Part shown: one piece after another, positions 1 to 32,000 of the stretch
Layout of the letters: each line of letters opens with the position of its first letter
Position numbering within the stretch: position 1 is the first letter of the stretch
Assembly: GCF_003001995.1 (NCBI RefSeq)
Contig: NZ_PVNB01000019.1
Coordinates: 29,120 to 61,119, forward strand
From: Orenia metallireducens
Lineage (GTDB): Bacteria; Bacillota; Halanaerobiia; Halobacteroidales; Halobacteroidaceae
Direction: 5' to 3'
Length of the DNA stretch: 32,000 nucleotides
Notes under the pieces: generated by a model
What the model was told of the DNA's origin: nothing
The model's input: the letters and a program-made list of their open reading frames with translations, nothing else
Databases searched by the model: none
Translations under genes and position numbers: made by a program

Positions 1-2825
1 AGTTTAACCTGCAACTGCGCTACATCAATTTCAATCTTATTATACTCTTTTTGTAGCTTTTCATATCTAGCTCTAATATCCTTAGATTCCTGTTGATATG
101 AATTGATCTTAGCTTTAATCTCTGAAATCTCTATTCTAAATTCATCAAGAAGATTCTTTAAGCGGACAACCTCCTTGCTCATCTCTTCCTTCTCTTTATC
201 TAGCTCTTGCTTTCTGAAATTAAGTTGTTTATCCTTATCCATCAAGCGTTTTATCTCTTCTTCTTTATTAGTAATTTCATCCTTAGCATAGGCTATTGCC
301 TTCTCTTTAGACTCTAGCTCTTCAGCCAAGCTTCCTTTTTCTTGCCTTAAAGCAGCTATACTTACCTTCAGCTCTGTAATCTCATCTGTGTATAAAGCTT
401 TAGTTGCCTCTAGCTTTTTTATCTTCTCTTCTAGCTCTATAACCCTCTCTTTAATACTAGAATCATCATTGTTCAATCTACTTAAAGCTTGAGATAACTC
501 TTTGCTCTCAGACTCTAAACTGATAATCTCTTGCCTTAGCTCTTTTATTCTAGAGTCTTTAGCAGCCAACTCACCTCTTAATCGCTCTACCTCTCTGTTA
601 GCCTGTTGATAGTCCTTTAAGTAATTGGCCTCTTTAAGCTCTAGTTGGTGAACCTGTTCTTCTACCTTAGTTAATTTATTCTCAGATTCAACTAAACTCT
701 CTTTTACCTTAAGACCTGATTCTTCTCTTTTCTTTAATTTAAGAGTCAAATCTTCAACCTGATTAGATAAAACCCCAATCTCTCTAGAACGCCCCAATAA
801 ATTGTTGTTCTGATTGCGGCTTCCTCCTGTCATAGCACCTCCAGGGTTAACTACATCACCATCTAAGGTCACTACCTTTACCCTCTTATCAGCAGCCTTG
901 GATACTTTAACAGCAGCATCAATATCCTTGGCGATAATTACCCTACCAAGGAGGTTCTCGATAATATTCTGATATTTTGAATCATAGCTGATTAAATCTT
1001 TGGCAACACCAATAGCTCCTTCTATCTTTAAGGCAGAGAGTTCAGATTGGTTTAAAGAGCGAGAAGATATTAAGTTAAGGGGCAAGAAGGTAGCTCGTCC
1101 ACCCTTGCTAGTCTTTAAATATCTAATTGCTTGTTTGGCAACCTGATCATTCTCTACAACAACATTCTGTAAAGTACTACCTAAAGAGACTTCAATAGCC
1201 GTTTCATACTCTTGGGGTGTATTAATTAATTCTGCTATTACCCCACAAACACCTTTTATCTGCTCACTATCTTCAATATGTTTAAATAGATTCTTAACCC
1301 CTCTATAGTAGCCTTCATAGTTCTCTTCCATCCCTTCAAGAACCTTTAATCTTGAGCTTTTAGCATTTAAGCTATCTTTTATCTCTTCATACTCATCCCT
1401 TAAGGAAGTTAAGCTGTCTTGGAGCTGGCTATTGTTAGTTTTTTCTCTATTATATTCATTACGATAATCACTTATGTTCTTTTTAATCTCTTCTAGTCTA
1501 CTCTCTTTATTTCTCATCTCTTCTAAGGCTTTATCAACTTCTTTAGTTAAAGACTCTCTTTGCTCCACTAAAGCAGTTATATCCTCTTGATAACGTCTGA
1601 TATCTCTACTTGCTGTCTCTAATTGATGTTGCTGCCTATTAATTTTAGTAATCTGCTTTAATTGATTATCTTGAAAGCCTTTCTTGACCGCAAATTTCTC
1701 ATCTAATTCTCTAGATAAAGTATCTAACTCTTTATTCTTCTGATCCAATAACAAAGACTTTTCTTTGATCTTCTCTAGTAACTCTATCTCTTTCTTATCT
1801 TTTTTTGCAATCTCCTCTTTATTTAAGTTAATCCTCTCTTTTAACCGATTAATCTCACTCTCTAGTCTACCCTTCTGCTCTAGAATATTATCCTGTTGCT
1901 GTTTAGCCAAAGTTAATTTGTTCTCAATCCGCTCTACACTACTTTTAGCCTCAAAGATATTCTCCTTTTGCTGGTCAGAATCTGCTGTTAGCTCCTCTAA
2001 GCGTTCCTTCTCCTTGCCTATTCTCAAATCATATTCACTTACAGCTGATTTTGCCTCAGTTAGTTGATAAGATAGTCGTTGCTTACTAGTAATATCTTGG
2101 TCAAGCTTCTCTTCTAATTCCAAATAAATATTAGCTAGTAAGTTAACCTCTAACTCTTTTAGTTCACTTCTATACTCTTGATATTTTTTCGCCTTCTTAG
2201 ACTCTTTCTCTAAAGGCTCTACTTGCCTCTCTATTTCATGGATAATATCCTTTATTCGCTGTAGCTTCTGCTCTGTACTATCTAACTTCTTTTCTGCCTC
2301 TTCTTTACGGCTCTTATGCTTACTGATTCCAGCAGCCTCTTCAAAAAGCTCCCTTCTATCTACAGAGTTTTCACTTAAAATAGCTTCAACCTTTCCCTGT
2401 CCAATTATCGAATAAGCATCCTTACCAATCCCTGTATCCATAAATAGTTCCTTAATATCCTTTAAACGGCAGGTATTATTATTGATTAGATAGTCACTCT
2501 CTCCACTACGGGTTACTCGTCTACCAATAATCACCTCTTTATAATCAATCGGTAGAGCACCATCACGATTATCCAGGGTCAAGGTAACCTCTGCTAAACC
2601 TAAGGCTCTTCTTTTGCCACTTCCTGCAAAGATAACGTCCTCCATCTTGCCTCCCCTTAAGGTTTTGGCACTCTGCTCACCTAATACCCAACGGATAGCA
2701 TCAGAGATATTACTTTTTCCACTACCATTAGGACCTATAATTCCTGTAATAGCAGGCTCAAAATCTACCTTTACCCTATCAGCAAAGGATTTAAAGCCTT
2801 TAATGGTTATACTTTTAAGAAACAT
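1..2825 (-). CDS. smc: Chromosome segregation protein SMC, N-terminal ~941 codons; the C-terminus lies beyond the left window edge
   Basis: Absent from the ORF track because there is no stop in the window. Reverse-strand translation from the ATG at 2825 gives MFLKSITIKGFKSFADRVKVDFEPAITGIIGPNGSGKSNISDAIRWVLGEQSAKTLRGGKMEDVIFAGS (SMC head, Walker A GPNGSGKS). GGAGG SD lies 6 nt upstream. Long K/E/L/Q-rich coiled coil. Hinge-like KGGRATFLPLNL near 1080-1115. I checked the frame by hand only at the start and at the left edge and found no stop there. Confidence 0.9.
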   Translation of the reverse strand, partial: MFLKSITIKGFKSFADRVKVDFEPAITGIIGPNGSGKSNISDAIRWVLGEQSAKTLRGGKMEDVIFAGSGKRRALGLAEVTLTLDNRDGALPIDYKEVIIGRRVTRSGESDYLINNNTCRLKDIKELFMDTGIGKDAYSIIGQGKVEAILSENSVDRRELFEEAAGISKHKSRKEEAEKKLDSTEQKLQRIKDIIHEIERQVEPLEKESKKAKKYQEYRSELKELEVNLLANIYLELEEKLDQDITSKQRLSYQLTEAKSAVSEYDLRIGKEKERLEELTADSDQQKENIFEAKSSVERIENKLTLAKQQQDNILEQKGRLESEINRLKERINLNKEEIAKKDKKEIELLEKIKEKSLLLDQKNKELDTLSRELDEKFAVKKGFQDNQLKQITKINRQQHQLETASRDIRRYQEDITALVEQRESLTKEVDKALEEMRNKESRLEEIKKNISDYRNEYNREKTNNSQLQDSLTSLRDEYEEIKDSLNAKSSRLKVLEGMEENYEGYYRGVKNLFKHIEDSEQIKGVCGVIAELINTPQEYETAIEVSLGSTLQNVVVENDQVAKQAIRYLKTSKGGRATFLPLNLISSRSLNQSELSALKIEGAIGVAKDLISYDSKYQNIIENLLGRVIIAKDIDAAVKVSKAADKRVKVVTLDGDVVNPGGAMTGGSRNQNNNLLGRSREIGVLSNQVEDLTLKLKKREESGLKVKESLVESENKLTKVEEQVHQLELKEANYLKDYQQANREVERLRGELAAKDSRIKELRQEIISLESESKELSQALSRLNNDDSSIKERVIELEEKIKKLEATKALYTDEITELKVSIAALRQEKGSLAEELESKEKAIAYAKDEITNKEEEIKRLMDKDKQLNFRKQELDKEKEEMSKEVVRLKNLLDEFRIEISEIKAKINSYQQESKDIRARYEKLQKEYNKIEIDVAQLQVK

Positions 2826-3012
2826 AACTTTCCTCCTTTCTTGCATATAGACTTGTAAAATATATTCTATTAAACGTAAAATTCTTTTTATAGTTTAGCT
2901 ATTGTAATACTTTTAGTCTAAGATTAAGGTTTTACTTAGTCTTAAATTTATTCTGTATTTTATATAGGCTCAAATTTTATTTTAACATAAATATAGCAAA
3001 AAATAAACAAAA

Positions 3013-3047
3013 CTATAACCCCACCTTAAAAGCTAGCAGGGTTATAG
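3013..3047 (-). terminator. Rho-independent terminator after spoVS
   Basis: CTATAACCC / GGGTTATAG stem with a 17-nt loop, followed on the minus strand by TTTTGTTTATTTTTT. Confidence 0.7.
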
Positions 3048-3070
3048 TCTTTATTCGATATTAATTTTAA

Positions 3071-3331
3071 TTATCTTGGTTCAACAATAAACTTAATGGC
3101 AGTTCTTTCTTGCCCATCAATTTCAATTTCAGAAAAAGCAGGAATCGCAACTAAATCTATACCATTTGGTGCTATAAATCCTCTTACAATGGCAATCGCT
3201 TTCACAGCTTGATTTATAGCTCCAGCTCCAACACCCTGTAGCTCTGCTCTACCTTCTTCACGTATTACAGCAGCTAATGCTCCAGCTACAGATTTAGGCT
3301 TTGAAGTTGATGATACTTTCAATATTTCCAT
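3071..3331 (-). CDS. spoVS: Stage V sporulation protein S
   Basis: 86 aa, MEILKVSSTSKPKSVAGALAAVIREEGRAELQGVGAGAINQAVKAIAI..., the characteristic SpoVS sequence. GGGAGG SD upstream. Confidence 0.9.
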   Translation of the reverse strand: MEILKVSSTSKPKSVAGALAAVIREEGRAELQGVGAGAINQAVKAIAIVRGFIAPNGIDLVAIPAFSEIEIDGQERTAIKFIVEPR

Positions 3332-3425
3332 ATTATTTCCTCCCTTAATTTAGCCTATTAATTATTCCTTATATTCATATATAGTAAGTTAGCTGCTATA
3401 TTATGACTAATTTAGAAAATAAAAT

Positions 3426-4442
3426 TTAGTAAATAACGTTTATTTTAATCTTGCCCCTAGCTAAAGTATCATCATCCTTGATAATTATCTCTTGAAGTTT
3501 GTAATGATTATACAAGTACTCTAAATTACTATTCTTCTGTCCTCTAAGATTGGAGATATCTTTGGAATTAACCGTTAATTCTAATTTATTAATAGTTTTT
3601 TCTCTAATCTCATCTTCAATTTTATTCAATAGTAACTTAGATTCTACTAATTGTCTAAAGGAAGGATGAAAAGGTCCTGCTAAAACCTCTGTAGAATTGA
3701 CCCCCTCAGAAGGCTGGAGCCCAACTCTAATTATATCAATCCCAGCTTTTTTGAAATTCTCTACTAATTGAGCACTGATAGCAACTGCCTCTGCTAATGA
3801 TAAAGGCTCATACTTACCTGCTTTATATAGCTTAGCTAATTGAGTATTTTTGATGACCAAGGTAGGATATATCCGTACAAAATCTGGATTAAGCTTAATA
3901 ACCTCTGTTACTGTATCTAAATCAGAAGTTTCCGTACTGTTAGGTAGACCAGGCATAACCTGTAACCCTAATTTAAAGTCATACTCTTTGATTAAAGAGA
4001 CCGCCTTCTTAACATCTGCTCTACTATGTCCCCTGATTGCAGCAGTTAATACATCATCGTCTAGAGATTGAACCCCTAATTCAATAGTCCCTACACCATA
4101 TTCTTTTAACCTATCTAATATCTCCAGATCTATATAATCAGGTCTAGTAGATAACCTAATCCCAGTAATATCCCCTTTATCTAAGAAGATTTTTGCAACT
4201 GATAGTAGCTCCAGCTGATATTTGGGGTCAATTCCTGTAAAGCTACCTCCATAAAAGGCAACCTCTATCCTTGTAGCTGTTTTGGGAATTGTGCTTAAAT
4301 ATTCATTGATCTTAGCCAAGACTTCTTCCTGGCTTAAATCCTTTGTAACACCTGTAATCTCCCGCTGATTACAGAAGACACAGTCATGGGGACAGCCCAA
4401 GTGGGGAACAAAGATGGGAATAATATAATTACTCTTGCTCAT
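3426..4442 (-). CDS. Radical SAM protein (ELP3-like family)
   Basis: CxxxCxxC cluster motif GCPHDCVFCNQ at residues 16-26. 338 aa. Start overlaps the rluB stop by 14 nt. Confidence 0.75.
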   Translation of the reverse strand: MSKSNYIIPIFVPHLGCPHDCVFCNQREITGVTKDLSQEEVLAKINEYLSTIPKTATRIEVAFYGGSFTGIDPKYQLELLSVAKIFLDKGDITGIRLSTRPDYIDLEILDRLKEYGVGTIELGVQSLDDDVLTAAIRGHSRADVKKAVSLIKEYDFKLGLQVMPGLPNSTETSDLDTVTEVIKLNPDFVRIYPTLVIKNTQLAKLYKAGKYEPLSLAEAVAISAQLVENFKKAGIDIIRVGLQPSEGVNSTEVLAGPFHPSFRQLVESKLLLNKIEDEIREKTINKLELTVNSKDISNLRGQKNSNLEYLYNHYKLQEIIIKDDDTLARGKIKINVIY

Positions 4443-5166
4443 TTTCCTTTACCTGCCTAGCAATCTCTTTAAGTTCTTGAATCTCATCATACTTTAAAAA
4501 TCTATATGTACCCAACTTCAAATCCTCATCTAAGGATAAAGGTCCCATTTTAATCCTCTTTAATTCTAATACTGGATGGCCTACTGACTTGAGCATCCTC
4601 TTAACCTGATGCTTTCTTCCTTCATGAATCTCTAAAGATACTATTGATTTATTATTAAATTCTACAACCCTTTCTGCTTTAGCAGGTGCAGTCCACCCAT
4701 CACCTAAGTGTACTCCACGCTCTAAAGCTTTTAACTTAGCATCATTAGGTACTCCATCAACAGTAGCCAAGTATTCCTTACTGATTTGGTGGCTAGGATG
4801 GGTTAGAGCATAGGCAACCTCACCATCATTGGTTAATAATAATAGACCTTCGGTATCATAATCTAATCTCCCTACTGGATATACTCTCTCTTTTACCTTA
4901 ACTAGATCTATTACTGTCTTTCTTCCCTTAGGATCACTTACTGTTGTAACACATTCTCTGGGTTTATTTAATAAGATATAGACCAATTTCTCTTTCTTAA
5001 TCTTCTTATCATTTACCTCTATATCATCTTGCTGTGGATTAACCTTAAATCCCAATTCTTTTACCACCTTGCCATTAACCTTTACTTTACCTTGCTCTAT
5101 CAACTTTTCACTCTGTCGTCTTGATGCTACTCCTGCTCTAGCCATTACTTTCTGTAATCTCTCCAT
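4429..5166 (-). CDS. rluB: 23S rRNA pseudouridine synthase, RsuA/RluB family
   Basis: N-terminal S4 domain (RLQKVMARAGVASRRQSEKLIEQGKVKVNG). Catalytic-Asp motif GRLDYDTEGLLLLTNDG. GAGGTG SD. Confidence 0.85.
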   Translation of the reverse strand: MERLQKVMARAGVASRRQSEKLIEQGKVKVNGKVVKELGFKVNPQQDDIEVNDKKIKKEKLVYILLNKPRECVTTVSDPKGRKTVIDLVKVKERVYPVGRLDYDTEGLLLLTNDGEVAYALTHPSHQISKEYLATVDGVPNDAKLKALERGVHLGDGWTAPAKAERVVEFNNKSIVSLEIHEGRKHQVKRMLKSVGHPVLELKRIKMGPLSLDEDLKLGTYRFLKYDEIQELKEIARQVKENEQE

Positions 5167-5237
5167 TAACTAACACCTCAATTTATTTATTTGTTGCTAC
5201 AGTTATTCTTATTCTAGTATAATAGTAAATCTCCTTG

Positions 5238-6359
5238 TTAAAAATAGATTTGGATTTCAGCTGATAGCTTCTTCCAGAAATTATTGACTGCAGAATCTTC
5301 AACATAACGGTCAGAGATTAGATCTATTCTATCCAATAGATTATCATCCTTATCATATAAAGCAATATTGCCTAATTTTTCCCCTTTCTTGATTGGTAAA
5401 GTGATATCATTCTTAACATCAATTACTTTCTTTATCTTAGTACTGCTACCTTTAGGGAGGACATAATTAAACTCCTTAGCAGCCTTTAACTTTATCTTTT
5501 GCTCATGAATAGAGATTTGATGAACCTCTTCTCCTTTAGCAATCACTTCTACCTTCTGATAACGATTAAAACCATAATTTAATAAAGCTAAAGATTCATT
5601 CCACATCGCCCCACTCTTTAGAACTACACTAACCAACTGTTGACCATTTTTAGTAGCAGAAGAGACCAAACACCTTCCTGCTGCTCTAGTATAACCAGTT
5701 TTAACACCATCAACTATATCAGAGCGGGTTAATAATTTATTGGTATTGCTTAAGATTCTATCCCAACTATGACCAGGCCACTCAATTCTCTTCTTTTTTG
5801 TTGAAACCACCTTAGCAAAGATGGGATTTTGTAGAGCATAACGGGCTACCTGTGCCAAATCATAGGCTGTTGTTAGATGACCCTCTTGGGGTAAACCATT
5901 GGGATTTTTAAAGGTTGTATGTAAAGCACCTACTTCTCTTGCTTTAAGATTCATCAACTTGGCAAAATTCTCTACAGAACCACCAATGTGTTCAGCAATT
6001 GCTACAGCTGCATCATTACCTGATTTTAATAAAAGACCATAGACCATCTCTTCTAAGGTTAAAGTTTCATCAGGAACCAAATAGATTGAAGAACCACCTT
6101 CGTAGGCTGCTCGTTTACTAGCAGTTACTTTGTCAGAAAGATTGCCATTCTCTATTGCTAAGATTCCAGTCATAATCTTAGTAGTACTAGCAGGAGCACG
6201 ACGCTGATGAATATTCTTCTGATAAAGTATCTGACCAGTCTCTACATCCATTAAGATCGCTGCTTGTGCAGATAATTGAGGATATGCTAAAGCAATTGCA
6301 TTAACCGTTAAAACTAAGCTACAAACTATTATTAATGTTATTAAGTATCTTTTAATCAT
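5238..6359 (-). CDS. dacB: Serine-type D-alanyl-D-alanine carboxypeptidase (PBP5*-like)
   Basis: SxxK (ASTTK), SxN (SGND) and KTG (KTGYT) motifs. I place the start at the ATG at 6359 (MIKRYLITLIIVCSLVLTVNAIALA, a signal peptide preceded by GGAGGTG), not the ORF-track start at 6467, which overlaps ytfJ. The symbol is assigned from my recollection of scpAB...dacB...rluB synteny in Bacillus. Confidence 0.8.
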   Translation of the reverse strand: MIKRYLITLIIVCSLVLTVNAIALAYPQLSAQAAILMDVETGQILYQKNIHQRRAPASTTKIMTGILAIENGNLSDKVTASKRAAYEGGSSIYLVPDETLTLEEMVYGLLLKSGNDAAVAIAEHIGGSVENFAKLMNLKAREVGALHTTFKNPNGLPQEGHLTTAYDLAQVARYALQNPIFAKVVSTKKKRIEWPGHSWDRILSNTNKLLTRSDIVDGVKTGYTRAAGRCLVSSATKNGQQLVSVVLKSGAMWNESLALLNYGFNRYQKVEVIAKGEEVHQISIHEQKIKLKAAKEFNYVLPKGSSTKIKKVIDVKNDITLPIKKGEKLGNIALYDKDDNLLDRIDLISDRYVEDSAVNNFWKKLSAEIQIYF

Positions 6360-6417
6360 GATTACACCTCCAAAAAATTCAAAGGAAAAGTGAAGGTTCC
6401 CCTTCACTTTTAGTCTT

Positions 6418-6864
6418 TTATACACTAATCTCCACATTTGTATTATCTTCTTTCTTGTTCTTGTCATTCTGTTTAGTAAGACCTTTGAGATGATCTAATA
6501 ATTCAGGAGCCAAGTTTACTAGCCGCTCAACAACGGCATTGTTATTAACTGGCAATAATCTTACTTGACCTTCACTGACTACTAAAAAAGCAATCGGCTG
6601 TAGCATTACCCCAGCTCCACTACCTCCACCAAAGTTTGTACCCTTAGCTGAATTTCTTTCTCTATCCTTATCTTCACCATTGTTCTTTTTTAATAGATAT
6701 TCAGCACCACCAGCCGCAAAACCAAAATTGACCTTTGAAACAGGGATGATTACACTGCCATCCTTGGTCTCTACTGGATCTCCTACAATAGTATTTACAT
6801 CAACCATAGTTTTTATATTCTCCATTGCTGTGGACATTATATTTTCAATTGGATGATCGGCCAT
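6418..6864 (-). CDS. ytfJ: Sporulation protein YtfJ (GerW family)
   Basis: 148 aa, MADHPIENIMSTAMENIKTMVDVNTIVGDPVETKDGSVIIPVSKVNFGFAAGG..., typical YtfJ/GerW. Overlaps ytfI by 20 nt. Confidence 0.8.
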   Translation of the reverse strand: MADHPIENIMSTAMENIKTMVDVNTIVGDPVETKDGSVIIPVSKVNFGFAAGGAEYLLKKNNGEDKDRERNSAKGTNFGGGSGAGVMLQPIAFLVVSEGQVRLLPVNNNAVVERLVNLAPELLDHLKGLTKQNDKNKKEDNTNVEISV

Positions 6865-7501
6865 TTCCCTTTAACCTCCTTTTGAGTTGAGAAATTAATA
6901 TCTTCAATCCCATATGTATAATATCACCTATCTTAAAAGTAAATATACCCTCAAATTCCATACCAAAATCCTGAGGATAATTAAAAGAAGGCTCGACTTG
7001 AATAACAGGTACAGCTTCAAATCTTATAAAATTTTGTAAAATAGAGACAACAGAACCTTTAACTGCCCAAATCATTCCTGTTAAAATTCCTGTATAAGCC
7101 TGATTTATCAGTCCAAAGTTTGTAACCCACCAAAAATCATCACATTTATCAATTATCACTACAACATCTTCTATATGTGTAAAAACCTTTTTGACTTGAT
7201 TGAAAAAGTTAATAATATGTGCTATATCACCCTTATTTCTTTCTCCTTTTTCTAACTTCTCATCTATCTTCACTTCCCTTTTAAACCTTTCATTTACCCT
7301 AGCTTTAAATTCAAAATCTGAGAAGGAAAACCGCTCCTCAATCTCTACATAAGGTAATTTGAATCTATATTTAAAGAAGGTAAAATTGAGTTTAGCTACC
7401 AAATCATCACCTTCTTGCTGGACATTAATATCAATCATAAACCTTATCTTGCCAAAGCGTAAAATAATTAAGATTAAAAGGATTAAAATTAATATTATCA
7501 T
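6845..7501 (-). CDS. ytfI: DUF2953-type sporulation membrane protein (YtfI-like)
   Basis: 218 aa with an N-terminal TM helix (MIILILILLILIIL). Sits immediately upstream of and overlapping ytfJ, as in the Bacillus ytfI-ytfJ pair. AAAGGGGGA SD. Confidence 0.6.
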   Translation of the reverse strand: MIILILILLILIILRFGKIRFMIDINVQQEGDDLVAKLNFTFFKYRFKLPYVEIEERFSFSDFEFKARVNERFKREVKIDEKLEKGERNKGDIAHIINFFNQVKKVFTHIEDVVVIIDKCDDFWWVTNFGLINQAYTGILTGMIWAVKGSVVSILQNFIRFEAVPVIQVEPSFNYPQDFGMEFEGIFTFKIGDIIHMGLKILISQLKRRLKGNGRSSN

Positions 7502-7528
7502 GTGATCCCCCTTTCAACCTATAATAGT

Positions 7529-7558
7529 TATCTTATCCATAGCTTCTAAATTGTATAC
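7529..7558 (-). promoter_or_regulatory. Possible forespore (sigma-F-like) promoter for ytfI-ytfJ-dacB
   Basis: Minus strand reads GTATA-N15-GGATAAGATA, ending 27 nt before the ytfI ATG. It matches the remembered sigma-F pattern GYATA-N15-GGnRAnAnTW with 2 mismatches in the -10 element. Weak call. Confidence 0.25.
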
Positions 7559-7692
7559 TAACTTTATTAATTTGCTAAGCTTTCTAAAGCTAAATCTAAG
7601 ATATAAAAAGTAAAGATACAATTTCATTATTCCTTTTAGGATAATATAAAATACAGACTAGTAAAAATTTATAATTGTATCTTTAAATGACA

Positions 7693-7720
7693 AAAGAACT
7701 TGAGCTAGCTCAAGTTCTTT
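7693..7720 (-). terminator. Second hairpin downstream of scpB
   Basis: Perfect palindrome AAAGAACTTGAGCTAGCTCAAGTTCTTT, followed on the minus strand by TGTCATTT. Confidence 0.5.
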
Positions 7721-7773
7721 AATTTAGATCCATATATTGTAATAACTTGATAATCATAATATTACTCTAAAAA

Positions 7774-7805
7774 AATAATCAGGTGCTTACAAGCACCTGA
7801 TTATT
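7774..7805 (-). terminator. Rho-independent terminator after scpB
   Basis: AATAATCAGGTGCTT / AAGCACCTGATTATT stem directly after the scpB stop, followed on the minus strand by TTTTTTTAGAG. Confidence 0.85.
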
Positions 7806-7806
7806 C

Positions 7807-8376
7807 TTAGTTATCCTCTATATTATCAATTGCTTTCTCTATCTCTTCATCATATAACTCTGTAAACTCCTGAGCTGGTGGTAGCTCATCTAAGCTATTT
7901 AACCCCATATACTGTAAGAATTCAGCTGTAGTTCCATAAAGAATTGGATTTCCTATAGTATCCTTTCTCCCTTGCTCTTCTATTAAGCCTCGCTTCTGTA
8001 ACGTCTTTAAAGCCTTTTCAACATTGACACCTCTAATATCCTCAACCTCTGCTCTAGTAGCAGGCTGTTTATAGGCAATAATCGCTAAGGTCTCTAAAGC
8101 AGCTTGGCTTAAAGTATTATTCATCTCCGGTTTATGTAACTCTTTGATAAAAGGTAGAAATTCTGCTTTAGTCTGTAATTGATAGCCATTACTGACCTGT
8201 ACCAACTCAATTCCCTTATCTCCCCTAGTATACTCTGCTTCAAGTAACTCTAAAGCATCTTTGATATCTTTAACTCCAATATCCAAGACCTCTTTGATCA
8301 CCTTAATTGGCAAAGGGTCTGTTGCCATAAACAATAATGCTTCTATTGCAGCCTTTACTTCAACTTTACTTAGCAC
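7807..8376 (-). CDS. scpB: Segregation and condensation protein B
   Basis: 189 aa, AIEALLFMATDPLPIKVI...GYQLQTK...LSQAALETLAIIAYKQPATRAEVEDIRGV (ScpB winged-helix repeats). GTG start overlaps the scpA stop. Confidence 0.9.
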   Translation of the reverse strand: MLSKVEVKAAIEALLFMATDPLPIKVIKEVLDIGVKDIKDALELLEAEYTRGDKGIELVQVSNGYQLQTKAEFLPFIKELHKPEMNNTLSQAALETLAIIAYKQPATRAEVEDIRGVNVEKALKTLQKRGLIEEQGRKDTIGNPILYGTTAEFLQYMGLNSLDELPPAQEFTELYDEEIEKAIDNIEDN

Positions 8377-9137
8377 CGACCACCACTCCCTAAACGGTAA
8401 ATCATAATCTCATCAAAGTTATTATCCTGTTTAATCTTGACCTCATTAATCTTAATCAGCTCTAATAATGCCATAAAAGTAACAACTACCTCTAATCTAG
8501 AGCTGAATTGAGAGAACAATTCCATAAAACTAATTTCACCATCAACTACAACTAATCTTTGCATTATATAACCCTGTTGCTCTTTGATAGTAATTTCTTC
8601 TGCCTTTAAGTGGTCTAAAGTATCTACATGCTGTTCTTCCTTCTTATCAACCTTCTTATTTTTACCTTTCTTCAATGCTGTATGGAAGGCAGAGATGAAT
8701 TGATCTATAGTAACCCCTTCTAGAGGATTAGACTTTTCAAACTCCAACTCACTTAACAAAGGAGCTACATTACGAGTATATGACTTTCGCTGCTTCTGCT
8801 CAAAATCCTGTAGCTCTAAAGCCAATTGTTTATACTTCTTATACTCTAGTAGCTTCTCCACCAACTCTTGGCGAGGGTCTACCTCTTCCTCATCATCGCC
8901 ACTTCTCTCTTTAGGCAATAAGGTCTGGGCTTTGATCTCCATTAGCTGTGCTGCCATAATTAAAAATTCACTAGCCACATCTAAATCTAACTTCTGCATA
9001 TTAGCAATGTACTCTAAATACTGGCGGGTAATCTCTGCAATGGGAATATCATAAATCTCTACTTTATTCTTCTTCAACAAATGCATTAATAGATCAATAG
9101 GACCTTGAAAAGCATCAATCTTTACCTCATAGCCCAT
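8370..9137 (-). CDS. scpA: Segregation and condensation protein A (kleisin)
   Basis: 255 aa, KIDAFQGPIDLLMHLLKKNKVEIYDIPIAEITRQYLEY, the typical ScpA N-terminus. Adjacent to scpB. Confidence 0.9.
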   Translation of the reverse strand: MGYEVKIDAFQGPIDLLMHLLKKNKVEIYDIPIAEITRQYLEYIANMQKLDLDVASEFLIMAAQLMEIKAQTLLPKERSGDDEEEVDPRQELVEKLLEYKKYKQLALELQDFEQKQRKSYTRNVAPLLSELEFEKSNPLEGVTIDQFISAFHTALKKGKNKKVDKKEEQHVDTLDHLKAEEITIKEQQGYIMQRLVVVDGEISFMELFSQFSSRLEVVVTFMALLELIKINEVKIKQDNNFDEIMIYRLGSGGRC

Positions 9138-9153
9138 ACGCTCACCTCTAACC

Positions 9154-10140
9154 CTATCTTAGATTCATAGCAGTTCTGACTTGAGTTAATGTCTCTTTAG
9201 CTATAGCTCTAGCTTTGTTAGCACCTTCAGCTAAAATTTCATCAACAATTTCAGGCTTAGCCTCTAGCTCTTTTCTCTTTTCATGGATTTCAGATAGGTA
9301 ATCGATAATTGAATCTGATAATATCTTCTTACAATCCATACAGCCTAAAGTAGCATTACGACAGCCCTCTGCCACCTCTTCAACTCTATCTGGAGTAAAT
9401 AATTTATGGTAAGAATAGACTGAACAGACCTCAGGATCACCAGGGTCCTTTAACCTAATTCTTTGTGGATCTGTCACCATACTCTTAACCTTTCTTGCAA
9501 TCTCTTCAGGGCTATCAGCCAAGTAAATAGAGTTGCCATAGCTTTTGCTCATCTTACGACCATCTAAACCTAATAATTTAGTAACCTCACCTAACTTAGC
9601 TTCTGGCTCTGGGAAGGTCTCCACATATAAGTGGTTAAATCTTCGAGCAAGCTCTCTAGTTATCTCAATATGTGGTAGTTGATCCTCTCCAACTGGAACC
9701 GTATCACCCTTAAAAGCTAAGATATCAGCAGCCTGTAAGACTGGATACTCTAATAGTCCAAAAGGAATAGAATCCTTTACTCCCAACTCTTGAACCTGCT
9801 CTTTATAAGTTGGATTTCTCTCTAAGCGTGAAACTGATATAATCATTGATAATAATAGATTCAACTCAGCAATCTCTGGTATATGGGATTGAACAAAAAT
9901 AATACTTCTTTCAGGATCAATCCCTGCAGCAATCCAATCAATCACTTGTCCTCTAATATTATTTTGTAGTTGTTCAGTATCTTCATATTTAGTAGTCAAG
10001 GCATGCCAATCAGCAACCTCAAAGATACAGTTATATTCATCTTGGAGTTGCTTCCAATTATCAAGCACCCCAATTAAATGTCCTAAATGTAATTTTCCAG
10101 TAGGACGCATCCCACTGAATATAGTTCCTTTTTTCGACAT
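9154..10140 (-). CDS. trpS: Tryptophan--tRNA ligase
   Basis: 328 aa. HIGH-type motif (GKLHLGHLIG) and KMSKS (RKMSKS). GGGAGG SD. Confidence 0.9.
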   Translation of the reverse strand: MSKKGTIFSGMRPTGKLHLGHLIGVLDNWKQLQDEYNCIFEVADWHALTTKYEDTEQLQNNIRGQVIDWIAAGIDPERSIIFVQSHIPEIAELNLLLSMIISVSRLERNPTYKEQVQELGVKDSIPFGLLEYPVLQAADILAFKGDTVPVGEDQLPHIEITRELARRFNHLYVETFPEPEAKLGEVTKLLGLDGRKMSKSYGNSIYLADSPEEIARKVKSMVTDPQRIRLKDPGDPEVCSVYSYHKLFTPDRVEEVAEGCRNATLGCMDCKKILSDSIIDYLSEIHEKRKELEAKPEIVDEILAEGANKARAIAKETLTQVRTAMNLR

Positions 10141-10236
10141 AATAAATCCTCCCTTTTTAAATGCAATGAATAGTTAATAATTAATGGTGAATAGTAAAAA
10201 ACTCAAAACTATTTTTTATTAGTTATTCTTTGTTCT

Positions 10237-10872
10237 CTACATTAATCCTACTAATTTAAAGATTCCTATCCTTAGAATATTTATAGCAGGACTCAATATT
10301 ACTCCAATTCCATTGGTAAATAGTAAAAATAGTAGAATAAAAGGTCCATAGGCTTCTAAATTATAGATAAATTTATTCATACTAGCTGGCAACAATCCCG
10401 CTAATATCTTAGAACCATCTAAAGGTGGTACTGGCAATAAATTAAAGACAGCCAATCCTAGATTTAGATAAATCCCTGTGATAAATAGAGTATTAACGAC
10501 TCTTGGGTCTATTAAAGTATAAAAGAAATTACCTACAAATCTATATAAGAATGCAAAGCCTATAGCTAGTGTTATATTTGATAAAGGACCAGCCAATCCT
10601 ACTAGCATCATCCCCTTTTTACGATCTTTAAAATAACGAGGATTGACCTGTACTGGCTTAGCCCAACCGAATCTACGGGTAATCAGTAATACTAATGTTC
10701 CCATCGGATCTAAATGGGCTAAGGGGTTTAAAGTCAAACGACCAGTCATCTTTGGTGTTGGATCACCTAATAAATCTGCCATCTTTCCATGGGCATATTC
10801 ATGAAAGGATAAAGATAATAACAAAATAGGTATTAATAAGACCAATTCTGCAATTGTATTCACTTTATTCAC
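10237..10872 (-). CDS. Site-2 protease family (peptidase M50) membrane metalloprotease
   Basis: HEYAHG (HExxH) and NLLPVPPLDG motifs in a polytopic membrane protein. GTG start overlaps the upstream stop. Confidence 0.8.
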   Translation of the reverse strand: MNKVNTIAELVLLIPILLLSLSFHEYAHGKMADLLGDPTPKMTGRLTLNPLAHLDPMGTLVLLITRRFGWAKPVQVNPRYFKDRKKGMMLVGLAGPLSNITLAIGFAFLYRFVGNFFYTLIDPRVVNTLFITGIYLNLGLAVFNLLPVPPLDGSKILAGLLPASMNKFIYNLEAYGPFILLFLLFTNGIGVILSPAINILRIGIFKLVGLM

Positions 10873-13498
10873 CCCTCTTTTCTATATAATCTCGCAGATA
10901 TCTCTGCTCTTGTTGATAATTCACAATCTTTCCATCTAATTTGGCCTTCTTAACTGCTTGCAAAGCATCTTGAAAGAAAGGACCTGGTTTATAACCAAAG
11001 TCAATAATATCCTCTCCAGAGACTTTGATATCTATCCAGCGTAGCTCTTCTAAATATAGCTTAACCTTATCCTTTAAAGTAAAATCTTTAATCAATAGTA
11101 ATAGTAAATCTTCAATCGCAAAGCCTTCCAATAAATAATAGATCTCACTATTATCCTCTGCAGCTTTTAACCTACTGCTAAGGCTATCAAAACTTAAAGT
11201 AAAGAATAAGCGATAAGATAGATTCTTATTTAAATTAAACTTCTGATTAAACTCTTTAATCTGTTCATGATTCATCCCCCAGATTAGAACCATCAAATAG
11301 AGTACCCATTCATTAAATTTAAAGGAGAGATTTAAAGTCTTCAACCACTCTAACACATCTACTACTTTAGTGGCTAACTTTTCTTTCTCTTCATTCCACC
11401 GGATATCTGGAGAGATATAACTTAAAATATTCTCCTCTTGTAATAGATTAATAAATTTAATTGGGTACTTATCCTGTAAACCCAGCTGTAATTTACTAAA
11501 AAGTCTATTATTACTTAGCTTCTCTATCACATCTAGATCAACAGCCTGCTTAATCAACTCTTTGGTACGGGGTTCAAATTTAAATCCATAGCGGCTAGCA
11601 AATCTCAATCCTCTAAAGATTCTAGTTGGGTCATCATATAGACTGAAATTGTGTAAGAGTCTAATAACTCCTTGCTCTAAATCTTCTCTGCCATTAAAAT
11701 AATCGACAAGCTGACCAAAGGAGTGACCATTTAACTGAATAGCTAGAGCATTGATAGAGAAGTCCCTTCTAAAGAGATCCTGTTGAATACAACCAAGCTC
11801 TACCTCAGGAAGACTAGCAATTCCAGAATAATACTCAACTCTAGTTGTAGCCACATCTAATTTCATCCCATCCTCTAAGGTCAATACTGCTGTACCAAAT
11901 TCATGATAGATATCAAGCTCCCCTTTTAACTCTTTATTGAGCCTACGAGCAAATTCAATTCCATCACCTTCAACCACCAAATCTAAATCTAGATTGGCTT
12001 TACCCAATAATAGATCACGGACAAATCCACCAACAATATATAGATTATACTCTAACTCCTCTGCTAGAGCACCTGCCTTTTTAAATAGCTGAAGGGTCTG
12101 TTGATCTATTAGTTTCAACCTATCACTGATATCATACCTCTTCTCTTGTACCTTTACTAGACTTCTACCGTAAAGGTGCTGCCTGTTCTTTAAATAATCA
12201 TCCCTACCATAAAAGATTCTCAACAGGTCATTTCTAGTAATAATACCTACCAATTCACCTTCAGAGTCAAGTACTGGTAGGCGCCCAACATTATTCTCTA
12301 CAATAGCATCCTGTACCTCTTTCAAGGATGCTGTTTCATTAATAGTAACTACCCCATTGGACATATAGCCTTTTACGGGAGCATGTAATAAGCCATGCTT
12401 TCTCACCTTATCTATATCATTGCGAGATATGATCCCTATAATCTCATCATCATCTGCAACTATCAATCCAGAGTACCCTTCCTCCAACATAATTTCATCG
12501 GCTTTGCCCATAGTTGTATCAGAGGTTATAGTTCTTACAGGGCTTGACATAATATCTTTAACTAAGACTGCTGGATTGACCCGCTCTTTAACAATACATA
12601 ATAGATCCTCTTGATAATCTAGCAAGTCCTTATCATCTTCGGCTTTTAAATTGGCTGAGGCCGCCCTTGTGTGACCACCTCCACCATAATATTTCAATAT
12701 CTCTGCTACATTGATACTATCATTATTGCTACGACCAATAATCAGTACCTTACTATCATATTTAACCAGTACAAATAAAGCATCAGAGTTATGTAATTCA
12801 TTTAACTTATGGGCTAATAATGAAATATCTGGGACATATTCATCGATCTCTGATTGGAAGATATCGATTTCAAAGCCCTTAATATGAATTGGATGGATAG
12901 AATCCAACAATTTATTGAATAATTGATGTTGCTTTCGGCTCAAAGAGTACTCTATATACTCTTCAACCACTTCCAAGTTTGCCCCTTTCTCCAGTAAGTA
13001 AGCTACTGCCTGAGCATCTTTAACAGTAGTACTCTTATAGACTAAGCAACCTGTATCCTCATAGATTCCTAGAGCAAATAAGGTGGCTTCAAAGGAGGTT
13101 ATCTCAATACCTTTCTTCTTCAACCTACTGACCAGCATAGTCGTAGTTGCTCCAACCTCTTCAATAATTTCCTCGGCATTCTCTAAATTTCTCTGTCGCT
13201 CAAGGTGATGATCATAGATTAATACATCAATCCCATCACTTTTGACTAGTTTAGAAAAAGCACCTACCCTTGAGGCAACTCTAGTATCTACCATAATTAC
13301 TTTAGTAACTTTAGATTTATCTATCTCTTTAGCATATTTAATAGGAATTCTGCCTTTATATAAAGTCGTAAATTTCTTCACATTATTAGTTAACTTACCT
13401 GAAAAGACCATAGTAGCTTGAGGATGTAACTTCTGTGCTGCTACCATAGAAGCTAGTCCATCAAAATCAGTTCTTTGATGACTGATAATTATCTCCAT
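10865..13498 (-). CDS. DHH/DHHA1 phosphoesterase - tandem CBS - CCA-adding/poly(A) polymerase-family nucleotidyltransferase fusion
   Basis: DHH (IYDHH), DHHA1 (GGGGH), two CBS-like segments, and the nucleotidyltransferase head motif GGFVRDLLLG...DLDLVV. I place the start at the ATG at 13498 (MEIIISHQ), preceded by AAGGGAGGAA, rather than the GTG at 13519. Confidence 0.8.
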   Translation of the reverse strand: MEIIISHQRTDFDGLASMVAAQKLHPQATMVFSGKLTNNVKKFTTLYKGRIPIKYAKEIDKSKVTKVIMVDTRVASRVGAFSKLVKSDGIDVLIYDHHLERQRNLENAEEIIEEVGATTTMLVSRLKKKGIEITSFEATLFALGIYEDTGCLVYKSTTVKDAQAVAYLLEKGANLEVVEEYIEYSLSRKQHQLFNKLLDSIHPIHIKGFEIDIFQSEIDEYVPDISLLAHKLNELHNSDALFVLVKYDSKVLIIGRSNNDSINVAEILKYYGGGGHTRAASANLKAEDDKDLLDYQEDLLCIVKERVNPAVLVKDIMSSPVRTITSDTTMGKADEIMLEEGYSGLIVADDDEIIGIISRNDIDKVRKHGLLHAPVKGYMSNGVVTINETASLKEVQDAIVENNVGRLPVLDSEGELVGIITRNDLLRIFYGRDDYLKNRQHLYGRSLVKVQEKRYDISDRLKLIDQQTLQLFKKAGALAEELEYNLYIVGGFVRDLLLGKANLDLDLVVEGDGIEFARRLNKELKGELDIYHEFGTAVLTLEDGMKLDVATTRVEYYSGIASLPEVELGCIQQDLFRRDFSINALAIQLNGHSFGQLVDYFNGREDLEQGVIRLLHNFSLYDDPTRIFRGLRFASRYGFKFEPRTKELIKQAVDLDVIEKLSNNRLFSKLQLGLQDKYPIKFINLLQEENILSYISPDIRWNEEKEKLATKVVDVLEWLKTLNLSFKFNEWVLYLMVLIWGMNHEQIKEFNQKFNLNKNLSYRLFFTLSFDSLSSRLKAAEDNSEIYYLLEGFAIEDLLLLLIKDFTLKDKVKLYLEELRWIDIKVSGEDIIDFGYKPGPFFQDALQAVKKAKLDGKIVNYQQEQRYLRDYIEKRGE

Positions 13499-13555
13499 GT
13501 TTCCTCCCTTTAAACTCACTTTTTTTATAATTTAGAAATTATCACATTAAAATTT

Positions 13556-13564
13556 ATTATAACA
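13556..13564 (-). promoter_or_regulatory. Extended -10 promoter element (TGTTATAAT) upstream of the DHH-CBS-CCA gene
   Basis: Minus strand reads GATGTGTTATAATAAA ~55 nt upstream of the start. This is a perfect TGnTATAAT with a poor -35. Confidence 0.4.
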
Positions 13565-13670
13565 CATCTAACCGATAAAAAAAAGAAATTGCTAGATTAG
13601 AGAACTATTAGTAATCACAAGGAAGTATCCTTATAAATTATATCTAACAAAATATAGCTAAGAGAAATGA

Positions 13671-13700
13671 TTAAGTACCACAGCTAGCTGTGGTACTTAA
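13671..13700 (-). terminator. Terminator hairpin after pilQ
   Basis: 30-nt perfect palindrome TTAAGTACCACAGCTAGCTGTGGTACTTAA, 75 nt after the pilQ stop, followed on the minus strand by TCATTTCTCTT. Confidence 0.6.
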
Positions 13701-13774
13701 TCAACAAACTTTATAATAGCTTAGGCACAAGTAAGACCATCTCTATAATAAACAGAAATTTAAATCTAAGCTTG

Positions 13775-15352
13775 CTATAATTCATACCCTTTATGATACT
13801 TAAAGTCCTTAATATAAAATTTTAAGCCTTGCTTTTTAAGCAGTTGCCCTGTTTTTTGAGCTGAAGCCATAGTCTTAAAAGGACCTAACTGTACTTTATA
13901 AGTCCCTTCATTTACAATATCAGCTTCAAAACCTTTTTTCTTTAATTCTTGCGAGAAATTTCTAGCATTCTCTTCTTTATCAAAAGCACCAACTTGAATT
14001 ATAAAAGCTTTAAGCAAATCATCATTAGATGCCTTTTGGCTAACTAATAACAGTTCTTTGTGATCCTGTTCTTTCTTTAAGCTGATATTTTCTTGGTTAT
14101 CATTAATATTTTCTGTCTCTATAGAGGGCTTCTTATCTTGTTTTTTAGTTGGAGTATCTAAGCCACTATTATCATTAATAATCTTAGGAGTAATAAAGAT
14201 AATCAACTCTCTCTTTTCACTTTCAAAGTTCTTTTGACTAAAGAGCTTGCCTAAAATAGGTAGATCACCTAACAGGGGAACTTTAGACATAGTTTCATAC
14301 TCTTTTTCTTGAATCAATCCACCAATAGCTAAAGTCTCTCCACTATTGACCTTGACCTTAGTTCCAACCTTCTTGATACTAACTGTAGGATACCGGGTCC
14401 CATTAATCTCAACCCAGTCTAAAAAGGTGGTTATCTCTGGCTGTAAATCGATAAAAATATTATTGTCATCAGTTATCTTAGGGGTTATCTTCAAATCAAT
14501 CCCGATATTCTTAAACTCTATCTCCTGAGAGGTCTCATCCTCATCTGTTGTCTGGAGTGTTAAAATAGGAATCTCATCACCGATATTGATATTGGCCTCT
14601 TCACCTTCAATCGTTGTAATCTTTGGATTTGCCAAAACATTGGCTACCCCTGAACTCTCTAAAGCCTCTAAAGAGACACTATAATTGAAGTTTAGATTCC
14701 CAATCTTTAAATTCGGCGTAGTACTTGAACTCCCATCATCTACCTTGCCCTCACCTGAAAACTCCCAATTGACCCCTAAATCCTTTAACCCTGTATGGGA
14801 TATCTCTTCAAAACGAACCTGTAAAGCAATCTGCCTTCTAGAGTAATCTAAGGCAGCAATAGTCTCTTCAATTTGATCGAAATTACTTTCATAAGTTGTA
14901 ATAATTAGACTATTAGTGCGCTGATTAATCTTGATTGCCCCATCATCGATTAAATGGTCTAAATTCTCTTTGATCTTTTCTGGGTCAGAGTTTTTGAGTT
15001 TAAAGACTCTAGTTAGCTTAGCTTCATAATTCTTCTTTATCTTCTCAGTAGGAGCAACAAAGATGGTATTATGAATAATTTTATAGCTTAAACCATTGGT
15101 CTTAGTTAGAATATCCATCGCTTCTAAGAAGGACACATTGTCTAAATAAAGGGTAATCTTTCCCTCTATCGAGCTATCAGTGGCTATATTCATTTCTGCT
15201 GTCTCTGCCAAGATTCTAAAGGCCTCTATTAAGTCCATATCCTTAAAATTGAGATTAATCTTATCTTCCTTAGATAACGCCTGTCCAGTAGAATTAAATA
15301 AAAATAATAGCAGTAATAGTAGTATAAATTGATTAATCCTCTTTCTTTTAAT
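13775..15352 (-). CDS. pilQ: Type IV pilus secretin PilQ with C-terminal SPOR domain; predicted non-canonical (ATT/ATC) start
   Basis: Secretin C-domain signatures (VLANPKITTIEGEEANINIGDEIPI; LAIGGLI...SKVPLLGDLPILGKLF...RELIIFITPKII). The last ~78 aa resemble a SPOR repeat. The ORF track starts at the ATG at 15238, but the open frame continues upstream and encodes IKRKRINQFILLLLLLFLFNSTGQA (a Sec signal peptide) behind AAGGAGG. See the finding. Confidence 0.85.
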   Translation of the reverse strand: MKRKRINQFILLLLLLFLFNSTGQALSKEDKINLNFKDMDLIEAFRILAETAEMNIATDSSIEGKITLYLDNVSFLEAMDILTKTNGLSYKIIHNTIFVAPTEKIKKNYEAKLTRVFKLKNSDPEKIKENLDHLIDDGAIKINQRTNSLIITTYESNFDQIEETIAALDYSRRQIALQVRFEEISHTGLKDLGVNWEFSGEGKVDDGSSSTTPNLKIGNLNFNYSVSLEALESSGVANVLANPKITTIEGEEANINIGDEIPILTLQTTDEDETSQEIEFKNIGIDLKITPKITDDNNIFIDLQPEITTFLDWVEINGTRYPTVSIKKVGTKVKVNSGETLAIGGLIQEKEYETMSKVPLLGDLPILGKLFSQKNFESEKRELIIFITPKIINDNSGLDTPTKKQDKKPSIETENINDNQENISLKKEQDHKELLLVSQKASNDDLLKAFIIQVGAFDKEENARNFSQELKKKGFEADIVNEGTYKVQLGPFKTMASAQKTGQLLKKQGLKFYIKDFKYHKGYEL

Positions 15353-15427
15353 GATTCTCCCCTCCTTTTTTTAGAAAGATTTGATAATGTATATATCTCA
15401 TTCTGAAATAAAGTTTAAGATAGATAA

Positions 15428-15532
15428 TGCGACATTTTCGTTATTTTATAAATTTTAATCTTTTTGTAGAGTCTGGTCGCGACCAGACCCTACTTTAGAA
15501 ATTGTTCGTTATCCATTTGAAAAAATGTCACA
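15428..15532. repeat. Nested palindromic element in the pilP-pilQ gap
   Basis: GC-rich 28-nt palindrome GTAGAGTCTGGTCGCGACCAGACCCTAC (15466-15493; 13 of 14 arm positions complementary). It is flanked by the direct repeat TTCGTTAT (15437-15444 and 15505-15512) and by the outer inverted repeat TGCGACATTTT / AAAATGTCACA (15428-15438 and 15522-15532; 10/11). Confidence 0.6.
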
Positions 15533-15608
15533 ATATACCCACATAAAAGATACTATTTATCCTGAAGTTTAACTAGAACGATGAATATAATAGACAATGT
15601 AATCACCT

Positions 15609-16136
15609 CTAATCTCTATCATCAATTCTAAATTCAAAGTAACTCTCACCCTTTTTAAAGGTAGCACTATTTCTAGAGATATCTACTAGAGTAAACCTAT
15701 CGATTTCCTGCCCCTTACTAAGGCGTTTATAATCTCCAGCAAATTCGATATTAACACGCCGATATTCACCAATTATCACTATCCCCTTCAAATCAAAGTC
15801 AGGTCGTTGAATCTCTATCTTCTGCTTTTTCTCAATCTTCTCTTTAACTTCATTATTATTTTTAACCTCTTTAACTCTATCCTCTGCTAGTTTCGTTGCC
15901 ATAGCTACTGCTAGCTTAGAGTTAAAAGGTGATTTCAGTTCAACATCACTATCACTAACTTGACTCTCATTTTTGGGGGATATCTTTATCTTGTGAGACT
16001 CTTTAAGATTACCTTTAGCTATTTTCTCCTTAAAAGCATTTATCTCTTCTCTTTTTTGCCCCCAATTATCTTGATGGTGAAAATACAGTCCACAACTTAG
16101 AATTACTAGCAGTACTAAAATTATCAGTTTTCTCAA
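15609..16136 (-). CDS. pilP: PilP-like pilus assembly lipoprotein
   Basis: Signal peptide with a lipobox-like VILSCG. K/E-rich linker. C-terminal beta-rich module (DFDLKGIVIIGEYRRVNIEFAGDYKRLSKGQEIDRFTLVDISRNSATF) resembling the PilP/GspC homology region. Positioned between pilO and pilQ. TTG start directly after the pilO stop. Confidence 0.55.
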   Translation of the reverse strand: MRKLIILVLLVILSCGLYFHHQDNWGQKREEINAFKEKIAKGNLKESHKIKISPKNESQVSDSDVELKSPFNSKLAVAMATKLAEDRVKEVKNNNEVKEKIEKKQKIEIQRPDFDLKGIVIIGEYRRVNIEFAGDYKRLSKGQEIDRFTLVDISRNSATFKKGESYFEFRIDDRD

Positions 16137-16625
16137 TTATGACTCATTCCTCTCTATAGGAAAAAGGAGGGATACATTTACGACCACTTCTTCTTTACTC
16201 TGTCTGATATTTATAGCTTTGGTATTATAGAGATATTCAATACTCTCTAAAAGATCATATATCTCTTGAAAATTCCCATTGATTTCCAAAGAGATTAATA
16301 GTTCTTCCTTAGGCGGTAGTGTGAAATCTACCTTTTTAATAATTGTATAACTATTCAATTTGATAATAAAGCTATTTATTTCATCCTTATTTAAGAGATT
16401 ATTATCACTACCTTCTTCTAATTCTGCTAATAGAGACTTATACTCCTCCTCTAACTTCTGCAAGGCCAATACTTCTACTCTCTTCTTATCTAATTCGCTA
16501 CTCAGATGGCTAAATTCGATAATATTCTGTTGATATTTAGCATATAAGGGGTTATAGATAAATTCATAGAATCCAGACCCTATTAGTAATAGGATTAGTA
16601 CAATCACAAGCCATTTTTTCCACAT
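16137..16625 (-). CDS. pilO: PilO-like pilus assembly protein
   Basis: 162 aa: N-terminal TM helix, coiled coil, small C-terminal domain. Position after pilN. AAAGGAGAA SD. Confidence 0.6.
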   Translation of the reverse strand: MWKKWLVIVLILLLIGSGFYEFIYNPLYAKYQQNIIEFSHLSSELDKKRVEVLALQKLEEEYKSLLAELEEGSDNNLLNKDEINSFIIKLNSYTIIKKVDFTLPPKEELLISLEINGNFQEIYDLLESIEYLYNTKAINIRQSKEEVVVNVSLLFPIERNES

Positions 16626-16627
16626 CT

Positions 16628-17152
16628 CTATTCTCCTTTCTGCAGGGTCCCCCTTAGCTTAAATTCAAGTCTATCATCTAATTTATCAATTCCTTCTAAA
16701 TAGAACTCATCGAAAAAATCAGATACTTCTAGCCTTTGGTTTAACTGATTTAAATACTTTACCTCAGTTGTAACACCTAAAAGTTGAAAATTATTATTGC
16801 TCAATTGAAAATTCTTCAAATATAATTGATTGGAATATAATAAATCAAGCTCTTTAAAAATCCTAGTAGAAGAAACCATCTTTGCTAAAAATTCATTCTT
16901 TTCACTTAATTTCTCCTCTATATTCCTTCTTTTATCCTTTAAATCCTCCACCTTAAGTAGGCTACTATCTAATTTTGATAGCTCCGTTCTAATTGCTTCT
17001 TGTTTCAATTCTAACTCTTTATTCTCAAAATATAGTTTTAAGTATATATGGCTTATAGAAGCAATCAAAACCAGAGACAGTAACGCCCCTACAAAGATAA
17101 GGTTATTAATCCTCTCTTTCTTAAAAAAATCATCAGTTAAGAAATTAACCAT
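16628..17152 (-). CDS. pilN: PilN-like pilus assembly protein
   Basis: Short cytoplasmic N-terminus, one TM helix (LIFVGALLSLVLIASISHIYL), coiled coil. Follows pilM. I prefer the ATG at 17152 (AAGGGG SD 8 nt upstream) over the GTG at 17161. Confidence 0.6.
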   Translation of the reverse strand: MVNFLTDDFFKKERINNLIFVGALLSLVLIASISHIYLKLYFENKELELKQEAIRTELSKLDSSLLKVEDLKDKRRNIEEKLSEKNEFLAKMVSSTRIFKELDLLYSNQLYLKNFQLSNNNFQLLGVTTEVKYLNQLNQRLEVSDFFDEFYLEGIDKLDDRLEFKLRGTLQKGE

Positions 17153-17177
17153 AGAAAACACCCCTTAATGAAGTTAA

Positions 17178-18035
17178 CTACTCTTCTCTTAAAGCCAGCC
17201 CCTTTACTACAGAGTATAAATTATCCTCTAGCTTAATAGCCTCTATCCCAATCTGATCCTCTAAATAGCTCTGCAGCCCTTTAAAATTACTACTGCCTCC
17301 AGTCAAAAAAAGCTTAGCTACCCTTACCTTATACTCTGACTGAAAATAATCTATCGATTGATAGATTTGGCTCCTTAATTCCTCTAATATAATCCTTAAC
17401 TCTTCCTTAGTAACCCCTTGTTTCTTATAACGTTCTGCTTGCTCAGAGGTGATTCTATTGATAGTAGCTAATTTCTCAGTAATATGCCTTCCTGCAAAAT
17501 CAAAACTCCTTAAAAAGATCAGCCTTCCACCTTGGGCAATAATTAAATCTGTGGTCTTATCGCCAATATCTATCAATGATACCGTCTCACTCAAATCAGG
17601 ATATTGGCTATATAAGTATCTGATATTGGCATGAAATTCCGTTTCTACAACTTTAGGTTTTAGCTTTAAAGCCTTTAGCTGCTCAAAACGCTCTTTAATC
17701 AAAGGCTTCTCAACCCCATATCCTATCACATACTTCTCTTGTAAAGATTCTACTACCTCATGCTGAATCACCAAATTCTCATCGGCAAATTCAAGCTCTA
17801 CCATCTGTTCAATTTCTTTTGTTGATAGGTCATCGGGTATTTTGATAAATTTTATTTTAATATCTTTAGTACTGATGGAAGTGATAGTATCTTTAGAAGT
17901 AAAATTTTTCAATTCTTCTATAGTTAGCTGCTTGTATTCTCCTGTTTTAAATTTATTCTCTTTAAATTCAGCTATCTTAATAGAGTTGCTGATTTCTATC
18001 CCTAATCTTCCTGAATTTTTAAAGATATTGAACAA
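17178..18035 (-). CDS. pilM: PilM, actin-like pilus assembly ATPase-fold protein
   Basis: N-terminus LGIEISNSIKIAEF, central IDIGDKTTDLII and C-terminal LFLTGGSSNFKGL motifs typical of the PilM/FtsA fold. I prefer the TTG at 18035 (MFNIFKNSGRLGIEIS), 6 nt after GGAGGT. The ORF-track start at 18107 overlaps the upstream gene. Confidence 0.8.
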   Translation of the reverse strand: MFNIFKNSGRLGIEISNSIKIAEFKENKFKTGEYKQLTIEELKNFTSKDTITSISTKDIKIKFIKIPDDLSTKEIEQMVELEFADENLVIQHEVVESLQEKYVIGYGVEKPLIKERFEQLKALKLKPKVVETEFHANIRYLYSQYPDLSETVSLIDIGDKTTDLIIAQGGRLIFLRSFDFAGRHITEKLATINRITSEQAERYKKQGVTKEELRIILEELRSQIYQSIDYFQSEYKVRVAKLFLTGGSSNFKGLQSYLEDQIGIEAIKLEDNLYSVVKGLALREE

Positions 18036-18093
18036 AATCTCACCTCCAAATCTAAAATATCCAATTAATATTAAATTCTTATACTTATCAATC

Positions 18094-19596
18094 TTATGGA
18101 TAAACAAATATTAGTCCCGCTTCAGCCGTTGTTAAATGCTTATCTTTATTATTGGCTATCTCTTCTTGACTTCTAGCATAATCCCAAACCCTTAAATCTT
18201 TAATATAGCCATGCCATTTTTCACTATAATCAGGATTGGCTCCAATTACTAATTCATTTGTATTGATAGGAAGAGAGGTTTGAATATTACCTGCACTCTT
18301 TTCTTTGCTAGCATTTACATAAAATTGGTAGCTTCCATTTCCATTTCCATTTCCATTTCCATTTCCATTTCCATTTCCATTTCCATTTCCATTTCCATTT
18401 CCATTTCCATTTCCATTTTCTTTTCCTTTTTCAGCAGGTTGATCATTCTCCCAATAACCTTCATAAACAAAATTTCCATTTTGGTCATAATATCTTCCAT
18501 AACCTGCCTCTCCTTGATTCCATTCACCTTCATACCTCAAGCGACCATTTTGATCATATAATTTGCCATATCCATCATAAACCCCGTTATCCCATCCACC
18601 TTCGTATCTCTTTTTACCATTTTGATCATATACAATTCCCTCACCATCAAGTTTCCCTTTATTCCATCCACCTTCATATCTCATCTTTTGATTCTGGTCA
18701 TATAAGGTTCCCTCTTCATCATATTCGCCATTATCCCATTGACCTTCATATCTCAAATGATTATTTTGATCATATGACTTTCCATATCCACTATAAGTTA
18801 TATCTTCTCGTGCCCCTTCATCATATACTATCTCTTGATTTTGATCATATAAAGTTACTGGACTATAAGATATATCTTCTAAATTATCTTTATATTTTAT
18901 TGGACCATTTGGCGGATAAAGAACATCACTACTACTATTACCTCCTCCACTTCCACTATCTGCTTGAAATTCATATACTACTGCTATATGAGTCCACCCA
19001 GATAAATCAAGTTTAGAGGTTCTTACTGTTTGAGCACCACCATTATTTTTAGTATAGCTATCTACAGCTAGCTTAGAATTTTTGTCTATATAAACTTTAA
19101 AGATACCCCTTCTACTTAATAAAGTAATAGGGAAATTAGCTTTCTCATCCACCTTAACCCATGCTTCGATAGTAATGGCATTACTTATATCAAAGTCACT
19201 ACGATAATCTATTCTTTCATGATCATTTACTCCATCAAAATAATTGCTTATTTTTTTCTTAATCTGTATACTTTTGCTTATATCTTCTATTATTCCAGTA
19301 CTTTTAATTAGCAAATAATCGTCAACTAATTTAACCTCATCAATTCTATAGTCTCCTTCTCCTAAGCTTTGTAGTTCAGTTGTAATAGTACCCTTATCAT
19401 AGCTAATTAATGCTACTTCTACGCCACCCTCTGCCAATAATTTTGCTTTCTCTATTTTTTCCTCTTTTTCAGTCTGATTAATAGTACTATAAATAATATT
19501 ATTCATAGTGGTAATTAAAGTGATAGCTACAGTCATAAGTATCAAGACCAATAATAAAGCCGAACCTTCTTCTTGCTTAATTTGATTATAAATCAT
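18094..19596 (-). CDS. Large PilX-like minor pilin: LamG-type lectin fold interrupted by six MORN-type repeats and an (Asn-Gly)14 tract
   Basis: N-terminus EEGSALLLVLILMTVAITLITTM (PilX_N/GspK-like hydrophobic helix, no G|F cleavage site). LamG/laminin-G_3-like halves: FDGVNDHERIDY...ITIEAWVKVD...WTHIAVVYE and YQFYVNASKE...LVIGAN...WHGYIKDLRVWDYARSQEEI. Between them lie residues 211-421, with six ~24-aa YDQNGxxRYEGxWxxGxxDGxG repeats. Confidence 0.75.
   Translation of the reverse strand: MIYNQIKQEEGSALLLVLILMTVAITLITTMNNIIYSTINQTEKEEKIEKAKLLAEGGVEVALISYDKGTITTELQSLGEGDYRIDEVKLVDDYLLIKSTGIIEDISKSIQIKKKISNYFDGVNDHERIDYRSDFDISNAITIEAWVKVDEKANFPITLLSRRGIFKVYIDKNSKLAVDSYTKNNGGAQTVRTSKLDLSGWTHIAVVYEFQADSGSGGGNSSSDVLYPPNGPIKYKDNLEDISYSPVTLYDQNQEIVYDEGAREDITYSGYGKSYDQNNHLRYEGQWDNGEYDEEGTLYDQNQKMRYEGGWNKGKLDGEGIVYDQNGKKRYEGGWDNGVYDGYGKLYDQNGRLRYEGEWNQGEAGYGRYYDQNGNFVYEGYWENDQPAEKGKENGNGNGNGNGNGNGNGNGNGNGNGNGNGSYQFYVNASKEKSAGNIQTSLPINTNELVIGANPDYSEKWHGYIKDLRVWDYARSQEEIANNKDKHLTTAEAGLIFVYP
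18334..18417 (-). repeat. Perfect hexanucleotide tandem repeat (AATGGA)x14 encoding (Asn-Gly)14
   Basis: I counted 14 uninterrupted CCATTT units on the plus strand. They are in frame within the 18094-19596 CDS (residues 394-421). Confidence 0.95.
18442..18852 (-). repeat. Six diverged ~72-nt tandem coding repeats (MORN-type)
   Basis: The YDQN register recurs at residues 250, 275, 299, 323, 347 and 370. At DNA level the motif TTGATCATA recurs about every 72 nt. Confidence 0.75.
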
Positions 19597-19639
19597 TTAT
19601 TAAATCACCACTATTCCCTTAAATCTTTTAGTCAAGTAA

Positions 19640-20170
19640 TTATTCATATTCAATATAAGAGTATTCAGATAAATAATATTCTTTATTCAATTCTCTAATC
19701 ATATCCTTATTCTTTAATTTAATCCTAATAGTCAATTGTTTCTGACCTTTAGTGAAATTTATATCCTCAAGCATATCAGTGATTATATAACTATCAGCTA
19801 TAGTATCAGTTTGATTACCATTATAAACGATTCTTTTTAGTTTAGTATTTTCTTGCTCATACTTAACTATCTTATCTGTCTCTTTATCTAAATCTATATC
19901 TAACTCTAAAACTAACCTTTTAGAATCTTCAATAGATACTTCTGCAGATCGGTCTATATCCCGCTCTAAATAATTAAAGATCAACTCACTCTGGTCATTT
20001 AATGCACCTTGCTTAGTATTAAAATCAAACATTTCAAATTGAGTAACTATTAGACTTCCCAAAGAGGCAGAGATTAAAGCAATCAACCCAATTACCACTA
20101 CCAACTCCAATAAGGTAAAGCCTGACTCATCGCTAAGCTTAATATTATCTATCTTTAACAATCCTCTCAC
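19640..20170 (-). CDS. Prepilin-type N-terminal cleavage/methylation domain protein (minor pilin, PilW/GspJ-like)
   Basis: ...SDESG|FTLLELVVVIGLIALISA class III signal. 176 aa from the GTG at 20170. An alternative TTG at 20161 lies 6 nt after GAGGTG. Confidence 0.75.
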   Translation of the reverse strand: MRGLLKIDNIKLSDESGFTLLELVVVIGLIALISASLGSLIVTQFEMFDFNTKQGALNDQSELIFNYLERDIDRSAEVSIEDSKRLVLELDIDLDKETDKIVKYEQENTKLKRIVYNGNQTDTIADSYIITDMLEDINFTKGQKQLTIRIKLKNKDMIRELNKEYYLSEYSYIEYE

Positions 20171-20184
20171 CTCAAAGCTCTATA

Positions 20185-20598
20185 TCAATCGACTCTTCTT
20201 CTATCCGCAAGCAAGGTAGTCAGCTTAAAGCTCTGCTCACCCTGATACCAGCTCACTTCTATGATTATCTTCTTCAATCCCACTTCAACATCCTCTAGAC
20301 TAATATTTCTACTAAAATCTATCTTATCTAGCTCTACCTCTCCACTCTGCTCAGTGGCTACCCCTTGCAAGAAAGCACTAAAATCATCACCATCCTCTAA
20401 AGAGTCAGCCTCTGCCCTTAAGACCTCTAAAGAGTTCTTAGCTAGTTCTCTCGCCACAGTTCTTAAATGAATATCCTCTAAGGCTTGGCTACTGCTAGTC
20501 CAATAGCTACTGAAGGCTACTGCTACTATTCCTAAGATTGCTGTAGCTAGAACTATTTCGATTAAGGTAAAACCTGCTTCCTCTTGCTGTAGTTTCAT
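20185..20598 (-). CDS. Prepilin-type N-terminal cleavage/methylation domain protein (minor pilin, PilV/GspI-like)
   Basis: MKLQQEEAG|FTLIEIVLATAILGIVAVAF class III signal. 137 aa. Confidence 0.75.
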   Translation of the reverse strand: MKLQQEEAGFTLIEIVLATAILGIVAVAFSSYWTSSSQALEDIHLRTVARELAKNSLEVLRAEADSLEDGDDFSAFLQGVATEQSGEVELDKIDFSRNISLEDVEVGLKKIIIEVSWYQGEQSFKLTTLLADRRRVD

Positions 20599-20623
20599 TA
20601 AATCACCACACTCTTTTTTTAGT

Positions 20624-20651
20624 TGACAATTTACAGTGTACAGTTTACAGT
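20624..20651. repeat. Four tandem heptamers (plus: TGACAAT TTACAGT GTACAGT TTACAGT; minus: ACTGTAA ACTGTAC ACTGTAA ATTGTCA)
   Basis: Read directly. Located 26-53 nt upstream of the 20598 start codon. Confidence 0.8.
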
Positions 20652-20785
20652 GGAGCCGCAGTTATAAACTTCCATTTGAAACTCAAAGATTCTCATCGGC
20701 TCAGGTCGAGTTTTCGCTTTGTAAAACTCGTAGGATAAATAATAACTATAAACTTTACATTGTAGACTGTGTTTGCTTTAAGGAG

Positions 20786-20813
20786 AACAATGGGCAAATA
20801 TTTGCCCATTGTT
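20786..20813. terminator. Strong hairpin just downstream of pilA; the T-tract is on the plus-strand side
   Basis: AACAATGGGCAAA-TA-TTTGCCCATTGTT (13-bp stem). On the plus strand it is followed by TTCTCTTT. On the minus strand (pilA sense) it is followed by CTCCTTAAAGC, with only an A-rich run upstream. Confidence 0.55.
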
Positions 20814-20837
20814 TTCTCTTTAAACAAATAATTATAA

Positions 20838-21269
20838 TTATGGTGCTGTTGGCTTAGTAGTACCAGTAACCTCAAGTTTCTGTACTCCAGATTGAGAACT
20901 GTCTACAAATAAATAATCATCTGCAGATGTATCATCACTATCTAAAGCAAATTTATCATCGTAATATAAAACATATGTTGTATTATCAGTACCAGTTAAA
21001 TAAGTATAATCACCGTCAATAGTAATACCAGCATCTGATAAACTATCTTCATCAGCAGGATAACCAGTATTATCTTCATCTAGTTTATATTGCTCTAATG
21101 CAGTTTGAGCATTTGCTAAACTTGCTCTTACACTATTTTCTGTAGCATCATTACTAATATCACTGACCTGTGGTACGATAATCGCAGCTAAGATACCAAT
21201 TACTGCTACTACTACGATTAACTCTAATAGAGTAAACCCTTCTTGATTTCTGATTAGCTTTTTAAACAT
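20838..21269 (-). CDS. pilA: Major type IV pilin
   Basis: MFKKLIRNQEG|FTLLELIVVVAVIGILAAIIVPQ class III signal with Glu at +5. Very acidic, cysteine-free globular part with a TGTTKPTAP tail. The ORF-track ATG at 21275 abuts the GGAGGA SD with zero spacing, so I prefer the ATG at 21269 (6-nt spacing). Confidence 0.85.
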   Translation of the reverse strand: MFKKLIRNQEGFTLLELIVVVAVIGILAAIIVPQVSDISNDATENSVRASLANAQTALEQYKLDEDNTGYPADEDSLSDAGITIDGDYTYLTGTDNTTYVLYYDDKFALDSDDTSADDYLFVDSSQSGVQKLEVTGTTKPTAP

Positions 21270-21299
21270 CTTCATTCCTCCTAAATTTTATTAATTTAT

Positions 21300-21320
21300 A
21301 TTATAAACTGTAAGAACAGT
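21300..21320 (-). promoter_or_regulatory. Candidate pilA -10 box (TATAAT) with adjacent palindrome ACTGT-N4-ACAGT
   Basis: Minus strand has TATAAT at 21305-21300. The palindrome at 21307-21320 sits where the -10/-35 spacer would be. No convincing -35. Confidence 0.35.
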
Positions 21321-21349
21321 CTACACTCACATTTATCTCTTGACCTTAA

Positions 21350-21380
21350 CTCTTCACTAGTCACTCATTACTCATCACTG
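21350..21380 (-). repeat. 7-nt periodic repeat immediately after the pilC stop
   Basis: Minus strand reads CAG-TGAT-GAG-TAAT-GAG-TGAC-TAG-TGAA-GAG: five NAG triplets, each separated by exactly 4 nt. Confidence 0.75.
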
Positions 21381-21383
21381 CCC

Positions 21384-22616
21384 TTAATACCCTTGTGACA
21401 TCTTAAAGATTGGTAAGATAACTGAAGCTACAATCCCACCAATTCCAAAGGTTAAAAAGATAATCAAGCTCGGCTCCAATAAAGCAATCATTCGAGCAAA
21501 CTTCTCCTCCACCTCATCTTGATAAAAGTCGACAATATCATTGAGTTTTTCTTCTAAACTCCCAGTATTCTCAGCAGTCTGTATCATCTGTAACGCAATA
21601 TCAGGAAAGACATCCTGCTGCTTGAGAGCTGTAGTGATATTGAAGCCATCCTTAATCTTCAGCCTTGCCTTGTCTAACTTGTAGCGGATAGCCCTATTGG
21701 TGATATTCTGGTTGACTATCTCCATTCCCTGTAAGAAAGGGATTCCAGTTCTTTCTAACAGACTTAGATTCTTAGCAAAGATAATCAGTGAATTCTCTAG
21801 AATAAAACCCTTTAAAATAGGTATCTGTAATAATAACTTATCAATCTGATATCTTCCCTTGTCAGTTCGATAATAATAGTAGGTCGATAATAATAATAGA
21901 ATTATACCTAATAACAAAAGCCACCAATAACTGCTCATCAAGTTACTGACTCTCAATAAAATCTTAGTTGGCAAAGGTAGCTCAACATTGAGTTTCTCAA
22001 AGGTCTTCATGAAGTTAGGCAAGACCTTGACCATCATCAAAATCAGTACAATTATTGACGAACCCATAGTAATAATTGGATAAGTAATATTGGAGATTAT
22101 CTCTTTTCTCTTCTCATTCTGATCCTTGAAATAATCTGCCAAGTTCATCAAAGTCTCATCTAAAAATCCCCCTGTCTCACCAACCTCTACTAATCTAATA
22201 AAGTAATTAGAGAAGATATTGGGGGATTGCCTCAAAGCAGCAGAAAAGCTCCTTCCCTTCTCAATCTCTATCGCTATATCTTTAACAGCCCTCTTTAAGC
22301 TCTTATTCTCCACCTGCTTTGCCAAGGACTGCAAGCCGTTAACGATTGGAATTCCTGAGCTAATCATAGATGAGAGCTGGCGACAGAAGATATATTTATC
22401 CTTTAAACCTACTCGAGCTGGTAAAATCTCAATAGAATTCAATTTATCAAGATACCCTTTCAAGCTAAACCCCTTCTTCTCCACTTCTAAGCCCAATACC
22501 AATAAGCCCATAGCCTTTAATTTGGTCAGTGCCTCCTGCTTCGATTGAGCTTCAATTTGCCCTGACTTCTTCCTTCCCGATGAGTCTCGAGCTTGATATT
22601 GAAATTTTTTAGCCAA
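21384..22616 (-). CDS. pilC: Type IV pilus platform protein PilC (GspF family)
   Basis: 410 aa. Two GspF-type repeats, each followed by TM segments. TTG start preceded by a G7 run acting as SD. Confidence 0.9.
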   Translation of the reverse strand: MAKKFQYQARDSSGRKKSGQIEAQSKQEALTKLKAMGLLVLGLEVEKKGFSLKGYLDKLNSIEILPARVGLKDKYIFCRQLSSMISSGIPIVNGLQSLAKQVENKSLKRAVKDIAIEIEKGRSFSAALRQSPNIFSNYFIRLVEVGETGGFLDETLMNLADYFKDQNEKRKEIISNITYPIITMGSSIIVLILMMVKVLPNFMKTFEKLNVELPLPTKILLRVSNLMSSYWWLLLLGIILLLLSTYYYYRTDKGRYQIDKLLLQIPILKGFILENSLIIFAKNLSLLERTGIPFLQGMEIVNQNITNRAIRYKLDKARLKIKDGFNITTALKQQDVFPDIALQMIQTAENTGSLEEKLNDIVDFYQDEVEEKFARMIALLEPSLIIFLTFGIGGIVASVILPIFKMSQGY

Positions 22617-22760
22617 CTTATATCCCCCCCACTCTTAATTAAGACTTATTATTAATCTATGGAGACTAGCAATAGATATTGGATCGTTTAAGTCTAAGGT
22701 TGAGGATAAGTAAACCATACAAATATTGGTCTAATGTTTTACTCAAACTCCGCCTTAATT

Positions 22761-24449
22761 CTAACTAATATCAGCTACTCTCAATACCTCTTCAATACTG
22801 GTTATTCCTTGATTAACCTTATCTAATCCATCTCTAAATAAGGTAATCATTCCTTCTTCAATCGCAACTTGTTCAATCTTATCTGAAGGATCCTTAGCGA
22901 CGATAGATTCCTTGATCTTAGGAGTAACCTCTAATAATTCATGGACAGCAGTTCTCCCTTTATAGCCAATCTGATTACAGAAGTCACAACCATCTGCTTG
23001 AAGTGCTGTGAAATCAGCAGTCAAATAATCATTAACTAGATGATACTCTGTACTATCAACATCACTACTACATTGAGGGCATAGCCTTCTAACCAATCGC
23101 TGAGCAACTACCCCTATAACAGCATCAGCAATCAAGAAGGGTTCTACTCCCATATTAACTAAACGGCTAATTGCTCCTGCAGCACTATTGGTATGGAGGG
23201 TACTCAAGACTAAATGCCCTGTTAAAGCAGCCTGAATAGCAGTCTCAGCAGTCTCCTTATCTCTTATCTCCCCTACCATGATGATATCTGGATCTTGCCT
23301 TAAGAATATTCGCAATACTCTGGCAAAGGTCATATCTTTTTTAGGATTAACAGGGGTCTGAGTAATCCCTTCAATCTGATACTCCACAGGATCTTCAATA
23401 GTTAATATATTCTTAGTATCTTCATTTAGATAATTTAAGGCTGTATATAAAGTTGTTGTCTTTCCACTACCAGTAGGACCTGTCAAAAGTATCATCCCAT
23501 TTGGTTTCTTAATTAACTCTTTGAACTTTCTCAAATTATCTGCCGAAAAACCGATTGAATTAAAGCTCAATTTCAGATTTGTGTTATCAAAGATTCTAAT
23601 TACAACCTTCTCCCCTAACACAGAAGGTAGAATCGATATTCTTAGATCTGCTTTAATATTTCCAAACTCAATATTTATCCTTCCATCTTGGGCCTTTCTC
23701 CTCTCAGCTATATCTAGACCACTCATAACCTTAATTCTAGATACTAAAGCCATATGGATATTCTGATGGAAGACCATCTCAGTCTGTAAAACACCATCAA
23801 TTCGATACCTGACTCTTGTCCCCGTCTCCATAGGTTCAATATGGATATCACTGGCCTTATGGCGAATCCCTGTTACTATTATCTGATTAACAGTCTTGAT
23901 AATAGGTGTATCCTCTAACTGCTCCTGTAATAAGCTCTGATCTATATCATCATCGTCAACAACCTGTTCAAAGGCAATCTCATCGATGCTATCAATAAAC
24001 TCCTCTAACTCCCTCTCTCCCAAATAAGTCTCAATCAAGCTATCTATATTGCTAGGAGTAGTAATCCGCGGCATTACCTCTAAATTGGTCTTCTCCTCTA
24101 TCTCATCAACAGCTACAATATTTTGAGGGTTCTCCATAGCTAAGATCAACATCTTACCCTCTCTTCTAATAGGAAAGACCCTATTCTCTCTAATATACTC
24201 TTCATCTAAAATTCCAATTATCTCATCTTTAATATTCTTTTTATCACTCTCTGTCAACAATAAGATACCTAACTGGTGATTTAAAGAAGTTGCAATCTCC
24301 TCTTCTGTAACTAGACCTAACTCTACTAATATCTGCCCTAACCTCTTATTTGACCTTTTCTGTTCCTTTAATGCTTCTTGTAAATCTTGCTCATTTATTA
24401 AATTTTCATCTATTAATATATCGCCTAAGCGCTTTTTATTTAATCCCAT
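22761..24449 (-). CDS. pilB: Type IV pilus assembly ATPase PilB (GspE family) with N-terminal MshEN-type domain
   Basis: Walker A GPTGSGKTTT, Walker B DPDIIMVGEIRD, His box GHLVLSTLHTN, tetracysteine CPQC...CDFC. The N-terminus carries two RLGxxLLxxGLLxxxxLxxxLxxQ-type motifs. Confidence 0.92.
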   Translation of the reverse strand: MGLNKKRLGDILIDENLINEQDLQEALKEQKRSNKRLGQILVELGLVTEEEIATSLNHQLGILLLTESDKKNIKDEIIGILDEEYIRENRVFPIRREGKMLILAMENPQNIVAVDEIEEKTNLEVMPRITTPSNIDSLIETYLGERELEEFIDSIDEIAFEQVVDDDDIDQSLLQEQLEDTPIIKTVNQIIVTGIRHKASDIHIEPMETGTRVRYRIDGVLQTEMVFHQNIHMALVSRIKVMSGLDIAERRKAQDGRINIEFGNIKADLRISILPSVLGEKVVIRIFDNTNLKLSFNSIGFSADNLRKFKELIKKPNGMILLTGPTGSGKTTTLYTALNYLNEDTKNILTIEDPVEYQIEGITQTPVNPKKDMTFARVLRIFLRQDPDIIMVGEIRDKETAETAIQAALTGHLVLSTLHTNSAAGAISRLVNMGVEPFLIADAVIGVVAQRLVRRLCPQCSSDVDSTEYHLVNDYLTADFTALQADGCDFCNQIGYKGRTAVHELLEVTPKIKESIVAKDPSDKIEQVAIEEGMITLFRDGLDKVNQGITSIEEVLRVADIS

Positions 24450-24637
24450 CTATTGTTTCCTCCTCAATTTAGGAACAATAAAGTTATTTTTCAGATGAAA
24501 ACCCATTTTCTTGTAGATTGTTGTCGAAAAATAGGTTTTAATAGTATTTATATTCTATGGGCATATTGATAATTCCTCCTTTTAGAGATTATATATCAAA
24601 AGTAACTTATGTAATTATTAAGAATATTTTATAAAAT

Positions 24638-24666
24638 AAAGGGATAGCTTATAAGCTATCCCTTTA
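24638..24666 (-). terminator. Rho-independent terminator after the EamA transporter gene
   Basis: AAAGGGATAGCTTATAAGCTATCCCTTT, followed on the minus strand by ATTTTATAAAAT. Confidence 0.8.
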
Positions 24667-24738
24667 TTTATCCTATACTATTTTAGTCCTTCTAAGATTT
24701 GTTTATTAAGAGTAAAGTCATCAATTGATATCAATCAT

Positions 24739-25674
24739 TTAATAATCTAAATTACTCTCTTCTATTATCTTTACTCTACCATAGTAATTAGTACCCCATA
24801 CCCCCATCATTATCATCAAGCCACCTACAAGATGGAACCAATAAAAGGGCTCACCTCTAAAGAACACACCTGCAATCACAGAGATTATTGTAGTCAAGTT
24901 AGCAAATACTGCTGAACGGGATGCCTCTAACTTAGATAATGTAAAGTTGACCAAAAAGAATGCCAATACTGAGGATAAGACCCCTAAATAGAATATAGCA
25001 AAGAGTACATCTAAGTTAGTCAAAGATACTAAATAATTGGCTATAGTCCCCTCTCTAAAATGATTAAAGATAGAGATTGAGTTGAATACACCTGCTCCCA
25101 TTATCATCATCAAATAGGTTATCTCTATAGGCTTGAACTGTAATGAAGACTTTCTAGAAATTATATTGTAAAATGCTGCAGAAAATACAGCCCCTAATAG
25201 AATAAACATTCCCAATAAATTCCCATCAACCTCTCTATTGCCTTTCATCACAACGATAAAGATTACTCCAATTACCGAAATAATGATAAACAATAATTGC
25301 TTCTTATCAGGAACCTCTTGGAGAAATATCGCTCCCAAAATAGTTACTAACACGGGAATTAGAGCAATCATCATCCCTGCTTCTGAAGAGGTTGTTAACT
25401 CTAAACCGACAGTTTCACAGATAAAGTAAGCTACAGGTTGGCAGATTCCTAATAAAATTAACAACCCCAACCTCTTACCCTTAAAATCTATCTTGATAAC
25501 CCCCAAAGCCTTTAATACCATCAATAACAGTGCAGCAAAAGTAAATCTCAAAGCCAATAAATGAAAGATATCTAAATAATCTAAAGCCCGCTTAGTAAAT
25601 AAAAAAGAGAAGCCAAAGATCGATGAGGTTATAACCCCTGCCAAAATTGGCAGATAATCTTCTTTCTGTAACAA
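24739..25674 (-). CDS. EamA/DMT-family transporter
   Basis: 311 aa, about 10 TM helices in two halves typical of EamA repeats. TTG start with AAGGTGG SD. Confidence 0.75.
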   Translation of the reverse strand: MLQKEDYLPILAGVITSSIFGFSFLFTKRALDYLDIFHLLALRFTFAALLLMVLKALGVIKIDFKGKRLGLLILLGICQPVAYFICETVGLELTTSSEAGMMIALIPVLVTILGAIFLQEVPDKKQLLFIIISVIGVIFIVVMKGNREVDGNLLGMFILLGAVFSAAFYNIISRKSSLQFKPIEITYLMMIMGAGVFNSISIFNHFREGTIANYLVSLTNLDVLFAIFYLGVLSSVLAFFLVNFTLSKLEASRSAVFANLTTIISVIAGVFFRGEPFYWFHLVGGLMIMMGVWGTNYYGRVKIIEESNLDY

Positions 25675-25782
25675 CTACTACCACCTTACTTTCTATAAAT
25701 TATGATTTGAATTATTATTTTCAATTGCTTTTTAATATAGCTAAATACCTATTAATTAATATATTTACAAACTTCAGTAATC

Positions 25783-25803
25783 GGTGACAAGTGACGGGTG
25801 ACA
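25783..25803. repeat. Three tandem heptamers GGTGACA AGTGACG GGTGACA
   Basis: Read directly, in the ridA-EamA intergenic region. The nearby GTCACTCATT (25821-25830) is identical to 21360-21369. Confidence 0.7.
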
Positions 25804-25837
25804 AATAAAAACCTCTTCTCGTCACTCATTGCTGCTC

Positions 25838-26221
25838 CTATCCCTTCATAGCAATTAAGGCTATCTCCACCTTAACATCTTTAGGCAATCTACTTACTTC
25901 TACGCAGGCTCTAGCAGGTGGCTCTTTGGCAAAGTACTCTGCATAAACTCCATTAATTTGACTAAAATCATTCATATCAGCGATAAATACCTCTGCTTTC
26001 ATTACATCCTTAAAGTCATAACCTGCTTCTGATAAGATAGCTTTTAAGTTCTCCAATACCTGTCTTGTTTGAGCTTCTACATTCCCCTCAATCAACTCAC
26101 CTGTTGCTGGATTAATAGGTATTTGCCCTGAGACAAAGAGTGTTCCCTTCAACTCAGTTGCTTGAGAATATGGTCCTATAGCCTGTGGTGCTTGGTCAGT
26201 ATGAATAATTCTTTTACCCAT
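25838..26221 (-). CDS. ridA: RidA (YjgF/RutC family) reactive enamine/imine deaminase
   Basis: 127 aa, APQAIGPYSQA...GQIPINP...PARACVEVSRLPKDVKVEI, typical RidA. Confidence 0.9.
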   Translation of the reverse strand: MGKRIIHTDQAPQAIGPYSQATELKGTLFVSGQIPINPATGELIEGNVEAQTRQVLENLKAILSEAGYDFKDVMKAEVFIADMNDFSQINGVYAEYFAKEPPARACVEVSRLPKDVKVEIALIAMKG

Positions 26222-26250
26222 TATTAACCCCTCCTTGATATGTAATTATA

Positions 26251-27453
26251 TTATAATTTTATACTATAACCTTGATTCTTTAAAATAGATATTACTTCAG
26301 AAATATGTGCTGAATCTCTAGTCTCCAATACTAACTTTACCTCTGCCTGTTTTAGAGAAATATCTGGATTCATACGGTCATGATGAACTGAAATGATATT
26401 GGCTCCACTTCTACCAATAATACCTGCTAGCCTCTCTAAAGCACCTGGAATATCAGGTAATAAAGTTGTAAAGGTCAATCTTCTTCCGGCTTTCATCATT
26501 CCCCTATTAATAATAGCAGAAATCATATCTAAGTCAATATTACCACCACTTAAAATAACAGCAAGCTTCTTTTCTTGTAAAGAAGCTTTATTATTTAATA
26601 CTGCAGCCAATGCTGTTGCTCCTGCACCTTCGACTATTAATTTTGCCCTTTCTAATAAGATAGAAATAGCATAGGCTATCTCTTCATCATCTACTGTTAC
26701 AATCTTATCTACATACTTAGATATAATTTCATAAGTTAACTTACCTGGTCTTTTGACAGCAATACCATCGGCAATTGTATTTACTTCTGTTAAATCTATT
26801 GGCTTCCCTGCTTTTAAGGAAGCTTTCATAGAGGCTGCCTTATCTGCCTCTACTCCTATTACCTTTATTCTAGGATTTATCTCCTTAATAGCTATGGCTA
26901 TACCAGCTAATAATCCTCCTCCACCAACAGGAGCAATAACTGCATCTACTTTAGGTAAGTCTTCTAAGATCTCTAATCCAATAGTTCCTTGACCAGCAAT
27001 TACATCTAGATCATCAAAAGCTGGTATAATAGTTGCCCCTGTCTTTTGAGCATACTCCAATTCTTTTTGATGAGCTTCATCATAGGTCTCACCACTTAAA
27101 ATAACCTCTGCTCCATAACCTCTAGTAGCCTTGATTTTAGCAATAGGAGCACCTTTAGGCATAATAATAGTTGAGTTAATTCCTATTTGGGTAGCTGCTA
27201 GTGCTACACCCTGAGCATGATTGCCTGCTGAAGCTGCTACTACTCCCTTTTCTTTCTCTTTAGAGCTTAAGTTGCTTATCTTGTTATAAGCCCCCCTTAA
27301 CTTAAAAGAGCCAGTCTTCTGTAAATTTTCTAGCTTCAAATAGACCTGATTACCACTTAGCTGACTAAAAGTTCTTGAACTGTCTAAATTGCTTCTCTTG
27401 ATTATCCCTTTCAATCTATTTTGAGCATCTTTAATATCTTCTAACCCCACCAT
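26251..27453 (-). CDS. ilvA: Threonine ammonia-lyase (threonine dehydratase), short form with one C-terminal ACT-like domain
   Basis: PLP-lysine motif GSFKLRGA, glycine loop GGGGLLAG, C-terminal regulatory domain. 400 aa. Confidence 0.88.
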   Translation of the reverse strand: MVGLEDIKDAQNRLKGIIKRSNLDSSRTFSQLSGNQVYLKLENLQKTGSFKLRGAYNKISNLSSKEKEKGVVAASAGNHAQGVALAATQIGINSTIIMPKGAPIAKIKATRGYGAEVILSGETYDEAHQKELEYAQKTGATIIPAFDDLDVIAGQGTIGLEILEDLPKVDAVIAPVGGGGLLAGIAIAIKEINPRIKVIGVEADKAASMKASLKAGKPIDLTEVNTIADGIAVKRPGKLTYEIISKYVDKIVTVDDEEIAYAISILLERAKLIVEGAGATALAAVLNNKASLQEKKLAVILSGGNIDLDMISAIINRGMMKAGRRLTFTTLLPDIPGALERLAGIIGRSGANIISVHHDRMNPDISLKQAEVKLVLETRDSAHISEVISILKNQGYSIKL

Positions 27454-27515
27454 TAAAATACCTCCTGTTGTGACAATTGAATAAGCTGCTTTGCCTTAAT
27501 GGTTTTCTACTAATT

Positions 27516-27549
27516 TATCATAGTTAAATATAGTATCTTAACTATGATA
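27516..27549. promoter_or_regulatory. Perfect 12-bp inverted repeat upstream of ilvA (candidate operator)
   Basis: TATCATAGTTAA-N10-TTAACTATGATA, 63-96 nt upstream of the ilvA start. No adjacent T-tract on either strand. Confidence 0.3.
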
Positions 27550-27623
27550 GAACTTCTCTTCTTCCAGTTTAATCATCTTTATTTAAGTTAATTAACTAAA
27601 AAAGTTGCCCTCTTTAATTATAA

Positions 27624-27653
27624 AACAGAAAGCATATTAATATGCTTTCTGTT
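27624..27653 (-). terminator. Rho-independent terminator after the TetR-family gene
   Basis: AACAGAAAGCATAT-TA-ATATGCTTTCTGTT, followed on the minus strand by TTATAATT. Confidence 0.8.
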
Positions 27654-27688
27654 AAATTAATAGAATCTTAACTTAAATATCAAAAAAG

Positions 27689-28270
27689 TTACTCTTTAAT
27701 AATTCCATTAAAATAGATCTCCATAATATCATCTTTAATCTCCTCAACCTCATCAGCTGAAAAATCTTTTCCAAACATAATCCTATGAGCAGAAGTTATA
27801 TAAATCATACCAAACAAAGAGATAGTAACATTAAGTGGATTCATCTCTTTAAGCTTCTTCTGCTCGATACCTTCTATAATTATATCTTCAATTATTTCTG
27901 TATACTTATCCATTATCTCTTTAATCTCATCCTTAAATTTAAGTTTATGCCCCCAAACTTCTCTGGTAAGAAATTTATGGAATTCGCCATGATTTTTATA
28001 AAAATTCAATTGGACAGTTATTATCTGTTCTATCTTCTTAATTGGATCATCTAATTTATTTATCTCTTTTTTTACCTTCTCTAATACATCATTTAAACCA
28101 AATTTAATTAAAGAAGAGATCAAATCCTCTTTATTCTTAAAATAACGGTACAGGGTTCCTTTACCTATCCCAGCTTCTTATGCAATCTCTTGCATAGTTG
28201 TAGCAGATGTCCCCTTTTTAGCAAACTTCTGTATAGCCGCTGCAAATATCTTCTCTTTTTTGGGATGCAT
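27689..28270 (-). pseudogene. TetR/AcrR-family transcriptional regulator interrupted by an in-frame TAA at codon 31
   Basis: Translation from the ATG at 28270 (GAGGAG SD) gives MHPKKEKIFAAAIQKFAKKGTSATTMQEIA*EAGIGKGTLYRYFKNKEDLISSLIKFG... The stop (28180-28178) sits inside the canonical TetR HTH (IAxxAGIxKGTLYRYF). The ORF-track 144-aa ORF is only the C-terminal ligand-domain remainder. Confidence 0.8.
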
Positions 28271-28408
28271 TCTATCAGCTCCTCAACCTTAAAATTATAG
28301 TTATTAAGAGATTATTAGACACTTATTTTTTAAAAATATCATACCAAAATCAAATAGTCAATCATAGCTACTATTAAATAATCAAATTAAAGAAAAATTT
28401 AATAAGAT

Positions 28409-30262
28409 TTAAAAATTATAATTTAAATTAATCTTAATAATAGGATCATTGGCATTTTGATCATAGGATAAATAACCATCTAACCTCACAGGTTTAAGTC
28501 CTAACAGATAAAAATCACCATTAAGACCTATACCATAGGCCATAGATGATACTTCATCGTTTAAATAATCAGTAAACAAATATGCTCCAATATCCTTAAT
28601 ATATACCATCTTCGTTAATTCAATCGCTTTTACAAATTCATAGGTATAGGCATAATCTAAAGAGAGTTGAAATTTAGCAAACTTATCTGGTTCATCTCCT
28701 CGATAAATAATAGGTGATTCTATTAAATTACTATTATTAAAGACCAATTTAGGCCTTAAATCCCACCTATCATTTAATTTAAAGGAGGTCTTTTTAGAGA
28801 TTAAGATTTTAGGTTCTTCCCCTGCTTCATCAAAGAAAACATCTACTTCACCACTTAAATTACATCTATTGAGTTCTAGCTTATATCTAGCATCTGCAAA
28901 GACATACTTATTATTATCTATAACCCCTAAGCCAGTTCCCCAAAAATAATTATCTTTATAGTATCTAATCCCTAGCTCACCATCATCTCTTTTCTCAGAT
29001 TCAATTCTAGTCTTAGCTATCATATCAGTATTTTTAGTCAACTTTTTCCACCTAAACTCTGCTTCTAAATCTTGAGAAGCATTATTAGTTGCTAAAAATT
29101 TGAAATCAACACTATCTTTATCAAATTCAAAGCCATATTGGGGGATATTTATATAACTTCTTAATAAATCTTGCTTAAAAAGAGAATAATCTTGTCCAAA
29201 ATGGATAATTGGGTTAAAGTGAAAAGAAGGAACTAACATCCTATCATACTTTATATCATTAAATTCTTGTGCTACATTTAATCTCTTTCTAGCTGGATGC
29301 CTCTTTAAAGGAATCGTTTTGGAATTTAATCCTTCTTTTATCTTACTCATCTTCTCTTTAGTAGCTTGATACCCAATCTCGACCAACTCAGCTGCACTAC
29401 TAAAATCAAAAAAAGAATAGTCTCCAACTCTAGCTTCAATTATTACATCTGAATAATTTTCAATTATTCTTCTATTATTATTTTGTGATACTATATCTAC
29501 ATATCTGTTAACTATCTTATCTGGGTTTTCATAGCTATCATGAATCAGCTCAGACTTAACAGTAGTAGCAATTACAAAGTCTGCTCCTAATGCCTTAGCT
29601 GCTTTTGCAGGAGAATTCTCTAAAATCCCAGGGTCTGCAAAATACTTCCCCTCCATCTGATAAAGTGGGAAGAAATAAGGAATAGCATAAGAGGCTTGTA
29701 TTACTTTAGAGATTCTATTAGTAGTGATCAGGTATTTATTACCACTATCTAATTCTAAAGTTAATAAGGCTGTAGGTATAGGAAAATCTTCTAACCTCTT
29801 ATAAGGTGCTATATCCTCAAGAAATTTATTAACCTTACTAGTTCCTAAAATATAATCATCATTCATAAAGTTAATATCTAATAATTTGGCAAAGGGGACA
29901 TTAATGATGATCTCCTCAATCTGCTCAATAGATATTCCACTCCCATACATAGTCCCCACAATTGACCCCATACTGGTTCCTACAATCAAATCAATTGGAA
30001 TATCCTCTTCTTCTAAAGCTTTAATCACCCCTATATTAAAGAATGCCTTAGCCCCTCCACCTGTCAGTGCTACTGCAACAGTTGGCTTTGAAAGTGATTC
30101 AAACCTCTGATAATCCTCTATTAAATATATCTCATCATCTTTAATCACTTTAGTTAAACCTTTATCTTGCTTAAAAGCTGCATAACCACTATTTGAGTTA
30201 AAGAGTATCAGCAATAAAAGCACTAAGATTAAATGTTTTTCTCTTAACACAGTAGCATTCAC
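28409..30262 (-). CDS. Secreted patatin-like phospholipase fused to a C-terminal outer-membrane beta-barrel (PlpD / type Vd-like)
   Basis: Signal peptide (LILVLLLLILFNSNSGYA|AF). Patatin motifs GGGAKA (oxyanion), GTSMG (GxSxG) and a DPG Asp motif. C-terminal ~230-280 aa with alternating amphipathic pattern ending ...INLNYNF (terminal aromatic beta-signal). The start may instead be the second GTG at 30250. Confidence 0.65.
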   Translation of the reverse strand: MNATVLREKHLILVLLLLILFNSNSGYAAFKQDKGLTKVIKDDEIYLIEDYQRFESLSKPTVAVALTGGGAKAFFNIGVIKALEEEDIPIDLIVGTSMGSIVGTMYGSGISIEQIEEIIINVPFAKLLDINFMNDDYILGTSKVNKFLEDIAPYKRLEDFPIPTALLTLELDSGNKYLITTNRISKVIQASYAIPYFFPLYQMEGKYFADPGILENSPAKAAKALGADFVIATTVKSELIHDSYENPDKIVNRYVDIVSQNNNRRIIENYSDVIIEARVGDYSFFDFSSAAELVEIGYQATKEKMSKIKEGLNSKTIPLKRHPARKRLNVAQEFNDIKYDRMLVPSFHFNPIIHFGQDYSLFKQDLLRSYINIPQYGFEFDKDSVDFKFLATNNASQDLEAEFRWKKLTKNTDMIAKTRIESEKRDDGELGIRYYKDNYFWGTGLGVIDNNKYVFADARYKLELNRCNLSGEVDVFFDEAGEEPKILISKKTSFKLNDRWDLRPKLVFNNSNLIESPIIYRGDEPDKFAKFQLSLDYAYTYEFVKAIELTKMVYIKDIGAYLFTDYLNDEVSSMAYGIGLNGDFYLLGLKPVRLDGYLSYDQNANDPIIKINLNYNF

Positions 30263-30275
30263 CCCCCAAGTTATG

Positions 30276-30304
30276 AAAAGACCCTTAAATTTAAGGGTCT
30301 TTTT
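30276..30304 (-). terminator. Hairpin after the RND permease gene
   Basis: AAAAGACCCTTAAATTTAAGGGTCTTTT. T-runs on both sides (bidirectional type). It ends only 13 nt before the patatin start. Confidence 0.6.
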
Positions 30305-30313
30305 ATAATTTAC

Positions 30314-32000
30314 TTAACTATCAACAGGCATATTTTTATCAATATTAATATTATTATAGTTATATTCTTTATACTTGATATTAAAGACTATCGAATAAAC
30401 TACAGGAACTGCGATAAGAGTTATCAATAGACCAAAGGATAATCCAAAGATTAAGGATACTGCCATCCCCCCAAATAAAGCATCACCACTAAACCAAAGG
30501 GGTAATAGACCACAGATTGTTGTGGCACTGGTCAAAAAGATTGATCGCAATCTCCTTTTAGCAGCCTCTAAAATAGCATCCTGTGGAGTCCTATTAAATT
30601 CATCTAGCTCTATACCAATTCTATCAATTAACACAATCGAGTTGTTGACTATTATTCCAACCAAAGATATTAGACCCAATATCTCCATAAAACCAAAAGC
30701 CTTTCCTGTCACTAATAAGCCAATTGCTACTCCTACTATTGTAATGGGAACTATTAAGATAATAGTCAAAGGTTTCTTATAAGAGTTGAACTGAATCACA
30801 AGCAATAATAATATAACCAATGCAGTGATAGGTAATTGGGCTCCAATAGATTCATTGGCTTCTGTTGAACTCTCATACTCCCCACCAAAGGCATAACTAT
30901 ATCCTGCACCCCAATTTGCCTGCTCTTTATCAAGCCATGGCTTTAATTGATTATTTACCTCTGTAGCAGTGATACCATTAACAGTATCAGCTTTAACGGT
31001 AATAGTTCTAATACCATCCCTTCTATATATCATAGATGGCTCCCATAAAGCCTTGATCTCAGCTATCTGCTTTAAAGGAACTGATCTACCTGTTCTAAGA
31101 GAGTAAACTTTAGTTGTTTCTAATGTAGATATATCTACATTACTACTATCTTTGTCCCTTAAAACTACTGGTATAATATCATCATCTTTTCTATACTCTG
31201 TCAATTGCACACCATCTAAGACACTTAGTAACGAGACAGCTACATCTCTATTACTCAAACCAGCTTTCTCTAATCTATCTTGGTCTATATCAATTTTTAA
31301 CTTCTTAGTTCTTAGCCCCCAATCATCACTGATATCCTCTACTCCATTAATAGTTCTTAATTTATCTTTGACTGAGTGGACTATATCATAAAGCTTATCC
31401 ATCTCCTTACCTGATACCCTAATTTGAATCGGTTTACCGACTGGCATAATCTCCAATCTGGCAGCTTTAACCTCAGTATCAGGGAATTTATCGATAGTAT
31501 AACCTTCCAACTTAGGAATCAGCTCTTCAATCACATCAACAGAGGTGGTGTTAATTAAAAAGTAGATATATTCAGGACTATTTAACTCAGCACTATAAGC
31601 TAAAGTAAACCTTGGAGCTCCTTGCCCAATAAAGGTTCCCCAATTCAATATTCCTTCATCTTTATACTTTTCTAGCGTTCCACCAGCCAATAACTGCTTG
31701 AAGAAATTAACCTCTTCTTGTTCTGGTTTTACTTTTAATTGCTCCTCAATATACTCATCTATATCTTTAGCAACCTCTTCTGTTCTTTCAATCGAAGTCC
31801 CTTTAGGTAATTGAACCTCATAGGTCATTACCGTTTTCTTGTCTTTAGGCATGAATATTTTGGGAACAAGTCCCATCCCTTTTACTCCTGAGAAGATTAT
31901 CAGAAGCACTAAAATAACAAATGCTATTTTATGTTTCATTAGAGTTAACAATATTCTATTATGAACTCGATAGACCTTACCATCATACGCCTCTTCTTTC
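30314..32000 (-). CDS. RND (AcrB-family) efflux transporter permease, C-terminal ~560 codons; the N-terminus lies beyond the right window edge
   Basis: The ORF-track start at 31951 is an internal TTG. The frame stays open to position 32000 (KEEAYDGKVYRVHNRILLTLMKHK...). TM helix, then a large periplasmic loop, then a five-TM bundle, as in the second half of AcrB-like proteins. Confidence 0.8.
   Translation of the reverse strand, partial: KEEAYDGKVYRVHNRILLTLMKHKIAFVILVLLIIFSGVKGMGLVPKIFMPKDKKTVMTYEVQLPKGTSIERTEEVAKDIDEYIEEQLKVKPEQEEVNFFKQLLAGGTLEKYKDEGILNWGTFIGQGAPRFTLAYSAELNSPEYIYFLINTTSVDVIEELIPKLEGYTIDKFPDTEVKAARLEIMPVGKPIQIRVSGKEMDKLYDIVHSVKDKLRTINGVEDISDDWGLRTKKLKIDIDQDRLEKAGLSNRDVAVSLLSVLDGVQLTEYRKDDDIIPVVLRDKDSSNVDISTLETTKVYSLRTGRSVPLKQIAEIKALWEPSMIYRRDGIRTITVKADTVNGITATEVNNQLKPWLDKEQANWGAGYSYAFGGEYESSTEANESIGAQLPITALVILLLLVIQFNSYKKPLTIILIVPITIVGVAIGLLVTGKAFGFMEILGLISLVGIIVNNSIVLIDRIGIELDEFNRTPQDAILEAAKRRLRSIFLTSATTICGLLPLWFSGDALFGGMAVSLIFGLSFGLLITLIAVPVVYSIVFNIKYKEYNYNNINIDKNMPVDS

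Follow-up and report, generated by a model that had tools for sequence, protein, structure and literature searches.

The window analysed here, 32,000 nucleotides of Orenia metallireducens DNA, carries on its minus strand a pilQ-type secretin gene that raises a simple question: at which codon does its translation begin? The public gene model (P0002, 487 aa) starts at the first in-frame ATG, at 15238. The reading frame continues upstream of this codon, and between the TAA that closes it (15373-15371) and ATG 15238 the minus-strand secretin frame contains no canonical start (ATG, GTG or TTG). Here, we argue from sequence comparison that pilQ is very probably translated from an AUU codon at 15352, under the direction of a strong Shine-Dalgarno (SD) sequence, as a precursor that bears a signal peptide. 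The features on which the question turns are the following.

13775..15352, minus strand: complete coding sequence of the pilQ-type secretin, 525 codons and a stop if translation begins at the ATT (translation, Pfam, PilQ structure alignment)
15236..15238, minus strand: first in-frame ATG, read here as internal Met39; start of the public 487-aa model P0002
15278..15352, minus strand: predicted Sec signal peptide (25 codons), which signal peptidase I is predicted to cleave after GQA; matched in all relatives
15350..15352, minus strand: proposed ATT start, 8 nt past GGAGG; in-frame ATT at 23 of 25 family loci
15353..15355, minus strand: ATC, an alternative start judged unlikely, 5 nt from the SD; codon differs in relatives
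15361..15370, minus strand: extended SD, AAAAAGGAGG, which includes AAGGAGG at 15367-15361
15371..15373, minus strand: in-frame TAA closing the pilQ frame upstream (sequence reading)

The secretin and the N-terminus ahead of its first ATG

PilQ in Halanaerobiales has so far been recorded merely as present (PMC5007114). The gene in the window lies in a minus-strand type IV pilus cluster, in which several genes with pilin-type N-terminal methylation motifs are followed by pilM, pilN, two small genes without a Pfam match, and the secretin. The protein combines STN/N0, Secretin_N, Secretin and C-terminal SPOR domains (Pfam; Secretin 1.6e-49, with Secretin_N and STN exceeding their cut-offs and an N0 match at 23.6 bits, slightly below the cut-off of 27), and its closest named proteins are those of Orenia marismortui and Halanaerobacter. 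PilQ structures in the PDB match it at E of about 2e-45. The N0/STN, N1 and secretin domains align with those of type IVa PilQ (P. aeruginosa 6ve2, 9x0w), but the Orenia protein, which comes from a diderm Firmicute, is shorter, has a SPOR domain at its C-terminus and is devoid of AMIN domains.

Downstream of the closing TAA the codons read AAA AAG GAG GGG AGA ATC (15355) ATT (15352) AAA AGA AAG AGG ATT AAT CAA TTT ATA CTA CTA TTA CTG, and so on to GAT (15241-15239) and ATG (15238). Spacers of 8 nt and 5 nt separate AAGGAGG (15367-15361) from the ATT and the ATC, respectively, and the longer stretch AAAGGAGG pairs over 8 nt with the 3′ end of the genome's own 16S rRNA (...GGATCACCTCCTTTCTAAG). 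A spacing of 8 nt falls inside the 7-8 nt mode of the genome's ATG genes, in which 263 ATG starts follow GGAGG at spacing 7 and 156 at spacing 8. Folding of the pilQ start region gave no structure above that of shuffled sequence (z = +1.57), and we therefore propose no riboswitch-like or SD-masking element. In a promoter and terminator scan of 15200-16200 the number of sites was likewise not above that in shuffled sequence, so no promoter is claimed. Two further candidates were rejected: a frameshift or transcriptional slippage at the A7 run ahead of the SD, since there is no upstream ORF to feed in, and the downstream ATT at 15337, which lies 23 nt from the SD and as a start would cost the protein its basic n-region.

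The 38 extra codons ahead of ATG 15238 supply the protein with a typical Sec signal peptide and with its first N0 strand (IKRKRINQFILLLLLLFLFNSTGQA/LSKEDKINLNFKD under the ATT model). The predicted signal peptide has an n-region charge of +4 and an 11-residue hydrophobic core of Leu and Phe, FILLLLLLFLF, which gives a best 11-residue Kyte-Doolittle window of 3.59, compared with 1.30 for the best such window in the first 70 residues of the ATG model. Hence the Sec signal peptide that a PilQ carries is predicted under the ATT model only. Moreover, the alignment with solved PilQ structures (6ve2, 9x0w) begins at residue 30 of the ATT model (DKINLNFKD vs EKLSLNFQD), 9 residues upstream of the ATG-encoded Met, and the Pfam N0 match starts at residue 34. 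With the signal peptide and the first N0 strand both encoded upstream of ATG 15238, the ATG model is left without an export signal and with a truncated N0. The preliminary description of this locus had reported the open frame, the lack of a canonical start and the two AAGGAGG spacings, all of which the codon reading bears out, and had claimed that the signal peptide is encoded upstream of a first ATG that is not itself workable, with which the hydrophobicity, N0 and PilQ-structure alignments agree. A comparison of the first 38 codons gave pS of about 0.23 and pN of about 0.11, on sites too few to weigh; the comparison was confined to these codons because indels made a crude ungapped dN/dS past codon 45 unusable.

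In the mechanism that we propose, the extended SD, 8 nt upstream in an unstructured A-rich region, would position the 30S subunit at AUU 15352, where the initiator fMet-tRNA would read AUU as a near-cognate start. Such decoding would presumably be IF3-dependent, with IF3 discriminating against AUU, and give an output several-fold to 100-fold under that of AUG. The product would be a 525-residue precursor from which the 25-residue Sec signal peptide would be cut off after GQA, and the mature secretin would begin just ahead of its N0 domain.

Conservation of the ATT codon in the Halobacteroidaceae and ATT starts elsewhere in the genome

A search of assembled contigs for related loci returned three distant secretins and no close kin, and the relatives compared here came from a search of genomes that covered all 13 in the family (6 genera) plus 28 others from the order and class. 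It recovered 25 PilQ-type family loci with their 5′ ends. Comparison of these upstream regions, a check that the preliminary description had suggested, found the signal peptide kept in all relatives, and at 23 of the 25 loci (13 family genomes) the motif GG[AG]GG-N8-ATT stands in frame. The remaining two have ATT at +7 in one case and ATC at +7 in the other. In at least five loci there is no canonical start before the hydrophobic core, namely the window, the congener G002, and three Halanaerobacter-like loci (L008, L010, L072). G002 is particularly restrictive, as it reads AAGGAGGGGATT TAA ATT AAT, with an in-frame stop immediately 5′ of the ATT, so that only the ATT or something later can be the start there.

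Many family loci read GGAGGTGA-N5-ATT and have an in-frame GTG three codons before the ATT (GGAGGTG), which gene finders take as the start. We assign this GTG to the SD itself, since it has no SD of its own upstream and lies within a perfect complement to the 16S end. It may conceivably serve as a start in the loci that have it; the pilQ of the window has no such GTG. In the sister family (f2), the same SD-relative position is occupied by GTG (L012) or ATG (L015, L020, L022), and most loci in other families of the class have an ATG ahead of the signal peptide; the position of the ATT is thus homologous to these starts. In a maximum-likelihood tree of 27 sequences, ATT occurs in nearly every deep clade, both paralog groups of the genome included, among proteins that are only about 40% identical and whose n-region residues around the ATT vary freely. 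The family genomes are kin, and locus counts overstate their independence; nonetheless, about nine deep lineages keep the ATT, and this codon would be ancestral to Halobacteroidaceae pilQ.

ATT starts in this genome are not specific to the secretin. The genome was scanned for ATT codons downstream of GGAGG that open a frame of 120 codons or more, lack an in-frame canonical start upstream and are not followed by one in the next 12 codons. Six such codons lie at spacing 8; spacings 6, 7 and 9 have none. Across the genome, other codons and control motifs (CCTCC, GGTGG, GAGAG) gave scattered zeros to twos with no spacing peak, and the clustering of ATT at spacing 8 exceeds chance. About ten candidate non-canonical starts were collected in the genome, of which seven are backed by the positions of Pfam domains; supported ATT, ATC or ATA starts include those of infC, rodA, TetR, TrmB, a gerAB-like permease, and others. 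The Pfam domain begins upstream of the first canonical start for IF3, FtsW/RodA, an ArsP-type permease, TetR (ATC), and TrmB (ATA). infC, the classic AUU-started gene, also starts at ATT here and served as a positive control. An OpuAC lipoprotein has a signal peptide and lipobox (...LTGC) under an ATT/ATC model only, its first canonical start lying 85 codons downstream, and the rodA ATT of Orenia stands at the exact position of ATG, TTG or GTG in other genera. None of the non-canonical genes found by the scan (infC, rodA and the rest) lies close to an upstream stop codon, and such stand-alone genes make SD-directed initiation at ATT plausible in this genome.

The junction with the upstream gene and its separated copy in the window

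Across the family, the secretin start is commonly fused to the end of another gene. At 16 of the 25 family loci the junction reads ATTAA or ATTAG, the T of ATT being the first base of the TAA or TAG that ends the upstream gene. This gene has about 180-220 codons, occupies the pilP position, and contains the SD of the secretin; in coupled loci its product ends in tails such as ...YTLGGEEN or ...EGGHQN, each followed directly by the stop. A further two loci reach the end of their contigs. The genome's own paralogous secretin (pilQ2, on contig C6) has exactly the ATTAA overlap layout, and in family f2 the corresponding junction carries the classical ATGA and GTGA overlaps. No ATG can have its last base in common with a stop codon, and the one-base overlap is therefore specific to an ATT-type start. 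The same geometry helps explain why the T of ATT is frozen, because a T-to-G change would make an ATG yet destroy the upstream stop. On the other hand, most loci have Lys or Arg as the second residue, and an overlapping TAA or TAG then arises partly by itself, from ATT before AAR or AGR.

Another ATTAA junction, unrelated to that of the secretins, was found on contig C5, between a GerA-family gene and a Spore_permease gene. Under the ATT model of the latter, the Pfam profile begins at residue 6; the nearest canonical start thereafter is 125 codons further on. Most of what a genome-wide scan for XY[T]AA junctions returned was noise from ATG-ATT pairs, and pilQ2 and this gerAA/gerAB-like pair alone survived inspection.

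Overlapping stop and start codons are a textbook layout for termination-reinitiation coupling, described for ATGA and TGATG (Huber et al., 2019; PMC6728339). As in those junctions, 16 of the 25 family secretin starts share a base with the upstream stop; they differ in that the overlap is ATTAA/ATTAG, with a non-canonical start, and in that the copy in the window has lost its overlap with the real upstream gene (PMC6728339). A literature search for AUU in overlapping coupling junctions returned nothing relevant. The ATTAA layout suggests translational coupling of the secretin with the upstream gene, the overlap itself being the presumed cause. Under such an arrangement, ancestral secretin synthesis would have been fed largely by ribosomes finishing the upstream gene, while the weak start would have kept independent initiation low. 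The preliminary description had proposed that a weak start throttles the secretin stoichiometrically, which is plausible. Since the secretin ring and the PilMNOP proteins that it works with are required in about the same numbers, there is no obvious need for a simple throttle; the family layout would be better matched by a weak start that makes the secretin depend on ribosomes from the upstream gene.

In the window itself these two genes have come apart, and three further features bear on how pilQ is translated there.

15609..16136, minus strand: upstream pilus gene, 175 aa, in the pilP position and without a Pfam match; its stop lies 256 nt before the ATT
15441..15497, minus strand: core of a dispersed repeat with the palindrome GTCTGGTCGCGACCAGAC, with about tenfold excess depth, loose ends, and about 8 other genomic copies
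15348..15401, minus strand: upstream ORF (uORF) of 17 codons (MRYIHYQIFLKKGGENH, then the stop), with a TAA that overlaps the ATT (AT[TAA]); no SD precedes the uORF, and congeners lack it

Between the upstream gene and pilQ there are about 215 nt, the repeat included, that alignment shows to be missing in the congeners G001 and G002. The distance from the upstream stop to the ATT is 13 nt in G002, 28 nt in G001 and 256 nt in the window, where the ATT does not overlap the stop of the real upstream gene; the Orenia pilQ1 lineage no longer has the overlap. With about 215 nt now separating the genes, initiation of pilQ in the window must be SD-directed. The ATT and its SD are kept in three Orenia genomes without the overlap, which argues that the ATT works alone and against its being purely a hitch-hiker on a stop codon. 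In the proposed sequence of events, the repeat-bearing insert would have set the genes apart and left pilQ to SD-directed initiation at AUU, and a low constitutive output is expected of this uncoupled copy.

The same insertion admits a different outcome. Because it has cut pilQ from its operon partner, expression could be very low, or the C6 paralog could be the working secretin. The window's pilQ would then be barely translated, or not at all, and decaying, with the ATT as a relic. The insert parts the two genes in this genome only, and the genome encodes two further secretins, of which the C6 paralog keeps its ATTAA overlap. Decay is nevertheless unlikely, since the 525-codon frame, all domains, the SD, its spacing and the ATT are intact, the protein is 90% identical to its G001 ortholog without stops or frameshifts, and stand-alone ATT starts far from upstream genes are used elsewhere in the genome.

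If pilQ is translated with its signal peptide, the ATC at 15355 could take the place of the ATT, adding one residue to an otherwise identical protein. It is near-cognate, in frame and downstream of the same SD, and a few relatives (L071, L023) have an ATC at SD+7/+8. However, G001 has GTA at this position, G002 a TAA stop and genus g2 AAA. The ATC position being variable in relatives, it is not the conserved element, and ATT 15352 is favoured. Its spacing of 5 nt is also rare for ATG starts in the genome (41, vs 263 at spacing 7 and 156 at spacing 8). A start at the ATC is accordingly quite improbable. The preliminary description had left the choice between ATT and ATC undecided; its non-canonical AT(T/C) start behind a strong SD stands, and comparison picks the ATT and drops the ATC.

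A further route to the AUU would not depend on the SD alone. Ribosomes could translate the 17-codon uORF from its ATG at 15401 and reinitiate at the overlapping ATT, its stop meeting the ATT exactly as the stop of the upstream gene does in coupled relatives. Also, the 3′ part of the uORF resembles the C-terminal tail of the upstream gene in those relatives (...KKGGENH vs ...TLGGEEN, each before the stop), and the uORF may partly be a leftover of that tail. Against delivery of ribosomes by the uORF, its ATG has no SD (the upstream sequence is atcttaaactttatttcaga) and the ORF is absent in both G001 and G002, which makes this route very unlikely and favours SD-directed initiation at AUU 15352.

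A start at ATG 15238, or a canonical start missing through sequencing or assembly error, can practically be set aside: that ATG is the sole canonical start in frame and public gene calls use it (P0002), but the resulting protein would have no signal peptide and a truncated N0, the 38 upstream codons are conserved as coding in relatives, and neither the assemblies nor the orthologs point to an error. Contigs from three public runs in three studies show 0 differences over 15100-15700 at 60-260x word depth, and a fourth run is identical over 15309-15556, although some of the compared runs may be the source sample. Identity among independent assemblies means that the ATT is not a sequencing error, and the same codon in relatives is a stronger argument against error than the matching runs. 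The preliminary description had allowed that orthologs or resequencing might reveal a canonical start here; instead, the assemblies are identical and the same ATT is found in 12 other genomes.

Known AUU starts and significance

The nearest published case is ebpA of Enterococcus faecalis, in which an ATT start 120 bp upstream of the annotated ATG lowers expression in comparison with an engineered ATG (Montealegre et al., 2015; PMC4447247). The ebpA start was first predicted in silico and then proven by mutagenesis (PMC4447247). Both genes encode pilus-related exported proteins, and in both the annotated ATG lies downstream of the ATT, by about 120 bp in ebpA and 114 nt in pilQ. On the other hand, EbpA is a sortase-pilus adhesin of a monoderm, whereas PilQ is an outer-membrane secretin of a diderm Firmicute, and the case for its start is a comparative one. 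Unlike the ebpA ATT, that of pilQ is kept across a whole family and two paralog groups, usually in overlap with an upstream stop.

Translation from AUU is established in other bacteria as well. In E. coli, infC and pcnB start at this codon. One report puts E. coli AUU initiation at 1-2% of AUG (Hecht et al.; 10.1101/063800), and another describes conserved AUU/AUA starts in S. aureus (infC, cvfC1, ccpN, citZ), all with extended SDs and about 10% of AUG output (PMC13009471). A near-cognate start that is conserved among relatives is common to the E. coli and S. aureus cases and to pilQ, and the S. aureus sites share with pilQ a strong or extended SD. They differ from pilQ in that the genes they describe encode cytoplasmic regulators or enzymes, with no secretin among them, and overlap of AUU with an upstream stop is not mentioned in the parts consulted (PMC13009471, 10.1101/063800). 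A literature search for secretin or PilQ together with AUU returned nothing relevant. The pilQ ATT would add a deeply conserved AUU initiation in an envelope protein to a kind of start that is already known, with the ATTAA junction as a possibly new variant.

More tentatively, the ATTAA/ATTAG overlap of the Halobacteroidaceae could be a selected coupling device. A weak AUU and a strong SD would tie the secretin to ribosomes that are finishing the upstream pilus gene, locking its output to that of its assembly partner and limiting free, potentially toxic secretin, in a lineage that would use AUU, AUC and AUA far more than E. coli does. This is a possibility that we hold with some doubt.

There are also consequences for annotation. 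Public models of these secretins disagree on the start: that of this genome (487 aa) uses an internal ATG and that of O. marismortui (505 aa) a TTG within the signal peptide, while others begin with an ATG within the signal peptide, with Met codons far inside the protein, or with ATGs far upstream. With the public 5′ ends of the secretin family wrong, localisation predictors will misplace the pilus outer-membrane channel of diderm Firmicutes. ATTAA is a start/stop overlap that only a non-ATG start can form, and the findings as a whole suggest that in strongly SD-dependent Firmicutes such as the Halanaerobiales near-cognate starts are commoner than annotation pipelines allow.

Candidate non-canonical starts elsewhere in the genome

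Judged from sequence, about ten ATT, ATC or ATA starts with strong SDs appear to be in use in the window's own genome (G000), and in seven of these candidates the first canonical start lies downstream of the onset of a Pfam domain or signal peptide. In rodA, ATT occupies the codon at which other genera carry ATG, TTG or GTG.

Candidate non-canonical starts in G000 (contig:position)
C22:42059, ATT, infC
C11:94312, ATT, FtsW/RodA
C15:15284, minus strand, ATT, ArsP permease
C10:72179, ATT, GNAT
C3:83089, minus strand, ATT, HEAT-repeat protein
C8:34550, minus strand, ATT
C18:2090, ATC, TetR
C5:136517, ATA, TrmB
C17:16654, ATT/ATC, OpuAC lipoprotein

A second ATTAA start/stop overlap joins two spore-germination genes on C5. 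The Spore_permease gene is headed by an ATT whose T is common to the TAA of a GerA-family gene of 523 codons, and 125 codons separate this ATT from the next canonical start downstream.

C5:209275 (locus L102:1676), ATTAA overlap, GerA-family/Spore_permease

Secretin paralogs and tandem secretins

Three secretins are encoded in G000. At the C6 paralog, the start codon still overlaps the stop of the gene upstream of it (ATTAA). Relatives' counterparts of the C7 secretin begin at canonical start codons.

C6:172288-173466 (L075), secretin paralog, 43% identical
C7:139578-141041 (L003/L005), secretin, 28% identical

Genus g6 carries a tandem pair of PilQ-type secretin genes on one strand, with approximately 360 nt between them. 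In G007, both genes have an SD-N8-ATT start.

G007:C1:1011554-1014413 (L068/L078), tandem PilQ-type secretin genes
G009:C29 (L067/L079), tandem PilQ-type secretin genes

Sequences upstream of the secretin start

In many loci of the family and of its sister family f2, and in most of the coupled ones, where the stop of the upstream gene overlaps the secretin start codon, TTAT(A/G)NNNTT is conserved immediately 5′ of GGAGG (for example, ttatactcttGGAGG and ttatgaatttGGAGG). Rather than a promoter, the motif probably represents coding sequence for the upstream protein, whose C-terminal tail (...Y-T/I-L-G-G-E) is conserved.

Within the window, a dispersed repeat lies inside the approximately 215 nt between the pilP-position gene and pilQ, absent from the congeners G001 and G002.

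15441-15497 (wider, about 15415-15540), dispersed repeat, palindrome GTCTGGTCGCGACCAGAC

The repeat, approximately 50-120 nt in size, has about eight further copies in G000 and a contig-graph depth of approximately tenfold; in appearance it resembles REP or MITE elements.

Secretin C-terminal modules

Across the family, the C-terminal peptidoglycan-binding module varies between secretin orthologs: SPOR is found in G000 and Halanaerobacter-like proteins, whereas O. marismortui, Halanaerobaculum and Selenihalanaerobacter carry LysM. This alternation suggests that the wall-anchoring modules of the secretin have been swapped.

Follow-up and report, generated by a model that had tools for sequence, protein, structure and literature searches.

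A putative tip pilin of Orenia metallireducens with a LamG head domain interrupted by a MORN-repeat cassette

Orenia metallireducens is a diderm Firmicute of the Halanaerobiales and a halophilic anaerobe. We analysed a stretch of 32,000 nucleotides from this organism (the window). Judging from its sequence, a gene in the window encodes a 500-aa GspK/PilX-like minor pilin and lies in a type IV pilus operon. The features of the operon and of this gene, in window coordinates and with the evidence for each in parentheses, are as follows.

20838..24449 (-): major pilin (GspG/ComGC-like), PilC platform protein and PilB extension ATPase (Pfam T2SSE, T2SSF, N_methyl)
19640..20598 (-): two upstream minor pilins, 137 aa (GspI/PilV-like) and 176 aa (ComGF/GspJ-like) (Pfam N_methyl, NCBIfam)
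18094..19596 (-): whole gene for the putative K-type (GspK/PilX-like) modular minor pilin with a LamG::MORN head (ORF list, domain scans, AlphaFold)
19393..19596 (-): leader (MIYNQIKQEEG/S) and long hydrophobic alpha1 helix, residues 1-68 (sequence, NCBIfam, model)
19252..19371 (-): the pilin module's small beta-sheet, residues 76-115 (AlphaFold)
18955..19245 (-): N-terminal half of LamG_3, residues 118-214, last strand WTHIAVVYEFQ (Pfam, alignments, AlphaFold)
18850..18954 (-): N-side tether, residues 215-249, GSGGGNSSS and a degenerate MORN-like repeat (absent from the uninserted ortholog P0002)
18433..18849 (-): six MORN repeats (YDQNxxxRYEGxWxxGxxDGxG), residues 250-388 (sequence, PDB matches, AlphaFold, Foldseek)
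18334..18432 (-): C-side tether, EKGKE and (Asn-Gly)14, length-polymorphic (sequence, TRF)
18094..18333 (-): C-terminal half of LamG_3, residues 422-500 and the stop codon, first strand SYQFYVNA (Pfam, alignments, AlphaFold)
13775..18107 (-): PilM, PilN, a PilO-like protein, a 175-aa protein and a secretin with a C-terminal SPOR domain (Pfam PilM_2, PilN, Secretin, Secretin_N, SPOR)

The open reading frame at 18094-19596 on the minus strand, which the sequence-only reading had taken as a gene, is genuine: it encodes 500 aa from an ATG, with a GGTGA Shine-Dalgarno-like site and an in-frame TAA ahead of the start. The genes run in the order major pilin, GspI/PilV-like, ComGF/GspJ-like and then the 500-aa protein (G-I-J-K). 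This position of the K-pilin gene, after the I-like and J-like pilins, is kept in three Orenia loci and in L005. The 137-aa and 176-aa minor pilins have canonical GFTL(I/L)E motifs and are presumed to be tip-complex partners of the 500-aa protein. In NCBIfam the minor pilins matched GspI (E = 2e-5), PilV (2.4e-5), ComGF (7e-6) and GspJ (0.028), all below curated cut-offs, and the major pilin matched GspG (6.8e-16) and ComGC (5.4e-10). Neither a prepilin peptidase gene nor a PilT gene lies within the window. The Pfam scan detected no PilY1/PilC C-terminal beta-propeller (PF05567/IPR008707) in the 500-aa protein or in any ORF of the window, and every other ORF was assigned to other families. For the window, then, the earlier statement that there is no PilY1-like gene holds.

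The N-terminus is GspK/PilX-like. The leader places Gly at -1, Ser at +1 and Leu in place of Glu at +5; Phe+1 is absent, and a 20-residue hydrophobic stretch follows the Gly. Gly-1 and a hydrophobic alpha1 without Phe+1 and Glu+5 are a combination usual for K subunits and not for classical pilins. The K-type assignment combines the missing Glu5 with the position of the gene after I-like and J-like minor pilins, whose own family calls are below curated cut-offs. GspK and PilX subunits also lack Glu5 (PMC9934059). The NCBIfam model of the GspK N-terminal region matched residues 10-62 with E = 2.4e-5, far below the family cut-off, and at that level it bears out the PilX/GspK-type helix proposed earlier. 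The full-length GspK model (NF037980) did not match: it aligned with residues 10-62 only and scored 24 bits, below its cut-off of 130 bits. Pfam N_methyl gave no match in the 500-aa protein even at E<=1, and the Pfam scan did not report PilX_N (PF14341) for it. In the AlphaFold model, residues 2-68 form a helix, followed by a sheet with strands at 76-78, 81-91, 94-103 and 106-115 (pLDDT about 79-95). LamG_3 comes C-terminal to this sheet (Pfam, AlphaFold), which is the layout of a modular pilin.

We found that the LamG domain is present in two pieces. Pfam Laminin_G_3 (PF13385) matched the protein in two stretches with E = 7.2e-23 (81.8 bits, cut-off 27.6), and the C-terminal stretch (residues 420-481) corresponds to profile positions 90-151 of 151. 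We compared the protein to P0002 (OCL27028.1), a 296-aa syntenic ortholog that is 72% identical and has an uninterrupted LamG domain, covering profile positions 1-151 of 151. The housekeeping proteins that flank the P0002 locus are 91-97% identical. With the LamG region of this ortholog as the phmmer query, residues 112-217 aligned with positions 1-106 and the C-terminal part with positions 98-185. The N-terminal half is 75% identical to P0002, and both halves align cleanly to P0002 and to 23 LamG domains.

Structure prediction was consistent with a single domain. The usable AlphaFold model was built on an alignment of LamG sequences only (A5), the only set that aligned cleanly with MAFFT. A model from A1, in which full-length hits had been aligned with MAFFT, was rejected: its MORN array was confident, and its LamG pLDDT was <50 because LamG homologs were misaligned across the insert. 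Two further alignments (A3, A4) combined LamG with MORN fragments; these were badly misaligned and were not used. The model of the 500-aa protein has a mean pLDDT of 77.8. The pilin part, the MORN array and both LamG halves (73-95 for residues 119-212 and 79-94 for residues 419-499) are confident, and both tethers have pLDDT <50. Foldseek matched the model to the PAPP-A LamG module, 4DQA and a pentraxin in alignments of about 400-490 columns (~405 for PAPP-A) that cross the insert. The pLDDT values, DSSP and the Foldseek span point to strand pairing across the split, that is, to one jelly-roll made from the two halves. The earlier proposal that the flanking segments are halves of one LamG fold agrees with the two Pfam stretches, the contiguous syntenic ortholog, the predicted structure and the Foldseek span.

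The loop that carries the insert is 0-17 aa long among 745 LamG_3 copies, and about 1000 LamG hits contained no second split domain.

By alignment to the uninserted ortholog, the insertion at the LamG strand junction, previously put at about 210 residues, is 204 aa (residues 215-418, directly after residue 214) and is located in the WTHIAVxY/YQxYxN hairpin turn. The parts predicted for it, a Gly/Ser-rich segment, six MORN-type repeats and (NG)14, were all located by sequence, TRF and structure matches. In the N-side tether, residues 215-246 have pLDDT <50, and residues 225-249 align by BLAST with one MORN repeat of P0004, a related protein described below. The repeats that start with YDQN begin at residues 250, 275, 299, 323, 347 and 370, are 23-24 aa long and have a 72-nt period in the DNA. 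Pfam MORN (PF02493) was a marginal miss: over four stretches it reached 22.1 bits (E = 1.3e-4), and the cut-off is 22.5. Residues 260-392 matched structures of MORN1, MORN3 and junctophilin by phmmer with E down to 2e-10, and Foldseek aligned the array to MORN structures with E = 3e-6 and an rmsd of 3.3 A over 128 columns. The beta-hairpin array had a pLDDT of 90-98 in model 1 (from A1) and of 82-87 in model 2 (from A5). By inspection, the MORN block is acidic. The (NG)14 tract (residues 394-421) is encoded by (AATGGA)14; TRF found 16.3 copies of a 6-nt unit at 18333-18430, and residues 384-416 have pLDDT <50.

An assembly artefact was rejected, as the insert was found in independent NCBI, ENA, Logan and JGI assemblies. 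A search around the insert for mobile-element signatures, such as direct or inverted repeats at its flanks, gave nothing apart from the 72-nt and 6-nt repeats inside it. The GC content of the insert (0.34) is similar to that of its flanks (0.30 and 0.33).

The insert represents a gain, because both P0002 and the positional ortholog in O. marismortui have a contiguous LamG domain. The O. marismortui ortholog also has a different C-terminal domain, and it adjoins a J-type pilin that itself carries a LamG domain. Sequence comparison thus indicates a recent insertion into the hairpin turn in the Orenia metallireducens strain lineage. The frame is intact in five insert-bearing alleles, and the C-side tether varies among them. 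One allele (L087) has (NG)12, L003/L004 have an 84-nt in-frame deletion that leaves AG(NG)2, and P0214 has AGNGNGNGNRNGNRNGN. P0214 is the most divergent allele (about 8%); its MORN block is 90.6% identical, its pilin part 92.3%, and its LamG halves 96.9% and 91.1%. In two strains that are otherwise 99.98% identical, the NG tract is the sole indel in 21 kb.

Word-indexed homolog searches gave 4 hits with the uninserted ortholog as the query and 11 hits with a three-sequence profile. An exhaustive search returned mostly giant multi-LamG proteins, with three full-length relatives in the best 150. A genome scan with the family alignment gave no match, and a genome scan with PilB gave relatives of <=47% identity among the matches listed. 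Proteins of this kind are currently labelled "LamG domain-containing", "MORN repeat-containing" or even "YwqK antitoxin", and none of these labels discloses the pilin identity.

A homologous cassette is present in a distant genome. P0004 (MFW5962281.1, "MORN repeat-containing protein") is encoded in the metagenome-assembled genome GCA_048618235.1 and corresponds to an adjacent 351-aa paralog plus a 213-aa insert with a six-repeat MORN cassette; the paralog marks the boundaries of the insert. P0004 resembles the Orenia protein in being a K-like minor pilin and in its operon position, and its head domain likewise encloses a six-repeat cassette, positionally orthologous and with an N/G/D/E-rich tail. 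PilX_N matches are weak (E = 0.006 in P0004 and 0.0027 in its paralog). In contrast to Orenia, the cassette sits in a domain that is not LamG, has a beta-helix-like look and shows only weak similarity to DUF7305. The two MORN cassettes are 54-58% identical, a value to be read knowing that consensus-like MORN repeats inflate similarity between unrelated arrays, and the pilus machinery proteins of the two genomes are merely 20-33% identical. Pairing the repeats one by one in positional order gave the best score of all 720 permutations.

Based on these results we propose, with a probability of roughly 60%, that the 500-aa protein is the cap pilin at the tip of the filament and that its LamG head and the inserted MORN cassette on tethers make it a two-module adhesin. 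By analogy with characterized pilins, a tip adhesin or lectin role, as suggested in the sequence-only reading, is plausible, and display of two modules at the tip is the most likely function. The N-terminal helix and small sheet would hold the protein in the filament. The lack of Glu5, together with the gene position after I-like and J-like minor pilins, would therefore seat it at the very tip. The LamG_3 beta-sandwich would be a head module of the lectin kind grafted onto a pilin, making the pilin modular. A pre-formed cassette of linker, six MORN repeats and N/G-rich tail would have entered the hairpin turn in frame. LamG would keep folding from its two halves, and the MORN array would fold independently as an elongated beta-hairpin sheet. 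The ends of that array are far apart, so it would hang on two flexible tethers. The tip would then show two binding modules: LamG, which by analogy probably binds glycan, and MORN, in solved cases a protein-protein or self-association module. Slippage in (AATGGA)n would alter the tether length without breaking the frame.

We consider a broader form of this proposal only tentatively. It is possible, if rather doubtful, that six MORN repeats and an Asn/Gly-rich tether form a portable, self-associating or protein-binding unit, with a reach tuned by slippage, that moves between the K-type tip-pilin heads of distantly related bacteria. Such a unit might conceivably enter surface loops in folds that are unrelated to each other, namely LamG in Orenia and the beta-helix-like domain in GCA_048618235.1. 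In a similarly speculative vein, it could act as an arm that links the pilus tips of different cells, much as MORN1 dimerises. The charge of the tether might also shift over time through deamidation of its many Asn-Gly sites.

It is unlikely that the cassette is a neutral passenger, tolerated in a permissive surface loop of a pilin-LamG protein that is itself the functional unit. At least five alleles, one of them about 8% diverged, keep the frame intact, and the rate of change in the MORN block does not exceed that in the pilin part or the C-terminal LamG half. A second, unrelated K-like pilin head also houses a positionally orthologous cassette of six repeats, and for the Orenia array a fold with pLDDT above 90 is predicted.

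It is also improbable that, instead of an adhesive pilus, the operon builds a short pseudopilus of the competence or type II secretion kind, in which the K-type head would capture DNA or a secreted or cell-wall substrate and not attach the cell to surfaces. The nearest families of the major pilin, GspG (6.8e-16) and ComGC (5.4e-10), and of the J-like subunit, ComGF, fit such a filament, as does an operon without a PilT gene. Thermus ComZ, which receives DNA at the tip and has a large additional domain, is a precedent. A beta-solenoid module of ComZ has been mentioned (PMC8179133). However, the secretin is accompanied by alignment proteins of the PilM_2/PilN type and not by GspC/L/M, and the MORN block is acidic by inspection. 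To our knowledge, neither LamG_3 nor MORN modules have a DNA-binding role. A third alternative, that the protein is not assembled but remains anchored in the cytoplasmic membrane by its signal sequence, as a periplasmic or surface protein encoded in the pilus operon only by chance, fits the missing N_methyl motif, Phe+1 and Glu+5 and K-type assignments that all fall below curated cut-offs, but is very unlikely given the Gly at -1 and the 20-residue hydrophobic stretch as in GspK/PilX (likewise without Glu5; PMC9934059), the gene position conserved in three Orenia loci and L005, and the pilin-like helix and sheet in the model.

If the 500-aa protein is indeed a tip adhesin, the locus captures the gain of a module in closely related genomes at one conserved operon position. 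Pilus-tip proteins determine what a bacterium attaches to, and tips are currently viewed as acquiring functions when ready-made modules are grafted onto pilins. The variants at this position include LamG with a nested MORN arm and several tether lengths (the Orenia metallireducens lineage) and LamG with another C-terminal domain (O. marismortui). The locus also indicates that a beta-hairpin can accommodate an elongated repeat array with widely separated ends, provided that the tethers are long and flexible. Should the MORN arm bind a partner or itself, this would be the first concrete role for bacterial extracellular MORN repeats, and the isogenic natural alleles would make that role easy to test.

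The sequence-only reading did not recognise this architecture, and that part stands only for the insert. Pilin-PF13385 fusions are the commonest modular-pilin architecture (229 proteins; Raynaud et al. 2021, PMC8179133 Dataset S1), and Streptococcus sanguinis PilC has been shown experimentally to be a tip lectin pilin that binds glycans (PMC9934059). No MORN entry is present among the 264 catalogued modular-pilin architectures (PMC8179133), and in the literature that we searched we found no paper linking MORN repeats to pilins. The nested MORN cassette is the new part; pilin plus LamG was already known.

The Orenia protein resembles S. sanguinis PilC and the IPR012902-PF13385 class in having a short pilin module with a C-terminal ConA-like/LamG beta-sandwich, in being encoded in a pilus locus and in its predicted exposure at the tip. 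It differs in that the carrier is K-type, with no detectable N_methyl/IPR012902 motif and no Glu5, and the survey of Raynaud et al. 2021 would therefore miss it. Its LamG domain is interrupted by the 204-aa MORN module, and its host is a diderm halophilic anaerobe rather than a streptococcus. Like GspK/PilX, the K subunit of the HIJK tip complex, it lacks Glu5, is last in the minor-pilin gene order and would be a bulky cap subunit with an extra domain. The extra domain of GspK, in contrast, is an alpha-domain inside the pilin sheet (PMC8179133), and that of the Orenia protein is a C-terminal LamG with a nested insert. An H-like subunit was not identified.

The LamG head has the same jelly-roll as 4DQA (BACOVA_03559, a putative carbohydrate-binding protein), which P0002 matches by sequence with E = 2e-5, and as the LamG-like module of PAPP-A, which the model matched in Foldseek; these two are not pilins, and both lack an insertion at the WTHIAVxY/YQxYxN hairpin. 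The insert shares with eukaryotic MORN arrays (MORN1, MORN3/4, junctophilins) the 23-24-aa repeat, the YEGxW and GxG motifs and the elongated single-layer beta-hairpin sheet. MORN arrays are protein-protein and dimerisation modules, and the eukaryotic ones are cytosolic and dimerise or bind peptides (PMC7725318). The Orenia array, in contrast, has six repeats only, is predicted to be extracellular and is nested in another domain.

We think it somewhat probable (roughly 0.6) that the GspK/PilX-like minor pilin described here (the target) is a tip-displayed adhesin with two modules, made by recent insertion of a cassette; the function itself is predicted. The target gene begins at an ATG that follows an in-frame stop and a ribosome-binding-like site (GGTGA). 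It lies within a minus-strand operon of Orenia metallireducens, a metal-reducing halophile of the Halanaerobiales, in the order PilB, PilC, major pilin, two minor pilins, target, PilM, PilN and onward. The species assignment comes from exact sequence matches for PilB, tryptophanyl-tRNA synthetase and threonine dehydratase.

Features of the operon and its surroundings
22761-24449, minus strand: PilB
21384-22616, minus strand: PilC
20838-21275, minus strand: GspG/ComGC-like major pilin
Between major pilin and target, minus strand: GspI/PilV-like minor pilin, 137 aa, canonical GFTL(I/L)E motif
Between major pilin and target, minus strand: ComGF/GspJ-like minor pilin, 176 aa, canonical GFTL(I/L)E motif
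18094-19596, minus strand: target, 500 aa
After target and before secretin, minus strand: PilM, PilN, PilO-like protein and a 175-aa protein
13775-15238, minus strand: secretin with C-terminal SPOR domain
3-2894, minus strand: SMC, an open frame of 964 codons that continues past the window start, with SMC_N and hinge domains; unrelated to the pilus operon
Elsewhere: ScpA, tryptophanyl-tRNA synthetase and M50 peptidase, assigned through exact sequence look-up and the precomputed Pfam families of L003, a near-identical locus

The remaining window ORFs scanned against Pfam are housekeeping genes (SMC, ScpB, CBS/DHH poly(A) polymerase-like, patatin-like, an RND pump fragment and others). As the sequence-only reading had stated, there is no PilY1-like protein among the window ORFs scanned against Pfam. 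The TTG start called for pilM (18094-18107) overlaps the target end by 14 nt and gives a 309-aa PilM; at the uninserted locus, pilM begins 43 nt downstream and its product has 287 aa. The start called for pilM in the window may lie too far upstream. Neither the exact 500-aa target nor a 496-aa allele was present in a collection of 15 billion proteins, although NCBI does hold proteins encoded next to it in that genome. The deposited assemblies may have the target gene uncalled or with a different NG count.

The N-terminal helix, two LamG halves, MORN repeats and (NG)14 previously described were all found in place. The N-terminus reads MIYNQIKQEEG and then SALLLVLILMTVAITLITT; position -1 is Gly, but +1 is Ser and +5 is Leu. 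There was no Pfam N_methyl match in the target, and the GspK model matched the N-terminus over its first ~50 residues only (E=2.4e-5, far under the cut-off). Laminin_G_3 matched in two stretches (E=7.2e-23), the C-terminal one (residues 420-481) corresponding to profile positions 90-151 of 151. The Pfam MORN score was a marginal miss (22.1 bits vs a cut-off of 22.5), and residues 260-392 matched solved chains of MORN1, MORN3 and junctophilin, with E down to 2e-10. Six YDQN-initiated repeats start at residues 250, 275, 299, 323, 347 and 370. They are followed by (NG)14 at residues 394-421, encoded by a perfect (AATGGA)14.

Comparison to an uninserted ortholog located the insertion. P0002 (296 aa) occupies the same position in a fully syntenic locus and is 72% identical to the target; its 90% cluster includes OCL27028.1/WP_068716504.1, a 'LamG domain-containing protein [Orenia metallireducens]'. 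Its Laminin_G_3 match is unbroken (profile positions 1-151). Global alignment of the two proteins has one 204-residue gap (window residues 215-418), between WTHIAVVYEFQADS and NGSYQFYVNA. LamG is also contiguous in P0123 (WP_134118981.1), the positional ortholog in O. marismortui. Therefore, by parsimony, the insert is a gain in the window lineage. When the target is aligned with 23 LamG_3 domains, its insert lies precisely at the turn between the conserved W-x-H-[IV]-A-x-T-Y-D strand and the x-x-Y-[IV]-N-G strand, a loop of 0-17 residues (mode 5) in 745 copies, the best matches of an exhaustive search. A search for the same split, proposed earlier, returned only the target's own 472-aa allele among ~1000 LamG matches in 199 proteins, again the best of an exhaustive search. 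At this turn, AGA AAT GGA AAA occurs just once in the uninserted gene. The (AATGGA)n tract adjoins these ancestral Asn-Gly turn codons and may have grown from them.

The P0002 locus and the window differ unevenly. Flanking housekeeping proteins are 91-97% identical and pilus proteins 60-91%. Between L001 5213-14711 and window 13775-24449 (both labelled O. metallireducens), the pilins, PilN, PilO and the 175-aa protein are 60-79% identical, vs 91-97% for PilB, PilC, the secretin core and the flanking housekeeping proteins. Within the pilus locus, divergence is therefore faster for the pilins and the alignment-complex proteins.

An assembly artefact is ruled out by a series of alleles, in which the frame of the insert was kept through some divergence. 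Relative to the window, L003 and L004, from two independent samples, have 4 substitutions in 21.4 kb and one 84-nt in-frame deletion that takes out EKGKE and most of the NG tract. Another locus, L087, carries (NG)12 and shares 99.3% identity with the window across 3.1 kb; 5 of the 11 mismatches in that comparison are inside the MORN repeats (L087 366-1856 vs window 18433-18849). Among these five, S274L regenerates the GKLYDQN junction found in adjacent repeats, a pattern suggestive of gene conversion from one repeat to another. The 484-aa allele P0214, in the 90% cluster of these alleles, has the tail AGNGNGNGNRNGNRNGN. It is 90.6% identical to the window protein in the MORN block, 92.3% in the pilin part, and 96.9% and 91.1% in the N- and C-terminal LamG halves. 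Sequence change in the insert is therefore no quicker than in the pilin part or the C-terminal LamG half, and no other part of the locus varies as much as the tether. In one source the 472-aa allele (P0211; JGI/IMG) is called 'antitoxin component YwqK of YwqJK toxin-antitoxin module'. That name is probably wrong and prompted by the MORN-like repeats; at NCBI the relatives are called only 'LamG domain-containing' or 'MORN repeat-containing'.

Structure prediction, also proposed earlier, gave both LamG halves with confidence. A first AlphaFold run with a poor alignment produced the MORN hairpin array (pLDDT 90-98 for 270-385) and no LamG. A second run used a clean alignment with LamG homologs bridging the insert (mean pLDDT 77.8). 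This model has a helix (2-68), a four-stranded pilin sheet (76-115), LamG strands at 119-212 and 419-499 (pLDDT mostly 79-95) and MORN hairpins at 270-380 (82-87); pLDDT is below 50 at residues 215-246 and 384-416. In a Foldseek search of the PDB, MORN proteins ranked first (E=3e-6), followed by the PAPP-A LamG-like module, 4DQA and pentraxin. The LamG-type alignments are ~400-490 columns long and so must span the N-terminal half, the insert and the C-terminal half. We infer that strand 202-212 pairs with strand 419-427 in the predicted fold. At 4.8 A per strand, a six-hairpin sheet is ~5-6 nm long and its ends cannot both sit at one hairpin turn, which would explain the long tethers flanking the array. 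Recent insertion of the cassette would have yielded a pilus tip displaying two modules, LamG and MORN.

A related cassette is found in a different pilin. The best broad-coverage MORN match was P0004 (MFW5962281.1, 'MORN repeat-containing protein', MAG GCA_048618235.1), a 552-aa protein that is 54-58% identical to the target over 147-161 residues, a span that takes in the final repeat (YDQNGNF-YEG-W) and a tail rich in N, G, D and E. Its N-terminus is PilX-like (a weak PilX_N match), and its gene is downstream of minor pilins and ahead of PilN/O and secretin in a pilus-like operon whose machinery is 20-33% identical to that of the target's operon. This locus (L005 7109-11659) has tandem minor-pilin triads of 125-166-351 aa and 125-164-552 aa, whose paralogs share 32-35% identity, and only the second K-like protein has a MORN insert. 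P0004 residues 27-218 and 432-552 align to the 351-aa paralog (34-35% identity), leaving an insert of 213 aa with the MORN block inside it, in a host domain other than LamG. When the six repeats of the two proteins were paired in all 720 orders, positional order was the single best score, which argues that the six repeats were inherited or transferred together, not amplified separately. P0004 represents a second, independent nesting of a related MORN cassette.

Modules also occur on both tip subunits in O. marismortui. The J-position pilin (L088 4592-5872, 426 aa) is a canonical GFTLLE pilin followed by a C-terminal LamG module, and the K-position protein (L088 5949-7457) has LamG and, at its C-terminus, an additional unassigned domain of ~180 aa. 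The two tip subunits of this species are thus both modular, making the Orenia pilus tip subunits a hot spot of module gain.

In the modular-pilin catalogue and the literature searched, we found no MORN array on a pilin or nested in a head domain, no insert presence/absence polymorphism between close relatives, no variable hexanucleotide-encoded tether and no second pilin with such a cassette nested in another kind of head. In solved cases, MORN arrays serve for protein-protein contact and dimerisation, not for lipid binding (PMC7725318). K subunits are without Glu5 and cap the HIJK complex (PMC9934059). In Streptococcus sanguinis PilC, modelled at the tip, the ConA-like module binds sialylated glycans and heparin oligosaccharide probes (PMC9934059). 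IPR012902-PF13385 is the most frequent of 264 modular-pilin architectures, with 229 proteins (Raynaud et al. 2021, PMC8179133). The target shares pilin-plus-LamG with these proteins but lacks the motif used in that survey. Thus, the anatomy given in the sequence-only reading held, but its novelty did not extend to LamG: modular pilins with PF13385 were already established, and the pilin-plus-LamG part of the target is of this known kind.

Follow-up and report, generated by a model that had tools for sequence, protein, structure and literature searches.

A POTRA-less patatin-barrel protein related to PlpD in a diderm Firmicute

The protein encoded at 28409..30262 is a stripped-down, POTRA-less relative of Pseudomonas PlpD, in which a signal peptide, a patatin lipase domain and a basic linker precede a predicted 16-stranded C-terminal beta-barrel. 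With moderate confidence we regard it as a phospholipase of PlpD (patatin-Omp85) descent that is inserted by BAM and anchored in the outer membrane, its lipase being most likely periplasmic and not secreted. To our knowledge, no Omp85 relatives other than the PlpD-type proteins have an enzyme attached. In the following, the window denotes the whole stretch of 32,000 nucleotides analyzed, and all features described lie on its minus strand.

The gene, its start and the patatin lipase domain

The open reading frame 28409..30262, stop codon within these coordinates, begins with GTG and encodes 617 aa, exactly as given in the preliminary description. Translation probably begins at the second GTG, position 30250, four codons further on, and the product would then measure 613 aa, the same length as the Orenia marismortui orthologue. 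GTG 30250 sits 11 nt past a GGGGGG Shine-Dalgarno run, and both the G-rich run and the start position are kept at the two related loci used for comparison, L054 and L056. A Sec-type signal peptide, proposed earlier, could be read by eye at residues 1-28 (30179..30262). The N-terminus, M(N-A-T-V)LREKH-LILVLLLLILF-NSNSGYA followed by A, displays a basic n-region, an 11-residue hydrophobic core and small residues at positions -3 and -1, with a predicted cut after GYA. The AF2 model has a helix at residues 4-23 and then a low-confidence stretch at 26-32 (pLDDT<50). No lipobox Cys was seen when this N-terminus was inspected by eye.

The patatin-like phospholipase domain extends over residues ~61-314 (29321..30082), including a PlpD-type C-terminal extension at 237-314. 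The Pfam model Patatin (PF01734) aligns to residues 65-222 with E 1e-27 and 98.1 bits against a cut-off of 27.7. The catalytic set reported previously was recovered in full: the oxyanion-hole motif GGGAKA (residues 68-73, 30044..30061), the nucleophile elbow GTSMG with catalytic Ser97 (residues 95-99, 29966..29980) and the catalytic Asp motif DPG with D210 (residues 210-212, 29627..29635), so that both a Ser-Asp dyad and a Gly-rich oxyanion hole are present. Across 69 family members G68, G69, G70, G95, S97, M98, G99, D210 and G212 are invariant, and A71 is conserved in at least 90% of the sequences. With an information content of 2.85, the patatin half is the best-conserved section of the protein.

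This half is specifically PlpD-like. The closest PDB sequence is PlpD (5FQU/5FYA) with E 1.1e-44 over profile positions 56-306, whereas the next-best match reaches only E 2.9e-10, and Foldseek superimposes the half on 5FYA with TM 0.85. A hhalign comparison of the N-terminal half with 25 patatin-Omp85 proteins gave a probability of 100% and E 5e-55 over 287 columns, the extension past the Pfam domain included. The lipase domains are thus clearly homologous to those of PlpD from Pseudomonas aeruginosa and FplA from Fusobacterium nucleatum, with which they share the GGGxR/K oxyanion hole, the GTSMG serine and the D(G/P)G aspartate. The GTSMG motif aligns with GTSMG of PlpD, while PlpD has DGG at the aligned catalytic Asp in place of DPG. 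Judged from the sequence, the N-terminal 290 residues are predicted to form an active Ser97-Asp210 phospholipase or lysophospholipase of the PlpD type. Assignment to the CBASS or defence patatins (CapV-like) was rejected, as the NCBIfam score is 33.7 against a 200-bit cut-off and a signal peptide and a barrel are present.

The C-terminal barrel and its descent

The AF2 model of the full-length protein (pLDDT 89.9, pTM 0.85) combines a patatin fold like that of PlpD with a 16-stranded barrel, the two being joined by a 33-residue linker, and the barrel modeled by itself reaches a pLDDT of 92.1. The barrel comprises residues 348-617 (~270 residues, 28412..29221). Two independent AF2 runs, evaluated by DSSP, predict 16 strands each with identical boundaries, and the isolated barrel matched exclusively outer-membrane-type barrels in Foldseek, which bears out the earlier claim of a C-terminal beta-barrel ending in NLNYNF. 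In the model the odd-to-even connections are long (12, 6, 6, 2, 7, 21, 4 and 6 residues) and the even-to-odd connections are short (2-4 residues). This alternation is the usual topology of outer-membrane proteins, and it places both barrel ends of the model on the periplasmic side. The last strand, IIKINLNYNF (28412..28441), has an aromatic C-terminus resembling the BAM beta-signal; F617 is 90% conserved, and all 29 aligned barrels end with F or Y.

Between the two domains lies a basic linker, residues 315-347 (29222..29320), with a short helix at 331-338 according to the DSSP of the two AF2 models. R341 in its KYDR motif is invariant. The linker occupies the place of the helix-plus-POTRA module of PlpD, and only its 33 residues with the single 8-residue helix separate the last patatin helix from strand 1. 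POTRA models PF07244 and PF08479 gave no match at E<=1 in the window protein, nor at E<=10 in 29 members, and in agreement with the two structural models we conclude that a POTRA domain is absent. The preliminary description had left the presence of POTRA and the number of strands to be settled by HMM searches and structure prediction, and the result is no POTRA and 16 strands. By its length, 33 residues, the linker could in principle thread the pore of a barrel.

The Omp85 barrel models PF01103 and PF19143 likewise found no match at E<=1 in the window protein, nor at E<=10 in 29 members. For the C-terminal half as a whole, nothing consistent came from Pfam and NCBIfam (E<=1, window protein) or from Pfam (E<=10, the 29 barrels). 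As POTRA is absent and signals of PF01103, PF19143 and PF07244 are lacking at E<=10 in 29 members, the data do not support placing the protein in type Vd by its definition. The PlpD-type layout proposed earlier therefore stands in part: a PlpD-like lipase is followed by a C-terminal barrel, in the order signal peptide, patatin and 16-stranded barrel found in PlpD and FplA, but the type Vd assignment is not supported. Unlike PlpD and FplA, the window protein has neither POTRA nor the long linker helix, and its barrel of ~270 residues is missed by PF01103, PF19143 and profile-profile comparison. Its family measures ~610-620 aa against ~720-900 aa, in line with the earlier remark that it is shorter than classical PlpD, and is confined to diderm Firmicutes. 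For PlpD, homodimerisation and strand swapping have been described.

The Omp85 signature is located on loop 6, strand 13 and strand 14, and consists of the motifs (V/I)RG(Y/F) and (F/G)xDxG and the strand-14 Gly of TamA and BamA (PMC4490367). Candidates for all three were found at the same topological places as in PlpD and FplA. Loop 6, which connects strands 11 and 12 and is the longest loop with 21 residues, carries SPIIYRG (residues 517-522, 28697..28714), a candidate lid motif in which P517, Y520 and R521 reach at least 90% conservation and G522 reaches 100%; the R-G is present and the flanking residues are unlike (V/I)RG(Y/F). On strand 13, assigned from AF2, F563-T-D565 (28568..28576) is a candidate lock motif with invariant F563 and D565, without the final Gly of FxDxG. 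The invariant Gly577 on strand 14 (28532..28534) is a candidate for the conserved Gly of TamA and BamA. In the alignment of the last 300 residues, which takes in the linker, seven columns are invariant, and G522, F563, D565 and G577 account for four of them. Only loops 6 and 1 are conserved, the information content being 2.06 for loop 6 compared to 0.83-1.17 for loops 2, 3, 5, 7 and 8. From these data we infer that an Omp85-type barrel most likely diverged very strongly here, keeping the lid-lock and losing its POTRA.

An unrelated 16-stranded barrel might instead have been fused independently to a PlpD-like or RssA-like patatin in a diderm-Firmicute ancestor. The lid-lock likeness would then reflect convergence or chance, and the protein would still function as an outer-membrane-anchored lipase. 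We judge such an origin unlikely, though it is the strongest of the alternatives. It is favored by the sequence and profile comparisons with Omp85, all of which stay at chance level: hhalign of the barrel against the 25 patatin-Omp85 proteins, local and global and with several MAC thresholds, yielded probabilities of 0.1-0.2% and no link. Even this non-significant alignment is colinear, however, with IYRG placed on the NLSGY loop-6 motif and FTD on the FDD of one patatin-Omp85 protein. The missing final Gly of FxDxG, and the conservation of loop 1, which is not a described Omp85 feature, also speak for an unrelated barrel, whereas the invariant residues follow in the right order on loop 6, strand 13 and strand 14, and R521 and D565 are separated by 44 residues in the sequence, close to the 42 between R450 and D492 of FhaC. 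Moreover, the attached lipase is of the type otherwise joined to Omp85 barrels. Several longer patatin-barrel proteins also fall under the Pfam Omp85 threshold, which indicates that divergence of the barrel is common in the lineage.

The structural comparison points both ways. The top TM-scores of the isolated barrel in Foldseek belong to Flavobacterium BamA (F. johnsoniae, 0.55), P. aeruginosa TamA (0.53) and the TamA and BamA barrels of E. coli (0.52), and the lowest rmsd values also go to Omp85 barrels. By E-value the barrels of PgaA, OccK and PelB are ranked ahead of TamA, and the TM to the PgaA and OccK barrels, 0.49-0.50, is barely under the 0.52-0.55 of TamA and BamA. This search did not separate Omp85 from other 16-18-strand barrels. 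A family with a patatin and a shorter C-terminal beta domain (P0081-P0084) was also considered as a bridge; the barrel ends are weakly colinear with it (E 0.008 and 0.02), and none of it links to Omp85.

Divergent Omp85 descent thus remains the preferred reading, with evident differences to known members of the superfamily. TamA, BamA and FhaC share with the window protein the 16 strands, a long conserved loop 6 with xRG, the strand-13 F-x-D and the strand-14 Gly. There is no significant sequence similarity to them, the loop-6 motif is (I/V)YRG(D/S/x), the loops are much shorter, POTRA is absent, and the protein is presumably neither an insertase nor a translocase. The 'noNterm' class of Omp85 (Heinz and Lithgow 2014, PMC4104836) illustrates that a POTRA-less Omp85-type barrel can exist; its members are bare barrels seen by the Omp85 HMM, in contrast to the window barrel, which carries a catalytic domain and is missed by the HMM.

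Orientation of the lipase

In the proposed mechanism, the protein would be exported by Sec in a diderm Firmicute (Halanaerobiales, Orenia-like), and the BamA machinery would insert the compact 16-stranded barrel, the C-terminal 270 residues, via its C-terminal aromatic beta-signal. The 33-residue basic linker would couple the lipase straight to strand 1 without POTRA. To the candidate lid-lock, loop 6 would contribute Arg521-Gly522 at its tip, strand 13 Phe563 and Asp565, and strand 14 Gly577. Judging from the topology and from the analogy to PlpD, the lipase most likely remains on the periplasmic side, kept close to the inner surface of the outer membrane. There it may cleave glycerophospholipids for envelope lipid turnover, rather than act as a secreted passenger. 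The 2024 finding that the lipase stays periplasmic reportedly overturned the "type Vd secretion" model.

The secretion mechanism implied in the preliminary description was not upheld. It would make the protein a genuine type Vd-style autotransporter, whose barrel exports the patatin through its own pore to be displayed or released, where it attacks the lipids of other cells or scavenges lipids from the environment. We consider this improbable. In vivo, the patatin domain of PlpD was found in the periplasm, and no FplA was detected at the cell surface (PMC11116518); this observation on PlpD is among the grounds for our assignment of the orientation. PlpD and FplA have the same passenger-then-barrel order and were originally reported to be secreted (Salacha 2010, cited in PMC4104836), and an extended linker of 33 residues could reach across a membrane. 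The helix that precedes strand 1, though, measures 8 residues, compared to the long plug helix H1 of FhaC (PMC4490367). The barrels of BamA and TamA are closed outward (PMC4104836), and the lid-lock residues are conserved here. Two paralogues per genome would suit diversified exo-enzymes; against secretion, the patatin half is the most conserved section and the genes lie in housekeeping chromosomal contexts. The linkers of type Va autotransporters are long pore-spanning helices.

Autotransporter lipases and esterases of type Va, such as EstA, resemble the window protein in that a single chain carries a hydrolase passenger at its N-terminus and a barrel at its C-terminus. Proteins of type Va have 12-strand barrels, a long pore-spanning helix and GDSL-type passengers, in contrast to the 16 strands, the 8-residue helix and the patatin fold predicted here.

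Host envelope, gene neighborhood and possible role in lipid homeostasis

A HMMER search with the barrel profile against 1.84 billion representative proteins found the barrel only fused to patatin, in 39 clusters; no other architectures or remote relatives of the barrel appeared among these proteins. The named homologues all come from Halanaerobiales, related loci also occur in Limnochordia and Hydrogenispora MAGs, and three isolate genomes have two paralogues each. The POTRA-less patatin-barrel family is thus restricted to diderm Firmicutes, and the placement of the homologues identifies the host as a diderm Firmicute of the Halanaerobiales. BamA-TamB-Skp and PilQ are reported from all Halanaerobiales examined (PMC5007114), a secretin is encoded within the window, and in relatives an OEP gene shares an operon with the RND gene. 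Because the host lineage is diderm with BamA, TamB and Skp, and the window contains a secretin, the paradox of an outer-membrane protein in a "Firmicute" disappears. The objection raised earlier, that the host might lack an outer membrane and BAM machinery, accordingly failed, and the suspicion of an artefact was dropped. Consistent with a BAM-dependent outer-membrane protein, the host belongs to an order for which BamA is reported (PMC5007114) and the C-terminal F/Y is conserved.

The gene lies, as described before, between an RND pump gene and a disrupted TetR gene. Upstream is the 3' half of an RND (AcrB-type) permease gene (30314..32000); in relatives this gene closes an OEP-MFP-RND operon. 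It is not truncated, since the ORF merely extends past the window end. A terminator-like stem-loop (30271..30308, -16.7 kcal/mol, z -5.3) is located between the RND stop codon and the patatin start; in L054 and L056 its structure is kept with a different sequence. Downstream, the TetR/FadR-like regulator gene (27689..28270) is interrupted at codon 31 by an in-frame TAA (28178-28180), where an 85%-identical relative has GAA; the gene is intact in L054 and L056 (193 and 189 aa), and codon 31 of L054 reads GAA. Adjacency to both RND and TetR genes was rejected as a conserved operon that could serve as a clue to function: it is found in the Orenia lineage and some Halobacteroidaceae paralogues, and not in most members.

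The role of the protein is probably a conserved one involving outer-membrane lipids. PldA (OMPLA) and MlaY-MlaZ of Proteobacteria, in which lipolytic activity is attached to the outer membrane, may be functional analogues. Their folds are unrelated to that of the window protein: PldA is a 12-stranded barrel with the active site in the barrel, and MlaY is an alpha/beta-hydrolase lipoprotein, periplasm-facing, paired and sometimes fused with an outer-membrane channel. A more specific proposal, purely inferential and in our estimate very doubtful, is that the protein is a dedicated lipid-asymmetry enzyme, a one-polypeptide analogue of PldA or MlaYZ, in which the barrel gives mislocalised outer-leaflet phospholipids access to the periplasmic lipase and the fatty acids feed the FadR-like TetR and RND exporters. 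Halanaerobiales lack all Mla components, and for lineages of this kind degradation has been put forward as an alternative (PMC10665443); the family spans this order, with two paralogues in the three isolate genomes, and its members recur beside RND/MMPL transporters, DUF1329 (LolA-like), a DUF1302-like gene and YsiA/FadR-type TetR genes. This neighborhood, however, is not kept in most members, and the terminator-like hairpin sets the gene apart from the RND operon.

Carried furthest, and with only a slim chance of being right, the idea would make the family the missing outer-membrane lipid-homeostasis device of the Mla-less Halanaerobiales. A minimal, POTRA-less, Omp85-derived barrel that no longer folds or translocates proteins would pass mislocalised or surplus phospholipids, via a lateral seam or the lumen, to the fused periplasmic patatin, and the fatty acids, once released, would be detected by the neighboring FadR-like TetR and dealt with by nearby RND/MMPL exporters. 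If true, this would be a one-protein analogue of PldA or MlaYZ and the smallest Omp85 scaffold known, with an Omp85 barrel turned to lipid handling in Terrabacteria.

Under the preferred reading of an anchored, periplasmic phospholipase of PlpD descent, a protein naturally reduced to a lipase, a 33-residue linker and a 270-residue barrel would reveal the indispensable parts of the architecture, and it could be a compact subject for structural studies. As neither Pfam nor NCBIfam has a model of the C-terminal domain, a new domain family could be defined from the present alignment. Conserved in Halanaerobiales and Limnochordia, the family represents an unannotated outer-membrane component of diderm Firmicutes, a group in which the biology of the outer membrane is relevant to the diderm-to-monoderm transition, and offers a concrete candidate for outer-membrane lipid upkeep in an LPS-bearing lineage without Mla.

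Architecture of the patatin-barrel protein

The gene of the patatin-barrel protein occupies 28409..30262 on the minus strand, exactly as placed in the preliminary description, and reads from a GTG start to a product of 617 aa, after which residues are numbered here. A second in-frame GTG lies at 30250, with a G-rich Shine-Dalgarno run 11 nt 5' of it, and the orthologues from an 85%-identical metagenomic relative (locus L054) and from Orenia marismortui (L056) start at the equivalent position. On account of this run and these equivalent starts, the product should probably be numbered from GTG 30250, giving 613 aa as in O. marismortui. The N-terminus displays a basic n-region, a hydrophobic core of 11 residues and GYA|A; read by eye, it appears to be a Sec/SPase I signal peptide without lipobox, in keeping with the Sec signal proposed before.

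The patatin motifs described earlier, GGGAKA (68-73), GTSMG (95-99) and DPG (210-212), were all recovered from the translation. PF01734 (Patatin) is the sole Pfam domain (residues 65-222, E 1e-27), and the NCBIfam matches are of patatin type, all below threshold. The oxyanion glycines, Ser97 and Asp210 do not vary across the family, and these residues are most naturally read as those of an active Ser-Asp lipase. A profile of 69 family members found the PlpD passenger of Pseudomonas aeruginosa (5FQU/5FYA) in the PDB with E 1.1e-44 over profile positions 56-306, the runner-up being VipD with E 2.9e-10. The structure 5FYA superimposes on the AlphaFold2 (AF2) model with a target-normalised TM of 0.85. 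The N-terminal half also aligned by hhalign to 25 patatin+POTRA+Omp85 proteins (probability 100%, E 5e-55, 287 columns), and this match takes in residues 237-316, past the Pfam patatin domain.

The C-terminal 300 residues have zero Pfam matches, even at E<=1. Two independent AF2 runs, one of the full length on 69 sequences (pLDDT 89.9, pTM 0.85) and one of the barrel alone on 29 sequences (pLDDT 92.1), gave the same set of 16 strands, spanning residues 344/348 to 616, so that the C-terminal beta-barrel ending in NLNYNF, as previously suggested, is borne out by the models and its strand number is predicted. Long connections of 12, 6, 6, 2, 7, 21, 4 and 6 residues alternate with tight ones of 2-4. 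In the models this is the normal pattern of outer-membrane proteins, with extracellular loops, periplasmic turns and a barrel that starts and finishes in the periplasm. The last residue is aromatic, F or Y in the family, and resembles a beta-signal. The isolated barrel retrieved outer-membrane-type barrels only in Foldseek. Just 33 residues, including one 8-residue helix, connect the last patatin helix (287-314) to strand 1; the AF2 model has no beta-alpha-alpha-beta-beta unit of a POTRA here and no space for one, and POTRA HMMs had zero matches in the protein.

Affiliation of the barrel

The closest known family is patatin-Omp85 ('type Vd'), represented by PlpD and by FplA of Fusobacterium nucleatum. 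The patatin-barrel protein resembles it in how the parts are ordered, in its homologous lipase, in its predicted barrel of 16 strands and, probably, in a lid-lock. However, the patatin-barrel protein lacks POTRA, is about 100-300 residues shorter overall, has a much smaller barrel matched by no Omp85 model, and belongs to a family confined to diderm Firmicutes. We do not file it under patatin-Omp85, because the defining POTRA was searched for and is absent. The type Vd-like layout of the preliminary description thus stands as an architecture; lacking POTRA, the protein falls outside canonical type Vd. It is probably not an autotransporter. Omp85 barrels without POTRA are known as bare barrels only (PMC4104836).

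On sequence similarity the barrel would not be called Omp85. Pfam searches of 29 barrels at E<=10 gave no consistent match, hhalign against patatin-Omp85 barrels reached a probability of 0.1-0.2%, and a HMMER barrel profile run against 1.84 billion representative proteins found 39 clusters, all patatin+barrel proteins or their fragments. Fold comparison does not discriminate, with Foldseek TM values of 0.52-0.55 for TamA and BamA versus 0.49-0.50 for PgaA and OccK.

The conservation pattern points to Omp85. According to Maier et al., the Omp85 signature comprises (V/I)RG(Y/F), placed at the loop-6 tip, (F/G)xDxG on strand 13 and a conserved Gly on strand 14; an Arg-Asp salt bridge locks strand 13 to loop 6, and the Arg stacks on the Phe (PMC4490367). 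In the patatin-barrel family loop 6 (510-530) is the longest, and loops 1 and 6 are the only conserved ones, the information content of loop 6 being 2.06 versus 0.83-1.17 for loops 2, 3, 5, 7 and 8. Loop 6 carries SPxIYRG, with R521 conserved in 90% and G522 in 100% of members. The family alignment, read on the AF2 strands, places an invariant F563-x-D565 on strand 13 and an invariant G577 on strand 14. G522, F563, D565 and G577 account for four of the seven columns that do not vary when the C-terminal 300 residues are aligned together with the linker that they include. R521 and D565 are spaced by 44 residues, versus 42 between the corresponding R and D of FhaC. In the hhalign alignment to a patatin-Omp85 protein, statistically meaningless yet colinear, IYRG falls on the loop-6 motif NLSGY, and FTD on FDD. 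Several longer patatin-barrel proteins likewise score under the Pfam cut-off for Omp85 or escape it entirely, and barrel divergence is therefore common in the lineage. From these patterns, Omp85 ancestry with loss of POTRA seems the likelier origin; an independent fusion to a barrel of other descent, with which the failed profile searches would agree, appears rather unlikely.

Four further patatin proteins from G+C-rich sources (P0081-P0084, 538-552 aa) form a sister family, in which a signal peptide and a patatin domain precede a shorter, beta-rich C-terminal domain of ~230 aa whose last residues are GLKF or GLRF. This domain has no Pfam match and shows weak colinear similarity to both barrel ends (E 0.008 and 0.02); it may be a smaller-barrel variant.

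Distribution and genomic context

A search of 5.8 billion proteins yielded ~80 full-length homologues of about 590-690 aa with 33-100% identity, for which PF01734 is the only recorded domain. Their database names are "patatin-like phospholipase family protein" or "NTE family protein", and the barrel is without annotation. All named homologues are from Halanaerobiales: O. marismortui (73%), Halanaerocella, Halanaerobacter, Selenihalanaerobacter, Halonatronum, Natroniella, Halanaerobium and Halothermotrichaceae, with two paralogues per genome in three isolate genomes. A one-genome-per-species scan added MAGs labelled Hydrogenispora and Limnochordia, and one labelled Chitinophagales. The latter encodes one full-length member with 36% identity, similar to the copies of two Halanaerobiales MAGs (L024, L028) both in how closely it matches the window protein and in where the match starts and stops; its label may be a binning error. 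A full-text literature search for patatin and Halanaerobiales returned only a general secretion-system survey, in which T5dSS was not modelled.

That the host lacks an outer membrane or BAM machinery, which would have refuted the earlier proposal, is contradicted by its lineage. Halanaerobiales are one of three diderm Firmicutes lineages, beside Limnochordia and Negativicutes (PMC10665443), and Antunes et al. found a BamA-TamB-Skp cluster and a PilQ secretin in all the Halanaerobiales that they examined (PMC5007114). The Firmicute context is thus explained, not paradoxical. The window encodes a secretin (13775-15238, minus strand) within a type IV pilus cluster, and the efflux operon upstream of the patatin-barrel gene in L054 and L056 includes a TolC-like OEP gene. 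The secretin has Secretin_N and Secretin domains and a C-terminal SPOR peptidoglycan-binding domain, and such a PilQ may tether the outer membrane to the cell wall in Orenia metallireducens. The cluster also encodes PilM (17178-18107), PilC/T2SSF (21384-22616), PilB/T2SSE (22761-24449) and, at 18094-19596 on the minus strand, a protein of 500 aa that has a Laminin_G_3 (concanavalin-like lectin) domain and could serve as a tip adhesin or as a large minor pilin. Elsewhere, 10865-13519 (minus strand) encodes an 884-aa fusion in which DHH and DHHA1 phosphoesterase domains are joined to a pair of CBS domains and to the head and RNA-binding domain of a poly(A) polymerase/CCA-adding enzyme.

Gene order in L054 and L056 is OEP, MFP, RND, stem-loop, patatin-barrel, TetR, RidA and EamA. 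The stem-loop, which separates the stop codon of RND from the start of the patatin gene (30271-30308 in the window, about 5949-5987 in L054, about 5951-5979 in L056), keeps its structure with different stem sequences in the three genomes (-16.7 to -18.9 kcal/mol, z -5.2 to -6.2), and looks like a terminator of the efflux operon. Since only some 20 nt then remain ahead of the start codon, the patatin gene would need read-through or a promoter in the 3' end of the RND gene. The TetR gene (27689-28270, minus strand) is of YsiA/FadR type by Pfam and NCBIfam, and is indeed disrupted: codon 31 is TAA (28178-28180, minus strand) versus GAA in L054, between the HTH helices (...MQEIA*EAGIGKGTLYRYF). 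The gene is intact in L054 (193 aa) and O. marismortui (189 aa); the TAA reflects either one G-to-T nonsense mutation or an error of sequencing. A genuine stop at this codon may derepress the regulator's targets, possibly including the adjacent RND operon. Between TetR and RidA the window has an IlvA-like threonine dehydratase gene (26251-27453, minus strand), assigned from its translation alone; in L054 RidA directly follows TetR, with no dehydratase gene in the interval, a small strain-level indel beside RidA. RidA plausibly acts on enamine products of the dehydratase.

Paralogues in L058 (1-4854) and L060 (19-4906) adjoin MMPL (MMPL/HAE3-type RND), DUF1329 (LolA-like) and a DUF1302-like/unknown gene, with or without TetR, and those in L004 (3472-9651) and L007 (4-5661) adjoin divergent TetR-OEP-(MFP)-RND operons. 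L038 was grouped with the Halobacteroidaceae members beside RND-type transporter gene sets. In L060 (Halonatronum saccharophilum) a second, barrel-less patatin gene of 418 aa (7222-8478) lies ~370 nt 3' of the patatin-barrel gene. The majority of family members have unrelated neighbours, so the link to RND-superfamily exporters and fatty-acid-type regulators is recurrent in Halobacteroidaceae rather than a conserved operon. Association with hydrophobe or lipid exporters recurs and is not universal.

Proposed mode of action

The protein is strongly predicted to be exported by Sec, to enter the outer membrane of its presumably BamA-bearing host as a 16-stranded barrel, and to keep an intact patatin active site. 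Strand 1 would begin on the periplasmic side with only a short linker before it. The patatin domain of PlpD was shown to be exclusively periplasmic, and FplA escaped detection at the surface (PMC11116518). Given this topology and precedent, the lipase most likely sits beneath the barrel at the periplasmic face, where it would act on outer-membrane glycerophospholipids or lysophospholipids. That it is instead the secreted passenger of an autotransporter is improbable, the PlpD and FplA results speaking against it. Halanaerobiales have no Mla at all (PMC10665443), and MlaYZ pairs, and sometimes fuses, a periplasm-facing lipase with an outer-membrane channel (PMC10374164). Together with the gene neighbourhoods, these suggest a speculative reading, held with still less confidence, of an outer-membrane lipid-homeostasis enzyme in place of Mla and PldA.

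The patatin-barrel family remains an elaboration of a known theme. It would nevertheless give a group of evolutionary importance a clean, conserved and unannotated family of outer-membrane enzymes, whose possible link to the maintenance of outer-membrane lipids can be tested.
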